A stretch of 64,000 nucleotides of DNA from an uncultured Acidobacteriota bacterium. GTDB taxonomy: Bacteria > Acidobacteriota > Thermoanaerobaculia > Multivoradales > JAHEKO01. Under the pieces are notes generated by a model. It was given only the letters and a program-made list of their open reading frames with translations. It searched no databases and was not told where the DNA came from. The translations under genes were made by a program, and so were the position numbers. The stretch is taken from NCBI GenBank assembly GCA_963713825.1, contig CAVQNG010000014.1, positions 160,001 to 224,000 of the forward strand. The letters run 5' to 3'. This document shows, piece by piece, positions 1 to 64,000 of the stretch. The number at the start of each line of letters is the position of its first letter. Position 1 is the first letter of the stretch.

Positions 1-313
1 TCAAGACGATGGTCTTCAAGGATCTCGTCAGAAAGACGATCAGACTCTCGCGCAGCGGGATCTGATCCAAAGCGAGAGCGAGTCCGAAAAGCAGAACACT
101 GAGAAAGAGGGGTCTGTGCAGGTTCCCGACGATCCGGTCGTCGATGTCGGTGCTGCTCTTCTTGGCCCACCGCGCCACCAACCGGGTGACCACGAGGTCA
201 ACGATCTTTGCTGCCAACAGAGAGAGGACCACAAGGATGGCGGCGTGGATGTAGCGATTGTCTCCAAAGGCCTGGAGAAATCGGTCGAGGAGAACTTGGC
301 TTTCGGCTGTCAT
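1..313 (-). CDS. Mechanosensitive channel MscS-family protein, N-terminal part (truncated by window edge)
   Basis: Not in the ORF track. Manual translation from ATG at 313 gives MTAESQVLLDRFLQAFGDNRYIHAAILVVLSLLAAKIVDLVVTRLVARWAKKSSTDIDDRIVGNLHRPLFLSVLLFGL..., open to the edge. Hydrophobic helices and the K-x-x-T-x-x-DD loop are typical of long MscS N-termini. Confidence 0.6.
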   Translation of the reverse strand, partial: MTAESQVLLDRFLQAFGDNRYIHAAILVVLSLLAAKIVDLVVTRLVARWAKKSSTDIDDRIVGNLHRPLFLSVLLFGLALALDQIPLRESLIVFLTRSLKTIVL

Positions 314-357
314 GGCTGTTGGCTTCCCCGCGGGTCAGAGGCAAGGATACCGCAGGC

Positions 358-1707
358 TCAGGGAGCGCTGATCTGGCCCGGCTGGCTCGTGTCGGGCTTT
401 CCGAGCAGCCGCTTGGCCACAGGACCGGCGAGCAGCACCACCGCCACGAGGTTGGGGATGGCCATCACACCGTTGAGCAGGTCGGCCCAGGCCCAGATCG
501 CTCGAGCCCCAGCAGCGCCACCGCCCAGGATGGCCAGACAGTAGAGCAGTCGATAGGGTCCGCGAGCCCTTGGTCCGAGGAGGTAGGCCGCACACTGTTC
601 GCCATAGAAGGCCCAGGTTATGAGCGTCGAGAGGCCGAAGAGCAGGGATGCCGCCAGGACCACTGTGCCGCCCATGGGGCCGAGACCTGCTGAGAAGGCC
701 TGTGCCGTGAGCGTGGTGGATTCCAGACCGGAGCGCCAGGTTCCGCTCGCCAGTAGGACAAGGCCCGTGGCACTGGACACCACCAGGGTGTCGAGGAACA
801 CCCCGAGCATGGCAATCCTGCCCTGGGCAATCGGATCGTCGGTTCGGGCAGAGGCGTGGGCAATGGGCACCGAGCCGGTTCCCGCCTCGTTGGAGTAAAC
901 ACCTCGGGCGACGCCGAATCGAAAGGCCTGCTTGACACTGGCTCCGAGAAAGCCACCGCCGGCCGCAATGGGGGTGAACGCGTGTTCGATTACCAAGGCG
1001 AGCGACGCCACCAGCTCAGACCGGAAGACCCACAGCACCCCAACGGCTCCGGCGAGGTAGAGCAACCCCATGAACGGAGACAGGATCTCGGAGACCCTGG
1101 CGATGGAGCGAACACCGCCGATGATGGCAACGCCGGTGACCACAGCCGCCAGAGCACAGGTGAAGCCCGGGCTCCAGCCGAGCTCACTGGCCGCCACGAG
1201 GGACATCGAGTTGCTTTGCACGGTGGTGGTCGCGAGCAGGGTCTTCAAGGCCATTCCTATGGCAAAGAAGGAGGCTACGCCTGGCCAGCCGAGACCATCC
1301 TCGAGGTAGAACATGGGTCCACCCAGATAGAGACCATCCTCGCCCTTGCGACGGTAGATGATTCCCAAGACAGACTCGGCGAACATCGTCCCCATTCCAA
1401 CCAGGCCGCTGACCCACATCCAGAACAGAGCCCCGGGGCCGCCTGAAGTGATCGCAGTGGCGACGCCGGCGATGTTGCCGTTGCCGACGATGCCGCCCAC
1501 AGCGGTCATCAGAGCCGCGAAGGGAGTGATATCACCCGAGGAGGAAGCTGCCGCCGGGGGGCGTAGAAGGTCTCGCAGAGCTCGGCCGAACTGTCGAATC
1601 TGCACAGCGTGGAGACGAACCAGCAGGTACGTTCCGACTCCGAGAACGAGGCTCAGCATGGGGAGTCCCCATAGGAAATCGCTGGCGCTCTGAATCCACT
1701 GACTCAT
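358..1707 (-). CDS. Alanine/glycine:cation symporter (AGCS/AlsT family)
   Basis: Motifs GNGNIAGVATAI, GGPGALFWMW, GGPMFYL, RGVYSNEAGTGS and MAIPNL; multi-pass hydrophobic, 449 aa. Confidence 0.95.
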   Translation of the reverse strand: MSQWIQSASDFLWGLPMLSLVLGVGTYLLVRLHAVQIRQFGRALRDLLRPPAAASSSGDITPFAALMTAVGGIVGNGNIAGVATAITSGGPGALFWMWVSGLVGMGTMFAESVLGIIYRRKGEDGLYLGGPMFYLEDGLGWPGVASFFAIGMALKTLLATTTVQSNSMSLVAASELGWSPGFTCALAAVVTGVAIIGGVRSIARVSEILSPFMGLLYLAGAVGVLWVFRSELVASLALVIEHAFTPIAAGGGFLGASVKQAFRFGVARGVYSNEAGTGSVPIAHASARTDDPIAQGRIAMLGVFLDTLVVSSATGLVLLASGTWRSGLESTTLTAQAFSAGLGPMGGTVVLAASLLFGLSTLITWAFYGEQCAAYLLGPRARGPYRLLYCLAILGGGAAGARAIWAWADLLNGVMAIPNLVAVVLLAGPVAKRLLGKPDTSQPGQISAP

Positions 1708-1867
1708 GACGGGTGCCGTCTCGACGCGGGGATCTTACCTGGTACGGCGGTCTGGCCGGTGGTCCGGCCCGACACTCCAATCGACCGAGAAAGATTGATG
1801 TGTAGGGTCGCTGCCCGTACAATGACTCGACTGCAGGGGGCACGAGTTGTGAGGGGCCCTTGCCGGC

Positions 1868-4006
1868 ATGAGTAACCTTCACCAATCATCCATGAAGCTT
1901 GTGCTGCGGATGGCGCGCCAACTGGGCGTCGGGTTGTGCCTGGTCTGGTGCTGCGTGGCACCCGGGCCAGTGTTCGGTCAGGAAGTCGAGGCCAGCCCCG
2001 AGCTCCAGCGCCCGTCGTTTCCTTCCCTCCGCAACGCGAACTACACGATCGAGGTCCGACTCGACCCTGACGAGAAGATTCTCGAGGGGCGACAGACCGT
2101 GGTCTGGCGCAACACCCAGAGCGCGGCCACGGACGAGCTGTGGTTCCATCTCTACTGGAATGGCTGGCGCAATAGCCGCAGCACCTGGATGCTGGAGGAC
2201 CAGATCCGCGGCCGCAGCAGCCTCGACTCGAAAGAGGAGGCCGAGGACTGGAGTTATCTGGAAGTGGACTCTATCCTTCTCTTGTCCGCTGGCGAGTTTG
2301 CAGGCGCTGATCTCGAGCCAACCACGAGATTCGCTGCTCCCGACGACGGCAATCCCGATGACCGCACAGTGATGGTCGTGTCATTGCCATTCTCGGTCGC
2401 GCCCGATGAGGAAGTCTCTCTCGAGCTCACCTGGCGGGCGAAGGTTCCTCGGACCTTTGCGAGAACTGGATTCCGCGGCAATTACTTCTTCATTGCCCAC
2501 TGGTTCCCGAAGCTCGGCGTATTCGAAGGCGATGGCTGGAACTGCCACCAGTACCATTCGGGTACCGAATACTTCTCCGACTACGGTGTCTACGATGTGT
2601 CGATCACGTTGCCGAGCGACTTTGTCCTGGGGGCGACCGGACGGCTGGTCGACTCGCTGGACAACAGCGACGGCAGCGTAACTCACCGACATGTCCAGGA
2701 AGATGTCCACTCGTTCACCTGGACCACCAGTCCTGACTACCTGGTTCTGACCGATCGCTTCGAGCACGAAGGCCTGCCGTCGGTAGATCTTCGCTTGTTG
2801 ATCCAGCCGGAACACGCCGGACAGGCCGAGCGTCATTTCCACGCCACGAAGGCCGCTCTTCAGTATTACGGCACCTGGTACGGCCCGTACCCCTACGGTC
2901 ACGTCACCGTGGTGGATCCCGCCTATGGCAGTGGAGCCGGAGGAATGGAGTATCCGACCCTCTTCACCGCCGGCAGCCGCCTCTTCAATCCCTTTGGAGG
3001 CGGTTCACCGGAGGGTGTGACCATTCATGAAGCGGGGCACCAGTTTTGGTACGCACTGGTCGGCAACAACGAGTTCGAGGACGCCTGGTTGGATGAAGGT
3101 CTCAATACCTTCTCGACAACCCGCACCTACGACCAGGCTTACCCGCCGAAGAAGCCTGTCCGTCGGTACTTCACGCCACCGGGAACCGAATTACGGGGCT
3201 TCTTTCCACTGCTGCTGGAGGGCTTTGGCTATACGGGCGGCATCTTCGACGAGCGGCTCGGTGGATACCGAGAGTTGGCCACCATCGATCGGCAGAGCAC
3301 GCCCTCGTATCTCTACTATCCGTCTGCCGGTGGGGCACTCAGCTACTCCAAGACAGCACTCTGGCTGGCCACCTTGGAACGCTACCTGGGTTGGGATGTC
3401 CTACAGCCCGCCATGTCGAACTTCTTCCACGAATGGAAGTACCGACACCCGGGTCCCGACGACTTCTTCGACGCCATCAGCCAGGAGGCTGGTCGAGACC
3501 TCTCCTGGTTCTTCGAGCAGGTGTACCACAGCTCAGAGGAGTTCGACTACGGTGTGCTCACGGTCTCCAGCCGACCTGCTGCTGTCGAAGGCTGGATTTC
3601 AGAGGAAGGTGAGCTCACGATGGCCACAGTGGTCGCTGAGGAGGATGGCGAGGACGGATCGTCAACCGACGATAGCGACTCCGAGACCCTCTATCGATCG
3701 GAAGTTGTCGTGCGGCGATTCGGTGGTGGTGTCTTTCCGGTCGAAGTGCTCATGGTCTTCGAAGATGGAGAAGAGGTTCGCTACCGTTGGGATGGTCGAG
3801 ATCGGTGGAAGCGGATCGTGGTCGAGCAGACTTCGAAGCTGGCCTACGCCGTTGTGGATCCCGACAGAGTCCTGCTGCTCGATGTTCGCCCTTCGAACAA
3901 CAGCCTCATGTTGGAGGCTCCAGATCGTACTCCGGCCATCAAGTGGTCGGCTCGTTGGCTGATCTGGCTGCAGGATCTGCTGACCAACTTCGCCTACTTT
4001 GGATAG
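1868..4006 (+). CDS. Secreted M1-family zinc aminopeptidase
   Basis: GGMEYP exopeptidase motif, HEAGH-x18-E zinc motif (AWLDEG), YSK catalytic Tyr region and a signal-peptide-like N-terminus. Exact start uncertain. Confidence 0.92.
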   Translation: MSNLHQSSMKLVLRMARQLGVGLCLVWCCVAPGPVFGQEVEASPELQRPSFPSLRNANYTIEVRLDPDEKILEGRQTVVWRNTQSAATDELWFHLYWNGWRNSRSTWMLEDQIRGRSSLDSKEEAEDWSYLEVDSILLLSAGEFAGADLEPTTRFAAPDDGNPDDRTVMVVSLPFSVAPDEEVSLELTWRAKVPRTFARTGFRGNYFFIAHWFPKLGVFEGDGWNCHQYHSGTEYFSDYGVYDVSITLPSDFVLGATGRLVDSLDNSDGSVTHRHVQEDVHSFTWTTSPDYLVLTDRFEHEGLPSVDLRLLIQPEHAGQAERHFHATKAALQYYGTWYGPYPYGHVTVVDPAYGSGAGGMEYPTLFTAGSRLFNPFGGGSPEGVTIHEAGHQFWYALVGNNEFEDAWLDEGLNTFSTTRTYDQAYPPKKPVRRYFTPPGTELRGFFPLLLEGFGYTGGIFDERLGGYRELATIDRQSTPSYLYYPSAGGALSYSKTALWLATLERYLGWDVLQPAMSNFFHEWKYRHPGPDDFFDAISQEAGRDLSWFFEQVYHSSEEFDYGVLTVSSRPAAVEGWISEEGELTMATVVAEEDGEDGSSTDDSDSETLYRSEVVVRRFGGGVFPVEVLMVFEDGEEVRYRWDGRDRWKRIVVEQTSKLAYAVVDPDRVLLLDVRPSNNSLMLEAPDRTPAIKWSARWLIWLQDLLTNFAYFG

Positions 4007-4016
4007 GGATAGCGCC

Positions 4017-4985
4017 ATGAGCCTGCTCAATGCCCTCCGTGGCGGACTCGCAATGGGACTCAAGTCCTGGAGGATCGCTGCGCTTCTGTGGCTGATGGGC
4101 CTGCTGTTCGCCCTACCAGCGGCGATCTTCATTGAAGAGGCTGTTCACGAGTACATCGGCTCGAGCTTGGCGCACGAAAGCCTGCGAGGTCCCATGGACC
4201 TGGCCTGGTACGAGGAGTTCAAGGCCGAAGCTGGAGGCGTGAGCTCCATGGTCACGATCTCCAGGCTGAGCCCAGCCGCCGTCCTCGACAATCTGGAGCT
4301 TTGGTTCTCCGGCGCCCTGTTCAAAGAGAACGCGGGGGTCGCTGCACTGGGGATTCTCTTCGCCCTCCTATGGACCCTGATGAGTGGAGGCGTGCTGGCT
4401 CATCTGACCACGTCAGGGGATCAACCGGACTCGGATTCGTTCCTGGTGTCCTCGAGCCGATACTTCCTCAGATTCCTACGGCTCGCCATTGCTGCTGGGC
4501 TGGCCTACTACTTGATCTACAGGTTCAGCCAGTGGCTATTTCCTGAGATCGAACGGGCGACTCGCGATGTCACCGTCGAGCGCACCGTCCTGTTGTACAA
4601 CCTTGTCGCTGCGGCCTTCGTCCTGTTCCTACTCGTGGTGGTGAAAGTCAGCGTCGACTACGCCAAGATCAGCACCGTCGTCGAAGAGCGTCGCAGCATG
4701 GTCCTGGCGGCGCTTCGCGGAGCTCAGTTTGTAGTGACCCACCCCGTTCGAGCTCTGGGCATCTACGTCGTAATGGGAGTCCTGGGCCTGCTGTTGGCGA
4801 TCGTCTACTACTTCGCAACGCCCGGAGTAGGCGGGGAGGGTAGTGCGTTCATCGTCCTGGCGCTGGTGGTGGGCCAGGTCTATCTCCTGGTCCGCTGGGT
4901 CCTGCGAATCAGCCTTCTTGGCGCGGAGTCCCTTCTGTACCGATCGGTGCAGGGTTACCTGCGCCGAGACTCTTCTCGACTCTGA
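4017..4985 (+). CDS. Multi-pass membrane protein, function unknown, co-transcribed with the M1 peptidase
   Basis: About 6 hydrophobic segments; ATG 10 nt after the peptidase stop. Confidence 0.8.
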   Translation: MSLLNALRGGLAMGLKSWRIAALLWLMGLLFALPAAIFIEEAVHEYIGSSLAHESLRGPMDLAWYEEFKAEAGGVSSMVTISRLSPAAVLDNLELWFSGALFKENAGVAALGILFALLWTLMSGGVLAHLTTSGDQPDSDSFLVSSSRYFLRFLRLAIAAGLAYYLIYRFSQWLFPEIERATRDVTVERTVLLYNLVAAAFVLFLLVVVKVSVDYAKISTVVEERRSMVLAALRGAQFVVTHPVRALGIYVVMGVLGLLLAIVYYFATPGVGGEGSAFIVLALVVGQVYLLVRWVLRISLLGAESLLYRSVQGYLRRDSSRL

Positions 4986-5022
4986 TGGTCTCTGGCGCTC
5001 GCTTCGGTAGCGACAGGGGTGC

Positions 5023-6069
5023 TCAGGGGATGAGTATCACCTTGGTGCACCCATCGAGTTTCTCGGCGAATGTCCGGTAGGCTTCGACGCCAGCCTCGAG
5101 TGGCAGTCGGTGGGAGATGACCCTGGCGAGGGGAAAGCGCTCCGATCTGGCCAGGGCCAGGGAGCGCTCCATGTAGTGCCGGGCCGAGCACCTGCCGGTC
5201 TTGAATGTGAGGTTCTTGTCGTAGGCCGCCATGGGCGTAAAGGGAAAATCCGGCTCGGTATGAACCCCCGCTGCCATGATCGTGCCCCCAGGGCGTACGA
5301 GGCTCATGGCCAAATGGCCGGCGGCGGAGTTACCGACCGCCTCGAGCACAGCATCGACCCCTCGTCCGTCCGTTGCCTCATGGACGACTGAGGAGGGTTC
5401 CACATCGTGGAAGTTGACCGGCACCGCTCCGAAGTCGGCCGCCAGGTCGAGTCGCTCGCCAATCCAGTCGATCGCGAAGACCAGGCGGGCGCCGAGCGAG
5501 AGGGCTGCGGCCACGGCCATCAGACCGACAGGTCCACAACCAACGATCCCGACTACACACCCAGGTCCAATGTCAGCGGTCTCGGCGGAGAAGAGGCCTG
5601 TCGAGAGAACGTCCCCTGCCAGGAGAGCCACCTCGGGCGGGAGGTCTTCGGGAGCGAGAACCAGCGTCGAATCGGCCAGGGGTACTCGAACATATTCGGC
5701 CTGAGCACCATGCAGGCCAGAACCGTCCTCTCGCCAACCAAATAGCTGCCCCCTGGCGCATCGCGCCGTGAGACCTCTCTCACAATAGAAACAGGCTCCG
5801 CAGCTGGTCGAGAATGGACTGACGATTCGATCGCCGACTCGGAATCGCTCGACGGCGGTGCCGACTTCGACAATCTCACCGACAAACTCATGGCCCAGAA
5901 CTGTTCCCAAGTCGAGACCGGTCTCCCTGCCGTGGTAGACATGCAGGTCGGATCCGCAAATCGCCGTCATTCCCGTCCGGACGACGACGTCGCCGGATTC
6001 TTCGATGAGCGGATCGGGGAGAGTTCCAAGTCGAACTTCCTCTACGCCTTGAAACGTCAGTGCTCGCAT
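5023..6069 (-). CDS. Zinc-dependent alcohol dehydrogenase (MDR superfamily, FDH-like)
   Basis: CGSDLH, GHE, structural Zn motif CGACFYC...C and Rossmann GCGPVG. Confidence 0.93.
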   Translation of the reverse strand: MRALTFQGVEEVRLGTLPDPLIEESGDVVVRTGMTAICGSDLHVYHGRETGLDLGTVLGHEFVGEIVEVGTAVERFRVGDRIVSPFSTSCGACFYCERGLTARCARGQLFGWREDGSGLHGAQAEYVRVPLADSTLVLAPEDLPPEVALLAGDVLSTGLFSAETADIGPGCVVGIVGCGPVGLMAVAAALSLGARLVFAIDWIGERLDLAADFGAVPVNFHDVEPSSVVHEATDGRGVDAVLEAVGNSAAGHLAMSLVRPGGTIMAAGVHTEPDFPFTPMAAYDKNLTFKTGRCSARHYMERSLALARSERFPLARVISHRLPLEAGVEAYRTFAEKLDGCTKVILIP

Positions 6070-6154
6070 AGCGGCTGGAAGCTCCTGGGTGCGGAGGATC
6101 AGATCGTCTTGTCAGTGTTCGCTAGTCGCGGTCGCCACAACTTGGCTGCGTAGG

Positions 6155-8056
6155 TCAGGCCGGGCTTTCGGAGCTGTCTGAGCCGACAGAGCTTTCGTCG
6201 CTGACCGAGCCCTCCGCGGGCTTGCGCTTCCGACCGCCCCGCCTCGAGCGGCCTCTTCCTCCCCGACGCCTTCTTCCCGAACTGGATTTCTCGGCAGTGC
6301 TCTTCTCAGAAGCACCCTGTTCTGCGCCTTCACCCTCGCTTCTCGGCAGCTGTGCGCTACCTTCAGGGGTCGCTGCGGCGGCCTTGGTGTCCTGCGAAGC
6401 GGAGTCCTGACCTGCTGGCGGTTTCTGGGTGCCCTTGGAAGGACGTCGTCGTCGCCTTCGGGAAGTCGTCTTCTTGGCGCCGGAAACGGCGTCAGCAGGG
6501 GTCGCGGCGTCTTGGATGCTCAGCGAAGTCGTCTCGGCTGCGCTCGCTTTGCGAGGCGATGCCGGTCTTCGAGCTTCGACCTGCGGTGACTCGATCCAAT
6601 CGATTTCCTGCTCCGATCGATGCAGTCGATTCGAGGCGATGAACTCGACTCGGCAACCAAACTCGTCTTCGAGGTCGGCGATCTCGCGGCGTCGCTTGTT
6701 CTGGACCGAGTCGGCCAGCTCGGGGTGCAGGGAGATTCTGGCAGTGCCGGTGAAACCGGAGGCGGCCCGCGCCTCGATCTTGCGGAAGAGCTTCAGGCCG
6801 ACCATCTCGGAGCTGGCAATACGGCCGGTTCCCGAACAGGTCGGGCAGGCACGATGCGTGCGCAGATGAAGCGCCTGCTGAATTCTCTGACGATTGACTT
6901 CGAGCAGACCGTTGGGGCTGATTCGGCCCACCGTGAACCGAGCTTTGTCGGTCTTCATGGCGTCGCGCAGGCCCTTTTCGACTGCTTTGCGGTTCTTCCA
7001 GGCCTGCATATCGATGAAGTCGATGATGATGAGGCCGCCGATATCTCGCAGGCGAAGCTGTCTGGCGACTTCTGCTCCGGCCTCGAGATTGGTGTGGAGA
7101 GCCGTCTCTTCCTGGCTCGAGGCTCGCGTCGATCGCCCGGAATTGACGTCGATGGCAACCAGTGCCTCCGTACGGTCGATGACGATCGAGCCCCCGCTGG
7201 GCAATGCGACCTGCCGGTCGTAGATCCTCTCGATCTGGGGCTCGAGCTCGAATCGGGCGAAGAGGGGAGTCCTCTCCGAGTAGCGCACGAGTTTCGTCTT
7301 GGTTCTGGGCATGAAGGCCCGCATGTACTGCAGGGTCTTCTCGTAGGCGGCATCGTCGTCAATGAGGACTTCTTGAATCGAGCTGTCCAGGTAGTCCCTC
7401 AGAGTCCTCAGGATGATGTCCTGATCGCTGTAGAGCAGCTGGATGCCTTTACCCCTCCTGGCTTCACTGCCGACGCTCTTCCAGAGACGCAGAAGCGCGT
7501 TCATGTCGCGATTCAGGGCCATCTTGTTCTGGTCCAGGGCATTGGTCCGAACGATGATTCCCGCCCCGGATGGCTTGTTCAATTTGGCGACCTGATCCTT
7601 GAGGCGCTTGCGGGTTTCGTCGTCCTCGACCTTTCTCGACACTCCCTGGGTATCGTCGAACGGTGTCAGTACGAGATACCGGCCGGCCAGGCTGAGGTTC
7701 GTCGTCAGAGCGGCTCCCTTGTTGCCTTCCGGCTCCCGGGTCACCTGCACGACGATGGGTTTGCCCTTTTCCAGGACTTCATCGATGCGAGCCCGACTCT
7801 TGTTCTTCGGCTCGCGATAGTAGGCTGCCGAGACCACATCCTGGATGGCCAAGAAGCCGTGTCTCTCGGCGCCGTAGTCGATGAAGGCGGCGTTCAGGCT
7901 CGGTTGCACCGAGGCGATGATGCCGCGATAGATGTTGCCGCGGGTGAGGTCTCTGTCCGCGACCTCGACCTGGTAGTTTTCGAGGACGCCGTCGTCCACG
8001 ATGGCGATGCGCAGCTCTTCTGGAGCTCGCGCGTTGATCAACATTTTGCGTGTCAA
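6155..8056 (-). CDS. rne: Ribonuclease E/G family endoribonuclease
   Basis: S1 domain GNIYRG...AAFIDYG, IDVNSG, LRLRDIGGLIIIDFIDM, Zn-link CPTC, and a disordered Arg/Ser-rich C-terminal tail. TTG start with upstream GGAG. Confidence 0.93.
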   Translation of the reverse strand: MTRKMLINARAPEELRIAIVDDGVLENYQVEVADRDLTRGNIYRGIIASVQPSLNAAFIDYGAERHGFLAIQDVVSAAYYREPKNKSRARIDEVLEKGKPIVVQVTREPEGNKGAALTTNLSLAGRYLVLTPFDDTQGVSRKVEDDETRKRLKDQVAKLNKPSGAGIIVRTNALDQNKMALNRDMNALLRLWKSVGSEARRGKGIQLLYSDQDIILRTLRDYLDSSIQEVLIDDDAAYEKTLQYMRAFMPRTKTKLVRYSERTPLFARFELEPQIERIYDRQVALPSGGSIVIDRTEALVAIDVNSGRSTRASSQEETALHTNLEAGAEVARQLRLRDIGGLIIIDFIDMQAWKNRKAVEKGLRDAMKTDKARFTVGRISPNGLLEVNRQRIQQALHLRTHRACPTCSGTGRIASSEMVGLKLFRKIEARAASGFTGTARISLHPELADSVQNKRRREIADLEDEFGCRVEFIASNRLHRSEQEIDWIESPQVEARRPASPRKASAAETTSLSIQDAATPADAVSGAKKTTSRRRRRRPSKGTQKPPAGQDSASQDTKAAAATPEGSAQLPRSEGEGAEQGASEKSTAEKSSSGRRRRGGRGRSRRGGRKRKPAEGSVSDESSVGSDSSESPA

Positions 8057-8351
8057 ACCATCTCCGTTCTTTTGCTTTGAAATTCTGTCAAGTCGCTGAC
8101 TGGCCTACGCCGAGTCCGTGCAAGTTGAATGCGAAGGGGGCAACGAGAGCTGCTCCGGCGGGCGGTGATCACGGTTGTCGAGAGAAGAATGGGTGGGCCC
8201 TTTGCTGCTCCTCACCGCAAGATCGGTGGAAGTGTAGCAGATTCAGTGGATTGGCGATTCGCAGGAGGCAGGAAACGAGGCATTCGAGTGGGCGCGAAGT
8301 CGAGTTTGCTTGGTAACATGAAGCCTCCGTTCTGTGATGGAAGAGGACTCC

Positions 8352-9479
8352 ATGGCCACGCTACAACCCTACCAGTGGATTGAGGATGGCAGCGGCCTTC
8401 AGGCACTCGCGGCGGAGGTCCGCTCCTGCGAGTGGGTGGCCCTGGACAGTGAGTCCAATTCTGGATTCGTCTATCAGGAACGGCTTTGTCTGCTGCAGCT
8501 CAATGTTGCCGACCAGTTGTGGGTCGTGGACCTGCTGGCCTTGGCTGGTGGGCGAGAGGCCCTCGACCTCCTGCGCGAACCTCTCGAGAATCCGTCGACC
8601 ACGGTGATTCTGCACGGTGGTGAGTTCGATGTGGGCTGCTTGAAGCGGGACTACGAGATCTCTCTGGGTGGAGTATGGGACACGCAGCAGGCTGCATCCT
8701 TCCTGGGTTGGGAAAAGACCGGGTATGGAGCCGTAGTCGAGGCGGTCTGTGGAGTGAAACTACCGAAGGGCTTCGCCCATTACGACTGGGGGAAGCGGCC
8801 TTTGGACCGCGCTCCCTTGCAGTACGCGATCGATGACGTTCACTATCTACCCCTGGTCTGGCGAGATTTGTTGCGACGGGTGCAAGAAGCCGACCTCATG
8901 GAGGAAGTCGAGATCGCCAACCGGGTCGTCGAGACGGCGACGTGGAATGGCGGCTTTCAGGCTGACGCGGTCTGGACCATCAAAGGTGCCCGTCAACTTG
9001 CACCGGAGAGCCAGGCGGTCCTGTGGTCTCTATACACATGGCGTGACTCGACAGCTCGGAGCTTGAACCTTCCACCGGGCAGAGTCATCAACAACGCGAA
9101 CTTGGTGGCACTGAGTCGCAATCCGCCGGCCACTCTCCAGGGGTTGAAGAGGCTCGGGCTGTCCGGGAGAGTGCGGTCGCGCTTTGCCGGTGAGCTCCTG
9201 CAGAGAATCGCGGAGGCACGGCGGCAACAGCCGCCCGCAATGGAGCCAGTACAGCGACAGAAGCGGGACCCGGCCGTAGAGAAGCGAGGCGACCGGCTGA
9301 AGATCTGGCGGCGGCAGGAGGCAGCCAGACGAGGCGTTCCCTTGCAGGTTGTGCTTCCCGTGGTGGCGATGCGTCATCTGCAGCGGCACGGCTCTCGAGA
9401 CCTGCCCTCGGTACCACAGCTCGGTTCCAAGCGCATCGAGCTTTATGGCCGGAAGCTCGAGGAAGTGTGTCGGCCCTGA
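8352..9479 (+). CDS. rnd: Ribonuclease D (DEDDy 3'-5' exonuclease with HRDC domain)
   Basis: ALDSE, LCLLQL, WDTQ, YAIDDV motifs and HRDC-like WRD...PPGRVI. ATG 8352 follows GAGGA. Confidence 0.88.
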   Translation: MATLQPYQWIEDGSGLQALAAEVRSCEWVALDSESNSGFVYQERLCLLQLNVADQLWVVDLLALAGGREALDLLREPLENPSTTVILHGGEFDVGCLKRDYEISLGGVWDTQQAASFLGWEKTGYGAVVEAVCGVKLPKGFAHYDWGKRPLDRAPLQYAIDDVHYLPLVWRDLLRRVQEADLMEEVEIANRVVETATWNGGFQADAVWTIKGARQLAPESQAVLWSLYTWRDSTARSLNLPPGRVINNANLVALSRNPPATLQGLKRLGLSGRVRSRFAGELLQRIAEARRQQPPAMEPVQRQKRDPAVEKRGDRLKIWRRQEAARRGVPLQVVLPVVAMRHLQRHGSRDLPSVPQLGSKRIELYGRKLEEVCRP

Positions 9480-9680
9480 ACCTCTGAGGAGGCTTTTTTC
9501 ACGAGTCTCCAGCTCGACGACGGTGAGGTTTTGGTTCGGTTCCGGAAGCGGCCCCTAGGTAGAGCTCGCTGGTTTGATTCACGATAAGATCCCCGACTCA
9601 TCGACCGACTTCCCCGCACGAAGCCGGTCGGCTTCGGAGAATCCAAGATATCAGCTTCAACTCGAGACAACAGGTGATAG

Positions 9681-12146
9681 ATGAGTAGCGCTGAGACAGC
9701 AGTGGCCCCTTACGATCCAACCGAGGTAGAGCCCAAGTGGCAGCGGCGGTGGGAGGCGGACGGTCTCTACGACTCGAATGTGGATTCCGATCGACCCAAG
9801 CACTACGCCCTGACGATGCTGCCCTATCCCTCAGGGGATTTTCACATCGGTCATTGGTATGCGATGGCGCCGCCGGATGCGAGGGCGAGGTACATGCGCC
9901 AGCAAGGCTTCAATGTGCTCTTCCCGATGGGGTTCGACGCCTTCGGGCTGCCAGCTGAGAACGCCGCGATCCAGCACAGGATCCACCCTCGCCAATGGAC
10001 CTACGCGAACATCGAACGGATGCGTGGCCAGTTCAAGAGCATGGGCACCATGATCGACTGGCGTCGTGAGGCGGTTTCCGCCGATCGCGAGTACTACCGT
10101 TGGACGCAGTGGTTCTTCCTCAAGCTCCTCGAGCATGACCTGGCCTACCGCAAGCGAGCTCGGGTCGACTGGTGTCCGAGCTGCAATACCACTCTCGCTC
10201 GCGAGCAGGTTTGGGGTGACGAGCGTCGTTGTGAGCGCTGCAAGACGCCTGTCGTGCGCAAGGAACTGGAGCAGTGGTTCTTTCGTACGACCCGTTTCGC
10301 TGAACAGCTGCTCGATTTTTCCGCCATCGATTGGCCAGAAAGAGTTCAGGTCCTCGAAAAGAACTGGATCGGTCGCTCCGAGGGTGCCGATGTCGTGTTC
10401 GAGACCGAGAGTGGTGACTCGTTGGAGGTATTCACGACGCGACCCGATACACTCTGGGGAGCCACCTTCATGGTACTGGCACCAGAACATCCTCTGGTAG
10501 GAAAGCTCACCACCGAGGACCAGGAACCGGCCGTCGAAGACTACATCGCTCAGGCCGAGCGCCAGACCGACATCCAACGAGAAGCGGCCGATCGGCCGAA
10601 GACGGGGGTCTTTACTGGGGCCTATGCCATCAATCCGGTTACAGAGGAGCGGATTCCGATCTGGATTGCCGATTACGTCCTGATGACCTACGGAACCGGG
10701 GCGATCATGGCGGTGCCGGCTCACGATCAGCGCGACTTCGAGTTCGCGCGTCAGTTCGACCTCGAAGTGCGGCCGGTGATCCTGGCACCTGGCGAAGCCG
10801 TGCCGAATGGCGACGAGATGGCGGCGGCGACGATCCAGGAAGGCGTCATGGTCAATTCGGGACCTCTGACGGGTACTCCGGCGGACGAGGCGGTGCAGGC
10901 GGCCATCGAGTTCCTCGAGGCAAGGGGCACCGGCACTGGCGCTGTTCGTTATCGCTTGCGAGATTGGTTGATTTCCCGCCAGCGCTATTGGGGGGCACCC
11001 ATCCCTGTGGTCTATTGCGAGAGCTGTGGTGCCGTTCCTGTGCCGGAAGCCGACTTGCCCATTACTCTGCCCGAGGACGTCGAGTGGACACCGACCGGTG
11101 AAAGCCCCCTCAAGCTGCATCCGACTTGGCGGCATACGAGTTGCCCCGAGTGCGGTGCGCCGGCCGAGCGGGAAACCGACACCATGGACACCTTCATGTG
11201 TTCCTCCTGGTACCACCTGCGGTATCTGAGCCCGCACTACGAAGACGGTCCTTTCGATCCCGAGGAGTATGAGTACTGGATGCCCGTGGATAGCTATACG
11301 GGGGGGATCGAGCACGCGACGATGCACCTCATCTACACGCGTTTCTTCCACAAGGCTTGTCACGAGATGGGAATTCTCGAGGGCACCGAGCCCATGCTGC
11401 AGCTCCGCAATCAGGGCATCGTGCTGGGTGAGGACTCGGAGAAGATGTCGAAGAGCCGAGGCAACGTGGTCTCGCCCGACGACCTGGTGCAACGGTACGG
11501 CGCCGATACGGTGCGCAGTTACATGATGTTCTTTGCCCGCTGGGAGCAGGGAGGCCCCTGGAACAGTCGAGGCATCGAAGGGACCTGGCGCTGGCTCAAG
11601 AAGCTCTGGATGCTCCTCCTCGAGGAGGGTGAGGGTGCCACGCCGCAGCCGGGAGTTGAGCGCCGCCTGCGGCGCAAGGTGCATCAGACGCTGCGGCAGG
11701 TTGGTGATGACTTCGAGAGCTACCAGTTCAACACCATCGTGGCAGCTCTCATGGAGTTGGCGAACGAGATGCAAGAGGCGCGCGCCGAAGGTGCCGTTGG
11801 AACGGCCGCCTGGGACGAGGCGTGTGATATCTACCTGCGTATGTTGGCTCCCGTAGCGCCCCATATTGCCGAGGAGCTCTGGGAGCGTTTGGGGAAGGAG
11901 TACTCAGTCCATGCGGGAGCCTGGCCAGAGGTCGATGAGGCCGCTGCCGCCGAGGACGAGGTCACCTTGGTGGTGCAAGTCAACGGCAAGGTAAGAGACC
12001 GTCTGGTAGTGCCGGCCGACATCGACGATGAGGCCGCCCGTGAGATGGCACTCGCCAGCGACGGAGCACGTCGGTTCACGGACGGCAAGACGGTTCGCAA
12101 GGTCATTGTGGTTCCGGGTCGACTGGTCAACATCGTGGCGAATTGA
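9681..12146 (+). CDS. leuS: Leucine--tRNA ligase
   Basis: MLPYPSG, HIGH, GFDAFGLPAENAA, editing-domain TTRPDT and GTGAIMAVPAHD, KMSKS, C-terminal VQVNGKVR. Confidence 0.98.
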   Translation: MSSAETAVAPYDPTEVEPKWQRRWEADGLYDSNVDSDRPKHYALTMLPYPSGDFHIGHWYAMAPPDARARYMRQQGFNVLFPMGFDAFGLPAENAAIQHRIHPRQWTYANIERMRGQFKSMGTMIDWRREAVSADREYYRWTQWFFLKLLEHDLAYRKRARVDWCPSCNTTLAREQVWGDERRCERCKTPVVRKELEQWFFRTTRFAEQLLDFSAIDWPERVQVLEKNWIGRSEGADVVFETESGDSLEVFTTRPDTLWGATFMVLAPEHPLVGKLTTEDQEPAVEDYIAQAERQTDIQREAADRPKTGVFTGAYAINPVTEERIPIWIADYVLMTYGTGAIMAVPAHDQRDFEFARQFDLEVRPVILAPGEAVPNGDEMAAATIQEGVMVNSGPLTGTPADEAVQAAIEFLEARGTGTGAVRYRLRDWLISRQRYWGAPIPVVYCESCGAVPVPEADLPITLPEDVEWTPTGESPLKLHPTWRHTSCPECGAPAERETDTMDTFMCSSWYHLRYLSPHYEDGPFDPEEYEYWMPVDSYTGGIEHATMHLIYTRFFHKACHEMGILEGTEPMLQLRNQGIVLGEDSEKMSKSRGNVVSPDDLVQRYGADTVRSYMMFFARWEQGGPWNSRGIEGTWRWLKKLWMLLLEEGEGATPQPGVERRLRRKVHQTLRQVGDDFESYQFNTIVAALMELANEMQEARAEGAVGTAAWDEACDIYLRMLAPVAPHIAEELWERLGKEYSVHAGAWPEVDEAAAAEDEVTLVVQVNGKVRDRLVVPADIDDEAAREMALASDGARRFTDGKTVRKVIVVPGRLVNIVAN

Positions 12147-12161
12147 GGGGGTTTTCTGGGT

Positions 12162-12641
12162 ATGGGAATGGAACTCAGCTTGCAGGAGCGATTCGCTCCG
12201 CGTAACGCCTGCTTCGGATGCGGACCTGCCAATCCCGAGGGCCTTCGTATTCGTAGCTTTCCAACCGGCGGTTCCGTCGACGCTGAAGTGGTAGCGGAAT
12301 GGACACCAAGGCCTTGCCACGAGGCTTTTGACAACGTTCTCAATGGTGGGATCATCGGTACGTTGATGGACTGTCACAGCAACTGGACCGCGATCTGGCA
12401 CCTGATCAACCGGGACGGTCTCGAGGCGGCCCCTCCCATGGTGACCGCCGATTTTCACGTCACGATGAAGAGGCCGACCCCCACCGATGGGCCGGTTCAT
12501 TTGACGGCGCGAGCGGTCTCTTCGGACGGTCCGCGGGTCAGAGTTGAGGCCACTCTCTCCGGCGGTGGGCGAGTCACCGCCACGTGTGTCGGGCACTTCG
12601 TCGCGGTCGAGCCTGGCCACCCTGCGCACTACCGCTGGTAG
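12162..12641 (+). CDS. PaaI-family hotdog thioesterase
   Basis: CFGCG..NP.GL N-terminal motif and GGIIGTLMD hotdog helix. Confidence 0.85.
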   Translation: MGMELSLQERFAPRNACFGCGPANPEGLRIRSFPTGGSVDAEVVAEWTPRPCHEAFDNVLNGGIIGTLMDCHSNWTAIWHLINRDGLEAAPPMVTADFHVTMKRPTPTDGPVHLTARAVSSDGPRVRVEATLSGGGRVTATCVGHFVAVEPGHPAHYRW

Positions 12642-12650
12642 AAGAGCCCA

Positions 12651-13289
12651 TCAGTCGCCAGCGTCCTCCAGAAGACGGCCGCCGCGATAGAGAAGCCAAA
12701 GGGCGAGCAACTGAATGACATGGAAAATGTCGTTGTGGTTGAAGTGTTGATGCAGTGCGAATTCGCTTTGCTGGATGAGTGAGGCGACGAAGGAGACGAG
12801 GATGCCACCGACGACCCAGGGAGCGCTGGGCGCGCGTCGCGCCCACCATTGCCAGATCTGCAACAGAAGAACGACAACCATGGTGGAACCGTAGTCGTTG
12901 ATCACGAAGCGGAAGTCGTCGTGAGATGCCATCCACCAGATATAGCCTCCCAGTTTCACGACCGCCAGGAGCAGCAACGGTCGTTTCCATGGCCCGGAGA
13001 CAGAGGCGTAGAGAGCTCCCGCGAGCAGTAGAAAACTGGCTGCGCCGATGGCGTAGACGGTGACCTTCCATAGGATTAACCAACCCTGGTCTCCCAGTTG
13101 CTGAATGAAGCCGTGGGAGGTTCCCCCAGCGAACGCTCCCAAAGCCGTGGCCAGAAACGCCCAACCCCAAAGGGCCTCGGATCGAGTGCTTCTGGCTCGT
13201 CCTTCGATAAGCAGGTGAATTCCGAGAGTGGCGGCCAGGAGGGTCACCAGATAGTCGGTGAACATGGTCATGGGCTCACTGATCGTCAT
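12651..13289 (-). CDS. 7-TM membrane protein (DUF6962-like, conserved His residues)
   Basis: EPMTMFTDY, GGTSHGF and FNHNDIFH motifs; about 7 hydrophobic helices. Family name is from memory. Confidence 0.65.
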   Translation of the reverse strand: MTISEPMTMFTDYLVTLLAATLGIHLLIEGRARSTRSEALWGWAFLATALGAFAGGTSHGFIQQLGDQGWLILWKVTVYAIGAASFLLLAGALYASVSGPWKRPLLLLAVVKLGGYIWWMASHDDFRFVINDYGSTMVVVLLLQIWQWWARRAPSAPWVVGGILVSFVASLIQQSEFALHQHFNHNDIFHVIQLLALWLLYRGGRLLEDAGD

Positions 13290-13337
13290 GGAGTGCTGCC
13301 CTCCTTGGGGGGGCCGAGCCCGCATTCGTGCGGCATG

Positions 13338-13793
13338 CTATTGCTCGTGGCTCGTGGAGGTCTCGATCCGGTCTGAGAGGGATTCCGGCATCGAGATCGA
13401 TTCCAGTCCCTCGCCGTCATTCATGATGCAGCAGACAGACGACATGCGACCCCGAGCGACGACCCGGCTGTCCGTCGATATCGTCATGGCGTAGGTCAGG
13501 GAGCTCTGGCCCTTTCTCGCGATGCGCAGGTGAATGTCCAGCACATCGCCGTAGTGTGCGGGGCTCAGATATTGGCAGGACACCTCGACTCGCGGCCAGC
13601 CGATGGTTCTGCCGTCCCGCGTGGCGAATGCGTCGGATCCCAGGCTGCGAAGGAACTCGTGCTCGGCGGTCTCCATGAACACCAGATAGCGGGCGAAGTG
13701 GACGATGCCACCCATGTCTGCGTCCGCGAACTCGACTCGCCGGGTGGTGCGGAACTCACTGACGGGCTGCGAGTTTCGATCGCGATTGTCCAT
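13338..13793 (-). CDS. Acyl-CoA thioesterase (4-HBA-CoA thioesterase/YbgC-like)
   Basis: RVEFADADMGGIVHFARYLVFME motif. Confidence 0.9.
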   Translation of the reverse strand: MDNRDRNSQPVSEFRTTRRVEFADADMGGIVHFARYLVFMETAEHEFLRSLGSDAFATRDGRTIGWPRVEVSCQYLSPAHYGDVLDIHLRIARKGQSSLTYAMTISTDSRVVARGRMSSVCCIMNDGEGLESISMPESLSDRIETSTSHEQ

Positions 13794-13806
13794 TCGTATG
13801 CGCTCC

Positions 13807-15303
13807 TCAACTCTTGGCCTTCGCTTTGCGGATCTCCTGATCGACGATCAGTGAGTAGGCCAGGTAGTACTTGAAAATATTGCTGACGTACTGCACTGTT
13901 TCGCGCCCGATCTCCCGCGCGGCCACGACCTCGACGTTGCCGAACCAACGATTGGGATCCAGGCCCTTCTGAGCGGCCTTCTGACGGAGCGAAGAGATGC
14001 GACTGGGGCCGGCATTGTAGGCGGCGACAGCGAAGAGCCCCCGATTGAGCGTATCGATGCCTTCTTCGGCGAAGTATCGATCGGAGAGGAACCTTAGGTA
14101 CTTGACCCCGGCGTGAATGTTGTGCTCCAGCACTTCGATCTCTGGGATATTCACGTTCGGGTCGCTGGCGGTGCTCTTGAGCAGTTGCATCACACCGATG
14201 GCGCCAGCCCTGCTCCGCACGCTCTGGTCGATGCGGGACTCCTGATAGGCCTGAGCGGCCACTAGCAGGTAGTCGAACCCATATTCGTCGCCGTATTGCT
14301 GGAACAGGTCTACGGCCTCCTCGAAGCGCTGCATCTCCTCCCGTCCGGCAGGATTCTGGACCCAATCCGTAGTCCCGAAATAGCGATTGATCAGGATGTT
14401 GCCTAGCAAGGTTCCTTTCTTCCGACTTTTCATGAAACGGTTCAGAGTCGCCTCGAGCTGGGGACTGTTCTGGCGAAACGCCCACGCGATCTGACCGCCC
14501 TGTCGAATGGCGAGGTCAGGATGGAGGGTCAGGCCCTCGAAAACCTGGGTCCAGAACTGGGCCAGATAGGAATCGGCGACGGTGATGTCGATCAGGCCCG
14601 CGTTGACCATCTCCAGAATGTCCTCGGTCTCGAGCAACTCGTTGGCCGCCTCGAGGCGAATCTTCTTCAGGCCTTTGGCATCGAGCTCCTGGTTGAGAGC
14701 TTCGAGACTCTGCCAGTAGCTGCTCGATCGTCGGACGTGGATCTTCTTGCCTGCGAGGTCTTCCAATGAAGTCAACTCGGACACCCCGGGGGCGGTGACG
14801 ATGATCTCGTCAACGGCGATGAGGGGTTCTGCGAAATCCACGCTTTCCTGGCGCTCAGGGGTGATGGTGAGGTTGGAGGCAGCGATATCGCCACGACCTT
14901 CCAGCAGATCAGGGAGGAGGCGGTCTCTCGTCGTGGGAACAATCAGGACGTGGACCTGGATAGATTTGTTTCCCAGCTTCTTGTTGATCTCCTCCTCGAG
15001 TTGCTTCAGGAGCTCGAAGGCCGTTCCCTTTTGCTCGGCACCGTCGAGAAAATACTGGGTTCGGTTGGGCGTCACGAGGGCACGCACGTAGCGCCGTTCG
15101 ATCATCCCATCGAGATCGCCCTTCCACGGCTTCAGCGCCGCCTCGAGCACCACTTGGATCTGGGAGTTTTCGGAATCGAAAACTGAGACCGGCCCGTCAC
15201 CAGCAAGGGTTGGGAGCTCTGTGTCAGAGGACCTGGAGCATCCCGTGGTGATGAGCAGTGCTGTGACGACCAGTGCGCTACTGGCAAGAATCGGGGCTCT
15301 CAT
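13807..15303 (-). CDS. MltF-like lytic transglycosylase (SBP_bac_3 + SLT domains), probable lipoprotein
   Basis: Lipobox-like ITTGC; substrate-binding domain (GRGDIAASNLTITPER); SLT motifs YQES, GAIGVMQL, AAYNAG, ETVQYV. Confidence 0.9.
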   Translation of the reverse strand: MRAPILASSALVVTALLITTGCSRSSDTELPTLAGDGPVSVFDSENSQIQVVLEAALKPWKGDLDGMIERRYVRALVTPNRTQYFLDGAEQKGTAFELLKQLEEEINKKLGNKSIQVHVLIVPTTRDRLLPDLLEGRGDIAASNLTITPERQESVDFAEPLIAVDEIIVTAPGVSELTSLEDLAGKKIHVRRSSSYWQSLEALNQELDAKGLKKIRLEAANELLETEDILEMVNAGLIDITVADSYLAQFWTQVFEGLTLHPDLAIRQGGQIAWAFRQNSPQLEATLNRFMKSRKKGTLLGNILINRYFGTTDWVQNPAGREEMQRFEEAVDLFQQYGDEYGFDYLLVAAQAYQESRIDQSVRSRAGAIGVMQLLKSTASDPNVNIPEIEVLEHNIHAGVKYLRFLSDRYFAEEGIDTLNRGLFAVAAYNAGPSRISSLRQKAAQKGLDPNRWFGNVEVVAAREIGRETVQYVSNIFKYYLAYSLIVDQEIRKAKAKS

Positions 15304-15465
15304 GGCTCCCCCTTCTGAAGAGATTCGATTCGCTGTCGAGAGGAGTATAGTCCCTGTTCCGGTCGACGATCCGGTGGGTCGGGTCGTCGACGTACCTGGA
15401 TGGCTCAGGGAAGCCTGAGGAGAGTGGGGGTTCCCGGACCGCATTCTCCGCGGAGAACGATAGAG

Positions 15466-16254
15466 ATGTCGGAGGAGATTCTGGAACTGGACGTCACTGG
15501 AGCAGATGCCGCAGAGGCGAGTCTCGTAGTCAGACTGACGGAGCCGCTAGAGGGGCCGGGCACAGCTCCAATGGTGCTGTACCTGCATGGATTCGGCTCG
15601 GACCAATGGGGTGAGAAGGCCTCCTACTTTCGGCAGAAGATTTTGACTGCGGGGTGGGGCTGCTGCTCCCTCGATTTTCAGGGACATGGTCGGTCTGGTG
15701 GAGCAATGGTGGATCTGACCCTGTCTCGCCAGCTCGCCGATGTCCAGATCGTCACGGAGATGCTCGAGAGTCGAGGCTATCCTCGATACCTTCTTATCGG
15801 CTCTTCGATGGGCGGCTTGACAGGCCTGTGGCACGCTGCTCTGTGCCCAGACAGAGTCCTGGCCAGTGCTTGCATCGCACCGGCTCTCAGCCTGGAGTCC
15901 AATTTGAGTGAATGGGCGGGTGTGGATGGAATGAGGCGATGGCGCCAGGAGGGGACGATTCGGGTGGACAACGAGATCGGGTCCTGGGAGCTGGGATGGA
16001 ACTTTGTCGCCGATTTGGGCGACTATCCCGTATCGCGCCTGCAAGAGCTCTCTTGTCGCCCATCTCTGATCCTGCAGGGCAAGCTCGACGATCGGGTCGA
16101 TTGGAGACAGGTGATGGATTTCGTCGTCGGATGCGAGTTCGAAGACCTGGAGCTCCATCTGTTCGCCGACGGTGATCATCGGCTCGTAGACCGCAAGGAA
16201 AGGCTCTGGCAGCTGATTCGAGACTACCTGCAGGGCAAGAATTTGCTGCGTTGA
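15466..16254 (+). CDS. Alpha/beta-fold hydrolase
   Basis: YLHGFGS, DFQGHGRS, nucleophile elbow GSSMGG, Asp (DDRV) and His (GDHRL). Confidence 0.9.
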   Translation: MSEEILELDVTGADAAEASLVVRLTEPLEGPGTAPMVLYLHGFGSDQWGEKASYFRQKILTAGWGCCSLDFQGHGRSGGAMVDLTLSRQLADVQIVTEMLESRGYPRYLLIGSSMGGLTGLWHAALCPDRVLASACIAPALSLESNLSEWAGVDGMRRWRQEGTIRVDNEIGSWELGWNFVADLGDYPVSRLQELSCRPSLILQGKLDDRVDWRQVMDFVVGCEFEDLELHLFADGDHRLVDRKERLWQLIRDYLQGKNLLR

Positions 16255-16292
16255 AGGAAATAGACCTTTTGCCTGGGGCTGCCGTCTCGGTG

Positions 16293-17114
16293 CTATTCGA
16301 GCCGAATGAGGATGGCTCCGTCGCTGCCTTCCAGCTCGACTTCCTGCGGTGCGATTCGGGTCACCATATAGCCGTGAATGGTCTCACCAAGGCCAACGAC
16401 ACGCTCGTCCAGGAGGGCGTAGGGACCGGTTTCGGACCATGCGATTCCTCCCAACGCGAGCTCGTCACCGTTAGCCAGGATCGCTGTCTCGATGAAGACA
16501 CGGGGCTGCGACGACGAGTCGCCTACCGAGCTTTCGGGGCGAGTACCCCTTGGCTCCGCAGCCAGACTGACTCCCTGCATGGGTGGAGGTGCGACCTCGG
16601 TCGGCGATGGGGAAGGCGCGACCGGGCCATTCTCGACGGGCAATGGAACCGGTCGGGAGTCGAGCGATTCGGCTGGCGGGTTGGACTCCTGCTTCGAATC
16701 TGGCTGCCGATTCGCCGACCCCGGAGGTGGGGTCTTCGAACCAGCAACAGGAGCCACGATCTCAGCAGCGCTACCCGGAGAGTCGGGCAGCGAGGCGGTG
16801 GCCTCACTCTCCTCGATGGGCCGAGCCGGACTGGGATTGGGCGCGGACTCTGCAGACCGACTGAGGCCTTCCAGCGGATCCAAAACCGCTGTACCAGCGC
16901 CGGTCGAGCTCGGGTGGTCCTCGGTGGCCAGACGGGCGATCGTCACCAGGCTGACGAGCAGTGCCAGGGCCATCGCGACAACGGCCGCCACCAACCAGGA
17001 GCGATGCGAAACCGACCGTGGGGGGGGTGGTGCGAGGGGCAGTCCCTTGGCCAGCGCCTCTCGGCGGCGCGACTCCTGGCGGGCTCGTTTGAGCGCCTCG
17101 TTGATCAGGCTCAC
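16293..17114 (-). CDS. ExeB/GspB-like membrane-anchored protein with Pro/Ser-rich linker
   Basis: GTG start overlaps the exeA stop (GTGA). N-terminal SLINEALKRA resembles the GspB MS.I.EALK motif, followed by one TM helix, a low-complexity linker and a C-terminal beta domain (LGGIAWS...ALLDERVV..GE.I.G). Confidence 0.7.
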   Translation of the reverse strand: MSLINEALKRARQESRRREALAKGLPLAPPPPRSVSHRSWLVAAVVAMALALLVSLVTIARLATEDHPSSTGAGTAVLDPLEGLSRSAESAPNPSPARPIEESEATASLPDSPGSAAEIVAPVAGSKTPPPGSANRQPDSKQESNPPAESLDSRPVPLPVENGPVAPSPSPTEVAPPPMQGVSLAAEPRGTRPESSVGDSSSQPRVFIETAILANGDELALGGIAWSETGPYALLDERVVGLGETIHGYMVTRIAPQEVELEGSDGAILIRLE

Positions 17115-17923
17115 GAAAAACGGCCCTCGAGCTCTCGAATGGCGCGGCCGACATGCCTGCCCGTCAAGTTGTCCACCCCCAGAACGTAGCCACAGAGCAG
17201 GGTCTTGTCGCAGATGGCGTTGACCAGACGTGGCACACCTTTGGAGTAGCCATGGATTCTGCGCATGGCCCACGTCGTGAATGTGGGCTTGCCGTTGCTA
17301 CCCGCGACTTCCAACCGATGTCTGATGTACTCGCTGGTCTCTTCGAGAGACAGCGGCTCGATGTGATAGCGGATCGTGATCCGCTGCCGCAGTTGGCGCA
17401 GGGCTCGGGCGTCCAGCATCTCTCGCAGCTCGGGCTGGCCGATGAGGACAATCTGGAGAAGTTTCTGCTGGTCGGTTTCCAGGTTCGACAGCAAGCGAAC
17501 CTGTTCCATGAGGTCGGGGCTCAAGTCCTGGGCCTCATCGATCACCAAAACGACGTCATTGCCTTCGTGAACCTGGTCCAGGAGAAACCGATTGAGGGCC
17601 TCGAGCCAGGCGACCCGGTCGTTGCGAGGCAGCTTCTGCTTGAGCTCGGTGAGGATCGTTCGGAGCATCTGAGGCCCGGTCATGCACGGGTTCAGAATCA
17701 ACGCCGTCTGGTATCCCGGGCCGAGCTCCTCGAGCAGCGCCCTGCAGATTGTCGTCTTGCCGGTGCCAACTTCGCCGGTGATCTGGATGAAGCCCTTGCG
17801 CTGTTGAACCCCGAAGAGCAGATGGTCCAGAGCTTCGCGATGCTTCGAGCTCAGGAACAGGAAGCGCGGATCCGGTGTGATGTTGAACGGCGACTCGTAG
17901 AACCCGTAGAACTGCTCGTACAT
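17111..17923 (-). CDS. ExeA/GspA-family AAA+ ATPase
   Basis: MYEQFYG...PF.ITPDPRF, Walker A GEVGTGKTT, Walker B VIDEAQ, LIGQPEL, G.PRLVN. Confidence 0.93.
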   Translation of the reverse strand: MYEQFYGFYESPFNITPDPRFLFLSSKHREALDHLLFGVQQRKGFIQITGEVGTGKTTICRALLEELGPGYQTALILNPCMTGPQMLRTILTELKQKLPRNDRVAWLEALNRFLLDQVHEGNDVVLVIDEAQDLSPDLMEQVRLLSNLETDQQKLLQIVLIGQPELREMLDARALRQLRQRITIRYHIEPLSLEETSEYIRHRLEVAGSNGKPTFTTWAMRRIHGYSKGVPRLVNAICDKTLLCGYVLGVDNLTGRHVGRAIRELEGRFS

Positions 17924-18135
17924 TCTGTATTCCGATGGAGAGTGACCCTTAACGCTGCCGGGTAGTCTAGCACTGAGGCCTGGCGTGTTACGCTCCCGAT
18001 CTCGGAGGGCCAGAGACGTGACTGGCCTCGGCGATGGGTCCCATCAACGCAAGAAAGAGGGGTGCACTCGTGTCGTCATCGAACGTGGCGCAGGGGCGCC
18101 GGAGCTGCCGATTTGTCAAAGGAACGGTGCTGGTG

Positions 18136-18690
18136 ATGGCAACGGTGATCGTTGCCTGCATTGGGCCTGGAGGCGCGTTCGGCGGATCGCAGAGCTCGGC
18201 GACGAATGCCGACGACGTGGGCGAGGCCGATCCGGAAGCAAGGCTCGCCGAGCTGGGCATCGTATTGCCGGAGCCGAGCGTGCCCGTTGCCAACTACGTC
18301 AAGGCAGTCCGCTCTGGCAATCTGATCTTCCTGTCCGGGCATGGCCCGTATCGAAGCGACGGAACCCTGGTCAAGGGCAAGCTCGGGAAGGATCTTTCCA
18401 TCGAAGAGGGTTACGAGGCTGCGAGACTCACAGGTATCGCCTTGCTGTCCTCGTTGAAAAGCGAGATCGGAGATCTGAGCAAGGTGCGGCGGATCGTCAA
18501 GGTCTTTGGCATGGTGAATGCGGATCCGTTGTTTACTGATCAACCCAAAGTCATCAACGGCTGTTCCGATCTCTTGGTGGAGGTCTTCGGTGACAGAGGA
18601 CGCCACGCGAGGGCCGCAGTTGGCATGGCATCGCTGCCGGTCGGCATCGCCGTTGAGATCGATATGGTTGTCGAGATCGAAGAAGATTAG
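18136..18690 (+). CDS. RidA/YjgF-family protein with N-terminal extension
   Basis: ANYV, LIFLSGHGP, VINGCSDL, RHARAAVG and VEIDM motifs. Start uncertain. Confidence 0.9.
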   Translation: MATVIVACIGPGGAFGGSQSSATNADDVGEADPEARLAELGIVLPEPSVPVANYVKAVRSGNLIFLSGHGPYRSDGTLVKGKLGKDLSIEEGYEAARLTGIALLSSLKSEIGDLSKVRRIVKVFGMVNADPLFTDQPKVINGCSDLLVEVFGDRGRHARAAVGMASLPVGIAVEIDMVVEIEED

Positions 18691-18731
18691 CGAAGATTTG
18701 TTGGCTCGTAACTGGAGGGAGGACAGTTTCC

Positions 18732-20120
18732 ATGAAAAGCAGGGTTTGCCGGAGAGTGATGATCGGGTGCGCCTTGAGCGCTGTCGCAATCGTAGCTGTT
18801 GCGCCAGTTGTAGCTGCGGCGCAAGGGGTGGGCGAGCAGGGCCGCTGGGTCGATGGGCCCGGTGCGGTCTTGAGGCAGCGTCAGAGGGTCGAGCCAGTCA
18901 ATCGGGCGTTGGAGGAGCGCTTGACGGAGCTCTTGCCTCGTCTCATGCGAGAAGTCGGACTGGATATGTGGGTGGTGATCAATCGGGAGTACGCCGAAGA
19001 CCCCGTCTACCTGACACTGGTTCCGGACCCGGTCTTTGCGGCTCGTCGCACGACTATGCTGGTGTTTCATGACCGCGGCGACGGGGCCGGGATCGATCGC
19101 CTGACGGTCAGTCGCTATCCGTTGGGCGAGCTCTACGAAGCGGTCTGGGAGGGTGGCGATCTCGACGAGCAGTGGGCTCGCCTGGCCGAAGTCATTGCAG
19201 AGCGCAATCCCCAGCGGATCGGCATCAATGTGAGTCGCCACTGGCCGGTGGCCGACGGCCTCACAGCCTCTCTTCGAGACCGACTCGAGGAGTCGATTGG
19301 CACCGACCTTGCCCTGAAGTTGGTGAGTGCCGAAGATTTGGCGATTCGCTGGCTCGAGACACGCTCGGCTCTCGAACAGGAGAGTTATCCGCATATCGTG
19401 GCCCTCGCCCGCGGCGTCATTTCGGAGGCTTTTTCGAATCAAGTGATCACACCGGGTGTGACCACCACGGAGGACGTCGGCTGGTACATCCGGCAGCGCT
19501 TCGCGGATCTCGACTTGCCGGTGTGGTTCATGCCCGACGTCGACGTGCAGCGACAGGGGACCGAGTGCGAGGAGGGAGCGCCTTTCTGCGGTGAGACCAA
19601 TGTCGTGATTCAGAGGGGAGACCTTCTGCACACCGACGTCGGAATCTGCTATCTGCGGCTGTGCACCGACACTCAGGAAATGGGGTACGTGTTGCGCCGC
19701 GGGGAGACCGACGTCCCAGCGGAGCTGCGCAGCGCTCTGGAACAAGGCAACCGCTGGCAGGATCTGTTGACGGACGAGTTCGAGGAAGGTCGGACGGGGA
19801 ACGAGATCTTGGCCGCAGCGCGGGCCGCCGCGGAGCAGGCCGGAATCACGGTCAGTATCTACAGTCATGCAGTCGGCTTCTTCGGACATGCGCCAGGCCC
19901 CACGATCGGTATGTGGGACAACCAGGGTGAGACGCCCGTCAGGGGTGACTGGAAGTTGTATGCCGACACGGCCTACGCGATCGAAGGCAACAGTATGGTT
20001 CAGTTCTCCGAGTGGGGCGATCAGTGGCTGCAGATCAAGTTGGAGCAAAGTGCGCTCTTCGACGGAGAGAAGGTTCACTTCCTGGCTGGTCGCCAGACCC
20101 GCTGGCATCTGGTTTACTAG
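18732..20120 (+). CDS. M24-family (Xaa-Pro aminopeptidase-like) metallopeptidase, exported
   Basis: Signal peptide; pita-bread metal ligands HTDVG, TDTQE, YSH.VG..GH, AIE and LEQ. Confidence 0.85.
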   Translation: MKSRVCRRVMIGCALSAVAIVAVAPVVAAAQGVGEQGRWVDGPGAVLRQRQRVEPVNRALEERLTELLPRLMREVGLDMWVVINREYAEDPVYLTLVPDPVFAARRTTMLVFHDRGDGAGIDRLTVSRYPLGELYEAVWEGGDLDEQWARLAEVIAERNPQRIGINVSRHWPVADGLTASLRDRLEESIGTDLALKLVSAEDLAIRWLETRSALEQESYPHIVALARGVISEAFSNQVITPGVTTTEDVGWYIRQRFADLDLPVWFMPDVDVQRQGTECEEGAPFCGETNVVIQRGDLLHTDVGICYLRLCTDTQEMGYVLRRGETDVPAELRSALEQGNRWQDLLTDEFEEGRTGNEILAAARAAAEQAGITVSIYSHAVGFFGHAPGPTIGMWDNQGETPVRGDWKLYADTAYAIEGNSMVQFSEWGDQWLQIKLEQSALFDGEKVHFLAGRQTRWHLVY

Positions 20121-20196
20121 ACTAGGACGCTCTGCAGCGACAGCTTCAATGAGGGCCTGTCGGTAACATCGGGGGGAGAATAGAGCTCCTACTTTC

Positions 20197-22428
20197 ATGA
20201 CCGACGAACGATCATCGGGCGACAACGCTGGCACGCGGCGTCCCCGGGAAATGTGGGATCTGCCCCTTCGGGGTGATGAACGACCACCCCCCGGGCTGGG
20301 CTTGACCAAGGAGGAGCACACCGCCCCTCGGGAAGCCGAGCCGCCGCCCCGCCGACGTAGATCCGTTCAGGAGCGGCAGACGCTGCGGCGCAGATTCTTG
20401 CTGGGTGCGACTCTGGTGTTGCTCCTCGGCGCGATCGGCTTGCTGCTTTTCTGGCCGTCACCGCCGAAGGCTGTCTTTCACCCCGACCCGATGAACATGG
20501 GACAGCAGCGGGTGGGATCGTCCAGCGAAGTTCAGGTTCTCTCCATCGCCAATGAGGGTGAACGACCCATGCCGGTGTCGGGCCTCCTTCTCAGGGGCCC
20601 TGCGGCCGGAGAGTTCGAGCTCATTTCCGAGGACTGCAGTGCGCGCGAGCTGGCAGCTCTGGAAACCTGCAAGGCCGAGCTGAGAATGACACCGAGTGCT
20701 GTCGGCTCTCGGGAGGCCATCGTCGAATTGCAGGGCGACTTCCGACAAGCACCTGTGAGTGTGGCGCTGGCCGGAATTGGCATCGCTCCGATGCTCCAGG
20801 TCAGCACCGAAGAGGTCGATTTCGGCAAGCGTGATGTGGGCACCTCGAGCTCGGCATCGACCGTGACGGTCACGAACGCAGGCACATCTCCCCTGAGCAT
20901 CGAGGCCGTCGAATTGCAGGGCGCCTCTAGAGGTGATTTCCGGCGCCAACGCGATCGATGTACCTCCAGCTCGCTCCAGCCCGGAGAAGAGTGCAGTCTG
21001 CAGGTCCTGTTTTCGCCACGGGCCGCTGGGCGCCGCTCGGCGGAGGTATCCTTCAAGAGCGATTCCCTGGGTACAGCATCGGTCGTTCGCCTCGAGGGCA
21101 GGGGCGAATGGAGCGGTCCAGCTCTCGCCTTGAGTCGAGATTCCCTGGACTTTGGTGATCGATTGGTGGGTAGCCCGGCGGCGAGCCTCTCCGTCGACGT
21201 GACCAATCGCCATGGAGCGGCGGTCTCCGGGCTGTCGGTGAAGCTTCTCGAAGGGGCGAACACCTTCTCGATTGTCCGTCAAACCTGCAGCGGTCGGTCG
21301 ATATCGCCTGGGGAAGCGTGCACGATCGAAGTGAGCTTTCACGTTGGCGAAGAGGGTCCGTCCGCCTCGACTCTGGCTATCGGGCAAGAGGCAGGGACCC
21401 TACAAGTGGAGTTGACCGGAACAGGAGTGGTGCCTCGGCTGACGACAGATGCCGAGGCGATGGAATTCGGGTCTCTGATCGTCGGCGCAGAGCCTGGGCG
21501 CCAACGGATCGTGGTTTCCAATGAAGGAACGGCCGCAGCCAACTTGCGCAGCATCGAGATCGAGGGCCAGGATGCCCCAGCCTTCAGCAAACAGGGTGAC
21601 GGATGTTCGAAGAAGGTCCTGCGCCAAGGCGATCGTTGCGCGTTGGAGGTCGAGTTTCGCCCCAATCGGGAAGGGCGGCATCAGGCGGCGCTGGCAATCG
21701 CCGCCTCGGAGTTGGCCGATGTCGAGAGGATTCAGCTGATGGGGCTGGGAGCCGCCCCGCGATTGACCATGAATCTCGAAATGGTGGAGTTCGGTAACGT
21801 CCGGAGATCGACCTCCAGAGATGTTCATCTGACCGCTTCGAATCCCGGCACCGCCGACCTCAGATTCCGCGGTGCCAAGGTGGCGACGGAGGTGGCGAGC
21901 GATTTTCGAATTCTCGGTGGCTCTTGTCTGCCGCAGGCAGTGTTGCAGCCCGGCACGACTTGTACCGTCAGCCTTCGGTTTTCCCCTGGTACGGAGGGCC
22001 GTTTGACGGGGACCCTCGAGCTCGACCACGATGGTCTCACCGGTCCTCGCCGCGTGCCCTTGGGAGGGGTCGGACTGCCGCCACCAACCCCGCAGATTCG
22101 AGTCAGTCCTCCACGGCTCGATTTCGGGCCCCAGCCGGTGGGCCAGCGTTCGACCATCTTCACGGTGACGATCAGGAACACGGGAACCGGAGGATTGAAG
22201 TTCACAGACTTCGCCCTCTCCGGACCGGCGCGAGGTGACTTTCAAATCGTGCCGGCCACCTGTCAGGCAGTCCCGACGATTCTCGCCGATAGCGATTGCA
22301 CCGTTGGTGTGCGCTTTCTTCCTTCGACCGCCGGAGAAAGACGGGGGAGGTTGGAAGTCAAGAGCAACGCGTTTGCTGGTGAAAACAGTGTGGAGCTGAT
22401 CGGCAGCGGCTTGGGCGGCGGGGGATAG
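20197..22428 (+). CDS. Single-pass membrane protein with about 6 tandem ASH/choice-of-anchor-D Ig-like domains
   Basis: Arg-rich N-tail plus TM helix, then six ~105-aa repeats (DFG....G......V.N.G...L......F....C....L.PG..C...V.F.P...G...L). Confidence 0.85.
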   Translation: MTDERSSGDNAGTRRPREMWDLPLRGDERPPPGLGLTKEEHTAPREAEPPPRRRRSVQERQTLRRRFLLGATLVLLLGAIGLLLFWPSPPKAVFHPDPMNMGQQRVGSSSEVQVLSIANEGERPMPVSGLLLRGPAAGEFELISEDCSARELAALETCKAELRMTPSAVGSREAIVELQGDFRQAPVSVALAGIGIAPMLQVSTEEVDFGKRDVGTSSSASTVTVTNAGTSPLSIEAVELQGASRGDFRRQRDRCTSSSLQPGEECSLQVLFSPRAAGRRSAEVSFKSDSLGTASVVRLEGRGEWSGPALALSRDSLDFGDRLVGSPAASLSVDVTNRHGAAVSGLSVKLLEGANTFSIVRQTCSGRSISPGEACTIEVSFHVGEEGPSASTLAIGQEAGTLQVELTGTGVVPRLTTDAEAMEFGSLIVGAEPGRQRIVVSNEGTAAANLRSIEIEGQDAPAFSKQGDGCSKKVLRQGDRCALEVEFRPNREGRHQAALAIAASELADVERIQLMGLGAAPRLTMNLEMVEFGNVRRSTSRDVHLTASNPGTADLRFRGAKVATEVASDFRILGGSCLPQAVLQPGTTCTVSLRFSPGTEGRLTGTLELDHDGLTGPRRVPLGGVGLPPPTPQIRVSPPRLDFGPQPVGQRSTIFTVTIRNTGTGGLKFTDFALSGPARGDFQIVPATCQAVPTILADSDCTVGVRFLPSTAGERRGRLEVKSNAFAGENSVELIGSGLGGGG

Positions 22429-22441
22429 CGCATCCCTGTCA

Positions 22442-23527
22442 TCACGGGAGCAGACTCAGGATCAGGCCAGCCGCTTCCTGAGAGCCGGTGACCTCTGGTG
22501 CTTTTGGACTCCGCACAGCCTGCAAATCGCGCCGCTGCTCCGGCCAGTTTGCGGCCTCGAATTCGTCCTCTGTGAGTTCCCCGCAGACCAAGTTCCGCTC
22601 GGCGAATCGAGCCAAAGCTGGCGACTCCGGGAATCTCCGACGTTGCATGAAGAGGTAGGGAGTTGCAGCTTGGTAGACCTCGGCAAGGGTGCTGTAGCCC
22701 AGCTTGCCAACCACCAGGCTGGCAGCAGCTACGAGATCCGCGTGCTGGAAACTGGTTCGGTGGGGGAGGAGGATCAGATTCTGCTGCCGGATGAAGCTGT
22801 CGGCCCCGCCAGGGATCACAAAATGCAAGTCGGAATAGCGATGAAGCCGGTCGAGGAACTCGAAGCTGGCTGGGAATCCTCCCATGGTCAATAACACGAA
22901 CGGCGATCCTTCCGGGAGCTGCAACCTCGCGAGGATTTCGGGCCTCGACTGCCGGATTGGACGACTGATCGGCGGAACCGAAAGGGCACCTGAGACCGGT
23001 TGACAGAACGGCCTGGCCTGAATCCTCAGGTGCACCGTGGAGTAGAGGCTGTGCAGCTCATCGATAAAGGCTGAGAACCGCGGCTCGACCGAGAGATAGG
23101 CGCCATAGATCCAGTCCCAGGTGAAGTTCTCGACCAACACGCAGGGCAGGCCCAACGAGGACGCCACGGCGATTCCGAGGGGCGAAATGTCGCTCACCAC
23201 GAGGCTGCATCCAAGTCGACTCACCGTATCCGCTGCTTTGTCGACGGCCTCGGGTCGCAGGGGCAGGAAGTCGGAGAGCTCGCGGATCGTAGCCGAGAGG
23301 TCCTCCTCCATGGGAGTCGATTGCACAAGCCCGACGTCGGTATGGCCCGGGAGATGGTCGAAGGATGCGGTCATCGAATCCTCGAAGAACCACTTTGGGA
23401 CGCCGGTGAACAGCGCAAACCGGGTCCCGGGACGCTGATCGTGGATCGCCTCCATGACAGCGGCACTGCGGGCAGCGTGCCCGAAGCCATGAGAGGAAAC
23501 GAAGTAGGCGATGTGAGGTGGGGACAT
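22442..23527 (-). CDS. GT-B fold protein resembling the N-terminal glycosyltransferase-like domain of plant L-arabinokinase
   Basis: YFVSSHGFGHAARS, VSDISPLG, NFTWDWIY, KLGYSTLAE and RRRFPE motifs. Confidence 0.75.
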   Translation of the reverse strand: MSPPHIAYFVSSHGFGHAARSAAVMEAIHDQRPGTRFALFTGVPKWFFEDSMTASFDHLPGHTDVGLVQSTPMEEDLSATIRELSDFLPLRPEAVDKAADTVSRLGCSLVVSDISPLGIAVASSLGLPCVLVENFTWDWIYGAYLSVEPRFSAFIDELHSLYSTVHLRIQARPFCQPVSGALSVPPISRPIRQSRPEILARLQLPEGSPFVLLTMGGFPASFEFLDRLHRYSDLHFVIPGGADSFIRQQNLILLPHRTSFQHADLVAAASLVVGKLGYSTLAEVYQAATPYLFMQRRRFPESPALARFAERNLVCGELTEDEFEAANWPEQRRDLQAVRSPKAPEVTGSQEAAGLILSLLP

Positions 23528-23625
23528 ATCGATGTTCGGAGAGCTGGAGTTGGGAGGGCAGAAAGATCGAGGGCCACCCCGGTTCACGAGGTGGCCCCGA
23601 TTCGACATTGTCTTGGCTGCGGGAC

Positions 23626-23838
23626 TCAGTCGCCGACTCGAAGCACGTTTCTCGCCGCCGGTCCCTTCTCTCCTTCGACGATTTCGAACTGAACTCTCTC
23701 TCCCTCGACGAGAGTACGAAATCCCTCGGAGCTGATAGCAGTATGGTGCACGAAGCAATCATCCTGCCCATCTTCGGGTGTGATGAAACCGAAACCCTTC
23801 GCGTCGTTGAACCACTTCACTTTTCCGTAGATTGTCAC
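23626..23838 (-). CDS. Cold-shock protein (CspA family)
   Basis: [15 protein letters not shown] (RNP1), FVHHTAI (RNP2) and KGPAARNV; strong AGGAG RBS upstream of the GTG. Confidence 0.97.
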
Positions 23839-24210
23839 TTACCAACTCCTCTTGAGAAATGCCGCTCCGATGAATCTGTCGGATTCGGTTCGTGGCGGCG
23901 AGCTCTGCTCGAGCCGACGTTGGCCTGAGCCCTCCTTCCTCTGTTGACCTGGAAAGACGAGTCTCCGGTCTACCAGAGGAGCCTTCTGGAAAAAGAATAC
24001 TGCTCGTAGTTGCTGTGGTCCTCGGTCTTGGGTACTGGGGATAGGTGCTGTTGAAGTCGCTCGCTCTTGCCTGGCGACAATACCAGACGGCGAGTCGCCA
24101 GTCGATGCTCCCAACCTGTCAGCGATGGTGGAGTGATGTTACGCCGCTAGAGGGTGCTCTGGTACTCTGCCCAGAGAGGGTTTACGGCTAGTCGTGGCGC
24201 AATTCAGATC

Positions 24211-26445
24211 ATGAGAATCGAGGACTTGCAGGTGTTGGCGGCGAGAGCCGTCGAAGAGGGACGGCATCAGCTGCTCGAGCCTGAAGGCTTCGAGTTGCTG
24301 CGAGCTCTTGGGATCCAGTGCCCGTCTTTCGAGGTCGTCTCCAGGCCGGACAAAATCGATGAGGCTCTTCTGGCCAGGCTGCCAGGAGACAGGGTGGTTG
24401 TGAAGGTAATCGCCGCTGAGCTGCTCCACAAAAGCGATGCTGGGGGTGTCGAGATCGTAGCGAAGCGTCCCCGACAGGTTGTTGCGGCCGCGACTGAGAT
24501 GGCCAGCTCGATAGGTCAATTCGATCTGCGAGGGATCCTCCTTCAGGAGTGGATTGACTACGAAGCCGGATTGGGCAGCGAGGCTCTCCTCAGCCTCCGA
24601 TGGGACAGGGAGTTCGGCGCTGTTGTGACTTTTGGAGTCGGCGGAATTCATGCCGAGAAGGTGACTTCGGCCTTGAGGGAAGATGCAGCCTTGGGAATCT
24701 TCTCGGCCGAGACTGCAAGTGGAAACCGCTTTGGACAGGACGTCTCGGGTTTGCTGATTACGGAACTGATGACGCAATCCCAGCGCGGCAAACCGCCCCG
24801 ACTTTCGATCGAGCGGCTAGGCGAGGTGGTTGGTCGGTTCGCAGCCGCGGCACCGTTGCTCATGCCTGAGCTTTTCGTTGAGATCGAGTTGAATCCCCTG
24901 GTCGCGGCAGCCGGCGATCTGGTCGCCCTCGATGTCGCCGCCAAGGTTTCGACTGAGCAGCCACAGCCTGCGACTGCGCGGCCACTCGATAAGCTCGATC
25001 GTCTCCTACGACCTGACTCGATTGCCATCATCGGGGTGGCAAAGCGTCTCAATCCCGGGCGTCTGATCCTCAAGAACCTGCTCAGGCAGGGCTTCGACCC
25101 CGAAAGTGTGGCCGTGGTCAAGCCCGGGCTCGATTCCATCGAGGGCTGCAAGTGCTGCGCAGACATCGCTTCGCTGCCCGGAGTTGTAGATCTTCTGATC
25201 GTCAGCGTGGGTGCCGAGCAGGTGCCTCGCGTCGTGCAGGAGGTGATCGAGCATCGGAAGGCCGAGACGATGATCTTGATTCCGGGCGGGCTCGGGGAGA
25301 CGAGAGGCTCGGGAATGATCAGCGACTCGATCCGGCAGAGTCTCGCCGAGTCGCGAACATCCCAGTGGCGTGGGCCCTTGGTCAACGGTGGAAACTGTCT
25401 GGGAATCCGATCTCAGCCTGGAAGGTACGACACTTTCTTCATGCCGGATTACAAGATGCCTCCAATCGGGTGGGAAGAGGGCAATGTGGCACTCTTGGCC
25501 CAAAGCGGCGCCTTTCTCGCTTCGAAGTCGAGCAAGCTGGAGCAGCTACGCGTGCGATACGCAGTTTCCGTTGGCAACCAGATCGACCTTGCCCTCGGTG
25601 ATTACCTCTCCTACTTGCGGCAGGACGCGGCAGTCGACCTGATCGGGGTGTATGTCGAGGGTTTTCAGGATCTCGACGGGAGAGAGTTTCTCGAGGCAGC
25701 TCGACAGATTACAGCGGAAGGGCGGCGAATCGTACTCTATCGCGCGGGTCGCAGTCGATCAGGAGTCGCGGCTGCTGCGAGTCACACAGCAGCCTTGGCC
25801 GGCAGCTATCGGGTTACCAAAGCCCTTGCACAGTCAGCAGGAGTGCAGGTGGTGGACACCCTGGAGGACTTCGAAGGTCTGTTGCTACTGAACTCGGCCT
25901 TCGACGGCAGGTCGGTGGAAGGGACGAAGATTGGAGCTGTCTCCAATGCCGGTTACGAGTGCGTCGCCTTCTGGGACGGCCTCGCAGACATGCAGCCAGC
26001 CCAATTCGGTTCGCAGACCTGCCAGGACCTGTCGGAGATCTTTCGGAAGGCTGGAGTCGAAGGTGTCGTGGATGTCCGAAACCCGCTCGATCTGACTCCC
26101 ATCGCCCAAGATGCTCAGTTCGAGATGGCGGTTCGAATCGTGCTGCAGGATCCTGGGGTTGACATCGGGATCGTCGGTTGCGTTCCGTTGACGGGAGCCC
26201 TGAATACCCTGTCCGAGTCGGTGGCGCATGACGAGAATGTCGAATCCCAGACGTCCATCGCCTCGAGATTGGTGCAGGTCTGGGAAGAGACAAGCAAGCC
26301 CTGGGTAGCGGTTGTTGATGCCGGTGCGGCCTATGACGCCATGGACAGAGTACTGAGCGAGGGCGGTGTTCCGGTCTTTCGCACTGCCGATCGGGCGATC
26401 CGCCTCCTGGATCGGTACTGTGCCAGCAGCGTCGACACAGCATGA
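24211..26445 (+). CDS. ADP-forming acyl-CoA synthetase (acetate--CoA ligase family), single chain with ATP-grasp (beta) domain first and CoA-binding/ligase (alpha) domains second
   Basis: N-terminal HKSDAGGV and EIELNPL (ATP-grasp_5); then GGNCLG, QSGA, SVGNQID, YVEG, phospho-His motif ASHTAALAG and NPLDL. Confidence 0.88.
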   Translation: MRIEDLQVLAARAVEEGRHQLLEPEGFELLRALGIQCPSFEVVSRPDKIDEALLARLPGDRVVVKVIAAELLHKSDAGGVEIVAKRPRQVVAAATEMASSIGQFDLRGILLQEWIDYEAGLGSEALLSLRWDREFGAVVTFGVGGIHAEKVTSALREDAALGIFSAETASGNRFGQDVSGLLITELMTQSQRGKPPRLSIERLGEVVGRFAAAAPLLMPELFVEIELNPLVAAAGDLVALDVAAKVSTEQPQPATARPLDKLDRLLRPDSIAIIGVAKRLNPGRLILKNLLRQGFDPESVAVVKPGLDSIEGCKCCADIASLPGVVDLLIVSVGAEQVPRVVQEVIEHRKAETMILIPGGLGETRGSGMISDSIRQSLAESRTSQWRGPLVNGGNCLGIRSQPGRYDTFFMPDYKMPPIGWEEGNVALLAQSGAFLASKSSKLEQLRVRYAVSVGNQIDLALGDYLSYLRQDAAVDLIGVYVEGFQDLDGREFLEAARQITAEGRRIVLYRAGRSRSGVAAAASHTAALAGSYRVTKALAQSAGVQVVDTLEDFEGLLLLNSAFDGRSVEGTKIGAVSNAGYECVAFWDGLADMQPAQFGSQTCQDLSEIFRKAGVEGVVDVRNPLDLTPIAQDAQFEMAVRIVLQDPGVDIGIVGCVPLTGALNTLSESVAHDENVESQTSIASRLVQVWEETSKPWVAVVDAGAAYDAMDRVLSEGGVPVFRTADRAIRLLDRYCASSVDTA

Positions 26446-26524
26446 CTTCTGTCGGCTCGGATGTCGGACAACAGCCGACACTTTACCCCAAGTCTTGACT
26501 CGGGAGTCCCCAGGTCCATGGCGC

Positions 26525-27112
26525 TCAAGGGTAGAGGCGCTGCTCTCTCCATTCGCCGTCATCCTGACGCTCGTAGAGGAACCGGTCGTGAAGTCGGTAA
26601 AGCTGGTTGTGCCAGATCTCGACGCGGTCAGCCAGGACTTTGAAACCACCCCAGGAAGGGGGTCGGAGGACGGGTTTCCCAGCGAACCTGGCCTGAGTCC
26701 TCAGGAATCTTCCCACCAATTCACGTCGTGAGGCGAGCGGCTCGCTTTGTCGAGAGGCCCAGGCGCCGATCTGACTGCCGCGCGGCCTGGAAGCGAAGTA
26801 GTCGTCCGCTGTTGCCTCGCTGACCGCCTCGACCCTGCCCTCGATCCGGATCTGTTTGTGGAGTGTGGGCCAGTAGATGCACAGGGCGGCATAGGGGTTG
26901 ACCTGCAGGTCGTGCGCTTTGCGGCTTTGCAGATTCGTGTAGAAGGTGACGCCGACGGCGTCGATGTCTTTGATGAGGACGATCCGGGCGGAAGGACGCC
27001 CCCCGGCATCTGCGGTGGCCAGTGTGGCGGCGGTGGCGTCGTGACTTTCTTCGCTGTGGGCGCGAGACAGGAGGCGCGAGGCTTCTGCAAGAGGATCGGC
27101 AGGTCTGGTCAT
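26525..27112 (-). CDS. pdxH: Pyridoxamine 5'-phosphate oxidase
   Basis: LATAD...PSARIVLIK, FYTN..SRK, QIRIEG, YFASRP..SQIGAWAS.QS, RLHDR and RLYP. Confidence 0.96.
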   Translation of the reverse strand: MTRPADPLAEASRLLSRAHSEESHDATAATLATADAGGRPSARIVLIKDIDAVGVTFYTNLQSRKAHDLQVNPYAALCIYWPTLHKQIRIEGRVEAVSEATADDYFASRPRGSQIGAWASRQSEPLASRRELVGRFLRTQARFAGKPVLRPPSWGGFKVLADRVEIWHNQLYRLHDRFLYERQDDGEWREQRLYP

Positions 27113-27219
27113 AGGACGGCTATTGTAGCCGGGCACCAGTCGTCGGTGCGGCGGTTCACGCCGACTCTACAGGGGTGCCGCGGCGGTACGAGTTGCCCTG
27201 TGGTTCTTCGGCTCGAGTC

Positions 27220-27687
27220 TCAGTCGGCCGCGGAGAAGCGGCTCACTTTCGGGTCGACGAGCTGCGCGAAGTCCGTGAAGGAGAGCTTCACCAGTTCGGT
27301 GTGGGAGCCGGCGTTGAAGGCGATCTCCTCGTCTTCGGCCAGGGTCTCGCAGACGAATACGGGCATGTCCCAGAGATTTCCAAACGGGGGCATAGCGCCG
27401 GGCTCACAGCCGGGAAACAGGCCCTTGAATTCCTGTTCTGTCGCCAGCTCGACGACCCGGGCTCCAGCGGCGGAGCCGAGGTGCTCGAGGTCGACCTTGA
27501 ACGAGGCCGGCAGAACCGCCATGGCCATTTGGCCGTCGAGCTTGACCATGACCGTCTTGGCTAGCTCCTGACCTGGTATATGGGCCGAGGCGGCGACTTC
27601 CTGGGCGGTGTAGGCGGGCGAGTGGCTGATACTGACGTACTTGACGCTGTTCTGGTCCAGAAACTCTCGCAGCTTCTGCAATGGCAT
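27220..27687 (-). CDS. YbaK/EbsC-family aminoacyl-tRNA deacylase-like protein
   Basis: AKTVMV, CEPGAMPPFG and FNAGSH motifs; GGAGG RBS. Confidence 0.9.
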   Translation of the reverse strand: MPLQKLREFLDQNSVKYVSISHSPAYTAQEVAASAHIPGQELAKTVMVKLDGQMAMAVLPASFKVDLEHLGSAAGARVVELATEQEFKGLFPGCEPGAMPPFGNLWDMPVFVCETLAEDEEIAFNAGSHTELVKLSFTDFAQLVDPKVSRFSAAD

Positions 27688-27689
27688 GA

Positions 27690-28652
27690 CTACCTCCTGT
27701 CGATATCGTCAGGTGCAGGCTCGCCGATGGACCGACGAACCGTGAGTACCGGACAGTGGGCCTTTTGAATGACCCTCTCTGCCGTGCTGCCCAATAGGAC
27801 ATGGGCCAAGCCCGTTCTGCCGTGGGTCCCCAAGGCAATCCAGTCGACTGCCGCTTCGGCCGCTTGCTGAACAATGACCTGTGGCGGATATCCACCCTGG
27901 CTCAGCGGCTCGACCCTGACCTCCAATTCGGCCTCGATTGATTGCGCATGTCTTTCGAGCCGGTCGCTGACTTCCCGGGCAACCGCTTCCCAGACCGAGG
28001 CGTCTGGCGCCGCGGGACCGTAGATGCTGTCCATGCTGAACTCGTAGGGAACGTGGTAGACATGGAGCAGCAGCACTTCGGGTGGGTTCGAATCGGCGCC
28101 ATTCAGGAGCTCGATCGAGGTCGTGAGAGCCCACTTCGATGCGGCTGAGAAATCCGTCGCCACGAGAAGTTTGCGAATCTGTCTGCCAGGTGGTCGATCT
28201 CCAGGGTGGACCGTTAGGACAGGGCAGGTTGCCCTCTGCACGACCCGTTCGGCCGTGCTGCCGAGAAGGGGAGCCTCGACGGGACGATGGCCGCTCGTAC
28301 CGATGGTTACAAGCTCGGCCTCGAGCCGTCGCGCCTCCTCGACGATGATCTCAGATGGTTGTCCGATCCTGACCTGCCAGGTTGTGGCGACTCCGAGTTG
28401 CTGCGTCTCGCGAGCGATTCGATCGAGGTGTTGCCTGGCGGCATCCTCCAGCTGGACCGGGACCTTGGCTGCGAGCTCGCCGTAGTCCATGGCCCACCCA
28501 GCCAGGTTGAGGGCATGGATCAAGTGGAGCTCGAGACCCTTGTCGCGGGCGACGTGAACGGCCCAGCGAACTCCCGCATTCGCGGTCTCGGAGAGATCGG
28601 TAGCGGCGACGACCGTCCCCGGTCGGGACGGCAAGGAATCGGAACCAGCCAT
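27690..28652 (-). CDS. Universal stress protein with two USP domains
   Basis: Two copies of ATD(L/F)S...G(T)(S/H)G...LLGSTAERV..A.CPVLTV. Confidence 0.93.
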   Translation of the reverse strand: MAGSDSLPSRPGTVVAATDLSETANAGVRWAVHVARDKGLELHLIHALNLAGWAMDYGELAAKVPVQLEDAARQHLDRIARETQQLGVATTWQVRIGQPSEIIVEEARRLEAELVTIGTSGHRPVEAPLLGSTAERVVQRATCPVLTVHPGDRPPGRQIRKLLVATDFSAASKWALTTSIELLNGADSNPPEVLLLHVYHVPYEFSMDSIYGPAAPDASVWEAVAREVSDRLERHAQSIEAELEVRVEPLSQGGYPPQVIVQQAAEAAVDWIALGTHGRTGLAHVLLGSTAERVIQKAHCPVLTVRRSIGEPAPDDIDRR

Positions 28653-28846
28653 GGCAACTCCGGGGTCCCGGCGGAGTACATCCCGAGGATGTCTCCCTGA
28701 TGAACATAGTAACGGTTGCAATCAGGCTCTGCAAAGCCGGGTGGGGGTGATCGGACATGGACGAGGGCGGAGCGAGCCCTCCATTGGACATGGAGGGCTC
28801 GCTGCAGTTGGCTCTGCGTCGGCAAGTGCGCTCGCTTCGAAGTGCG

Positions 28847-29356
28847 TCAGTTGCCGCCACCCGAGTCGGGTCTCGCGTCGCGATGCGGGCGACCCTTCTG
28901 ACCTCGAGGGCGAACGGTTTCTCTCGCGGTCTTGAGCGCCTCGAACTTCTCGACCTGGTCGGGTGAGAGGATCGACGCTAGCTCGCGATCGAGACTCGAG
29001 CGCCTGTCGTGCATCGTTTCGGAACCACGGTGCAGGGTCAAAGCGAGAGCTCCCAGCTCGGAGAGATCTGGATTGTCGGTATCAGCCAGCGTACGAAACT
29101 GCTGACGGATCTCAGCCAGCTCCTGCCATTCCTGGCGTACGGTCTCTCGGTGATGGTCGAGAATCTGCTCCCACTCGATCCGTTGTCCGTCGGTCAGCTC
29201 CAGGTAGTCAGCCGCTGCTTCCAGCCGACGCTCGGCGCCGGGGAGCCGGCCCTCTTCTTCACCGGGAAAGCGCTCCCGTCCAGAAGGTTGGGCATTCAGG
29301 GTCATCGGTAGAGCCATCAATGCGATGGCGGCGACGATCAAAGTTCGATTTGTCAC
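28847..29356 (-). CDS. Spy/CpxP-like periplasmic helical protein
   Basis: Signal peptide and LTxxQ-like motifs (LELTDGQR; ILSPDQ). Confidence 0.75.
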   Translation of the reverse strand: MTNRTLIVAAIALMALPMTLNAQPSGRERFPGEEEGRLPGAERRLEAAADYLELTDGQRIEWEQILDHHRETVRQEWQELAEIRQQFRTLADTDNPDLSELGALALTLHRGSETMHDRRSSLDRELASILSPDQVEKFEALKTARETVRPRGQKGRPHRDARPDSGGGN

Positions 29357-29546
29357 TGTAGTGTCTCCCGTAGTTCGTGGGGATTTGTTGGTCTTTGATT
29401 ATCCGGTTTCAATTTGGCGCCTGCTGATGAAACACGGTAGTTGTGGAAATCCTGCGATGCGGTGGTTGACTGGATCGATGTCGTGCGGCCATGCCTTTTC
29501 GCTAAACTAGTTTCGAGAGAGCACTCCGATCCGCGGAGGTCGAGTC

Positions 29547-30941
29547 ATGAGCCGAGTCCAAGTGGCCACAGAGAAGATGAGATCGGTGGACCACGCCTGG
29601 CTGCGCATGGATGAACCGGCCAACCTGATGATGATCAACGGTGTGCTGTTCTTCGATCGCCCGTTGGTCCTGGATGAGGTGAAGAGGGTGCTGGGAGAAC
29701 GCCTTCTCGAGATCCCACGGTTCCAGCAAAGAGTCGTGGCCACGACGCGGGGTCAGAGATTCTCGTGGGAGCAGGACCCAACCTTCGACCTCGACTCGCA
29801 TGTCGTAGAAGAGACGTTGGCGTCACCGGGAGACGACGGTGCGCTGCAGAATCTCGTCAGCCATTGGATGAGCACCCCTCTCGACCGCGAGCGACCGCTT
29901 TGGATGTGTCATCTACTCCAGAACTACAAGGGTGGCTGTGCGCTCCTTTGGCGCATTCACCACTGCATGGGCGATGGTTTGGCTCTGATGCTGGTTCTTC
30001 TCTCGGTTACGGAGACGGAACCGCCTGATCCTGAGACCGCCAAAGAAGCCGTCAACCCACTCAGAGCCCTGTTCAGCGCGAACCCTCCGGGAAGGGAGGA
30101 GGCCCGTCGCTATCTCGAGCAGGTAATGCCAGCCGCGGTAGGGCTGCTGACGGGCCCGGCCGAAAAATTGGCAGCAGCGAGCAAGTGGATCAAGAGTGGG
30201 GTCTTTATGCCAACTTTCGGCCGCATGGCGGTGCGGCTTCCGGACCCGCGAACCGTGTTCAAAGGTCGTTTGGGTATTGCGAAGAGAGCGACATGGACCG
30301 AGCCTATCTCTCTGGATGACGTGCAGCGTGTGCGGCAAGCAATCGGTGGAACCCTGAATGACGTTCTGACGAATGCCGTTGCCGGCGGACTGAGGCGCTA
30401 TCTGGTCCGTCGTGGGGAGGTCAAGCACGAGCTGAGCTTTCGAGCCATCGTTCCGGTGAGCCTGCGGCCGCTGGAGCAGATGGCTCGGCTCGGCAACCAG
30501 TTCGGGCTCGTTTTTCTCTCTCTGCCGATCGGAATCGAGGATCCCAGAGAGCGCTTGGCGGAGCTGCAGCGCCGAATGGGGCGCCTGAAGCGCTCCTTCG
30601 AGCCGGTTGTGGTCTTGCAGGTCCTAGGGGCGCTAGGAGCTTCGCCGAACGCGATTCAGAAGCTGGTGGTGAAGATCTTCGGCACCAAGGGAACCGCTGT
30701 TCTGACCAATGTCCCAGGTCCTGAACGGACCTTGTACTTCACCGGCGAGCCCTTGAAGAGCTTCGTAATCTGGGTGCCTCAGTCGGCGAGGCTGGGCATG
30801 GGCATCGCCATCGTGAGCTACGCCGGCCAGGTACGGGTCGGCATTGCTACCGATCAGGGTTTGGTGGCCGATCCCGAGTCCATCGTGGCTGGATTTCACG
30901 AGGAGTTCTCGGCCATGTTGGACCTGGCAGAGCGAAGCTGA
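29547..30941 (+). CDS. Wax ester synthase/diacylglycerol acyltransferase (WS/DGAT)
   Basis: D.AWL.M, PLDRERPLW, catalytic HHCMGDG (HHxxxDG), TLNDV, PVSLR, GNQFG, TNVPGP and SYAG. Confidence 0.93.
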   Translation: MSRVQVATEKMRSVDHAWLRMDEPANLMMINGVLFFDRPLVLDEVKRVLGERLLEIPRFQQRVVATTRGQRFSWEQDPTFDLDSHVVEETLASPGDDGALQNLVSHWMSTPLDRERPLWMCHLLQNYKGGCALLWRIHHCMGDGLALMLVLLSVTETEPPDPETAKEAVNPLRALFSANPPGREEARRYLEQVMPAAVGLLTGPAEKLAAASKWIKSGVFMPTFGRMAVRLPDPRTVFKGRLGIAKRATWTEPISLDDVQRVRQAIGGTLNDVLTNAVAGGLRRYLVRRGEVKHELSFRAIVPVSLRPLEQMARLGNQFGLVFLSLPIGIEDPRERLAELQRRMGRLKRSFEPVVVLQVLGALGASPNAIQKLVVKIFGTKGTAVLTNVPGPERTLYFTGEPLKSFVIWVPQSARLGMGIAIVSYAGQVRVGIATDQGLVADPESIVAGFHEEFSAMLDLAERS

Positions 30942-30971
30942 CTCCTGAGGCTCGGCCCGGGGCGCAATTTC

Positions 30972-32195
30972 ATGGATCTTCTTCGCAATCTCGATTTCTG
31001 GAAGCATGTCTCGATTCCTTTTGTGGCGGGTATCGTGGGCTGGGCCACCAACTGGGTGGCGATCAAGCTCACCTTCCTGCCGCTGGAGTTCCGCGGCTGG
31101 CGGCCTTGGCTCGGTTGGCAGGGGATCATCCCGTCCAAGGCAGGGAAGATGGCCGGGATCTTCGCGGAATCGACGATGTTTCGTCTCGGGACGCTGGGTG
31201 AGATCTTCCAGCACATGGACCCGGGTGCAATGGCGGATCACATCGCTGCCGTCGTCGAGCCGCGAATCGAAGAGTACACCGATGAAGTCATGTTCTATGG
31301 CGGGAACGGGACTCTCTGGCGCTCCTTGCCAAACCTCGTGAAGGGTCGAATCTACTCGAGAGTGCGTGAGGAAATGCCAACTCTGGTGCATGAGCTGATG
31401 CGGGAGGTGAGTGACGAGATCGAGGATCTGGTGGATTTCAAGCACATGCTGGTGACTCGACTCGAGGGGGACAAGGATCTGCTGAACCGCTTGTTCATCG
31501 AGTCGGGCGAGGAGGAGTTCCGGTTCATCGTTCGGTCCGGGCTCTACTTCGGCTTCCTGTTCGGTCTCGTTCAGCTGGCCGTCTGGATCTTCTACCAAGG
31601 CTGGTGGGTTCTACCGTTTTTCGGTGGGCTCGTTGGCTATGCAACCAACTGGATTGCCATCAATCTCATTTTCCGACCGCTGCATCCGAAGAAGCTCGGG
31701 CCCTGGACTGTGCAGGGTCTTTTTCTGAAGCGACAGCGGGAAGTGGCCGCAGTCTGGACCCATTTGGTGACCAGGGAAGTGGTGACCCTGCGGCAGATCA
31801 TCGAGGCGATGTTGGTCGGGCCCAGATCCGACAAGGTCGAGGCGCTGATCAAGAAGCACGTCGAGCCCATAGCGGACGAGGCCTTGGGGAGCTTTCTCCC
31901 AGCCGCGGAGCTCACGGCGGGCTCCCGGCTGGAGACCATTCGGGAGTCCGTCGGAGACAAGGCGATCGAAGTGTTGATCGAGCCCTTCAATCACTGGGGA
32001 TTCAATGAGGATCGGGCCGAGGTTCTCGGAGAGCTGTTGCAGGAGCGGATGGCAGAGCTGCCGCCGGATGAGTTCCAGGACCTGCTGCGCCCCTGTTTTC
32101 AGGAGGACGAGTGGAAGCTCATCCTGATGGGAGGGGTGCTCGGCTTACTGGCGGGACTCTCCCAGCTTGTCTTCGTCTTCGGTGGATTGGGATGA
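30972..32195 (+). CDS. DUF445-family membrane protein
   Basis: Repeated G(W/Y)ATNW(V/I)AI motif, WQGIIP, and C-terminal E..LI..GG.LG. Confidence 0.85.
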   Translation: MDLLRNLDFWKHVSIPFVAGIVGWATNWVAIKLTFLPLEFRGWRPWLGWQGIIPSKAGKMAGIFAESTMFRLGTLGEIFQHMDPGAMADHIAAVVEPRIEEYTDEVMFYGGNGTLWRSLPNLVKGRIYSRVREEMPTLVHELMREVSDEIEDLVDFKHMLVTRLEGDKDLLNRLFIESGEEEFRFIVRSGLYFGFLFGLVQLAVWIFYQGWWVLPFFGGLVGYATNWIAINLIFRPLHPKKLGPWTVQGLFLKRQREVAAVWTHLVTREVVTLRQIIEAMLVGPRSDKVEALIKKHVEPIADEALGSFLPAAELTAGSRLETIRESVGDKAIEVLIEPFNHWGFNEDRAEVLGELLQERMAELPPDEFQDLLRPCFQEDEWKLILMGGVLGLLAGLSQLVFVFGGLG

Positions 32196-32335
32196 GGCAG
32201 GCGGTGCTACCCCGGCGGGTAGTAGGCTCTCTACCTGTTGGTATGTTTGCCAGCGAGAGGCTGTCCCCTATGGTTGGATCAGAGGCTGGCCTTCAAGTAG
32301 CGGCCCGGGTCGGCCTTTTACGAAAGGAGGCGTCG

Positions 32336-32587
32336 ATGGGTGGTTCCAACGTGCGCTACCGCGATGTGTTCGATCGGGAGACTCAGGCCATCGCCTGGAA
32401 GTCTCCAGACGGGCGCGAATTCCTCGTTTGTGGAACGGAGGGTGGCTACGCCCTGCGGTCTCCAGAGGAATGGGAGTCCGACGACGACGTCGAATTCGAG
32501 GCCGACAGTGAGGGGCACGTCTTCTGCGACGGTGAGCCCGTGGGGTGGAAAATCCCACGGGAGGTGCTGGATCGCGCTGACGCCTGA
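32336..32587 (+). CDS. Small acidic hypothetical protein (83 aa)
   Basis: Strong AAAGGAGG RBS 5 nt before ATG 32336; GC3-rich codons; fills an otherwise empty gap. No family recognised. Confidence 0.7.
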   Translation: MGGSNVRYRDVFDRETQAIAWKSPDGREFLVCGTEGGYALRSPEEWESDDDVEFEADSEGHVFCDGEPVGWKIPREVLDRADA

Positions 32588-32695
32588 GTTGCCCCGTCAG
32601 GCCGAATAGCCCGAGTACGTTCGGGTTTGGTGAACGGGTCAGGACCCGTCGGGTCGAGCCTCTTTCACGCTGCACCCGGCGATGGGAGACCGAGC

Positions 32696-33070
32696 ATGCA
32701 AGATAACCATCCTGCCAACTACAGGAGGCTACAGGCGTTGATCGCAGAGCTCTCCGGCAGCCTGCCCGAGACAATGCAGGCCTTCAAGGGGCTTCACAAG
32801 CAAGCGACGGCTGATGGCGCTCTGGACCGCAGAACGAAGGAGCTGATCGCCCTGGGTATGGCACTGAGTATCAACTGTGGGGGTTGCGTCGCATATCACG
32901 TCAAACAATCCCTGGAGGCGGGTGCCAGTCGCGAGGAGATCCTGGAGGCAGTAGGTGTCGCCGTCATGATGGGCGGAGGTCCCGCAGTAGTCTATGGCTG
33001 CGAAGCCCTGTCGGCTTTGGATCAGTTTCAGGCCGAGGGCACCCTGGGGAACCGGTCCTTGGCACCCTGA
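32696..33070 (+). CDS. Carboxymuconolactone decarboxylase/AhpD-like protein
   Basis: GALD.RTKELIALG, CGGC (CxxC)...YH, GASREEILEA..VA..MGGGP. Confidence 0.92.
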   Translation: MQDNHPANYRRLQALIAELSGSLPETMQAFKGLHKQATADGALDRRTKELIALGMALSINCGGCVAYHVKQSLEAGASREEILEAVGVAVMMGGGPAVVYGCEALSALDQFQAEGTLGNRSLAP

Positions 33071-33131
33071 GTATGTGCTCGAGGCGGTCCAATTCGAACC
33101 CAGAAGCGAACTCTCTCAGAGGACGGATCTA

Positions 33132-34829
33132 ATGAAGCGACTTCTAGTGCTGATTGGATGTCTCTCCCTGGCGGCAGTCAGTCTGCATGCCGCTGACCGA
33201 ATCACGGGCAAGACCTTTGCGACACGATCGGAGGTCATCGCTGCTCATGGGATGGCGGCGACCAGTCAGCCGCTGGCGACCCAGGTGGCACTCGACATTC
33301 TGCAACAGGGCGGCAATGCCATCGATGCGGCGATCGCGGCCAATGCGATGCTGGGTCTCGTGGAGCCGACCGGCAACGGCATCGGCGGAGACCTCTTTGC
33401 CATCGTCTGGGATGCAGAGAGTCGCAAACTGTATGGCCTCAATGCGAGCGGTCGTTCCCCCTACTCGCTCACTTTGGAGTGGTTCCAGCAGCAGGGCCTG
33501 GTGTCGATCCCGAGTCATGGCCCCTTACCGGTTACCGTGCCAGGGGCAGTGGACGGTTGGTTCGAATTGCACGAGCGTTTCGGCAAGCTGCCCATGCAGC
33601 AGGTTCTGGCGCCGGCGATCCAGTATGCCCAGGAAGGGTTCCCGGTCAGTGAGTTGATCGCCTACTACTGGCAGCGTAGCGTTCCGACGCTCGAGGTGTG
33701 GGCTGGATTCAAAGAGGTGTACATGCCGGGCGGAAAAGCCCCCCAGAAAGGCGAGATCTTCCGCAATCCGGCGTTGGCCAGGACCCTTCAGGCGATCGCC
33801 GATGGCGGCCGTGACGCGTTCTACAAGGGTGATATTGCTCGTACCATCGACGCATTCATGCAACGAGAGGGTGGTTTCCTTTCCTATCGAGATCTGGCAG
33901 AGCACACGTCCACCTGGGTAGAGCCGGTCTCGACGAATTATCGCGGCTATGAAGTCTGGGAATTGCCTCCCAATGGGCAGGGTATTGCCGCGCTGCAGAT
34001 TTTGAATCTCCTCGAGCACTACGACTTGTCGAAGATGGGCTTCGGCAGTGCCGACTATGTCCACCTGTTCGTCGAAGCCAAGAAGCTCGTTTTCGAGGAC
34101 AGGGCGCGGTGGTATGCGGATCCGGACTTCAACGACATCCCGGTCGCGGAGCTCATTTCCAAGGAGTACGCGGCTCGACGCAGAGAGCTCATCGACCTTG
34201 ACCGGGCGGCAGACACCTTCGAAGCTGGCAATCCTGCTCTCGAGGAAGGCGACACGATCTACCTGACGGTCGCCGATGCGGATCGCAACATGATCTCCCT
34301 GATCCAGTCGAACTACCGCGGCATGGGCACGGGCCTTTCACCCGATGGTCTGGGGTTCATTCTCCAGGATCGCGGTGAGCTGTTCACGCTCGAGGAGGGG
34401 CAGTTCAACACCTACGAGCCACACAAGCGGCCCTTCCACACCATCATTCCGGCTTTTGTGACGAAGGACGGGGAACCGCATATGAGCTTCGGGGTGATGG
34501 GGGGGGCGACGCAGCCGCAGGCTCACGCCCAGATCATCATCAACATGGTCGACTTTGGAATGAACCTGCAGGAGGCCGGCGACGCTCCGAGGATTCTGCA
34601 CCAGGGGTCTTCCCAGCCGACAGGCGAGACGATGCTCGATGGCGGGACCGTTGTTCTCGAGACTGGTTTTCCGTATGAGGCGATTCGCGATCTCGTCGGC
34701 CGCGGTCACGCTGTCGGGTGGGATGTCGGACCCTACGGGGGATATCAGGCCATCCTCCTCGACGGCGATGAGGGGGTCTACTACGGAGCTTCCGAGTCCC
34801 GGAAGGACGGCCAGGCAGCCGGGTTCTGA
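33132..34829 (+). CDS. ggt: Gamma-glutamyltransferase (exported)
   Basis: Signal peptide, GGNAIDAAIA, GIGGD.F, VPG, N-terminal nucleophile site GDTIY, KRPFHTIIP, GVMGG..QPQ and SRKDG. Confidence 0.95.
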   Translation: MKRLLVLIGCLSLAAVSLHAADRITGKTFATRSEVIAAHGMAATSQPLATQVALDILQQGGNAIDAAIAANAMLGLVEPTGNGIGGDLFAIVWDAESRKLYGLNASGRSPYSLTLEWFQQQGLVSIPSHGPLPVTVPGAVDGWFELHERFGKLPMQQVLAPAIQYAQEGFPVSELIAYYWQRSVPTLEVWAGFKEVYMPGGKAPQKGEIFRNPALARTLQAIADGGRDAFYKGDIARTIDAFMQREGGFLSYRDLAEHTSTWVEPVSTNYRGYEVWELPPNGQGIAALQILNLLEHYDLSKMGFGSADYVHLFVEAKKLVFEDRARWYADPDFNDIPVAELISKEYAARRRELIDLDRAADTFEAGNPALEEGDTIYLTVADADRNMISLIQSNYRGMGTGLSPDGLGFILQDRGELFTLEEGQFNTYEPHKRPFHTIIPAFVTKDGEPHMSFGVMGGATQPQAHAQIIINMVDFGMNLQEAGDAPRILHQGSSQPTGETMLDGGTVVLETGFPYEAIRDLVGRGHAVGWDVGPYGGYQAILLDGDEGVYYGASESRKDGQAAGF

Positions 34830-34894
34830 AGCAGCAGTCCACGACTGCCCGCAGGTCCCGCCTCGAACTTCACGATGTCAGGCCGGAGGAGTAC

Positions 34895-37318
34895 CTAGGG
34901 TCGGGCCTCCGCTGGGGGAGTGGAGAAGGCTCTGACGTCCGATGCGAACTGTTCCAGACGCTCGGCTACCATTCGGTTCAGACTTCCTTCTGGATAGGAG
35001 CCGTCCTCTGAAGATGTGCCGGCTTCGATGCCTGTCAGTAACTCGATTCCCTGATCCACTGACTCGATCGGAAAGACGTGGAACTGCTTGGCGTCGACCG
35101 CCTCGACCACATCCTGGCGCAGCATCAGGTGCTGAATATTGGAGGCAGGTATCAGCACTCCCTGTTCGCCGGTGAGGCCGTGCCTGGCGCAGACATCGAA
35201 GTAGCCCTCGATCTTGTCGTTGACACCGCCGATGGCCTGAATCTGTCCGAGCTGATTGACCGAACCCGTGACCGCCAGTGATTGGCGGATGGGAACTCCG
35301 GCGATGGCCGAAAGCAAGGCGTAGAGCTCGGCCGACGAAGCGCTGTCGCCATCGATGCCGCCGTATGACTGTTCGAAGACCAGGCTGGCGGACAGGGATA
35401 GGGGGTGACTCTGGGCATACCGAGCACCCAGGAACGCGGTCAGGATCAGCACGCCCTTCGAGTGCGAGGGGCCGGAGAGCTCGACTTCGCGCTCGATGTC
35501 CACCACCTCTCCTTTGCCGAGTCGAACACGGGCCGTGATCCGACTCGGCCTACCGAAGGCGAACTCACCCATCTGAATGACGGAAAGACCATTCACCTGT
35601 CCGATCTGCTCACCTGTCGTCTCGAGCAGAATGGTTTGTCGATCGATTGCCTCCAGAGTTCTCTCTCGCAGTCGATCGCTGCGGAAGACCCAGTGATCGA
35701 TAGCCTGTTGGACATCGCTGGCGGTAACCGAATGCCGATCGCCGTCCCCGGCCCAGTGGTCGGCCTCCCTCATCAGATCCAGGATGCGGCTCATGAGCAG
35801 TGACATTCTCTGGGCGTCACCAACGGATCGGGCGCTGTGCTCGATGACCCGGGCAACAGCCGTCCGATCGAAGGGGAGAAGACCCTCTTCTCGCACCAGC
35901 TTGGCAATCAGTCGCGCATAGAGCTCCTGGTTTTCGGGGCTCCACTCGACAATTCCCGCAAAGTCGGCACCGACCTTGAAGAGCTCGCCAAATTCTGGAT
36001 CGAGCGTCGGTAGGAGGTAATAGACCATCGGGGCGCCCAACAAGACGACTTTGACCGTCAGATCGACTGGCTCGGGCTCGAGTGAGTAGGTGCTCATCAG
36101 GCTCATTGCCTCGCCAAGGGACTCGATCTTGATCTTCCTGGATTGCAGGGCCCGCTTGAGACCCTCGTAAGCGAAAGGCTGTTGCAGGACCTTGAGGGCG
36201 TCGACCAGAAGATATCCGCCCCGGGCGCGGTGCAGGGCCCCAGCCTTGATCAGGTTGAAGTCTGTCACCACTGCCCCCATTTGAGGGATGTGCTCGACCC
36301 GGCCGACGAGGTTCTGATAGGTAGGGTTGTCCTCGTAGACCACCGGAGCGCCAGTCGAGTTGCGATGATCCACGAGTAGGTTGACCCGATAGCGTCGCAG
36401 GCTCGGCTTCTCCGAGTCATCCCCTCCCGAGATGGCGTTCATGGAGATCGAGGTTGCCTTTTCTCCTCTGGATCCCAAGCGACTGGCATTCTCGACGAAG
36501 TCGTCCTCGGCGGCGTTCAGAAAGCCCTCGACCTCCTCGAGGCCGTCGAATTGCTCTCTGAGCTCGTCGAAGAGCGGCCTGACAGCGAAGCGATTCACCT
36601 CGACGTTGAGCTCGCGTAGCTCTTCGCTGGCCTGCCGCTGCCAGCGAGGGAACTGCCGAAGCACCTTCTGAAGGTCCTCCTTGAAGCCTTCGATCTCCTT
36701 TTCGAGCCGCTTCTGCTCCTTGTCCGGCAGCTTCTGAAACTCCTCGGGCGACAGCACTTCTTCCTCGCCCTTCGGGGCGAAGACGATTCCTACAGGCGTG
36801 CGGACCAGCGCCAGGCCTTGCTCGCCGGCCTTGTCGCCCAGCTCGGAGAGTGCCTCTCCTTGTCGCTCTTCGAACTTCTGTTCGAGCGCCTGCTTGCGAG
36901 TCTGGTATTCCTCGCTTTCGAGGGCAGTCTCGAGGACGGTGCGGACTTCTTCGAGAAACTCTCGCATCGCCTTCTGGAGCTCGCTACCGCGACCCGTCGG
37001 AAGCTCGAGGACGCGAGGTTTGTGCGATTCGACGAAGTTGTTCACGTAGCACAGATCGGGCGGGACCTCTGCCGTTGCCGCTTTGCCTTCCAGGTACTGC
37101 TTGACCGCCGTGTGCTTGCCGGTGCCGGGGGGGCCGAAAGCGAAGATGTTGTAGCCCTCCTTTTCGATGCCGATTCCGAGCTCGATTGCAGCCACGGCAC
37201 GCGGCTGCCCGAGAAGACCGTGCAGGTCATCGAGATCGTCTGTGGTAGAGAATTCCAGATCGCCGAAATTACATCGGCGGTACAACTGCTGGGAGTCCAG
37301 TTCCTTGGCTTTGGCCAC
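34895..37318 (-). CDS. Lon-like protease (LonC/LonB-type: AAA-like domain with coiled-coil insert plus S16 protease domain)
   Basis: GQPRA, GPPGTGK, GALHRARGGYL, catalytic Ser in EQSYGGIDGDSAS, and Lys in GGVNDKIEG. GTG start. Confidence 0.9.
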   Translation of the reverse strand: MAKAKELDSQQLYRRCNFGDLEFSTTDDLDDLHGLLGQPRAVAAIELGIGIEKEGYNIFAFGPPGTGKHTAVKQYLEGKAATAEVPPDLCYVNNFVESHKPRVLELPTGRGSELQKAMREFLEEVRTVLETALESEEYQTRKQALEQKFEERQGEALSELGDKAGEQGLALVRTPVGIVFAPKGEEEVLSPEEFQKLPDKEQKRLEKEIEGFKEDLQKVLRQFPRWQRQASEELRELNVEVNRFAVRPLFDELREQFDGLEEVEGFLNAAEDDFVENASRLGSRGEKATSISMNAISGGDDSEKPSLRRYRVNLLVDHRNSTGAPVVYEDNPTYQNLVGRVEHIPQMGAVVTDFNLIKAGALHRARGGYLLVDALKVLQQPFAYEGLKRALQSRKIKIESLGEAMSLMSTYSLEPEPVDLTVKVVLLGAPMVYYLLPTLDPEFGELFKVGADFAGIVEWSPENQELYARLIAKLVREEGLLPFDRTAVARVIEHSARSVGDAQRMSLLMSRILDLMREADHWAGDGDRHSVTASDVQQAIDHWVFRSDRLRERTLEAIDRQTILLETTGEQIGQVNGLSVIQMGEFAFGRPSRITARVRLGKGEVVDIEREVELSGPSHSKGVLILTAFLGARYAQSHPLSLSASLVFEQSYGGIDGDSASSAELYALLSAIAGVPIRQSLAVTGSVNQLGQIQAIGGVNDKIEGYFDVCARHGLTGEQGVLIPASNIQHLMLRQDVVEAVDAKQFHVFPIESVDQGIELLTGIEAGTSSEDGSYPEGSLNRMVAERLEQFASDVRAFSTPPAEARP

Positions 37319-37566
37319 GATCCGTCCCTCTCATCTGTTGCCGTTGGGCTACCGTGTTTTGGCGGGATTGCTGCAACACCGCGACTCCAGTATACGCGCC
37401 GTAGGGCCTGCAGCGCAGGCTCGTTGAGGACGGTTTGTTGCGGTCGATGCAGGGGTACTGTCGAACAACTCGGGAGCTGTGGGACAGCGTACGGTCAACC
37501 CGTGTCCGCACTTTCGAGGAGAGTTCTGTGGGCCGAGGCGATTTGGTTGACTCGATCTCCCGAAAT

Positions 37567-37597
37567 GAAGAGGGAGGCGAGTGTCGCCTCCCTCTTC
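37567..37597 (-). terminator. Intrinsic terminator downstream of gltA
   Basis: Perfect 14-bp inverted repeat GAAGAGGGAGGCGA-GTG-TCGCCTCCCTCTTC 20 nt after the gltA stop; U-rich end (UCUUCAUUU) on the minus strand. Confidence 0.8.
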
Positions 37598-37617
37598 TAC
37601 TACCGATCGTCGGGACT

Positions 37618-38940
<1,323 letters not shown>

Positions 38941-39106
38941 GTCGTCTTTCCTCCCGGGTTGTGGAGTGCACGTCGCGTAGGGCTCCTTTAATCCTGGAAC
39001 AAACGACGCGTCGAAACATTTTGCTCCAGATTCCAGGCAGTGTAACCACCCAGTAGGGCGGTTTGCGGATCATTCATTTGATGGCATTTTTCTGCGAGAT
39101 AGTGTG

Positions 39107-39135
39107 TTGCGAGAAGCTAATACTTGGCGTATAAT
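39107..39135 (+). promoter_or_regulatory. Sigma70-type promoter of the MarR-kor-hdr operon
   Basis: TTGCGA (39107-39112), 17-bp spacer, perfect TATAAT (39130-39135), in an AT-rich gap within GC-rich sequence. Confidence 0.75.
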
Positions 39136-39137
39136 GC

Positions 39138-39169
39138 TTAACGCAGTTAAATACTTACGTGGTTAAGTA
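39138..39169. promoter_or_regulatory. Tandem palindromic operator sites, probably bound by the downstream MarR
   Basis: TTAAC-GCA-GTTAA (39138-39150) and TACTTA-CGTGGT-TAAGTA (39152-39169) lie between the -10 box and the ATG. Confidence 0.6.
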
Positions 39170-39170
39170 A

Positions 39171-39806
39171 ATGGCTCAAGTGGGTCTGGCATCCTCGCGA
39201 AGCAGCACGCGTGTCTCGGATGGCAACGGACACGACGAGGTCTTCCGCCTCCTACGTTTCTCACACATCTTCGCCTCGGTCGTCCGGGAATTCCTGGAAG
39301 TGCAGCTCCTCCACGAGGTCAGCGATGAAAATCTCTCTCTGTCGCAGTATCACCTCTTGAAGCTCATAACGCTGGATGGCGAGCACCAGATGGGGCAGGT
39401 GGCGGAGTTCCTGGGTATCAGTCCGCCGGCGGCGACCAAGAACATCGACAAGATGGAGCGCCTCGGTCTGGTCAGCCGCATGCCGTCGACAGGCGATCGG
39501 CGAGCCACGTTCCTGGAGCCCAGTCGACAGGGCCGCCAGCTGGTGAGCCGTTACGAGACACTGAAGGAATCGCGCTTGGCCCCGGTGCTCGAGTCTTTCT
39601 CCCAAAAAGAGTTGAAACAGATGGCAGATCTGTTGGAGCGTTTCTCGCTGCGGCTTATCCATCAGCAGGAGCCAATGTCACAGATTTGTCTGCGTTGTTC
39701 GGCCTACTACGACGAAAGTTGCCCAGTCCCCCATCTCCAAGACGGCTGCCCTTACAAGCAGGTCAAGGAGCACGGGGAAGCTGCGCAGTGCGAAGGGGAG
39801 GGTTGA
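39171..39806 (+). CDS. MarR-family transcriptional regulator with C-terminal four-Cys motif
   Basis: wHTH (LSLSQYHLL...VAEFLGISPPAATKNIDKMERLGLVSR...DRR) and C-terminal CLRC-x7-C-x8-C. Confidence 0.88.
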   Translation: MAQVGLASSRSSTRVSDGNGHDEVFRLLRFSHIFASVVREFLEVQLLHEVSDENLSLSQYHLLKLITLDGEHQMGQVAEFLGISPPAATKNIDKMERLGLVSRMPSTGDRRATFLEPSRQGRQLVSRYETLKESRLAPVLESFSQKELKQMADLLERFSLRLIHQQEPMSQICLRCSAYYDESCPVPHLQDGCPYKQVKEHGEAAQCEGEG

Positions 39807-39896
39807 AACTCAAGGCGATTGCACCGTTGACAAGCGCTTCGTCGTAAATGCGTCGCCGCGGTGCCGATAGGCAACTTGAAACCACGGGAGGGCGGC

Positions 39897-40220
39897 ATGA
39901 GGTATTGGCGAGTTCCTCTGGACGCGGGGCAGGTCGAGACCCCCGGGGGGGAGGTGCACATCCTCGTGGACCGATGCAAGGGCTGCGCGTTCTGCGTCGA
40001 GTACTGCCCCAGGCAGGTCCTCGAGATGTCACGGACTTTCAATCGCAAGGGCTACCATCCACCAGAGATCGTCGCAAGCGGGGCCTGCGTCAACTGCGGG
40101 CTGTGCGAGATGATCTGCCCCGAGTTCGCCATCTTCTGCATCGAGGCGGTGAGCTCGGCTGGGAATCCAAACGGAGTCTCCACATCTGTAGGTGCCGAGG
40201 CCGGGGAGGCGCGTCGATGA
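39897..40220 (+). CDS. 2-oxoacid:ferredoxin oxidoreductase delta subunit (2x[4Fe-4S] ferredoxin)
   Basis: CKGCAFCVEYCP and CVNCGLCEMICPEFAI; GGGAGG RBS; stop overlaps the alpha-subunit start (ATGA). Confidence 0.92.
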   Translation: MRYWRVPLDAGQVETPGGEVHILVDRCKGCAFCVEYCPRQVLEMSRTFNRKGYHPPEIVASGACVNCGLCEMICPEFAIFCIEAVSSAGNPNGVSTSVGAEAGEARR

Positions 40221-41374
40221 AAGCCGACCCGGCAGGTGTGCTTACTGGCTCTCATTACCTCGATGGTGACTTCGCTTGCGGCGAAGGGGCCATGGCGGCT
40301 GGCTGCCGATTCGTCGCCGGCTACCCGATCACCCCATCCACCGAAGTTGTCGAGCGCATAGCCAGGCGATTCCCGACGATCGGAGGCACCTTCATCCAGA
40401 TGGAGGATGAGTTGGCGAGCATGGCTGCCGTCGTCGGCGGGGCATGGACAGGTAGCAAGACCATGACGGTGACCAGTGGTCCGGGCTTCAGCCTCATGAT
40501 GGAGAACATCGGACTGGCCGCCATGATGGAGACGCCCTGTGTCGTCGTCAACGTGCAGCGAGGTGGGCCTTCCACCGGGCTGCCGACAATGGTTGGGCAG
40601 GGGGACGTGATGCAGGCCCGCTGGGGCTCTCATGGAGACTACGAGGTGATCGCCTTGAGCCCTCAATCGCCCCAGGAAGCCTTCGACCTCACAATCGACG
40701 CCTTCAACTTGGCCGAGATCTACAGAGTTCCCGTCATGTTCTTGATGGACGAATGTGTCGGGCACATGACTGAAAAGGTGGTGATTCCCAAGGCGGAGGC
40801 GATCGATATCGAACCCCGGCGACTGACCAGGAAGAAGCCGGAGGACTTCGATCCCTATCAGGTCTCCGACAACGAGCTGCCGGAGTTCGCCCGCGCCGGA
40901 GACGGCTACCGATTCCATACCACCGGTTTGACACACGATGAGCACGGCTATCCGGTGATGAGCGCCAAGTGCCAAGAGGTCAACGTGGGCCGCCTGGTCG
41001 GGAAGATCCGCGACAATGCAGAGAGCATCGTCCGCTTCGAAGAAGATGGGGTAGAGGATGCGGATGTTGTTGTCGTGTCCTACGGCATCACAGCCCGGGT
41101 GGCCAGGTTGGCAGTCGAGGAAGCGCGCGCGCAGGGCCTCAAGGTGGGCTTCCTTCGCTTGGTGGTGATCTGGCCGTTTCCGGAGAGGCGGATACGGCAG
41201 ATCGCAGGTTCCGTTGGCGCCTTTGTCGTGCCGGAGATCAACTATGGACAGATCGCTCTGGAAGTGGAGCGCGCCGCGGCTGGACAGGCCGTTACCTGGC
41301 CGGTCCACCATGCGGGCGGTGCCGTGCACTCGCCCGATGCGATCACTGAGATTATTGTCAAGGCGGCCGTATGA
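40217..41374 (+). CDS. korA: 2-oxoacid:ferredoxin oxidoreductase alpha subunit (2-oxoglutarate/KorA-like)
   Basis: GYPITPS, QMEDE, TSGPGFSLM.E and VQRGGPSTGLPT motifs. Substrate is inferred from context. Confidence 0.9.
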   Translation: MKADPAGVLTGSHYLDGDFACGEGAMAAGCRFVAGYPITPSTEVVERIARRFPTIGGTFIQMEDELASMAAVVGGAWTGSKTMTVTSGPGFSLMMENIGLAAMMETPCVVVNVQRGGPSTGLPTMVGQGDVMQARWGSHGDYEVIALSPQSPQEAFDLTIDAFNLAEIYRVPVMFLMDECVGHMTEKVVIPKAEAIDIEPRRLTRKKPEDFDPYQVSDNELPEFARAGDGYRFHTTGLTHDEHGYPVMSAKCQEVNVGRLVGKIRDNAESIVRFEEDGVEDADVVVVSYGITARVARLAVEEARAQGLKVGFLRLVVIWPFPERRIRQIAGSVGAFVVPEINYGQIALEVERAAAGQAVTWPVHHAGGAVHSPDAITEIIVKAAV

Positions 41375-42270
41375 CTGTGGCAACGAATCCGACTGGCAGC
41401 CAGGAGCGGGAGCACCCGAGTGCGCCGCTCTTGAGGATGGAGCGCATTCCGCATGTCTGGTGTCCGAGCTGCGGTATCGGCACGGTGGTCAAGTGCTATG
41501 CCACGGCGCTCGAGCGCAGCGGCGTGGATCTCGACAAGGTCTCGGTGGTGTCGGGCATCGGCTGCTCCGGCCGCGTCGCCGGCTATCTCAAGCTGGACGG
41601 TTTTCACACGACCCATGGAAGGGCCATTCCTTTTGCCACAGGGCTCAAACTGGGACGTCCCGAGCTGCTGGTAACCGTGATTTCAGGTGACGGTGACCTC
41701 GTGGGCATCGGCGGCAATCACTTCATTCACGCGGCACGCCGCAATATCGATCTGTTGGTCATCCTGATCAACAACTTCATTTATGGGATGACTGGGGGAC
41801 AAAACGCTCCGACGACGCCCCCGGGTGCTAGATCCTCGACGATGCCTTTGGGAAATTTCGAGACTCCTTTCAGTCTGCCCCATCTAGCGGCATCGAGCGG
41901 TGCCTCCTATGTGGCCCGTTGGACCTGCCTTCACATTCGCCGTCTCACCTGGTCGATCGAGGAGGCCATAGGCAAGAGGGGCTTCCGCTTCATCGAGGTC
42001 ATCGCGCCCTGTCCGACTCTCTACGCCCGCCTGAACAAGCTGGGATCAGGGCTCGATGCCATGCGCTTCTACCACGACACGGCCGAGATCCGGAACGGCG
42101 CCGACACTCGTGAGGTCGACGTCGAGTTCCAAAGCCCGATCATCTGCGGCAAGTTCGTCGACGAGGAGCGACCGACCTTCCTCGATCTGATGCACGACCA
42201 CTACAGCAAGCAGCTGGGTGATCGCTATGTTCCGATGCCGCCGGAAGGAGGAATGCTCCATGAGCGGTAG
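41371..42270 (+). CDS. korB: 2-oxoacid:ferredoxin oxidoreductase beta subunit (TPP-binding)
   Basis: WCPSCG, SGIGCS, HTTHGR, TPP motif GDGD...NN.IYGMTGGQ and PCPT. Confidence 0.92.
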   Translation: MTVATNPTGSQEREHPSAPLLRMERIPHVWCPSCGIGTVVKCYATALERSGVDLDKVSVVSGIGCSGRVAGYLKLDGFHTTHGRAIPFATGLKLGRPELLVTVISGDGDLVGIGGNHFIHAARRNIDLLVILINNFIYGMTGGQNAPTTPPGARSSTMPLGNFETPFSLPHLAASSGASYVARWTCLHIRRLTWSIEEAIGKRGFRFIEVIAPCPTLYARLNKLGSGLDAMRFYHDTAEIRNGADTREVDVEFQSPIICGKFVDEERPTFLDLMHDHYSKQLGDRYVPMPPEGGMLHER

Positions 42271-42853
42271 GACCGAGATCCGGATCACCGGCTTCGGAGG
42301 GCAGGGTGTGGTGCTCGCGGGCCATATCATCGGTCGCGCCTGCGCCATCCATGCGGATCGTCAGGCCACGATGATCCAGAGTTTCGGGCCGGAGGCCAGA
42401 GGCTCAGCCTGCAGTGCCACTCTCGTAGTCTCCGACCGCGAAGTCTTGTACCCGTATATCCAGCGTCCCGACATTTTTGTCGTGATGTCCTCGGAAGGCT
42501 ATGAGAAGTACGGGCGGGAGCTCAAAGAGGATGGGACCCTGGTTTTCGAGCAGGATCTTGTCCATCCCAGGACGGTGGAAGGGCAGCGGTACTTTGGAGT
42601 GCCTTCGACGCGCATCGCGGAGTCGTTGGGCCGGACGATCGTCCAGAACATCGTCATGGTGGGCTTCTTCGCCGGCGTCACCGATCTGGTTCCCGAAAAT
42701 GCTGTGCGCGACGCGGTCAAGGGGTCGGTACCAGCTGGTACCGAGGATCTGAATCTGGAAGCCTTCGAAAAGGGGCTGGAGTACGCCCGAGAATCGGTCG
42801 ATCAGCCATCAGTGAACGTCACCAGGCCAAGCCTCGAGGAGGTGAGCCCATGA
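42260..42853 (+). CDS. 2-oxoacid:ferredoxin oxidoreductase gamma subunit
   Basis: GFGGQG, QSFGPEARG, NIVMVG and N.EAF..G. Confidence 0.92.
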   Translation: MSGRTEIRITGFGGQGVVLAGHIIGRACAIHADRQATMIQSFGPEARGSACSATLVVSDREVLYPYIQRPDIFVVMSSEGYEKYGRELKEDGTLVFEQDLVHPRTVEGQRYFGVPSTRIAESLGRTIVQNIVMVGFFAGVTDLVPENAVRDAVKGSVPAGTEDLNLEAFEKGLEYARESVDQPSVNVTRPSLEEVSP

Positions 42854-45261
42854 CTGGGCCTGTTTGTCAGCTCGGAGCTGGTGCTCTCAATTTGGATGGC
42901 TGCAGTCTGTTGATTCCCGATGTGCAGTCCGAGCCGCTGCCGATCCTGCCGGTCGAACCGGCCCCCTGCACTCAGGCATGTCCCGCGGGCATCAACGTCA
43001 AGGCCTACGTCTCGCTGATCGCCGAGAGCCGGTTTGCAGAAGCCCTGCAGGTAGTTCGGCAACACTGTCCCCTGCCCGGAATCTGTGGTCGGATCTGTCA
43101 TCACCCATGTGAAGCGGTATGTCGCCGGGGAACCGTCGATGAGCCTATCGCTATCCGCGCCTTGAAGCGATTCGTCGCTGATCTCGCGGTTGCTGAGGCT
43201 CCACCTGCACCCTGGCCACTAGTTGACCAGGAAGCCAAGGTGGCAGTCGTAGGGTCTGGTCCGGCGGGCTTGACTGCCGCTTACGACCTGCGTCGCCTCG
43301 GGTATCCGGTGACGATCTTCGAAGCCGAGCCGGAGGCTGGAGGCATGCTGCGCTATGGAATCACCGAGTATCGGCTGCCCAGGGATGTTCTGGATACGGA
43401 GATCGGGTATCTCAGCGGGGTCGGTCTCAACTTTGAGACCGGTTGTCGCGTCGGGGTGGACCTGCAGTTGGAAGAGATGCTGGAGCAGGGCTTCGTGGCG
43501 ACCTTGCTGGCCGTGGGCGCTCAGCGCGGACGCCCTCTGAGAGTTCCTGGATCTGAGTCCTGTGCAGGAGTCGAGGATGCTCTGGCCTTCTTGCGTCGCG
43601 TCAACCACGGTGACCGATCGCTGGTAAGGGGTCGAGTCGTGGTGATCGGCGGCGGCTCGACAGCGGTCGAGGCGGCACGCTCGGCACTGCGCCTCGGCGC
43701 CGACTCCGTGGACATACTCTACCGGCGGTATCGTGAGGAGTTGTTGGCTGATGAGGAGGAGATCCGGGCAGCGGAGTCGGAGGGCATTGCGTTCAGATTC
43801 CTGGTGGCTCCAACTCGCCTGATCATGGGAGACGGGACTCTTCAGGCCCTGGAGTGCGTGAGGGTCGGACTGGGAGAACCAGATGCCTCGGGCCGGCGCA
43901 GACCCATCCAGATTCCAGGCAGCGAGTTCAGGGTAGAGACAGACCGAGTCCTGGCCGCTATCGGTCAGGCGGCCGATCTTGATTTCATGCCTCCCGAGAT
44001 CCTGTCACAACTGACGGAGAACGAATTGTTGCGGACCGATCCGCTGACAGCGATGACAGGCCTGCAGGGAGTTTTCGCGGCTGGCGATGCTGTCTCAGGC
44101 CCAGCGACGGTTATCGATGCTATCGCCGCCGGTCACAAGGCCGCCGAGGCGATTCATCACTATCTGGAGGAGGGCAGGCCCTCGATAGCATCGCAGCCGC
44201 CGGAGATGCGGGCACCGGTGGAATACGGTCTACCTGATTCACCGCCAGTGACCGCGGAGAGGGGTCGTCCTGAGCTCCGAAGCGTCAAGTCGGGCGCCGA
44301 ATTTGCGGAGGTGGAGAGGCCTTTCGAGAAAGCCGAGGCTGTGGACGAGGCGAGACGGTGCCTGCGTTGTGGGCCTTGCGGCGAGTGTCGTGTGTGCGCT
44401 CCTTCCTGCCGCCGACGCCACGTCCTGCTGCGGTTTCCCGATGGCGATGGAGCTGTCAGCCGGAGCCCGGTTCTGCTGCGAGCTCCAGGCAACGTCGCCA
44501 TGGGATTGAGCACTCGATCGACGGCACAGGCCCAGTTGTTGCCCGAGAGCCGTCCTCGGCTGCTGAGGGAGGTGTCGGCGAGCGAAGGTGACCTCGTGGA
44601 GATCGCGCCATTGAGGGTGCAGATTGTGGAGGAGCAATGTCGGGGGTGCGGTCGCTGTGTCGAGGTCTGTCCGTTCGATGCAATCACGATGAGCGGTACA
44701 GAGCCGGAGCGCACCGCTCGCGTCGAGCCCTCACTCTGCCGCGGCTGCAACCTCTGCTGCGCTGTCTGTCCAACTGCAGCTGCGGAGCCCAATGCCCTGT
44801 CTGTTGCCTGGTGGGGATCCAGGCTGTCCGACGCTTTCGACGGTCGAGCCGAGGCGGTCCATGAAGCCGGGCCCATCGTGGTTCTCGCATGTCAAAGGAG
44901 AGCTGGATCGGTGGAGCCGACCCTCTATCAACACTCAGCCCACGTCGAGGTGATCCGGTTCCGCTGTGTCGGCCAGGTCGATGCCGGGATGCTGGTCGAG
45001 CTCTACCGCAGAGGGGCGAGCAGCGTGCTCGTTGCCGGCTGCCAGACCGAGCGTTGTCGGTTCGGCGAGGGCGCCCAACTGGCTACCGAGCAGGTGGCCA
45101 GGGCGGAGAGGTTGATCTCCGTGATGGGGGGTGGCGCCAAGAGTCTGAGGTCGGATTGGTCTGAGGACCGAGCCGGCGACCCCATCGAGCTGCCCGTTCT
45201 ACGCATGATCGCGGAAGTCTTCGGGGCGCGTCCGGGCCTTTCCGGGCGAGAGCCCTCTTGA
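42850..45261 (+). CDS. FAD/NAD(P)H oxidoreductase (GltD/NfnB/SudA-like) fused to [4Fe-4S] ferredoxin and C-terminal MvhD-like [2Fe-2S] domains
   Basis: PC..ACP and CGRIC..PCE..C (Fer4_20); GSGPAG (FAD); GGGSTA and YRR (NADPH-type); FAAGD; RCLRCGPCGEC..C; CRGCGRCVEVCP and CRGCNLCCAVCP; C-terminal LAC...RFRCVGQVD...VAGC..E.CRF. Confidence 0.9.
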   Translation: MTGPVCQLGAGALNLDGCSLLIPDVQSEPLPILPVEPAPCTQACPAGINVKAYVSLIAESRFAEALQVVRQHCPLPGICGRICHHPCEAVCRRGTVDEPIAIRALKRFVADLAVAEAPPAPWPLVDQEAKVAVVGSGPAGLTAAYDLRRLGYPVTIFEAEPEAGGMLRYGITEYRLPRDVLDTEIGYLSGVGLNFETGCRVGVDLQLEEMLEQGFVATLLAVGAQRGRPLRVPGSESCAGVEDALAFLRRVNHGDRSLVRGRVVVIGGGSTAVEAARSALRLGADSVDILYRRYREELLADEEEIRAAESEGIAFRFLVAPTRLIMGDGTLQALECVRVGLGEPDASGRRRPIQIPGSEFRVETDRVLAAIGQAADLDFMPPEILSQLTENELLRTDPLTAMTGLQGVFAAGDAVSGPATVIDAIAAGHKAAEAIHHYLEEGRPSIASQPPEMRAPVEYGLPDSPPVTAERGRPELRSVKSGAEFAEVERPFEKAEAVDEARRCLRCGPCGECRVCAPSCRRRHVLLRFPDGDGAVSRSPVLLRAPGNVAMGLSTRSTAQAQLLPESRPRLLREVSASEGDLVEIAPLRVQIVEEQCRGCGRCVEVCPFDAITMSGTEPERTARVEPSLCRGCNLCCAVCPTAAAEPNALSVAWWGSRLSDAFDGRAEAVHEAGPIVVLACQRRAGSVEPTLYQHSAHVEVIRFRCVGQVDAGMLVELYRRGASSVLVAGCQTERCRFGEGAQLATEQVARAERLISVMGGGAKSLRSDWSEDRAGDPIELPVLRMIAEVFGARPGLSGREPS

Positions 45262-45272
45262 GGAGTGGAGCG

Positions 45273-46460
45273 ATGAGAGACCTCATCCAGCTCAAGCAAT
45301 CGACGCATGCCGCACTCTGCCTGGAGTGCGGCAAGTGCAGCACGATGTGTCCGCTGGCCCGCTTCGGAGGGTTCTCGGCAGCTCGCATGATGTCGATTCA
45401 GGACCCGGAGGCGGAGATTCACGGCCATGCGGCCGCGGTCCAGCGCTGTCTGACTTGCGGCGCCTGTGAGGTTCGTTGTCCGCAGGGCGTTCGTTACACG
45501 GAGTTCATTCTTGGATTGCGGCCCGAGCTGCCTGAAGAGACCCGATGGTCTTGCCCGCATGGAGCGGTGTTTCAGGAGTCCGCTCGCTGGGCTGCGGATG
45601 GGGCGGTCAACGGGCGCAATACCGCTTGGCTGGAAGACGACCTGTTGGTTGCCGAGGAGGGGGAAGTCGGGCTGTTCGTCGGTTGCCTACCTCTTTTCGA
45701 TGTCGTTTTCGGGACGGAACTGGAAGTACGCATGGTGGAGATTGCGCGCGCCGCCATCAGACTCCTGAACCACTTTGAAATCGAGCCGGTAATTGTGACG
45801 GACGAGCGCTGCTGTGGCCATGACCTCCTGTGGAGTGGTGAGGAGGAGGCTTTCGAGAAGCTGGCTGTGGCGAATACGACCGCTTTTCAGGAGCGGGGTG
45901 TGCGCCACCTCCTGACAACTTGTGCCGAGTGTTGTCGCACCTGGAGCCTCGACTACCCGCGGTATGTGGAGACCTATCAACCTCGAGTGCAGCATCTCTC
46001 GGAGTTCCTGGCGGAGCGCGTGGAGCGCGACGAGATGAGCTTCCGAGATCTCGGGGAGGCCGGCGTCATGACGTTCCACGATCCGTGCAGGCTGGGCAGA
46101 CAGCTGGGGGTCTTCGACGCCCCGAGGATCGTAATGAACTCCCTACCGGGAAGTGAAGTCGTAGAGATGGAGCGATCGGGCGCTGATGCACAGTGCTGTG
46201 GCACTCCCGGTTTCATTCAGTGCAATCGGGACTCGCGACGGCTGCAAGCCCAGAGACTGGAGAGCGCAGCGGCGACGGGCGCCACCAAGCTGGTCACCGC
46301 TTGTCCGAAGTGTTTGATTCACTTTCGGTGTGCCCAGGCCGAGGATCGTCTCAATGAACGGCAGGGCGCAGGGATTCAGATCCAAGACCTCACGGTCCTC
46401 GCCGCGAGTCTGCTGGCGACAAAGAGAGAAGCGGAGAAGGATTCACCGTCAGAGTGCTAG
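45273..46460 (+). CDS. Soluble heterodisulfide-reductase-like Fe-S protein (HdrD/HdrBC-like: 2x[4Fe-4S] + two CCG domains)
   Basis: CLECGKCSTMCP and CLTCGACEVRCP; FVGC...CCGH...CAEC and HDPC...CCG...CPKC; no TM helices. Confidence 0.9.
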   Translation: MRDLIQLKQSTHAALCLECGKCSTMCPLARFGGFSAARMMSIQDPEAEIHGHAAAVQRCLTCGACEVRCPQGVRYTEFILGLRPELPEETRWSCPHGAVFQESARWAADGAVNGRNTAWLEDDLLVAEEGEVGLFVGCLPLFDVVFGTELEVRMVEIARAAIRLLNHFEIEPVIVTDERCCGHDLLWSGEEEAFEKLAVANTTAFQERGVRHLLTTCAECCRTWSLDYPRYVETYQPRVQHLSEFLAERVERDEMSFRDLGEAGVMTFHDPCRLGRQLGVFDAPRIVMNSLPGSEVVEMERSGADAQCCGTPGFIQCNRDSRRLQAQRLESAAATGATKLVTACPKCLIHFRCAQAEDRLNERQGAGIQIQDLTVLAASLLATKREAEKDSPSEC

Positions 46461-46475
46461 AGACAGGAGAGGTTC

Positions 46476-48956
46476 ATGACAGACCAAGCCTTGCGAATCG
46501 GTGTCTTCGTTTGCGATTGCGGACTGAACATCGCCGGCACAGTGGATACAGAAGAGGTAGCACGCTTTGCCGCCGACCTTCCCGATGTGGTCGCCGTGGT
46601 GCGCAATCGCTACACCTGCGCCGATCCGGGGCAGAACGAAATCAAGAAGGCCATCGCGGAGCACGATTTGAACCGGGTCGTGGTGGCATCCTGCACCCCG
46701 AAGATCCACGAACCGACCTTCCGCCACTGCGTGGCGGACACCGGGCTGAATCCCTATCTGGTCGAGATGGCCAACATACGAGAGCACTGCAGCTGGGTTC
46801 ACATTCAAGACCGGGAAGCGGCCACCGAGAAGGCGAAGGACCTGGTCCGCAGCGCGGTCGGGCGATCTCGGCTGCTGGAGCCTCAAGACGAGAAGATCTT
46901 CCCAGTGACGGACGCGGCGCTGGTGATCGGCGGCGGCGTGGCTGGCATCCAGGCGGCTCTCGAGCTGGCTGATGGTGGCCACCAGGTTTACCTGGTGGAG
47001 AAGGAACCCTCCATCGGCGGGCTCATGGCTGCGCTGGACAAGACATTCCCGACCATGGACTGCTCTATATGAATTCTCGGCCCTAAAATGATGGATGCCG
47101 GTCGGCATCCCCGCATCGAGTTACTGGTTGATTCCGAGGTCGAGAACATCACGGGCTTCGTAGGGAACTACAACGCCCAAGTACGTCGCCGCGCTCGCTT
47201 CGTCGACAGCGACGAATGCACCTCTTGTGGTGAATGCGAGAAAGTCTGCCCTGTGACCGTTGCTGACGAGTATCAGCAGGGCCTCTCTTCGCGCAAGGCC
47301 ATCTACCTACCTTTTCCGCAGGCAGTGCCTTCGGCCTTTAGCCTCGATGCCGAGTCCTGTCTGGGTTTCAATCCGATTGCCTGTGGCAAGTGCCTCGAGG
47401 TCTGCGACAAGAAGTGCATCGATTTCGATGCCACGGACGAGATCCGCGATCTCGAAGTGGGGACGGTCGTCGTTGCTACCGGAATGGAGGTCTACGACCC
47501 GCGAGAGAACGACGAGTACGGCTATACGCGATTCCCGAACGTCGTCACCAGCATGGAATTCGAGAGGTTGATCAACGCTGGTGGACCCACGGATGGAGAG
47601 TTGGTCCGACCTTCCGACCGCGAGGTGCCTTTGCGGGTCGGCTTCGTTCAGTGTGTCGGCTCTCGGTCCCTCCAACGCGGCGTGCCCTACTGCTCGAACA
47701 TCTGTTGCATGAATACGATCAAGGAGACGCTGCTGCTGGCAGACCATTTCCCGGAGAGTCGATCAACGGTCTACTACATGGATATCCGGGCCTTCGGCAA
47801 GGGCTTCGAGGACCTGTATCGGCGAAGTCGTGAGGCGGGCGTGCGCTACGTCAGAGGATTGCCTGGCAACGTGAGAGAGGCGCCCGAGTCCAACGACCTC
47901 ATCGTCGAGGTCGAGAACACGCTCACCGGAACGATGGAGGAGCATCGACTCGACATGCTGGTTCTGGCGGTAGGGATGGTGCCGCGGCGATCTAACGGCG
48001 ACGGCAAGCGAAGCATCGACGAGATCCTGAGCCTGTCGCACACCTCGGACGGTTTCGTCATGGAGGCCCACCCCAAGCTGAAGCCGGTCGATGCTCCGAC
48101 CCGCGGGGTCTATTTTGCCGGCTGCGTCGAGTCACCCAAGGACGTCAAGGACTCCGTTACCCAGGCAGGTGCCGCTGCCGGCAGAGCGGGCAACCTGTTG
48201 GGTGGCGGACAAGTGCGAATCGAGGCCATCACGGCGACGCTGGATGCGGATCGCTGTCAGCTCTGCACCATTTGTGCTCGTGTCTGTCCGTTTCACGCCA
48301 TCGAGCAAGCGGATAAGAAGAAGGGTCTTCTGCCGCAGTTCGTCGAGGCGGCCTGCGCGGGTTGCGGTACCTGCGCGGCGGAGTGTCCATTCGATGCCAT
48401 CGACATGCGTCATTTCGCTGACAGCCAGGTCCTGGCCCAAATCGATGGCATCTTGGCCGACAATCCGCTGCAGAAGATCGTCGGCTTCGCGTGCAACTGG
48501 TGCTCTTACGCGGGCGGGGATAACGCCGGAACCTCACGCCTCCAGTACCCGGCATCCGTTCGCCTCATCCGCACCATGTGCAGCGGCAGAGTCGACCAGG
48601 CCTTTATTTGGCACGCCTTTCGGAAGGGAGCGCCGCTGGTGTTGGTGTCGGGCTGCCACTTTACAGACTGCCATTACATCGACGCGGTGACTTGGACGCA
48701 GAAGCGAATAGAGAAAATCTGGTCGAAGATGGAAAAACTCGGCATCCGCCCCGAACGACTCCAGTTGGAGTGGATCTCGGCGGCGGAAGGTCAGAAGTTC
48801 GCTCGCGTCATGCAGGAGCTGGACAGCATGCTGCGGCAGGTAACGCCAAAGGAGGTCGAGGAGGGCATGCGAATTCTCGCCGAGGAAGACCTGGGAGCTG
48901 GTGTTCCCAAACTCCCGAAGAAGCGTAGAGAGCCGGTTCTCCCGATCCAGAACTGA
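46476..48956 (+). CDS. hdrA: Heterodisulfide reductase subunit A (HdrA) fused to MvhD; probable selenoprotein (Sec199, TGA at 47070-47072), 826 aa
   Basis: ORFs 46476..47072 and 47088..48956 are in one frame, separated only by TGA within [18 protein letters not shown] (canonical DC..CIL.P.M). HdrA motifs [34 protein letters not shown] and GC..SPKD; ferredoxin inserts; C-terminal MvhD (CNWCSYAG...MCSGRVD...GCHFTDCHY). Confidence 0.92.
47088..47116 (+). promoter_or_regulatory. Putative bacterial SECIS element
   Basis: Perfect hairpin GGATGCCG-GT-CGGCATCC (47093-47110; equivalently a 7-bp stem with GGUC loop), apex about 28 nt after the UGA. Possible lower pairing of ATG 47088-90 with CAT 47114-16. 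Confidence 0.75.
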
Positions 48957-48979
48957 AGAACCATAAGAGGGATTCGATC

Positions 48980-49174
48980 ATGGCCAAGCAGATCAAGACG
49001 TTCTACTGTCTTCGCTGCCAGCATCGTTTTGCGATGGGTCATGACCCCAAAGAGGTGGTGGAGCGCAGCTGTCCACGATGTGGCAGCAACAGCGTCAGAT
49101 TGGAGACACCACAGGCTGCTGCCAGTCAAGCCTCTTTGGGGACGAGCAAAACCGGAAAAGGAGGGGTTGTATGA
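48980..49174 (+). CDS. Small zinc-ribbon/rubredoxin-like protein (FmdB-like)
   Basis: FYCLRC...CPRCGS; AGAGGG RBS; stop overlaps the next start (ATGA). Confidence 0.75.
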   Translation: MAKQIKTFYCLRCQHRFAMGHDPKEVVERSCPRCGSNSVRLETPQAAASQASLGTSKTGKGGVV

Positions 49175-49644
49175 CGACAGTGGTATCCCAAAAGTGGATC
49201 GACGATGTCCTCGAGGAGCACAAGAGGCTTCGGGTGATGATTGCCGAGGTGCGACAGATCCTGACCGAGCCGAGGCCGGATGCCGGCCAGCCTGGAGCCC
49301 ATTCCTGGGCCGCCGATCTTTCGGTGCGTCTGGTCAGGCTCCATGACGAGCTGTTTCGCCACTTTCGCTTCGAAGAGTCCATGGGGCTAGTGGAAGATGT
49401 CATCGAGCGCCATCCTCGCGCTCTGGCAAGGCTCGAGGCGATCGTTGGCCAGCACCCGGACATGCTGCGTGACCTCAGGTCGATCATGACTGACGCTCTG
49501 ACCTACTCAGAGGGAAGCCTGCCGGAGGATCCTCGACTGCGGCAGAGGACGTTGACCTTGCTCGATGAGCTGCATCAGCACGAGCAGGAGGAGACCGACC
49601 TGTTTCAACGCCTGGAGTATCGAGACCAAGGCGCGATGGACTGA
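49171..49644 (+). CDS. Hemerythrin-like (HHE cation-binding) protein
   Basis: Helical protein with EEH, HF..EE, QH and HE..E metal-ligand pattern; GGAGG RBS. Confidence 0.8.
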   Translation: MTTVVSQKWIDDVLEEHKRLRVMIAEVRQILTEPRPDAGQPGAHSWAADLSVRLVRLHDELFRHFRFEESMGLVEDVIERHPRALARLEAIVGQHPDMLRDLRSIMTDALTYSEGSLPEDPRLRQRTLTLLDELHQHEQEETDLFQRLEYRDQGAMD

Positions 49645-49858
49645 ATTGCGGAGCCCCTGCCAGTCTCACGGGGTGGGTCCTCAGCCCACCCAGGAAGGTG
49701 TTCAAAGGCGCCGCCGAGCTTGAGAACATAGCTCGGGTAAGGGCGAGGCCTCTGGTCGAATTCAGGCCCCGCGGACGGATACCCGGAAATCCAAGGGTCG
49801 GGCACGTCGAACCAGCTGGGTTCCGGCTGCCGTCAGGCCCCAACCGAAGGAGCGTCCT

Positions 49859-50743
49859 ATGGCGACAAAGGAACAATTCGTGGACACCTTTGTGGAGCTG
49901 ATACGGCGGGCATCGGCCGAGCTGCCGCCCGATGTCGTAGCGGCTCTCGAGCAGGGTAGGGACCAGGAAGCGACAGAGAGCCTGGCGCGCCAGGCACTGG
50001 TCACGATTCTCGACAATGTCGAGCTGGCCAAAGCCAAGTCGGCGCCGATCTGTCAGGACACAGGCACCCCCGTGGCCTGGGTCAGCTATCCCGAGGGGAC
50101 TAGCACCCGCTTGCTCGAACAGGCTATGCACGAGGCGGTCAGGGAGGCGACTGCCAAGAGTTATCTGCGTCCCAACGCCGTCGATACGCTGACGGGAAGA
50201 AACACCGGTGATGGCTCGGGCCGAGCCATTCCATTTCTGCATTTCGAGGAATGGGACGAGCCGAGGGTCGAGGTGCGACTGATCCTGAAGGGCGGGGGCT
50301 GCGAGAACGTCGGTGTGCAGTACAAGCTGCCTGATAGTGGTCTCCAGGCGGGGCGAGATCTGGAGGGCGTTCGACGGGTTGTTCTGGACGCGGTCGTCCA
50401 GGCCCAGGGAAAGGGCTGCGCTCCCGGCGTCCTGGGTGTCTGCATCGGAGGGGATCGGGTATCGGGATTCTCGGAGTCCAAATGTCAGCTTCTGCGTCCA
50501 CTCTCTGACACCCATCCGGTGCCGGAGTTGGCCGCAATGGAGGAGCGGTTGCTGAAGGAAGCCAACGAGTTGGGGATCGGCCCGATGGGGTTTGGCGGCC
50601 AGACCACGGTTCTGGGAGTCAAGATCGGTGTTCTGGACCGTCTGCCAGCTTCGTACTTTGTGACCATCAGCTACATGTGTTGGGCTGATCGGCGAGCCGC
50701 TGTCAGCCTCGACGAGGAAGGAGCGGCGACATGGCTGAACTGA
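49859..50743 (+). CDS. Class I fumarate hydratase / L-tartrate dehydratase alpha subunit
   Basis: PICQDTG, LRPN, KGGGCEN, GC.PG, N.LGIGPMGFGG.TT and CWA.RR. Confidence 0.92.
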   Translation: MATKEQFVDTFVELIRRASAELPPDVVAALEQGRDQEATESLARQALVTILDNVELAKAKSAPICQDTGTPVAWVSYPEGTSTRLLEQAMHEAVREATAKSYLRPNAVDTLTGRNTGDGSGRAIPFLHFEEWDEPRVEVRLILKGGGCENVGVQYKLPDSGLQAGRDLEGVRRVVLDAVVQAQGKGCAPGVLGVCIGGDRVSGFSESKCQLLRPLSDTHPVPELAAMEERLLKEANELGIGPMGFGGQTTVLGVKIGVLDRLPASYFVTISYMCWADRRAAVSLDEEGAATWLN

Positions 50744-51318
50744 GCCTGCCTGTGGACGAAAGGACGGTGCGGGAACTGAAAGTAGGTGATGGTGTCGAGT
50801 TGACAGGCCGCATGATCACCGGCCGCGATGCCGCCCACAAGTGGTTGCTGGAGGACTATCGTGAAGAGGTAGCCCCCTATCTCGAGGGAACTGTCATCTA
50901 TCACTGCGGTCCGGTGGTGCGTCAACTGGACGATGGCACCTACGAGTTCGTGGCTGCTGGCCCCACGACCTCCATTCGAGAGGAGCCCTATCAGGCCGAT
51001 GTGATCGAAAAGTACGGTCTGAGAGGGGTCATTGGAAAGGGCGGCATGGGGCTACAGACTCTCGCTGGCCTCGAGAAGAGCGGTGCCCTGTATCTGCACG
51101 CTGTTGGTGGGGCGGCGCAGGTCCTGGCCCAGGCGGTACGGAAGGTCGAGCGAGTCTTCATGCTCGAGGAGTTCGGGGTTCCCGAAGCACTATGGGTCAT
51201 CGACGTGGTCAGGTTCCCCGTCATGGTGACGATGGATGCTCGGGGTGGATCGCTCCACACAGAGGTCGAGAAGAGCTCGAAAGCGCAGTTCGAGCGGCTA
51301 CTCGCCACGACAGCGTGA
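50731..51318 (+). CDS. Class I fumarate hydratase / L-tartrate dehydratase beta subunit
   Basis: GRDAAH, YHCGP, AGPTTS.R, IGKGGM, G.PEA and D..G.SL. Confidence 0.92.
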   Translation: MAELSLPVDERTVRELKVGDGVELTGRMITGRDAAHKWLLEDYREEVAPYLEGTVIYHCGPVVRQLDDGTYEFVAAGPTTSIREEPYQADVIEKYGLRGVIGKGGMGLQTLAGLEKSGALYLHAVGGAAQVLAQAVRKVERVFMLEEFGVPEALWVIDVVRFPVMVTMDARGGSLHTEVEKSSKAQFERLLATTA

Positions 51319-51340
51319 AACTCCATCAGTGCAGATTTCC

Positions 51341-51370
51341 AGGCCCGGCATTGGACCGGGCCTTTTCTTT
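51341..51370 (+). terminator. Intrinsic terminator after the fumarase genes
   Basis: AGGCCCGG-CATTGGA-CCGGGCCT followed by TTTCTTT. Confidence 0.8.
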
Positions 51371-51374
51371 GGCT

Positions 51375-54359
51375 CTAGGCCCTGGGTTTGGCGATGACGC
51401 CGCGCCCTTCTCGGCCATCCAGGACGATCGTCAGCGGTCTTTCGAGGCGTAGGTGACGCAGGTGCTCGGTCTCGGACGTCGATGGCTGCGTGTCGAGCCA
51501 GTCCCAATCGAGAAACTCTGCGTCGTCCGCTGGCACCGTTGCGCCAGCCGGAAGGGTGAGATATCCGACTCGGAGTGAGACGATGTTCTGGAAGAAGTGG
51601 GTGCCTTGCGAGGGCTCCACATCGTAGCCCGCGGGCGAGGCCTCGACAATCGCCCGGACGTTCGATATTTGTGTCCACTGGACAGGTACTCCGAGCCAGG
51701 AATCGGCGGTGCCCCAGCGGCCCGGGCCAATCAACAGGTACTGGCGTCCCGCTGCGCCCAGCTGTTTGTTCAACTCGCCAACCTCAACGGCGATTCTTCT
51801 ATTGTCGGCCGCAGTCCAGCGGTCTCGGCGCACGTAGACGACGTCGGTCAAGTTATCTTCCACGCCGTGACCGAGGCTCCTGGCGGATCTGCACAGCAGA
51901 TCGGCAGTCGCAAAGCGATACTTGGTGACTTCCTGGCCGGCGGAGCGGGTGGCAAACGGCCTCACTTGTAGCAGATAGAGGGTCGGTTTGGCACCGCTCT
52001 TTCGCCGCGCTCCGGTCCGACCCCAGTCGCCCATATCACAGGCGAATTCGATCTCGACTGGACAGCCCAAGCCCTGTTCGGCGACCTCCAGGAGGTTTCG
52101 GAGTGCAGGCGCGAGAGGGATCGCGTTGTGCTTCAGGATGTTATTGAAGGTCACGACCCGTGGACCAGGCCGGTTCAAGTCGTCCCGCACGGTCTGGTCG
52201 TCGGCGCTATAGACACTTCCTACCGGCAACAGAGTGCCATCCAGCTCCGCGATCTTCAACGGATAGGGCTTGACGTTGGTCGATAGCTCCGTCCCGATCT
52301 CGTAGCACGACGAGTCCAGGTCGACAGCGTAGAAGTCGCGTTGACTGCTGTCCAAGAGCATCTTCGGGGTGGCGTGCTGCGGCAGTATGCCGGGACGTCT
52401 GGGGCTGAAGCGCATGGCCAGGCCACCGTCAACGACGAGCCGTCCGAGGCCCAATGCGACATGAACAATGCCCTCTTCGGCACGCTGGTTCCCGATCGGA
52501 TAGAAGTTGTGGGATTGAGCTACGCCACCGAAGTGGGGGTAGAAGCGATTGTCGTACTTTTGGCCCACCAGCCGCTGAATGATGACCGCCATCTTCTCCT
52601 CTTCGACGCGGTTGCCGGTGCTGGTGAGATAGCTCTTTGCATTGCGGAAGTAGGTGGAGGCGTAGACGAGCTTTACGGCGCTGCAAATCTGTTGCAGTCG
52701 TTCTTCCGGATCTCGCGAGCGGTTTGGGATCATCAGGGTGGTGTAGATCCCGGCCATCGGTTGATGCATCGAGTCCTCGAGTAGGCTCGATGAGCGGATG
52801 GCGAGGGGGCCATCGAGATGATGTGCGATGAAGGTCAAATCGCTGCGCAGCTCGTCCGACAGCCTGGCACTCAAGAAACGGCCACAAAGCTCCCGGTCGT
52901 TGTCACAGGCATAGGCGAACTTTCGTAGATGATTGCGATCGACGAAATCATCGAACTTGTCCGACGTGATGACGGTGGTCTTGGGAACCTGCACCTCCAT
53001 ACCGCCGAGATCGGCTTGAGAGCTCTTCGAGAGGGTCAAATTCAGGAACGCGAGACCTCTCGCCTTGCCCCCAATCGAGCCCTGGCCGATTCTGGAGATA
53101 GCGTCGCGATCGAAGGTCTTGCGTGAAAAATCGGCGATCACACCCCGGTAGGAACGCCGACGTGTTTCCTGCAACTGAGCGATGAGGTACTGACGCAGCC
53201 CCTCGACGTTCTCGAAATCCGAAATGCGGCGAGGCCGAAGAAGCTCGGCGAGCTCGAACTCACTACGCGCCATCAGCCACATGGAGAAGTGATTGTGAGA
53301 GGCATGGTAGAAGAGGGATTCTTCCGGAACGACGGCCAGTTGGCGCTCGAACTCACGTACGTCGTGGGCTCGGGCGACCTCTTCTCCCTCGGGCTCGGTG
53401 CGAAAGATGAATTCGCCGAAGCCGAGCTCTTGCCGAAAGAAGGTCCGAACATCCTCCAAGAGGCTGCCAGAGCCCTTGTGGACGAAAGTCGCATTCACGG
53501 CTTCTGCTTTGGCCGCGTTGCTTTCTTCGGCGGACTCGAGCAGAACGGGAAGCTCTGGATCGAATGACCTGACGACGCGGACGAGGTCGAGTCCGCCGGC
53601 CTTGTCGAGTTTGCTGTCACGCGGGATCTCCACATCGCTCACCAGTGCAATGGTGTTGTCCTGGTAGCGTCGAAAGAGGGCCAGGCCCTCGTCGTAGGTC
53701 TTGGCGTGGAGAATCTTTGGCCGCGAACGCATGTACATGCGGCGGTGCAGCTCGTTGACTCCCTCGGAATAGAGGGAGTGAGATTGTCTCATGAGCTCCG
53801 TGTAGAGCGTCCCGAAGAGGCTGGAGTAGTAGGTGGGAGAATCCTCGACCAACAGGATTACCCGCACATTGCCGTGCAGGATGTCGTGATCGACGTTCTC
53901 ACGATCTTCGAAGTACTTGATGATGGCCAAGAGGATCTTGGAGTCACCTGACCAGAGGAAGACACCGTCGATGGCCTGGGGATCGATGGCAGACCTGGCC
54001 AGGTCGAGCTCCTTACGATCCAGGGCGAGCAGGACCACTGGACGGCCAGGGCGAAGCTCCTTGATCTGCCGACCGAGCGCATTGGCACCCATGTCGCCCA
54101 GACTGGCCATGACCAGAATGAGGTCGTAGCGGTGCTCCTCGAGTCGCTGCAGAGCCAGCTCACCGGTTGGGACGTGAGTCACTCGGGGTGGCCCCGAAAG
54201 ACTCACGTCCCGGTATTCGAAGAATACCTGTTCGGTGAGTTGACCGTCCTCCTCCAGGATGAAGGCGTCGAACGGTGATGAAACCAGCAAAACCTCTCGT
54301 ACCCGGAAGGGCATGAGGTCGTGAAAACGGCGAACCTGGAATTGCCGGCGTTCCTGCAT
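51375..54359 (-). CDS. Receiver-like domains fused to a PPDK_N/PEP-synthase ATP-grasp domain (gdhA-associated; function unknown)
   Basis: N-terminal REC-like folds (VLLVSS..D..ILEEDG; ILLVEDS); IG.GSIGGKARGLAF, PLAIRSSSLLEDS, EEKMAVIIQ, VEIEFA, LLQVRP; C-terminal GPGRWG and SQGTHFFQN. No PEP-utiliser His/pyruvate-binding barrel evident. Starts 2 nt after the gdhA stop. Confidence 0.85.
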   Translation of the reverse strand: MQERRQFQVRRFHDLMPFRVREVLLVSSPFDAFILEEDGQLTEQVFFEYRDVSLSGPPRVTHVPTGELALQRLEEHRYDLILVMASLGDMGANALGRQIKELRPGRPVVLLALDRKELDLARSAIDPQAIDGVFLWSGDSKILLAIIKYFEDRENVDHDILHGNVRVILLVEDSPTYYSSLFGTLYTELMRQSHSLYSEGVNELHRRMYMRSRPKILHAKTYDEGLALFRRYQDNTIALVSDVEIPRDSKLDKAGGLDLVRVVRSFDPELPVLLESAEESNAAKAEAVNATFVHKGSGSLLEDVRTFFRQELGFGEFIFRTEPEGEEVARAHDVREFERQLAVVPEESLFYHASHNHFSMWLMARSEFELAELLRPRRISDFENVEGLRQYLIAQLQETRRRSYRGVIADFSRKTFDRDAISRIGQGSIGGKARGLAFLNLTLSKSSQADLGGMEVQVPKTTVITSDKFDDFVDRNHLRKFAYACDNDRELCGRFLSARLSDELRSDLTFIAHHLDGPLAIRSSSLLEDSMHQPMAGIYTTLMIPNRSRDPEERLQQICSAVKLVYASTYFRNAKSYLTSTGNRVEEEKMAVIIQRLVGQKYDNRFYPHFGGVAQSHNFYPIGNQRAEEGIVHVALGLGRLVVDGGLAMRFSPRRPGILPQHATPKMLLDSSQRDFYAVDLDSSCYEIGTELSTNVKPYPLKIAELDGTLLPVGSVYSADDQTVRDDLNRPGPRVVTFNNILKHNAIPLAPALRNLLEVAEQGLGCPVEIEFACDMGDWGRTGARRKSGAKPTLYLLQVRPFATRSAGQEVTKYRFATADLLCRSARSLGHGVEDNLTDVVYVRRDRWTAADNRRIAVEVGELNKQLGAAGRQYLLIGPGRWGTADSWLGVPVQWTQISNVRAIVEASPAGYDVEPSQGTHFFQNIVSLRVGYLTLPAGATVPADDAEFLDWDWLDTQPSTSETEHLRHLRLERPLTIVLDGREGRGVIAKPRA

Positions 54360-54361
54360 CG

Positions 54362-55849
<1,488 letters not shown>

Positions 55850-55927
55850 TCAACACCACCCGAAATGCTGTCGGAGTTCGCCTCCAGATCCTAGGGGCCG
55901 GCGCAGAGAAGCCGCTGGGCAGGTGCA

Positions 55928-56665
55928 CTACCGAGAGGTCGGAGATCCTCCATTAGGACCTCCCGTGTCACGAGTGATGAGGCCATCCTGGATCTCCACT
56001 TGGCGCGCCGCACGTCGCGCCAGTGCCGCGTCGTGCGTGATGACGAGCATCGTGCCGCCCTGTTCCCAAAGGTCCTGGAAGAGCTCCATGATGTCGCCTC
56101 CGGAAGAGGAGTCGAGGTTGCCGGTCGGTTCGTCAGCCAGCAGAATGTCCGGATCCATGGCCAGGGCACGAGCTACCGCGACGCGCTGCATCTGGCCCCC
56201 GGAGAGCTCGGTCGGCTTGTGATCCATGCGATCGGCGAGACCGACCCGCTCCATCAGCGCCTCGATGCGCTGGCGTCGCTCGCGGCGCGGCACACCACCG
56301 AACAAGAGCGGCATCTCGACGTTCTCGTAGGCCGAGATCTGAGGCAGGAGATTGAAGTTCTGAAAGATGAAGCCGACTCGGCGATTGCGAATCGTCGCGA
56401 GCTCGTCCTTCCTCATACCGGCGACTAGATGACCGCTCAGTCGATAGACGCCGGAAGTCGGAGTGTCGAGACAGCCGATCAGATTCATGAGGGTCGATTT
56501 GCCAGAGCCCGAGGGACCGACGATGGCGACGAACTCACCCTTCGAGATGTCGAGATCGATGCCGCGCAATGCCTCGACTTGAATCTTGCCGGTGTCATAC
56601 ACCTTCCGGATCTGCTCCATCGCGATGATGGCGTCGTTGGCGGGCGTGGGCTCAGGTCGGTTCAT
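55928..56665 (-). CDS. ABC transporter ATP-binding protein (LolD/MacB-type)
   Basis: GPSGSGKST, FQNFNL, LSGGQMQR, LADEPTGNLD and ITHD. Confidence 0.96.
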   Translation of the reverse strand: MNRPEPTPANDAIIAMEQIRKVYDTGKIQVEALRGIDLDISKGEFVAIVGPSGSGKSTLMNLIGCLDTPTSGVYRLSGHLVAGMRKDELATIRNRRVGFIFQNFNLLPQISAYENVEMPLLFGGVPRRERRQRIEALMERVGLADRMDHKPTELSGGQMQRVAVARALAMDPDILLADEPTGNLDSSSGGDIMELFQDLWEQGGTMLVITHDAALARRAARQVEIQDGLITRDTGGPNGGSPTSR

Positions 56666-56670
56666 CGGCT

Positions 56671-57927
56671 CTACTCGTAGCGCAGTGTCTCGGCCGGGTC
56701 GACCGAGGCAGCTCGGCGGGCTGGAAAGTAGCCGGCAAGCAGACCGATGATGCCCAGGACACCAGCTGCCGTTGCCGCGATGGCGGGGGAGAGCGTCGGC
56801 TTGCCGAGGGCCTTGAGAGCCATGTTGTCGCCAGTTGGAATGAGGCTCAGCAGATAGACCAAGATCGTCGCCACGAGCAGGCCGGCCACTCCTCCCAACA
56901 GGGTGTAGGTCAGACCTTCGAGAACGATCGGCCCGGTGACCCAATGGCTGCGGGCGCCGAGGGCCATCTTGACGCCAATCTCCCGCGTGCGCTCCTTGAC
57001 CACGGCGTACATGATGTTGGCGACACCGATGCCACCCACGGTGAGAGTCAGGACGCCGATGATGCTCAAGAACAGCTTGATTCCGAGCATGAAGTTGTCG
57101 CGGATCTTGCCGCTTTCGACGGTATCCCAGGTCCCCAGGACACGCTCGTCTTCGGGGTCGAAGCCGTACTTGGCACTCAGCACCTGCGCCACCCCGGCCA
57201 GGGCCTGCTGCATGCCCTTTCGATTCTCGGGTTTGAGCACGAGGACCGAGAGGCGATCGCTGCCGTACTGAGCATAGAGAGTGCGAATCGGAATGATGGC
57301 GTGATTGGCATCCATGCCGCTGTAGTTGCCGAACATCATCTTCTCGATCAAGACACCGACGACGGTATAGGGCACTTTGTCGATCAGAACGCTCCCCCCA
57401 ATCGGGTCCTCTTCGCCAAAGAGGTCCGTGGCGAGATCGGTTCCCAGAAACACGACCCGTCTGCGTTGGGCGTCGTCGAGGGGGTTGAGGAAGCGCCCGC
57501 CAGGGGAGGGAATCTGGTTGCGCAGTTGACCCCAGATCGTGCCGACGCCTTTGACGGGGGCGTTGACCGTCTTGTCGCCATGCGTGAAGTTGGTGCCCCA
57601 GCGAATGATCTCGCCACTGACACCGACCAATCCAGGTACGCGCTCCCTGATCGTTCGAATGTCGTCGATGCGGGGGCGGATGGCGCGCCCGGCAGGCAGG
57701 CCCTTCCAGGGGACGGTGGTCTCTCCCGGCCAGATGACCGCGATGTCGGTGCCCATTCCGGCCCACGCCTTGCCGAGGGAGAGGCCAAGTCCCTCACCGA
57801 AGGCTAGCAGTAGGAGCAGTGCGAGGGTTCCCCAGGCGATCGCGGCTATTGTCAGAAACGCCCTCTTCTTCTGAACTCGCGACGAGCGGAAGAAGAGTTG
57901 AAAGACGATAAAGCGGGGACGAGCCAT
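56671..57927 (-). CDS. ABC transporter permease (MacB/FtsX family)
   Basis: IAWGT TM, periplasmic GRFL...D, and GGIGVANIM...ERTREIGVKMALGA. Confidence 0.93.
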   Translation of the reverse strand: MARPRFIVFQLFFRSSRVQKKRAFLTIAAIAWGTLALLLLLAFGEGLGLSLGKAWAGMGTDIAVIWPGETTVPWKGLPAGRAIRPRIDDIRTIRERVPGLVGVSGEIIRWGTNFTHGDKTVNAPVKGVGTIWGQLRNQIPSPGGRFLNPLDDAQRRRVVFLGTDLATDLFGEEDPIGGSVLIDKVPYTVVGVLIEKMMFGNYSGMDANHAIIPIRTLYAQYGSDRLSVLVLKPENRKGMQQALAGVAQVLSAKYGFDPEDERVLGTWDTVESGKIRDNFMLGIKLFLSIIGVLTLTVGGIGVANIMYAVVKERTREIGVKMALGARSHWVTGPIVLEGLTYTLLGGVAGLLVATILVYLLSLIPTGDNMALKALGKPTLSPAIAATAAGVLGIIGLLAGYFPARRAASVDPAETLRYE

Positions 57928-57944
57928 GGTGAAATGTCCTTGCC

Positions 57945-59177
57945 TCAGTTCATCTTCATGGCCACGACCGGGTCGAGATTGGCAGCGCTGCGGGCTGGAA
58001 AGAAGCCGGCAACGAAACCGATGAGCCCGAGTAGTGACGCGGTCAGCAGGGCTACTTGAGTGTCGACCTGCGGGATGCCGATGAACTCCTCCATCCCGGA
58101 CGGCCACGCCTCGCAGATACCGTATGTGATCATCAGTCCAAGGCAGCCACCCACGGCCGTGAGGATCAGGGTCTCGGCCAGAAACTGCCTGAGGATGCCA
58201 CGGGGACGCGCGCCGAGGGCCATCTTGACGCCGATCTCCGGAGTTCGCTCCTCGACCACGACGCTCATGATGTTGGAGACTCCGATGCCGCCGACGACCA
58301 GCGTCAGCGAGCCGACGATCGCCAGGAAGGCCTTGAAGGCGAACATGAAGGAGTCCATGAACTGGAACATCTCCGTCGTGTCCCAGATCATCAGGGCTTC
58401 TTTGTCGTTCGGGTCGAATCGAATCTTACCCGCCAGGATGTTGCGCACCTCGTCGGTGGCTTGCACCGTCTGCTGGACGTCGGCCGAGGTGAAGATGAAG
58501 AGCTCGACATACTTCTGGCCGGTGAGGGCGCGGAAGGTGGAGCTCGGAATGATGGCCTTGTCCTTGTCACGTCCACTGTAGGAGGAGTCCTGCGTCTTCG
58601 GTTCGAGAACTCCGATCACGGTGAAGGGCGAGCCGTGGAGACGGAAGATCTGGCCGACCGGGTCGGCGGAACCGAAGAGGTCCTCCGCCAACTCATCGCC
58701 GAGGAAGGCGACGCGCCGTTTCTGGGCTTCGTCGATCGGGTTGAGGAAGCGACCTCCCATTTGCGGGATCATGTTCCTCATCTCGCCGAACTCCGGACTG
58801 ACACCGGAGACATCGACCGCCATGGTCTTGGTTCCGAGCTTGAGCTGCAGTGTGTCGGCGTACTCGCTGGAGATTGCATCGACGAGTGTGGCTCGCTTGC
58901 GAATCAGCTCTATATCGTCCTCCGTGACGCGGATGGGGCGCCCCTTGCCGATGCCTTCGAAGGGTTTCGATGTAGCGGTTGGAAAGGCGATGACGATGGC
59001 ATTGCCGAGGCCCAGAACGTTCTTGAGCATCTGCTTGTGCATCGCTTGCCCAAAGGACAAAAGAAGCGTCACAGCGACGGTTCCCCAGACAATTCCCAAA
59101 GTCGTCAGGAAGGTCCGCAACTTCTGAGAGCGCAGATCGCGAGCCAGTTGGCGTAGCGAGTTGAAGATAGAGGTCAT
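57945..59177 (-). CDS. ABC transporter permease (MacB/FtsX family), paralog
   Basis: KLRTFLT.LGIVWG, GGIGVSNIM...ERTPEIGVKMALGA and PARSAANLDPV. Confidence 0.93.
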   Translation of the reverse strand: MTSIFNSLRQLARDLRSQKLRTFLTTLGIVWGTVAVTLLLSFGQAMHKQMLKNVLGLGNAIVIAFPTATSKPFEGIGKGRPIRVTEDDIELIRKRATLVDAISSEYADTLQLKLGTKTMAVDVSGVSPEFGEMRNMIPQMGGRFLNPIDEAQKRRVAFLGDELAEDLFGSADPVGQIFRLHGSPFTVIGVLEPKTQDSSYSGRDKDKAIIPSSTFRALTGQKYVELFIFTSADVQQTVQATDEVRNILAGKIRFDPNDKEALMIWDTTEMFQFMDSFMFAFKAFLAIVGSLTLVVGGIGVSNIMSVVVEERTPEIGVKMALGARPRGILRQFLAETLILTAVGGCLGLMITYGICEAWPSGMEEFIGIPQVDTQVALLTASLLGLIGFVAGFFPARSAANLDPVVAMKMN

Positions 59178-59182
59178 GGTTT

Positions 59183-60295
59183 CTAGAAGATCTCTCGAGG
59201 TGGGCGTTCGACCAACTCGGCGCCCTCATCGATGCCCGCCGTGACTTCAATATTCAAGCCATCGGAAAGTCCCGTCTGAATCTCGACCTTTCTGGGCTCG
59301 CCCTCAGGTGTCTCGGGGGGCAGCTCGACAAACGCCTTGGCGCCATCCTCTTCGAACAGCACCAGCCTTTCCGGAGCGATCAGCACGTCGGTCTTCTCCC
59401 GGATGATCAAATCCGCCGTCGACGAGTAGCCCGCTCGCAGAACTATCTCGGGGTTCTCGACCTCGTGAAGCTCGATCTCGACCTCGAAGAGCCGGGCTCC
59501 CTCCTCTTCCTTCGCTTGGGGAGCGATACGGCTCAAGTATCCGGTTACCGGCTCTCCTGGTAGCGCTCCGATGTTGAGGCGAGCCGGGACTCCTACCTTC
59601 AGCTTGCCGACATCGATCTCGTCGACGGTGCCGTTGAAGATGAGGTCACTCATATCCGCTACTGTCGCCATCACGGTACCGGCCTGGAAAGTGGTCAGAG
59701 GAACCACCGGGTCACCAGGATCGACCTCTCTCTGGAGGACGATTCCCGCCGCTGGGGCACGGATGATGGACTCCATCTGCTTGCCCCTTCCGGCGATTCG
59801 ACCTTCGCGGATGAGCTCGAAGTTGTCCTGCGCGGTAGAGAGCTCGATATTGGCCAGCTCGAACGACTCTCGTCGGGCATCTTCCTCTTCCGTCGCAATG
59901 ATCCCCTGCCGAGCGAGCTCGCTCGAGCGGTTCCAATCGGACTGGGCCCGGTTGTAGGCTGACTGTGCCGCCTCGACCCGACGCTGAGCCTCGACCAGCT
60001 CGGAGGGCGTCGGGTCGGGGACGATCTCGAACAGCGGGTCACCGGGCTCGACGCGATCACCGACCTCAACCGCGCACCGCTTGACGATGCCGGAGATCTT
60101 CGACTTGACTTCGAATTTGAGACGTGGCTCGATTTGCCCGACCGCGATCGCCTTCTCAGTGATCGAGCCGCGCTCGACCTCGACCAGCTTGAAGGGCGGT
60201 TCCGCCTGCTTGCGCCCTTGCAGCCAGAAGTAGGCTCCGGTCACCCCTGCAGCTACAATTAGAAACAAGACAAGGATCTTGAACAGCCTCGCCAT
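59183..60295 (-). CDS. Efflux periplasmic adaptor subunit (MacA/HlyD family)
   Basis: N-terminal TM, lipoyl-like VKSKISG...VEVGD.V, coiled hairpin, IRAP..G, VDE.D and TGLSDG..IEV. Confidence 0.93.
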   Translation of the reverse strand: MARLFKILVLFLIVAAGVTGAYFWLQGRKQAEPPFKLVEVERGSITEKAIAVGQIEPRLKFEVKSKISGIVKRCAVEVGDRVEPGDPLFEIVPDPTPSELVEAQRRVEAAQSAYNRAQSDWNRSSELARQGIIATEEEDARRESFELANIELSTAQDNFELIREGRIAGRGKQMESIIRAPAAGIVLQREVDPGDPVVPLTTFQAGTVMATVADMSDLIFNGTVDEIDVGKLKVGVPARLNIGALPGEPVTGYLSRIAPQAKEEEGARLFEVEIELHEVENPEIVLRAGYSSTADLIIREKTDVLIAPERLVLFEEDGAKAFVELPPETPEGEPRKVEIQTGLSDGLNIEVTAGIDEGAELVERPPREIF

Positions 60296-60447
60296 CGATC
60301 TCCTCCCAGTTCGATTCCGTTCGAGGAACGGAGTATGGCCCTCTTCATAGGAAGCTACGTAAAGAACAGCCAGAGAGTTTCGCCCATTTTCTCAGGTCTT
60401 GGTCTCCGCTGGCTGCTTGGATTGGGTTGCGGTACCCTGAGGGTGGT

Positions 60448-62403
60448 ATGACAGCGCTGCGGAAAACTGAAAATTGGCGATGGTGGATTCTAGCGTGCCT
60501 GATCCTGGTGGCGTGTGGAAGGGTCCGTGAGGAGTCGGAGCCCTCCATGTCCCCGCGTCCGCAACTCGAAATCGTCGAGGCTCTGCGGCAGGATCTCGTG
60601 GCCGTGCGGCATCCGTCCGATGGCGGCGGCAGTGCCTGGATTGTCGACGAGGGTGCGTCGAGCCATGGAGTCATGGCTGGCAGCCGCGGGCAATGGACTA
60701 TTTCTTACGAGGCCGGTCCGCTGGGTATTGCCGAGGGCGGTTGGCTCTTTCTTCAGGCGCCGCCTTTCTGGGGCTGGAGCACGCCTCAGGTGATGAACCC
60801 CGACGGGGTGGGCTTCAGTCGGGTGTCCACCGATGCAGAGGGTGTCCTGCTCGAGGCGCAGACTGTGGATCAAGGTCTCCTGGGAATCGAAATTCAGGGT
60901 CGGGCTCTCGAGGAAGGGGAGCAGGTGCAGGTGATCTACGGCGCTGGCGATTCTGGCGCGGTAGCGGACCGATTCGCTGAAAGTGAGTCGTCCTTCTTTG
61001 TCGCGGTCGATGGCGATGGAGATGGTGTGCGAAAGCTGGCGCCAGGACCGTTGAGTGTCAGGGTTCTAGCCGGACCGCCGGCACAAATGGTCGCGATCCT
61101 GCCTTCGACGGCTCGGCCAGGGGAGCAGTTCACCATTCGAATCGCAATTCTCGACTCGACTGGAAGTGCCGGTGTAGATATCGACGGCCAGATCGAGTTG
61201 CGCGGAGAGGGCTTTCGTGACCTACCAGCAGTGGTTGAGATGACATCCGCCGAGCGAGGTGTCCTTCAGCTGCAGGCCTGCGTCGACAACGAAGGTGTCT
61301 TCAGGATTGAAGCGACGGGTCCGAATGACATGAAGGCGAAGAGCAATCCTCTCGTTGTGTCGACGACCGGCGAGAGAATCGTCTGGGGCGATTTGCATGG
61401 TCACTCGGCGCTGTCGGATGGTACCGGGACCTTCGAAGACTACTTTGGCTACGCACGAGATGTTGCAGGTCTGGATGTGGTCGCCCTCACGGACCACGAC
61501 CACTGGGGCATGGAACCCCTGGCTCTGAATCCGGAGTTCTGGTCCGAGACCCGTCGACAGGTCGAGGGTTTCTATCGCCCTGGGGAGTTCGTCACCCTGC
61601 TCGGCTACGAATGGACGAGCTGGATCCATGGACATCGACATGTCCTGTACTTCGGCTCCGAGGGCGAGGTTCTGAGCTCGGTGGATCCAGACTTCGAATC
61701 GCCGGAGCAACTGTGGAATGCTCTGCGTGGCAAGCCTGCCTTGACTGTGGCTCATCATTCGGCCGGTGGCCCGATCCCGACCAACTGGCAGTTTCCTCCA
61801 GATCCGGAGCTGGAGCCGATCACCGAGATCGTCTCGGTTCATGGCAGCAGCGAAGCCATGGACTCGCCAGGTCTCATCTACAGTCCACTGCCCGGCAACT
61901 TCGTTCGCGATGTCCTCGATCGGGGGTTCAGGTTCGGGTTCGTGGGTAGCGGTGACAGCCACGATGGGCATCCGGGTCTGGCCCACCTGGCTTCACCGTC
62001 TGGTGGCCTTGCCGCATTTCTCACCGAGGACCTGACGAGGGAGGGTATCCTGCGGGCCCTGAAGTCTCGACGTGTCTACGCGACCAACGGCCCGCGCATC
62101 GTTCTGGAGACCCGTTTCGATGGTCGTGTCATGGGTGAGGAGATTCAATTGGTTGAGCTGGACAGTGGGTCTTCAGCCCCGAACTCAGGGGAGCTGACGG
62201 TCGAGGTGGTTGCATCCAGCCCTCTGGATCGGGTCGATGTGATCCGCAGTGGACAGATTCACTCGAGCGTTCCTTGTGACGGTAAAGAGGAGTGCGGCTT
62301 CTCGTACACACTGGAGAACCTGAACCCGGGAGAGTATGTCTACGTCAGGGCAGTTCAGATCGACGGTGGTGCTGCTTGGTCGAGTCCCAACTACTGGCGC
62401 TGA
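60448..62403 (+). CDS. PHP-domain metallohydrolase lipoprotein (DUF3604/CehA-McbA-like)
   Basis: Lipobox LVAC; WGDLHGHS..SDG, LTDHD, GYEW, GHRHV, GDSHDGHPG, RRVYATNG and YVYVR...AWSSP. Confidence 0.82.
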   Translation: MTALRKTENWRWWILACLILVACGRVREESEPSMSPRPQLEIVEALRQDLVAVRHPSDGGGSAWIVDEGASSHGVMAGSRGQWTISYEAGPLGIAEGGWLFLQAPPFWGWSTPQVMNPDGVGFSRVSTDAEGVLLEAQTVDQGLLGIEIQGRALEEGEQVQVIYGAGDSGAVADRFAESESSFFVAVDGDGDGVRKLAPGPLSVRVLAGPPAQMVAILPSTARPGEQFTIRIAILDSTGSAGVDIDGQIELRGEGFRDLPAVVEMTSAERGVLQLQACVDNEGVFRIEATGPNDMKAKSNPLVVSTTGERIVWGDLHGHSALSDGTGTFEDYFGYARDVAGLDVVALTDHDHWGMEPLALNPEFWSETRRQVEGFYRPGEFVTLLGYEWTSWIHGHRHVLYFGSEGEVLSSVDPDFESPEQLWNALRGKPALTVAHHSAGGPIPTNWQFPPDPELEPITEIVSVHGSSEAMDSPGLIYSPLPGNFVRDVLDRGFRFGFVGSGDSHDGHPGLAHLASPSGGLAAFLTEDLTREGILRALKSRRVYATNGPRIVLETRFDGRVMGEEIQLVELDSGSSAPNSGELTVEVVASSPLDRVDVIRSGQIHSSVPCDGKEECGFSYTLENLNPGEYVYVRAVQIDGGAAWSSPNYWR

Positions 62404-62429
62404 AGCTAGCTCCCAGAGCAGGGTCGCGC

Positions 62430-62624
62430 TTAGAGTCCGAGCCACTGCATGAGGGCTTCCAGGGCGTAGTAGAGGATGGCGAAGGCCACCAGTACTGCAA
62501 GAGACGAGTAGACCGCGAGACGGCGGGAATGGAAATGCTCGGCAATGAGGAACGTGCTGACGACGCTGATGCCTGCAAAGAGCAGGAAGAGAAGGTTGCC
62601 CAATGTCGGATCGCCTCGGCCCAT
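62430..62624 (-). CDS. Small two-TM membrane protein (64 aa), hypothetical
   Basis: Two hydrophobic helices; GGAG 8 nt upstream of the ATG; fills the gap between two plus-strand genes. Confidence 0.55.
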   Translation of the reverse strand: MGRGDPTLGNLLFLLFAGISVVSTFLIAEHFHSRRLAVYSSLAVLVAFAILYYALEALMQWLGL

Positions 62625-62716
62625 TTTGAACTCAGCTCCCTTTGTCGATTTGGGGTTCTCGCCGCATTCAATCGTTGGGATCTGTGCGGCAATCACATCC
62701 TACTGTGAGGCATGCC

Positions 62717-63730
62717 GTGAATGAAATCGTTGCCGCCCGAGCCGCACTCGAAACGCCAGTCAGCAAGCAGCTGAAGATCGAGGTGCCGCTGATCTGTGGC
62801 GCCATGTACCCATGCAGCAATCCGGAGTTGGTGGCGGCAGTCTCCGAAGCTGGAGGGATGGGGGTCATTCAGCCCTTGTCGCTGGTCTATGTGCATGGAC
62901 ACGAGTTCAAAGAGGGACTGGCGACGATCCGGCGCCAGACTGGCAAGCCGGTCGGTATGAACGTGGTGGTCGAGCGTTCTTCGAAGGTCTACATGGAGCG
63001 CATGCAGAAGTACGTCGATACCGCGCTCGAGGAAGGGATTCGCTTCTTCGTCACCTCGCTTGGCAATCCCAGGTGGGTCGTGGACAGGGTTCACCAGGCT
63101 GGTGGGCTCGTCTACCACGACGTGACGGAACGAAAGTGGGCGGAAAAGGGGTTGGAGGGGGGTGTCGACGGCCTGATCGCAGTCAACAATCGGGCCGGGG
63201 GCCATGCGGGAGGGAAGGGTGCGGATGAGCTGTTGGATGAGCTCGGCGACATGAACGTGCCGGTTGTCTGCGCCGGGGGAGTAGGAGATGAGGCGGATTT
63301 CGAGCGCGCCCTACGATCGGGCTACGCCGCGGTTCAGATGGGAACGCGGTTCATCGCGACGCCCGAATGCAGTGCGAGTGAGGACTACAAGATGGCCATC
63401 GTCAAGGCCAGGGCCAGGGATATCGTTCTGACAGAACGGATCACAGGAGTACCGGTGTCGGTGATTCGCACACCCTACATCGAGAAAGTCGGAACCCATG
63501 CCGGTGCCGTGGCTCGCCGGTTGCTGCAAGGCCGCAAGACCAAGCACTGGATGAGGATGGTGTACTCCCTGCAGGCTTTGTGGAGCTTGAAGCGGTCCTC
63601 GGTCCGGTCGTTCTCCTATCGCGACTACCTGCAGGCAGGCAAGAGCGTCGAAGGGGTCCAGGCGATCGAGCCAGCGGCTCTGGTGATTCAGCGCTGCGCG
63701 GATGCACTGATAAAGCCGTCGGTCGACTAG
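62717..63730 (+). CDS. Nitronate monooxygenase / FabK-like FMN-dependent oxidoreductase
   Basis: PLICGAM, LVAAVSEAGG.G, AGGHAG, AGGVG, VQMGTRFIAT.E and QAGKSV. Start approximate. Confidence 0.9.
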   Translation: MNEIVAARAALETPVSKQLKIEVPLICGAMYPCSNPELVAAVSEAGGMGVIQPLSLVYVHGHEFKEGLATIRRQTGKPVGMNVVVERSSKVYMERMQKYVDTALEEGIRFFVTSLGNPRWVVDRVHQAGGLVYHDVTERKWAEKGLEGGVDGLIAVNNRAGGHAGGKGADELLDELGDMNVPVVCAGGVGDEADFERALRSGYAAVQMGTRFIATPECSASEDYKMAIVKARARDIVLTERITGVPVSVIRTPYIEKVGTHAGAVARRLLQGRKTKHWMRMVYSLQALWSLKRSSVRSFSYRDYLQAGKSVEGVQAIEPAALVIQRCADALIKPSVD

Positions 63731-63744
63731 TCAGGCCCCGCCGT

Positions 63745-64000
63745 TCAGTGGCCGCCCACGGAAGCCGGGCTGTAGGACATCCCGTCGGGCTCCCTACCGG
63801 CCCGAAGCAGATCCTTGACGACCAGATCCCCGGTCTGGATGACGACAACGGCATCAGCCTGAGTTGCAGCTACCCAGGCGATGTCGCCGGCGGGATGGAT
63901 GACCAGGCCGACCGGTACCGGACTCTCACCGAAGGTGTCACCGAAGAGGCGGCTGCTGGCATCCGGGACGGTACTCAGGTCCAACTTGCGTCGCACCAAC
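63745..64000 (-). CDS. YncE/YVTN beta-propeller protein, C-terminal fragment (truncated by window edge)
   Basis: PVGLVIHPAG..AWVA....DAVVVI......V...L.AGREPDGM.YSP repeat pattern. Confidence 0.7.
   Translation of the reverse strand, partial: LVRRKLDLSTVPDASSRLFGDTFGESPVPVGLVIHPAGDIAWVAATQADAVVVIQTGDLVVKDLLRAGREPDGMSYSPASVGGH

Follow-up and report, generated by a model that had tools for sequence, protein, structure and literature searches.

Gene content and organization of the locus

Can a heterodisulfide-reductase-type complex be coupled to the oxidation or synthesis of 2-oxoacids without a hydrogenase? This question is raised by a kor-GltD/MvhD-Hdr gene run at positions 39171-51318, all on the (+) strand, of a 64,000-nucleotide stretch of Acidobacteriota DNA (the window). 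ORF calls, Pfam and NCBIfam recovered every gene listed in an initial annotation of this DNA, as well as the shared orientation and tight spacing described there. The order is MarR, korD-A-B-G, a GltD/NfnB-ferredoxin-MvhD fusion, HdrC-HdrB (the CCG protein), HdrA-MvhD, Zn ribbon, hemerythrin and fumarase alpha/beta (Table 1).

Table 1. Features of the gene run and its flanks, in window coordinates.
Feature	Position	Strand	Evidence
Citrate synthase, divergent from marR (context)	37618..38940	-	Pfam Citrate_synt 8.7e-136
Sigma-70-like promoter match, 5' of marR	39107..39135	+	10/12 consensus positions; consensus match only
MarR-family regulator, C-terminal C-x2-C-x7-C-x8-C motif	39171..39806	+	Pfam MarR 2.7e-15
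korD, delta (2x[4Fe-4S]) subunit of four-subunit 2-oxoacid:ferredoxin oxidoreductase	39897..40220	+	best NCBIfam OGOR_delta
korA, alpha subunit	40217..41374	+	Pfam POR_N 3.5e-71, PFOR_II
korB, beta (TPP) subunit	41371..42270	+	Pfam TPP_enzyme_C 2.7e-29
korG, gamma subunit	42260..42853	+	Pfam POR 2.4e-33
GltD/NfnB-like FAD/NADP(H) flavoprotein-ferredoxin-MvhD fusion, 803 aa	42850..45261	+	Pfam Fer4_20, Pyr_redox_2, Fer4_21, FlpD
HdrC-HdrB fusion (HdrD-like), 400 aa, two intact CCG motifs	45258..46460	+	Pfam CCG 2.5e-24 (2 stretches), Fer4_8
HdrA (selenocysteine at codon 199) fused to MvhD, 826 aa	46476..48956	+	NCBIfam HdrA2; Pfam FlpD 9.2e-45
In-frame TGA read as selenocysteine, motif DCSIUILGPK	47070..47072	+	TGA conservation, alignment to 5odc_A
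SECIS-like hairpin, 7-bp stem, GGUC loop	47093..47110	+	conserved in 36/36 sequences
Zinc-ribbon or rubredoxin-like protein, 64 aa, 4 Cys, downstream of hdrA	48980..49174	+	Zn_ribbon_8 22.7 bits, below cut-off
Hemerythrin HHE-domain protein (accessory)	49171..49644	+	Pfam Hemerythrin 4e-8, 34.2 bits vs cut-off 25.3
fumA, class I fumarate hydratase alpha	49859..50743	+	Pfam Fumerase 9.5e-77
fumB, class I fumarate hydratase beta	50731..51318	+	Pfam Fumerase_C 1.1e-47
Intrinsic-terminator-like hairpin, T tail	51341..51363	+	8 pairs, 7 G-C

From korD to the hemerythrin gene, neighbours either overlap or are separated by no more than 23 nt. Overlaps of the ATGA type join korD to korA, korA to korB, korG to the fusion and the Zn ribbon to hemerythrin. 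korB also overlaps korG, and the fusion overlaps the CCG gene; CCG and HdrA are separated by 15 nt, HdrA and the Zn ribbon by 23 nt, and hemerythrin and fumA by 214 nt. The best terminator-like hairpin follows fumB, where the run had been proposed to end. Short metatranscriptome contigs from two libraries match korA, the fusion, hdrA and the hemerythrin gene as well as the korB/korG and fusion/CCG junctions, differing by 0-11 letters; since libraries of this kind may contain DNA, this is a weak sign of expression. The start of korD is an ATG preceded by GGGAGGG, and its homologues align from residue 1; a 508-aa ORF at 39848-41374 was rejected as spurious, since its first ~120 residues are out of frame and korD is read in another frame. 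The korG ORF opens at 42218 and its likely start is the ATG at 42260, behind an AAGGAGG ribosome-binding site, while the hemerythrin ORF opens at 49078 and most likely starts at the ATG at 49171, which overlaps the Zn-ribbon stop.

As the initial annotation had noted, hydrogenase, formate dehydrogenase, Flx-type, DsrC and membrane-anchor families are without a Pfam match among the 47 window ORFs scanned. The whole genome (96.4% complete) has no Mvh-type partner either, and its only two MvhD domains are both within the module. The Pfam scan of the window ORFs also placed a glutamate dehydrogenase gene downstream of the module and peptide or amino-acid uptake genes around it.

The Kor subunits and the accessory proteins

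KorA scores 550 bits against NCBIfam NF006412 (cut-off 411) and matches the PDB chains 1yd7_A (361 bits) and 8ys5_A ("2-oxoglutarate synthase subunit alpha", 269 bits). The OGOR_delta score of KorD is 66.7 bits, below the cut-off of 125, and the best NCBIfam model of KorB, the 2-oxoglutarate ferredoxin oxidoreductase beta subunit, is also below its cut-off at 229.6 bits. Subunits of the Kor type are present as annotated, but a specificity for 2-oxoglutarate is only tentative, because all four fall under the cut-offs of the 2-oxoglutarate-specific NCBIfam models. The small proteins of the run carry conserved residues: Cys173, 176, 184 and 193 of the MarR regulator are invariant in 33/33 homologues, and F8, C10, C13, E28, R29, C31, C34, S36, N37, S38 and R40 of the Zn ribbon in 19/19.

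The flavoprotein fusion and the CCG protein

The fusion comprises Fer4_20 (38-115), Pyr_redox_2 (130-428), a 2x[4Fe-4S] ferredoxin domain (590-645) and FlpD/MvhD (693-774), with an extra Cys cluster (504-520) between the flavoprotein part and the ferredoxin domain. Among PDB entries, its GltD-like part matches 4ylf_B at 299 bits and 5jca_L at 288 bits, both NfnB-type chains. In 15/15 homologues the GGGSTA and YRR motifs are invariant, as are the cysteines at 504-520, 597-640, 681, 706, 731 and 736; GxGxxA is the NADP-type pattern according to excerpts of PMC12054007. In the methanogen Mvh-Hdr system a hydrogenase occupies the place that is taken here by this GltD/NfnB-like flavoprotein with ferredoxin and its own MvhD, which supports the proposal that an NAD(P)H module replaces the hydrogenase.

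The CCG protein also matches HdrC and HdrB chains in the PDB, and conservation of the cysteines in both 4Fe-4S and both C...CC...CxxC motifs is complete or nearly complete in 19/19 homologues. NCBIfam gives TfrB, LdhH and GlpC as its best matches; TfrB scores 141.8 bits over profile positions 128-466 of 488. Only two CCG proteins are encoded in the genome.

HdrA is a selenoprotein

HdrA scores 1144 bits with NCBIfam HdrA2 (cut-off 1100) and aligns end-to-end with the solved HdrA 5odc_A (768 bits, residues 6-662 onto 4-652 of 654), and its C-terminal MvhD part aligns with 5odc_D (138 bits over 667-796). The reading of its in-frame TGA as selenocysteine, already suggested in the initial annotation, is supported by the presence of TGA at this codon in 51/51 split-type modules, by a hairpin after the TGA with one covarying pair (C-G 19, U-A 14, U-G 3) and by a SelA in the genome. 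The one insertion-type HdrA found (GltD-like module inside HdrA, see below) has TGC at the same codon. In 5odc_A the residue aligned with the selenocysteine is the second Cys of CSIC, and in M. maripaludis HdrA the equivalent position is Sec197, located between cluster A3 and FAD according to excerpts of PMC13518236.

Conservation and spread of the block

Gene-neighbourhood co-occurrence, a check proposed along with the initial annotation, was counted in 73 related loci, after seven insertion-type loci (L055, L061, L065, L068, L074, L076 and L080) had been set aside; the denominators are loci with room for the gene. korG lies directly upstream of the GltD/MvhD fusion in 66/66 loci, korDABG is complete in 53/55, and the fusion is followed by the CCG gene in 57/59. 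The HdrA gene is found in 44/47 and the Zn ribbon in 39/44; an upstream MarR gene (30/52) and hemerythrin (15/42) are less constant. The fumarase genes, listed as part of the run, are present here but belong outside the conserved block and represent a local addition, as fumA is downstream in only 4/36 loci. Further TCA-cycle genes flank the module in L022 and L077, and fumarase with a second korAB is found upstream in several Marinimicrobia-type loci (L046, L054, L075).

The MAGs are labelled Acidobacteriota/Thermoanaerobaculia, Planctomycetota, Eisenbacteria, Krumholzibacteriia, Marinimicrobia/Fidelibacterota, Calditrichaceae and others, and within the class the full-length fusion is patchy, occurring in only 4/301 sampled genomes. 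Since the block recurs in dozens of genomes, the arrangement is far beyond chance, and most likely the operon-like module moves as a block between bacterial phyla. The insertion-type loci correspond to the "type III HdrA" of PMC12054007 and PMC9012536. They lack kor, which shows that the kor link is specific to the split architecture; the insertion of a GltD-like module within HdrA in these loci speaks for joint action of both parts.

The exact architecture had been presented as not recognised among characterised systems, and here the case for novelty is weaker than was claimed. Two kinds of Hdr complex clustered with korABCD have been proposed to feed OGOR, Flx-Hdr-Kor-Tfr in tubeworm symbionts (PMC6315080, PMC11636981) and Mvh-Hdr-OGOR-TFR in Cloacimonadota (PMC8542988), and GltD-HdrA fusions are known. 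The original interpretation is supported in part, for the hydrogenase replacement and the near-invariant kor coupling. The module is a good candidate for a new, hydrogenase-free and NADPH-type link between the citric acid cycle and electron bifurcation.

Proposed mechanism and working direction

The module probably encodes a complex of the HdrA type that is linked to NADP(H), bifurcates or confurcates electrons and is in redox contact with a dedicated Kor. It would consist of a Kor/Oor-type four-subunit oxidoreductase and a soluble three-part heterodisulfide-reductase-type flavoprotein complex. The GltD-like FAD would exchange hydride with NADP(H), and single electrons would pass through the Fe-S clusters of the fusion and the MvhD [2Fe-2S] to the HdrA flavin. 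This flavin may split or merge electron pairs between a low-potential and a high-potential branch. The former would lead through the ferredoxin domains of HdrA, then ferredoxin or KorD, to 2-oxoglutarate / succinyl-CoA + CO2, and the latter through HdrC-like clusters to the CCG site and a putative thiol/disulfide. Counting against this scheme, neither a thiol carrier nor a DsrC-like protein or disulfide-forming enzyme is a conserved neighbour of the module. In the oxidative mode, HdrA would take up the low-potential electrons from Kor and pass them on to NADPH, the disulfide or both, and with this capture their energy would not be wasted. Excerpts of PMC5296606 describe both directions for HdrA2B2C2, which bifurcates from the hydride carrier F420H2 and, with reduced ferredoxin, reduces F420 and heterodisulfide.

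The OGDH E1 was not found in the 96.4%-complete genome of the module, nor in 31/42 module-bearing genomes, MAGs for which completeness is not given; in the other 11/42 it stands alongside the module, which counts against our preferred explanation. COX1-family oxidases are present in the genome itself, and genes of this family (PF00115) in 33/42 module genomes, an upper bound for oxygen respiration because the family covers nitric oxide reductases too. The hosts of the module belong to lineages described as heterotrophs. Next to an isocitrate dehydrogenase fragment the genome has a KorAB-like pair of two subunits, one of several further 2-oxoacid oxidoreductases; this pair could serve the oxidative cycle and free the module Kor for another role. 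We judge the oxidative direction likelier than the reductive one, at nearly two to one, on the basis of heterotrophy, the adjoining citrate synthase and glutamate dehydrogenase genes, the OGDH result and the oxygen reductases. The TCA-cycle genes that flank the module in L022 and L077 fit this direction.

Alternative explanations

The reductive mode, in which NADPH bifurcation paid by disulfide reduction feeds Kor as a 2-oxoglutarate synthase, has perhaps three chances in ten; it could support a TCA cycle of the reverse or reversed-oxidative type, or replenish glutamate synthesis anaplerotically when oxygen is absent. Characterised Mvh/Fdh-HdrABC complexes work in the direction of reduced ferredoxin, and some are connected directly with an enzyme that fixes CO2 (abstracts of PMC13518236 and PMC13580544); the published Flx-Hdr-Kor-Tfr (PMC6315080, PMC11636981, PMC13147460) and Mvh-Hdr-OGOR-TFR (PMC8542988) proposals are reductive. 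That PMC6315080 and PMC8542988 both assume this direction counts against the oxidative reading. The second KorAB-like enzyme and the fumarase in the same transcription unit also fit a reductive role. Against it stand the heterotrophic hosts and the surrounding citrate synthase, glutamate dehydrogenase and uptake genes. A continuous source of disulfide is left unexplained, and no thiol:fumarate reductase is encoded: there are only the two CCG proteins, and both SdhAB sets of the genome carry their own membrane anchors. A domain search for ATP-citrate lyase gave no match, but its control was silent too and the result carries no weight. Rather than acting on a disulfide, the CCG subunit could exchange electrons with a succinate/fumarate enzyme or the quinone pool, with menaquinone or fumarate/succinate as the high-potential couple. 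We consider this unlikely, even though CCG subunits are thought to do so in SdhE- and GlpC-type enzymes, related models are among the best matches of the CCG protein, fumarase is found in the operon here and upstream in L046, L054 and L075, and fumarate is proposed as acceptor for the Endoriftia cluster (excerpts of PMC13147460). The TfrB score is far under the cut-off of 385, the [2Fe-2S] domain is missing, both SdhAB sets have anchors of their own, and the fumarase link is not conserved.

It is equally doubtful that the module is a non-bifurcating thiol-redox or oxidative-stress system, in which the CCG site, supplied by Kor ferredoxin or NADPH, would reduce an oxidised thiol or a disulfide in a protein, with expression controlled by the 4-Cys MarR and with help from hemerythrin and the rubredoxin-like Zn ribbon, in hosts at oxic-anoxic interfaces. 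HdrA2B2C2 does reduce heterodisulfide with reduced ferredoxin alone (excerpts of PMC5296606), and a rubrerythrin gene is named in the figure legend on the tubeworm-symbiont rTCA/Hdr clusters (PMC6315080). The invariant MarR cysteines, the COX1-family genes and the hemerythrin start, whose overlap suggests coupled translation with the Zn ribbon, point the same way. Yet hemerythrin and MarR are far less constant than the near-universal kor, and a full HdrA with both ferredoxin domains, two MvhD domains and an obligatory selenocysteine are more than a simple disulfide reductase would seem to need. A candidate substrate is not encoded nearby. Mere co-location, with Kor and the Hdr-type proteins acting independently and sharing a regulator and a reduced-ferredoxin pool, is very improbable, although ferredoxin is a diffusible carrier: korG is invariably next to the fusion, and in the window its stop codon overlaps the start codon of the fusion; the block is conserved across phyla yet patchy within the class, and the kor link follows the split architecture.

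Gene content and organization of the module

The module comprises 12 genes on the forward strand between positions 39171 and 51318, as given by ORF calls and by matches to Pfam and NCBIfam models. Stop and start codons overlap at the korD/korA, korA/korB, korB/korG, korG/fusion, fusion/CCG and zinc ribbon/hemerythrin junctions, the remaining gaps as far as the hemerythrin gene measure 15 and 23 nt, and the sole long gap (214 nt) separates the hemerythrin gene from fumA. A promoter-like site is found 5' of marR and the best terminator-like hairpin lies immediately 3' of fumB. The initial annotation had described a co-oriented run of overlapping or closely spaced genes ending at a terminator, and since the gene set, the overlapping junctions and the promoter-like and terminator-like flanks are all present, this observation is confirmed in full: the module is real, non-random and strongly conserved. 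The earlier reading of its parts also proved right by Pfam, NCBIfam and structure matches, as did the absence of hydrogenases, since Pfam detected no hydrogenase family among the 47 ORFs of the window.

A 508-aa ORF that covers korA is an artefact, its first ~120 residues running out of frame over korD. Because the 5' third of this longest ORF is an out-of-frame read-through, korD would be missed by a gene caller favouring long ORFs. An Rfam scan of positions 38000-52500 with E-values up to 1 returned no match. Upstream in the window, an acyl-CoA synthetase-type protein could provide ATP from succinyl-CoA or acetyl-CoA.

Positions of the module genes and of other features in the window
Feature	Position	Strand	Length	Description
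Acyl-CoA synthetase-type protein	24154-26445	+		ADP-forming type (ATP-grasp_5 + CoA_binding_2 + Succ_CoA_lig), upstream of the module
Wax-ester synthase/DGAT	29547-30941	+		Upstream of the module
MarR-family regulator	39171-39806	+		First of the 12 genes
508-aa ORF (artefact)	39848-41374		508 aa	Out of frame over korD
korD	39897-40220	+		Delta subunit; frame differs from that of the 508-aa ORF
korA	start 40217	+		Alpha subunit
korB		+		
korG		+		
Fusion	42850-45261	+	803 aa	GltD/NfnB-type module (Fer4_20 + FAD/NAD(P)H), extra Cys cluster, 2x[4Fe-4S] ferredoxin, MvhD (FlpD)
CCG protein	45258-46460	+	400 aa	HdrC-HdrB fusion with two CCG domains
HdrA	46476-48956	+	826 aa	HdrA-MvhD fusion with one internal TGA
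In-frame TGA of HdrA	47070-47072	+		Within motif DCSI-U-ILGPK
Zinc-ribbon protein		+	64 aa	4-Cys
Hemerythrin-domain protein		+		Towards the 3' end of the module
fumA		+		Class I fumarase alpha, 3' end of the module
fumB		+		Class I fumarase beta, 3' end of the module
Receiver/PPDK_N protein	51375-54470	-	1031 aa	Response-regulator receiver + PPDK_N (PEP-utilising, ATP-binding); directly downstream of fumB, convergent

Conservation and distribution of the module

To compare gene neighbourhoods, an alignment of 15 homologues of the fusion was used to scan one genome per GTDB species, which gave 181 stretches with a relative of this protein, and the best 80 were kept. Twelve window proteins were placed on these loci by tblastn; seven loci of the insertion type, with a GltD-like module inside HdrA, were removed before counting, leaving 73, and each count takes in only the loci with enough sequence on the relevant side. 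Among these 73 of the best 80 of the 181 loci, korG lies directly upstream of the fusion gene in 66/66 loci with room, all four kor genes are present in 53 of 55, the CCG protein in 57 of 59, HdrA in 44 of 47 and the zinc ribbon in 39 of 44. The synteny of kor, GltD-MvhD, CCG and hdrA genes, a search for which the initial annotation had proposed, thus recurs across phyla. The hemerythrin gene accompanies the block at 15 of 42 loci with room, and fumA follows downstream at 4 of 36; the fumarase genes seen in the run are therefore present, but as a local addition. Beyond the hdr-type genes, the sole further conserved gene is the zinc ribbon, and no DsrC, thiol:fumarate reductase or thiol-forming enzyme is conserved beside the module in the loci compared.

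All carriers among the best 80 loci are MAGs or SAGs. Their record titles name Thermoanaerobaculia and other Acidobacteriota, Phycisphaerae/Planctomycetota, Eisenbacteria, Krumholzibacteriia and Polarisedimenticolia, as well as Marinimicrobia/Neomarinimicrobiota/Fidelibacterota, Calditrichaceae, Nitrospiria, Polyangiaceae and one 'Deltaproteobacteria' MAG. Across these labels the identity to the window proteins ranges over 63-93% for HdrA, 58-94% for KorA, 35-92% for the fusion and 32-90% for the CCG protein. Within the class of the host itself, a full-length fusion was found in 4 of the 301 genomes sampled, the other 40 matches covering the GltD-like part only. From this patchy distribution, together with the conservation of the block, we infer that the module may be a self-contained unit that is transferred horizontally.

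Two loci with the same isolate title, MFD09779.bin.2.66 (L005 and L019), carry a complete module on each of two contigs, with fusion proteins 85% and 63% identical to that of the window; this reflects either paralogous modules within a single genome or a mixed bin. Five Marinimicrobia-type loci (L046, L049, L054, L069 and L075) show a second, distant korAB pair (31-33% and 40-48% identity) about 4-9 kb upstream on the opposite strand, and fumA/fumB adjoin it in L046, L054 and L075. Fumarase and a second Kor thus recur near the module in another phylum, at a different position.

HdrA and its selenocysteine

HdrA aligns end to end with the solved HdrA 5odc_A (767.7 bits, residues 6-662 onto 4-652 of 654), the alignment spanning the N-terminal cluster domain, the thioredoxin-reductase-like FAD domain and both ferredoxin domains (inserted and C-terminal), with the Cys motifs in register. 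Scored with C substituted for U, it also passes the NCBIfam model HdrA2 (NF040770) with 1144 bits against a cut-off of 1100, over positions 1-776 of 777. Its tail is an MvhD domain (Pfam FlpD, 9.2e-45; 5odc_D, 137.8 bits, residues 667-796).

The internal TGA is aligned to the second Cys of CSIC in 5odc_A. We scanned the window and the 80 related loci (best 80 of 181) for the motif around this codon and obtained 52 matches, 51 with TGA; the single TGC belongs to an HdrA of the insertion type. A 7-bp hairpin with a GGUC loop begins 24 nt past the TGA and is present in 36/36 aligned sequences (36 of the 51 available). One of its pairs is compensatory (C-G in 19 sequences, U-A in 14, U-G in 3), the change replacing Ala by Val on one side and being a synonymous Arg change on the other. 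The GGUC loop is presumably similar to that of the SECIS of E. coli fdhF. Folding of the region behind the TGA as a single sequence was no better than shuffles (z -0.73; 42/200 shuffles as good), so that the hairpin is supported by comparative analysis, and no Rfam family matched the hairpin region. With a UGA at a Cys position, a downstream hairpin and SelA present in the genome, the features of a bacterial selenoprotein are found together, and the reading of the TGA as predicted Sec is well supported. The aligned position is Sec197 of the Methanococcus maripaludis HdrA; in a cryo-EM study of 2026 this residue and a Cys form a pair located between cluster A3 and the bifurcating FAD (PMC13518236).

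The CCG protein and the zinc ribbon

Separate HdrB and HdrC subunits were not found in the module; the HdrC-like clusters (residues 18-136) and the two CCG domains are joined in one protein of 400 aa, an HdrD-like fused form. The first CCG motif consists of C143, C185, C186, C222 and C225, and the second of C277, C313, C314, C349 and C352. Both HdrC-type 4Fe-4S motifs and both C...CC...CxxC motifs are invariant or nearly so in 19/19 homologues. As all cluster motifs are intact and conserved, the protein appears to be a catalytic-grade HdrD-like subunit and not a relic.

The best named NCBIfam matches of the CCG protein are TfrB, LdhH and GlpC, each below its cut-off, and its best solved relative is 9ojn_A, a 1042-aa 'iron-sulfur-binding reductase'. 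An assignment as TfrB was rejected, given that NF004898 yields 141.8 bits where 385 are required, that the match starts at profile position 128 and that the N-terminal [2Fe-2S] SdhB-like domain is absent. A role as partner of an anchor-less fumarate reductase was likewise rejected for this genome, since both of its SdhAB sets are accompanied by genes for hydrophobic anchors or by an Sdh_cyt match. The genome encodes two CCG proteins only. The other one, of 669 aa, lies on contig C25 of the module's own genome (G000) at about 191.5-193.5 kb (L083:5497-7506), and begins with a part of ~280 residues without Pfam match, followed by a 4Fe-4S dicluster and a pair of CCG domains. Its gene is flanked by unrelated ones (ZnuA and a tricorn-like protease).

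Alignment-based complex prediction of the zinc ribbon with the CCG protein and the C-terminal ferredoxin and MvhD parts of HdrA and of the fusion gave intermediate-to-high confidence. The two controls in which a partner was replaced fell to nil, but the control with the CCG chain replaced scored nearly as high as the prediction itself, which makes the result non-specific. The prediction is thus evidence neither for nor against binding.

The GltD/NfnB fusion as proposed point of electron entry or exit

The N-terminal 440-510 residues of the fusion form an NfnB/GltD-type flavoprotein with two [4Fe-4S] clusters. Residues ~30-441 match 4ylf_B with 298.9 bits and 5jca_L with 288.1 bits, as well as Fer4_20 and Pyr_redox_2 in Pfam, and this half also matches Stn/Nfn-like enzymes in the PDB. 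The motifs GGGSTA and YRR are kept in 15/15 homologues, and we assume that the Arg pair of YRR binds the 2'-phosphate. A GxGxxA pattern indicates NADP rather than NAD in the available part of PMC12054007, and on these motifs the GltD-like module is probably of the NADP(H) type. No NfnA partner (PyrK-like FAD/[2Fe-2S]) was detected by Pfam among the 47 window ORFs.

The genome contains two MvhD domains only, both inside the module, and consequently no Mvh-type hydrogenase can be the donor. A GltD-like protein with an MvhD domain of its own would be a natural electron entry or exit. The GltD-like module sits inside HdrA in seven of the best 80 of 181 loci (L055, L061, L065, L068, L074, L076 and L080), and this gene-fusion argument suggests that the GltD-like protein and HdrA work together. 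The MAGs with such insertions are labelled Chloroflexota (Dehalococcoidia, Chloroflexia), Myxococcales, 'delta proteobacterium' and Phycisphaerales; a second HdrA-like gene adjoins, no kor genes are nearby and the single motif found has Cys, not Sec. Additionally, the curated NCBIfam model NF045663 'diclust_near_Sec' (759 positions), annotated as pyridine nucleotide-disulfide oxidoreductase/dicluster-binding protein, aligns with the GltD-like N-terminus of the fusion over profile positions 16-198 and with the CCG part of the CCG protein over positions 458-614. This suggests a single-chain GltD-CCG fusion elsewhere, which would be a second gene-fusion link in the module.

The Kor enzyme, genome context and direction

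The Kor enzyme has four subunits, with POR_N, TPP_enzyme_C, POR and 2x[4Fe-4S] domains all present in Pfam and NCBIfam searches. The Kor/Oor models are the best-named matches, yet none of them reaches its cut-off (alpha 373 vs 579, beta 230 vs 364, delta 67 vs 125), while KorA passes a generic alpha-subunit NCBIfam model. The neighbouring genes for citrate synthase, glutamate dehydrogenase (GDH) and fumarase favour 2-oxoglutarate as substrate: citrate synthase is divergent and adjoins marR, and the glutamate dehydrogenase is found nearby along with gamma-glutamyltranspeptidase, an M1 peptidase and a Na:alanine symporter. In the flanks of other loci, citrate synthase, malate dehydrogenase and aconitase genes occur in L022 and citrate synthase in L077, and the flanks otherwise vary.

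The host genome (5.42 Mb, 96.4% complete) gave no match to OGDH E1. It encodes four POR_N proteins (among them a PFOR and a two-subunit KorAB-like pair that adjoins a fragment of isocitrate dehydrogenase), two COX1-family oxidases, two RnfD/NqrB-type genes, NiFe hydrogenases on contigs other than that of the module and two SdhAB sets, each with a membrane anchor. A search for PF16114, the domain of ATP-citrate lyase, gave nothing in this genome or in any of 14 control genomes, so this test is uninformative. Among 42 other module-bearing genomes, for which completeness is not given, OGDH E1 is found in 11 and COX1-family genes in 33, the latter count being based on PF00115, which also takes in NO reductases. 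Runs with near-identical DNA come from 13 studies with sediment and salt marsh labels. The picture is that of heterotrophs at the oxic-anoxic boundaries of sediments and salt marshes, and the TCA and glutamate neighbours, the oxidases, the lack of an OGDH E1 match and the sample labels tip the balance somewhat from the reductive towards the oxidative direction.

Comparison with known systems

HdrA2B2C2 of Methanosarcina acetivorans (PMC5296606; 'type Ia' in PMC12054007) shares with the module the C-terminal MvhD on HdrA and the lack of a hydrogenase, and, according to the excerpt of PMC5296606, the use of a middle-potential hydride carrier of about -320 to -380 mV and the acceptance of reduced ferredoxin. 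HdrA2B2C2 uses F420, whereas the module has the separate fusion protein, NADP(H)-type by motif; it also differs in the fused HdrB/HdrC, in the seemingly obligatory Sec of HdrA and in the tie to kor. To our knowledge, the bacterial hosts of the module have no CoM/CoB metabolism, so its disulfide must differ from CoM-S-S-CoB.

Clusters in which flxABCD-hdrABC genes are interspersed with korABCD and tfrAB were described, in the part of PMC6315080 available, for the rTCA gene clusters of tubeworm symbionts and for Chromatiaceae including Thioflavicoccus, with a proposal of direct electron delivery to OGOR and fumarate reductase; excerpts of PMC11636981 report co-expression of these genes and excerpts of PMC13147460 discuss them. 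As in the module, a putative bifurcating Hdr-type complex is tied to a four-subunit OGOR and the donor is a pyridine nucleotide, not H2, and these clusters are known from gene order and transcript data. They differ in the Flx-type donor and the separate hdrB and hdrC, where the module has the GltD-MvhD and HdrCB fusions; in line with this, no Flx-type NADH module and no separate hdrB/hdrC were found at the module, its NAD(P)H part being GltD/NfnB-type. The flx-hdr clusters also contain or adjoin genes for thiol:fumarate reductase, ATP-citrate lyase, PntAB and Rnf, none of which is at the module, and their hosts are autotrophic sulfur oxidisers. The cluster of Ca. Celaenobacter (Cloacimonadota), with Mvh-Hdr, OGOR, TFR, fumarase and succinyl-CoA synthetase (PMC8542988, in part), shares the grouping of Hdr with OGOR and fumarase; unlike the module, it is hydrogenase-driven, includes a thiol:fumarate reductase and was proposed for an H2-driven rTCA cycle.

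The link of a GltD-like NAD(P)H module to HdrA and MvhD is shared with type III HdrA, reported from ANME-1 and Bathyarchaeota (PMC9012536 and PMC12054007, in part), and with HdrL of Desulfobacterium autotrophicum, a GltD-HdrA insertion type (PMC2702500, in part). Type III HdrA is one polypeptide, with GltD inside the inserted ferredoxin domain, whereas the module has two proteins, each with an MvhD domain. The GltD part of the seven insertion-type loci is 41-49% identical to the window fusion, and they also differ from the module in having no kor alongside and Cys in place of Sec in the single motif found. MvhADG-HdrABC and its supercomplexes with formylmethanofuran dehydrogenase (5odc and others; PMC13518236 and PMC13580544) share the HdrA core, the MvhD entry adaptor and, in PMC13518236, the Sec/Cys pair beside the flavin, as well as the idea that a low-potential branch can lead directly into a CO2-handling enzyme. 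The module differs in having no hydrogenase or formate dehydrogenase, in the fused HdrBC, in the 2-oxoacid oxidoreductase as partner and in its bacterial hosts, most with COX1-family oxidase genes. Subunits MvhA and MvhG were not found with MvhD among the 47 window ORFs, and the NiFe hydrogenases of the genome lie on other contigs. NfnAB and the Sporomusa-type Stn (4ylf, 5jca, 8oh5) share the NfnB-type FAD part, the two [4Fe-4S] clusters and the NADPH site; unlike them, the fusion has an extra C-terminal ferredoxin and MvhD, and its partner is HdrA. Class II benzoyl-CoA reductase (BamDEF...) has the BamB/C tungsten reductase and the NuoEFG-like BamGHI beside the HdrA-like BamE, and no BamB/C- or BamGHI-type family was detected by Pfam among the 47 window ORFs.

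As to novelty, which the initial annotation had put forward, the general idea that an Hdr-type bifurcating complex has a genetic link to OGOR has been published (PMC6315080 and PMC8542988, in part), and HdrA-MvhD and GltD-HdrA fusions were already described (excerpts of PMC12054007 and PMC9012536). What stands is the gene combination itself: the exact architecture (separate GltD/NfnB-Fd-MvhD, Sec-HdrA-MvhD, fused HdrCB and zinc ribbon behind korDABG, often with a 4-Cys MarR) was not found in the literature searched. That literature also gave no such module in mostly oxidase-bearing heterotrophs of many phyla without fumarate reductase or hydrogenase, and no biochemical characterisation of any Kor-Hdr cluster member.

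Proposed mechanism and its significance

The explanation that we favour, and hold to be rather probable, is a coupled exchange of electrons between NADP(H), HdrA and Kor, and the mechanistic idea of the initial annotation is the best available. Modelled on the solved Mvh-Hdr complexes and on HdrA2B2C2, hydride would be exchanged between NADP(H) and the GltD-like FAD, and single electrons would pass through the Fe-S chain and the MvhD [2Fe-2S] cluster to the HdrA FAD, which would couple a low-potential and a high-potential branch. The former would lead through the HdrA ferredoxin domains to ferredoxin or KorD and on to the TPP site of Kor, and the latter through the HdrC-like clusters to the CCG site and a disulfide/thiol. 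In the forward direction, 2 NADPH + Fd(ox) + RSSR -> 2 NADP+ + Fd(red) + 2 RSH would feed 2-oxoglutarate synthesis; in the backward direction, the ~-500 mV electrons of 2-oxoglutarate oxidation would lift another pair of electrons, of high potential, to the level of NADPH. In the excerpt of PMC5296606, the MvhD-fused HdrA of HdrA2B2C2 passes electrons from reduced ferredoxin to the hydride carrier and the disulfide without bifurcation.

A bolder version, which we regard as unlikely, would have a self-contained Kor-Hdr supercomplex, with the low-potential arm of Sec-HdrA wired into the Fe-S chain of Kor without free ferredoxin, by analogy with the methanogen Hdr that is wired to formylmethanofuran dehydrogenase. 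The step between 2-oxoglutarate and succinyl-CoA + CO2 would then be NADPH-linked and reversible in oxygen-respiring heterotrophs from many phyla, the zinc ribbon would act as an additional subunit, a partner unlike the heterodisulfide of methanogens (e.g. a protein thiol or a quinone) would serve the high-potential arm, and the whole would represent a horizontally mobile, energy-conserving replacement of OGDH.

Electron bifurcation by HdrA has been described in methanogens, sulfate reducers, acetogens and a small number of autotrophic symbionts. The module places an HdrA of nearly methanogen grade (768 bits to 5odc_A) in sediment and ocean heterotrophs, most of them with COX1-family oxidase genes; the predicted Sec is never replaced by Cys in the module's HdrA (51/51 TGA), and the protein is genetically tied to a putative citric-acid-cycle enzyme. 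Should the coupled NADP(H)-HdrA-Kor proposal hold, extra energy would be recovered from ~-500 mV electrons where an oxygen-sensitive Kor replaces 2-oxoglutarate dehydrogenase or, alternatively, reductive carboxylation would be driven from NADPH, and an NADPH-type input module would join the short list of Hdr electron donors. It also raises the question of which disulfide a CCG site reduces in bacteria without CoM or CoB. Being compact (8-9 genes), highly conserved and self-contained, the module is suited to heterologous expression and cryo-EM.

The MarR regulator and transcript data

The MarR protein ends in a C-x2-C-x7-C-x8-C motif (CLRCSAYYDE.CP....L..GCPY) whose four Cys are invariant in 33/33 homologues, and its homologues lie upstream of kor in 30 of 52 loci with room (best 80 of 181 loci, insertion type set aside). 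This motif could form an Fe-S or Zn redox or oxygen sensor, and we know of no characterised MarR protein with such a 4-Cys sensor motif.

Short contigs from two metatranscriptome libraries of different studies (X19 and X20) map onto the module; RNA libraries can contain DNA and contigs show neither strand nor level, and at most they hint weakly at expression. Uncovered stretches, which are uninformative, include the fumarase genes and the greater part of the CCG gene. The contigs lie on korA (362 nt, 4 other letters and 2 gaps), on the korB/korG junction (254 nt, 4 other letters), on the fusion gene (474 nt with 11 and 218 nt with 5 other letters), on the fusion/CCG junction (251 nt, 5 other letters), on hdrA (261 nt, 1 other letter) and on the hemerythrin gene (176 and 190 nt, with 0 and 1 other letters).

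Follow-up and report, generated by a model that had tools for sequence, protein, structure and literature searches.

Gene organization at the locus

The window, by which we mean the whole 64,000-nt stretch of DNA that was analyzed, comes from an uncultured Acidobacteriota bacterium. It carries a set of redox genes on the forward strand, with the following features:

39848..42853, + strand: three genes for a 2-oxoacid:ferredoxin oxidoreductase (POR_N/PFOR_II, TPP_enzyme_C, POR)
42850..45261, + strand: gene for an 803-aa GltD/NfnB-like NAD(P)H flavoprotein fused to a ferredoxin and to a second MvhD domain
45258..46460, + strand: hdrC/hdrB-like gene (4Fe-4S dicluster and two CCG domains, Pfam), ending 15 nt before hdrA2
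46466..46471, + strand: Shine-Dalgarno-like AGGAGA, a few bases 5' of ATG 46476, read from the sequence
46476..48956, + strand: predicted coding sequence of hdrA2(Sec)-mvhD, 826 aa, residue 199 being Sec (reading frame, Pfam, NF040770, 5odc)
47070..47072, + strand: predicted UGA codon for Sec (U199), at the position of Cys197 in the solved HdrA
47093..47110, + strand: candidate SECIS hairpin GGAUGCC-GGUC-GGCAUCC, stem 47093-99 / 47104-10, apical loop GGUC 47100-03
48477..48839, + strand: MvhD/FlpD domain at the C-terminus of the fusion with HdrA, residues 668-788 (PF02662, E 7e-45; 5odc_D, E 3e-39)
48980..49174, + strand: small zinc-ribbon ORF directly 3' of hdrA2, 64 aa (PF09723 at 22.7 bits, short of the 34.4-bit cut-off)

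The frame that opens at ATG 46476 and ends at the terminal stop TGA 48954-56 is interrupted solely by the in-frame TGA at 47070-72. An initial annotation of this DNA had described two same-frame ORFs parted by this single TGA, and rereading of the frame gave the same picture, with no other stop or frameshift and a joined length of 826 aa. With C substituted for U, the joined protein scored 1144 bits against the whole-protein family NF040770 (HdrA2), above the cut-off of 1100. It aligned with 5odc_A over residues 6-662 (E 1e-229), which represent the HdrA core with its N-terminal cluster domain, FAD/thioredoxin-reductase-like domain and two ferredoxin domains, and with 5odc_D (MvhD) over residues 667-796 (E 3e-39), giving the HdrA2 architecture of an HdrA core followed by a C-terminal MvhD. 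Its sequence identifies the joined 826-aa product as an HdrA-MvhD fusion of the HdrA2 type. The family name is not to be taken as the function in this bacterium, where a role as CoB-CoM heterodisulfide reductase with HdrB2C2 is putative; the Acidobacteriota host is presumed to be without CoM-S-S-CoB.

The neighboring genes are closely spaced. The GltD/NfnB-like gene overlaps with its neighbors by 4 nt, and the genes of the 2-oxoacid:ferredoxin oxidoreductase are packed against the hdr genes. Among the related loci with a TGA at the same site (Sec form), 25 had flanking sequence. An hdrC/hdrB-like homologue was located directly upstream in all 25 and a homologue of the zinc-ribbon ORF downstream in 18, while a GltD-like homologue was at the expected place in 7/25, the flanks often being too short to tell.

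The in-frame TGA and Sec decoding in the host

The TGA column was occupied by Cys in 89/89 homologues of at least 780 aa, and the TGA itself (residue 199) aligned with Cys197 of 5odc_A, so that the in-frame UGA is paired with Cys in homologues. This is where the initial annotation had placed it, at a conserved Cys of HdrA, and the background it gave is backed by the available text of three papers, in which Methanococcales and some Deltaproteobacteria have Sec in place of this Fe-S-cluster Cys (PMC9012536, PMC13518236, PMC1794560). In the same sources, the equivalent of Cys197 is Sec197 in Methanococcus maripaludis HdrA (PMC13518236), and the site is described as a ligand of the partner protomer's N-terminal FeS cluster (PMC9012536). 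Whether Sec in methanogen HdrA serves as cluster ligand or as selenylsulfide relay is a question left open in the accessible part of a 2026 structure paper (PMC13518236).

A Sec-decoding system in the host, postulated from the TGA, was found in the source genome, which is 96% complete and encodes tRNA-Sec, SelA, SelB, and SelD. The tRNA-Sec scored 69.2 bits with anticodon TCA and was called tRNA-SeC (tca) by ARAGORN, and the three proteins scored 354.7 (SelA), 353.1 (SelB) and 339.5 bits (SelD), all exceeding the cut-offs. The encoded SelB has the C-terminal winged-helix domain. The genes for SelD and FdhA each have an in-frame TGA at a classical Sec site and a hairpin downstream of it. SelA was also detected in 5/5 other genomes tested that have the TGA-form gene. 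The Sec trait showed no association with HdrA2, as SelA was likewise present in 5/5 same-family genomes without an HdrA2 match.

If the UGA were a true stop, the locus would be a split gene or pseudogene consisting of an N-terminal fragment of 198 aa and a C-terminal protein of 622 aa with its own start. Such a division is how the gene is listed in public gene calls, which give the 622-aa ORF in 29 clusters. The expectation that automated pipelines would split the gene was borne out, with 29/31 shorter database matches being the 622-aa downstream fragment with the N-terminus MMDAGRHP. An ATG is indeed present at 47088, the start chosen by gene callers; however, no Shine-Dalgarno-like sequence comparable to the one at 46466 could be read upstream of it. 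Furthermore, the break falls exactly at the invariant Cys column, the genome has the complete Sec machinery, the hairpin accompanies the TGA and is absent with TGT/TGC (see below), and the same TGA is conserved across 63-100% protein identity and several phyla, with no second lesion. A pseudogene would not be expected to show such conservation. We consider termination at this codon very unlikely.

The hairpin downstream of the TGA

The initial annotation had reported a hairpin with 8 bp and a 2-nt loop. The inverted repeat is present at 47093-47110, but it folds into a 7-bp stem with the 4-nt loop GGUC (-11.5 kcal/mol for 18 nt). The model quoted in PMC13188914 defines a bacterial SECIS by the size of the apical loop (3-9 nt) and of the upper stem (4-16 bp), a G at one or both of the first two positions of the loop, the spacing from the UGA, and an MFE of -7.5 kcal/mol or lower. 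The proposed comparison with a bacterial SECIS model came out in favor of the hairpin, which lies within all four constraints, with a loop that begins GG and an energy below the threshold. The spacing from the UGA codon to the apical loop is 27 nt (47073-47099).

Folding of a 67-nt segment gave -16.4 kcal/mol (z = -0.44 versus shuffles). The folding energy of the region is ordinary for its composition, and thermodynamics alone does not place the hairpin beyond chance. The SECIS argument therefore rests on comparison, because a short hairpin within a GC-rich gene cannot be judged by a single-sequence z. Searched against Rfam at gathering score, the window matched no SECIS family; a scan of 47040-47160 at E up to 10 gave no SECIS and just an unrelated sRNA match on the opposite strand.

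In an alignment of nine orthologues from five genera (1164 aligned nt), the longest invariant stretch was 24 nt at +18..+41 from the UGA (47088-47111), and the next-longest was 9 nt. Degenerate codons with an invariant amino acid were nucleotide-invariant in 51/247 cases, and a run of six nucleotide-invariant codons was reached in 121/10000 shuffles. Stem pairing amounted to 98.8% in 24 distinct Sec-form sequences (26 loci), compared with 24-57% in a control with the partner columns slid. The loop was GGUC in 26/26 of these loci and in 59/60 further TGA loci. Two compensatory stem pairs were observed, C-G to U-A in six rows and G-C to C-G in two rows, both of which alter an amino acid too (A to V; M/P to I/R). 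The hairpin arms encode the peptide D-[AV]-G-R-H-P, and the nucleotide conservation is in part protein-level because this peptide is also kept in Cys forms. The comparative evidence for the hairpin is beyond chance.

A scan of a genome collection yielded 78 motif loci, comprising 60 with TGA and 18 with TGT/TGC (Cys form). Six or seven contiguous stem pairs at the same offset were found in 59/60 TGA loci. None of the 18 Cys loci had the hairpin; their contiguous pairs numbered 0-3, although the peptide MMD[VA]GRHP is the same. The hairpin is linked exclusively to the TGA form. The codons around the UGA had been described as unusually AT-rich, which holds for the A directly after the UGA: an Ile codon (AUN) follows in 85/85 Sec forms, and Val (GUN) in 17/18 Cys forms. 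It does not hold for the ATA before the site, which was present in 76/85 Sec-form and 10/18 Cys-form loci; Sec-specificity of this codon was accordingly rejected.

In the comparison with related genomes that the initial annotation had proposed, the TGA was retained in 85 related loci. These loci were assembled separately and include at least two duplicate genomes; the counts overstate independence because the loci are related and include some duplicates (two identical pairs). Support was also sought in sequencing data, and the TGA was unchanged in contigs of four public runs from four studies (two DNA and two RNA-library runs), with a summed depth of about 5 to 29 at 47070-72. No differing letter occurred at 47070-72 or 47088-47111 in these contigs, and neighboring synonymous sites varied. 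The RNA-library contigs (X15, X17) were short and partial. They covered chiefly the conserved stretch with the UGA and the hairpin, and each piece had 5-9 differences. They largely come from relatives and were rejected as proof of transcription or expression.

It could be argued that near-cognate or suppressor decoding places another residue at the UGA (Cys, Trp or Gly), with the hairpin acting as a general read-through stimulator and not as a SelB-binding SECIS. Cys is functional at the site in many homologues. However, the hairpin fits the SECIS model, including the G at the loop start, the genome encodes a SelB with the winged-helix domain, and two more genes carry a TGA at classical Sec sites. 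There is also no global reassignment of TGA, because no other ordinary stop is as common in the window; TGA ends 26/43 long ORFs as well as hdrA2-mvhD itself. Insertion of a residue other than Sec thus appears highly improbable. An assembly or sequencing error for TGC or TGT, favored by nothing beyond the single letter that separates TGA from a Cys codon, can be set aside as practically negligible in view of the TGA in the 85 separately assembled loci, with at least two duplicates, and its uniformity at these depths in all four runs.

Predicted enzyme, relatives and distribution

We propose, with a probability of about 93%, that the locus is a single gene for a Sec-containing HdrA2-type flavoprotein with a C-terminal MvhD, in which the UGA is read via the hairpin as Sec. 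Translation would start at 46476, and the hairpin, 27 nt past the UGA, would recruit SelB with Sec-tRNA(Sec), upon which Sec would be placed at residue 199 and translation would continue to the ordinary stop. We infer actual Sec insertion at this residue from the sequence evidence above. Sec199 would substitute for Cys197 of methanogen HdrA and, going by published structures, may lie near the partner protomer's N-terminal [4Fe-4S] cluster, either as a ligand or within a Cys/Sec redox pair. Together with the upstream HdrC/B-like protein, the enzyme most likely performs flavin-based electron bifurcation or confurcation. From the gene neighborhood alone, we infer redox partners and substrate: probably ferredoxin, which the 2-oxoacid:ferredoxin oxidoreductase encoded alongside would supply, NAD(P)H by way of the neighboring GltD-like-MvhD protein, and a disulfide as the third partner. 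NAD(P)H would be a likelier electron donor than F420H2 because of the neighboring GltD-like gene.

The Sec-HdrA of Methanococcales (M. maripaludis Sec197) has the same Sec position, and the DCS-x-[C/U]-IL-x-P motif occurs in both. The solved Cys-form HdrA of Methanothermococcus thermolithotrophicus (5ODC) shares the fold and cofactor-binding layout over residues 6-662. In contrast to Methanococcales, where MvhD is a separate subunit, it is fused here, and the host is an Acidobacteriota bacterium. Archaeal SECIS elements have a 3'-UTR position. The element here is of the bacterial type, located within the reading frame just past the UGA, and archaeal elements differ from this type according to the available text of PMC13188914. 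Like the prototype, the E. coli fdhF SECIS, it is a short stem-loop in the ORF, immediately 3' of the UGA, with a G opening a small loop; unlike in fdhF, the 7-bp stem shows no evident bulged U. In fdhF, too, the apical loop is GGUC; its G23 and U24 contact SelB, and its distance from the UGA is shorter than the 27 nt here.

HdrA has been catalogued as a bacterial selenoprotein family with 16 members, whose hosts, as far as the accessible text goes, are Deltaproteobacteria and Clostridia, e.g., Syntrophobacter, Syntrophus, Moorella, and Carboxydothermus (Zhang et al. 2006, Genome Biol 7:R94, PMC1794560). The present gene falls in the same selenoprotein family, with bacterial Sec decoding in both. 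The cases described there are mostly glpC-hdrA-frhD-frhG-frhA type operons with separate FrhD/MvhD, and hdrA-hdrA fusions, whereas here a single HdrA-MvhD fusion lies beside hdrCB-like, GltD-like and 2-oxoacid:ferredoxin oxidoreductase genes. Acidobacteriota is not among the phyla found named in the text of that study, to which its supplementary tables may add taxa. The gene adds to this long-known family and represents a kind of selenoprotein that is already familiar. The same architecture, HdrA with a C-terminal MvhD-like extension, is described for Methanosarcina acetivorans HdrA2 in the available part of PMC6019823, where HdrA2B2C2 is an F420H2- and ferredoxin-dependent bifurcating heterodisulfide reductase and bacterial HdrA2 homologues are termed uncharacterised. 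At the site in question, Sec is predicted here, and the 89 full-length homologues compared all have Cys, the named ones among them being Chloroflexota.

For annotation, the gene would count as an intact energy-metabolism enzyme and not as a pseudogene. Gene callers routinely split such selenoproteins, and with the split calls, metabolic reconstructions for these sediment Acidobacteriota and for many further anaerobes lose the cluster domain at the N-terminus together with the start of FAD binding. The near-invariant hairpin and the MDCSI-UGA-ILGP context could serve annotators as a marker for automatic rejoining. The gene also indicates that the electron-bifurcation machinery in these uncultured bacteria requires selenium, with Sec at the very position debated in methanogen HdrA; understanding of the Sec decoding mechanism itself is unchanged.

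According to record labels, Sec-form loci are found in Acidobacteriota, Chloroflexota, Zixiibacteriota, Ignavibacteriota, Calditrichota, Planctomycetota, Gemmatimonadota, Bacteroidota, and Myxococcota. The Cys forms constituted one Dehalococcoidia subclade nested among the Sec forms (support 94) in a quick FastTree phylogeny without bootstrap, midpoint-rooted beside a paralogue clade. A single Sec-to-Cys conversion in HdrA2-MvhD is suggested, because the Cys forms fall in this one nested subclade. Tentatively, and at somewhat under even odds, Sec may be ancestral and predominant in the bacterial HdrA2-MvhD clade, with one near-unchanged SECIS doubling as the D-[AV]-G-R-H-P codons. If so, protein databases would systematically hold a widespread HdrA2-MvhD enzyme as two fragments, and the operon would represent an undescribed selenium-dependent complex joining 2-oxoacid oxidation, ferredoxin, NAD(P)H, and a disulfide. 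In the paralogue clade (45-51% identity), the in-frame TGAs of three loci (L042, L048, L050) were rejected as Sec sites; they are the ordinary stops of an unfused hdrA that is followed by a separate mvhD, and in a fourth locus of this clade, L043, the first stop is TAG.

The HdrA2 frame and its UGA column

The identification of hdrA2 (46476–48956, +) as a hidden selenoprotein, made in the initial annotation, is correct and well supported, and the gene adds a member to an already known selenoprotein family. According to PMC1794560 and PMC13188914, HdrA has counted among the selenoprotein families of bacteria and archaea since 2006 or earlier, and the HdrA-MvhD fusion is the known HdrA2 type (PMC6019823). 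No description of the Sec-HdrA2 form was found in the accessible parts of the full-text literature on HdrA2 with selenocysteine or Thermoanaerobaculia with heterodisulfide reductase; supplementary tables may list one.

The gene starts at ATG 46476, with AGGAGA just before it. Its frame is open to the TGA at 47070–47072, resumes without a frameshift and ends at a terminal TGA (48954–48956), so that the two same-frame ORFs parted by one TGA are indeed continuous. Translation with TGA as U yields 826 residues, the U being residue 199. Pfam revealed a FAD/Rossmann start and, besides several 4Fe-4S ferredoxin motifs, an FlpD/MvhD domain at the C-terminus (residues 668–788), and NCBIfam assigned the joined protein to HdrA2 (NF040770, 1144 bits, cut-off 1100). 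Among solved structures, residues 6–662 aligned to 5odc_A, HdrA of the HdrABC-MvhAGD complex (E 1.2e-229), and residues 667–796 to 5odc_D, MvhD (E 3.2e-39).

The UGA column lies opposite Cys in both printed structure alignments, which is Cys197 counting back along 5odc_A. In an excerpt of PMC9012536, one HdrA supplies this residue as ligand to the N-terminal Fe-S cluster of its partner HdrA. Methanococcus maripaludis has Sec197 at the equivalent position according to an excerpt of PMC13518236, which suggests a Cys-Sec selenylsulfide relay and calls the role of Sec197 unresolved. A large protein search listed 120 matches, and all 89 homologues of at least 780 aa among the matches listed carry Cys at this column, as anticipated. 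Among the 31 shorter matches listed, 29 are 622 aa long and start MMDAGRHP, corresponding to an ORF called from ATG 47088 (the others have 613 and 567 aa). Public gene calls therefore split hdrA2, which had been predicted of automated pipelines.

Selenocysteine machinery and conservation of the TGA

The predicted Sec-decoding system is present in the source genome (5.42 Mb, 38 contigs, 96% complete), with tRNA-Sec (69.2 bits, cut-off 47; tRNA-SeC with anticodon tca by ARAGORN), SelA (354.7 bits), SelB (665-aa frame with the C-terminal winged helix, 353.1 bits) and SelD (339.5 bits). A single in-frame TGA also occupies the classical Sec position in two further genes: selD itself (G000:C25:839157-840080, L011; TGG-U-AAK) and the formate dehydrogenase alpha gene fdhA (G000:C1:366055-368073, L141; 778 bits; AAT-U-HAPTV). 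A hairpin lies after each of these TGAs; both have G-rich loops, one GGG and one GGUCU. TGA is also the commonest stop in the window, ending 26 of 43 ATG-ORFs of at least 250 aa in an uncurated count, and terminates hdrA2 itself; decoding is therefore context-dependent and the code is not changed. SelA was found in 5/5 other tested genomes carrying the TGA form, and equally in 5/5 members of the same family that gave no HdrA2 match; the Sec trait is a general one across the family.

Across 41 related genomes, all nine matches covering the site had exactly one TGA, at the same codon. A phylum sample of 401 genomes gave an HdrA match in 99 (E <= 1e-80), and one TGA was present at MDCSI-TGA-ILGP in 19/19 rows of 63–100% identity. 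In contigs from two DNA and two RNA-library runs of four studies, 47070–47072 was invariant while nearby third-codon positions varied. Since the TGA is kept in relatives and no other letter occurs in the run contigs, an assembly error is excluded for practical purposes.

A paralogue clade (11 loci, 44–51% identity) has Cys at the site (DCSQCILTP). Its in-frame TGAs were considered as Sec sites and rejected, being ordinary stops preceding separate mvhD genes.

The codon after the Sec-UGA (47073–47075) is Ile (AUN, placing A after UGA) in 85/85 Sec-form loci; in Cys forms it is Val (GUN) in 17/18 loci. Either recoding itself or the avoidance of termination may call for such a context.

In two metatranscriptome-library runs, summed contig depth was highest over the UGA-hairpin segment at 47057–47139 (55 in run X17, against 0–13 elsewhere), where short contigs of many relatives stack on an ultra-conserved piece.

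The hairpin downstream of the UGA

The inverted repeat reported initially is real, but its layout is better drawn as follows:

47093–47099 / 47104–47110, inverted repeat by folding: 7-bp stem, 4-nt loop GGUC (47100–47103)

The bacterial SECIS model, as given in an excerpt of PMC13188914, has a loop of 3–9 nt, a stem of 4–16 bp, G within the first two loop positions, 16–37 nt from UGA to loop and an energy of at most -7.5 kcal/mol. With a 4-nt loop starting GG, a 7-bp stem, a spacing of 27 nt and -11.5 kcal/mol, the hairpin agrees with this model throughout, as its proposed role as a SECIS with G at the loop start implies. Its folding energy is ordinary for the composition (z = -0.44) and no Rfam family matched it, so the case for a SECIS rests on comparison.

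In a gapless alignment of nine orthologues over 388 codons, 51 of 247 amino-acid-invariant degenerate codons were nucleotide-invariant. The longest invariant block spans 24 consecutive nt (+18 to +41, 47088–47111) and the second-longest 9 nt; in 10000 shuffles, six invariant degenerate codons in a row came up 121 times. Over 26 Sec-form loci (24 distinct rows), the stem paired at 98.8%, compared with 24–57% for slid partners, and the loop was constant. Compensatory changes affect two pairs (C-G to U-A in six rows, G-C to C-G in two), and each also alters an amino acid. The loci compared are kin, with at least two pairs being duplicates of one genome.

The best control is the natural comparison of TGA and Cys-codon loci. 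When a one-genome-per-species collection was scanned with an alignment of Cys forms, 80 loci came up, 78 of them with the motif, and in these the site reads TGA in 60, TGT in 12 and TGC in 6. At the same offset, the TGA loci have seven contiguous pairs in 46 cases and six in 13, with a single C.A mismatch in one locus (L075); GGUC forms the loop of 59 and GGUA that of the remaining one. In the 18 Cys-codon loci, the same MMD[VA]GRHP peptide is spelled by differing synonymous codons, and contiguous pairs number 0–3. The hairpin thus tracks the TGA, not the peptide.

Gene neighbourhood and distribution

hdrA2 is the final gene of a tightly packed row that starts, after a MarR-type regulator, with the three oxidoreductase genes. 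The row and its surroundings comprise:

37618–38940 (-), citrate synthase, near the hdr/oxidoreductase genes
39848–42853 (+), 2-oxoacid:ferredoxin oxidoreductase, three genes, packed directly against the hdr genes
42850–45261 (+), 803-aa protein in which a GltD/NfnB-like NAD(P)H flavoprotein is fused to a 2x[4Fe-4S] ferredoxin and to another MvhD/FlpD domain, overlapping both neighbours by 4 nt
45258–46460 (+), HdrC/HdrB-like, 400 aa, two CCG domains, directly before hdrA2
48980–49174 (+), zinc-ribbon ORF, 64 aa, directly after hdrA2; PF09723 match below cut-off
49078–49644 (+), hemerythrin-domain ORF as listed, overlapping the zinc-ribbon ORF
49859–51318, class I fumarase, near the hdr/oxidoreductase genes

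The 803-aa fusion suggests NAD(P)H as a partner of the Hdr module. From neighbours and homology, and by analogy with HdrABC-MvhD and HdrA2B2C2 (excerpt of PMC6019823), we infer that the products would form a flavin-based bifurcating or confurcating complex linking ferredoxin and NAD(P)H with a disulfide. The oxidoreductase, with citrate synthase and fumarase nearby, may point to a connection with a ferredoxin-dependent pathway of the TCA type. Among 25 Sec-form loci with flanks, the HdrCB-like gene adjoins upstream in all, and a zinc-ribbon homologue occupies the same downstream place in 18, from several families; this ORF may encode a small subunit of the complex, or a factor for its assembly, that has gone unrecognised.

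Record titles and tree labels place the Sec form in Acidobacteriota (Thermoanaerobaculia, the group of the window, among them), Chloroflexota, Zixiibacteriota, Ignavibacteriota, Calditrichota, Planctomycetota, Gemmatimonadota, and Bacteroidota-labelled and Myxococcota-labelled MAGs. In a quick FastTree of 109 rows, which leaves out five rows under 600 aa and one locus (L019), 16 Cys forms made one group (support 94) nested in a clade of Dehalococcoidia to which Sec forms belong as well, and the paralogue clade lay across the midpoint root from that clade. This suggests, but the tree does not prove, a single Sec-to-Cys conversion.

Homologues of the hemerythrin-domain ORF align only from about residue 32–37, and its true start is therefore probably near 49174.
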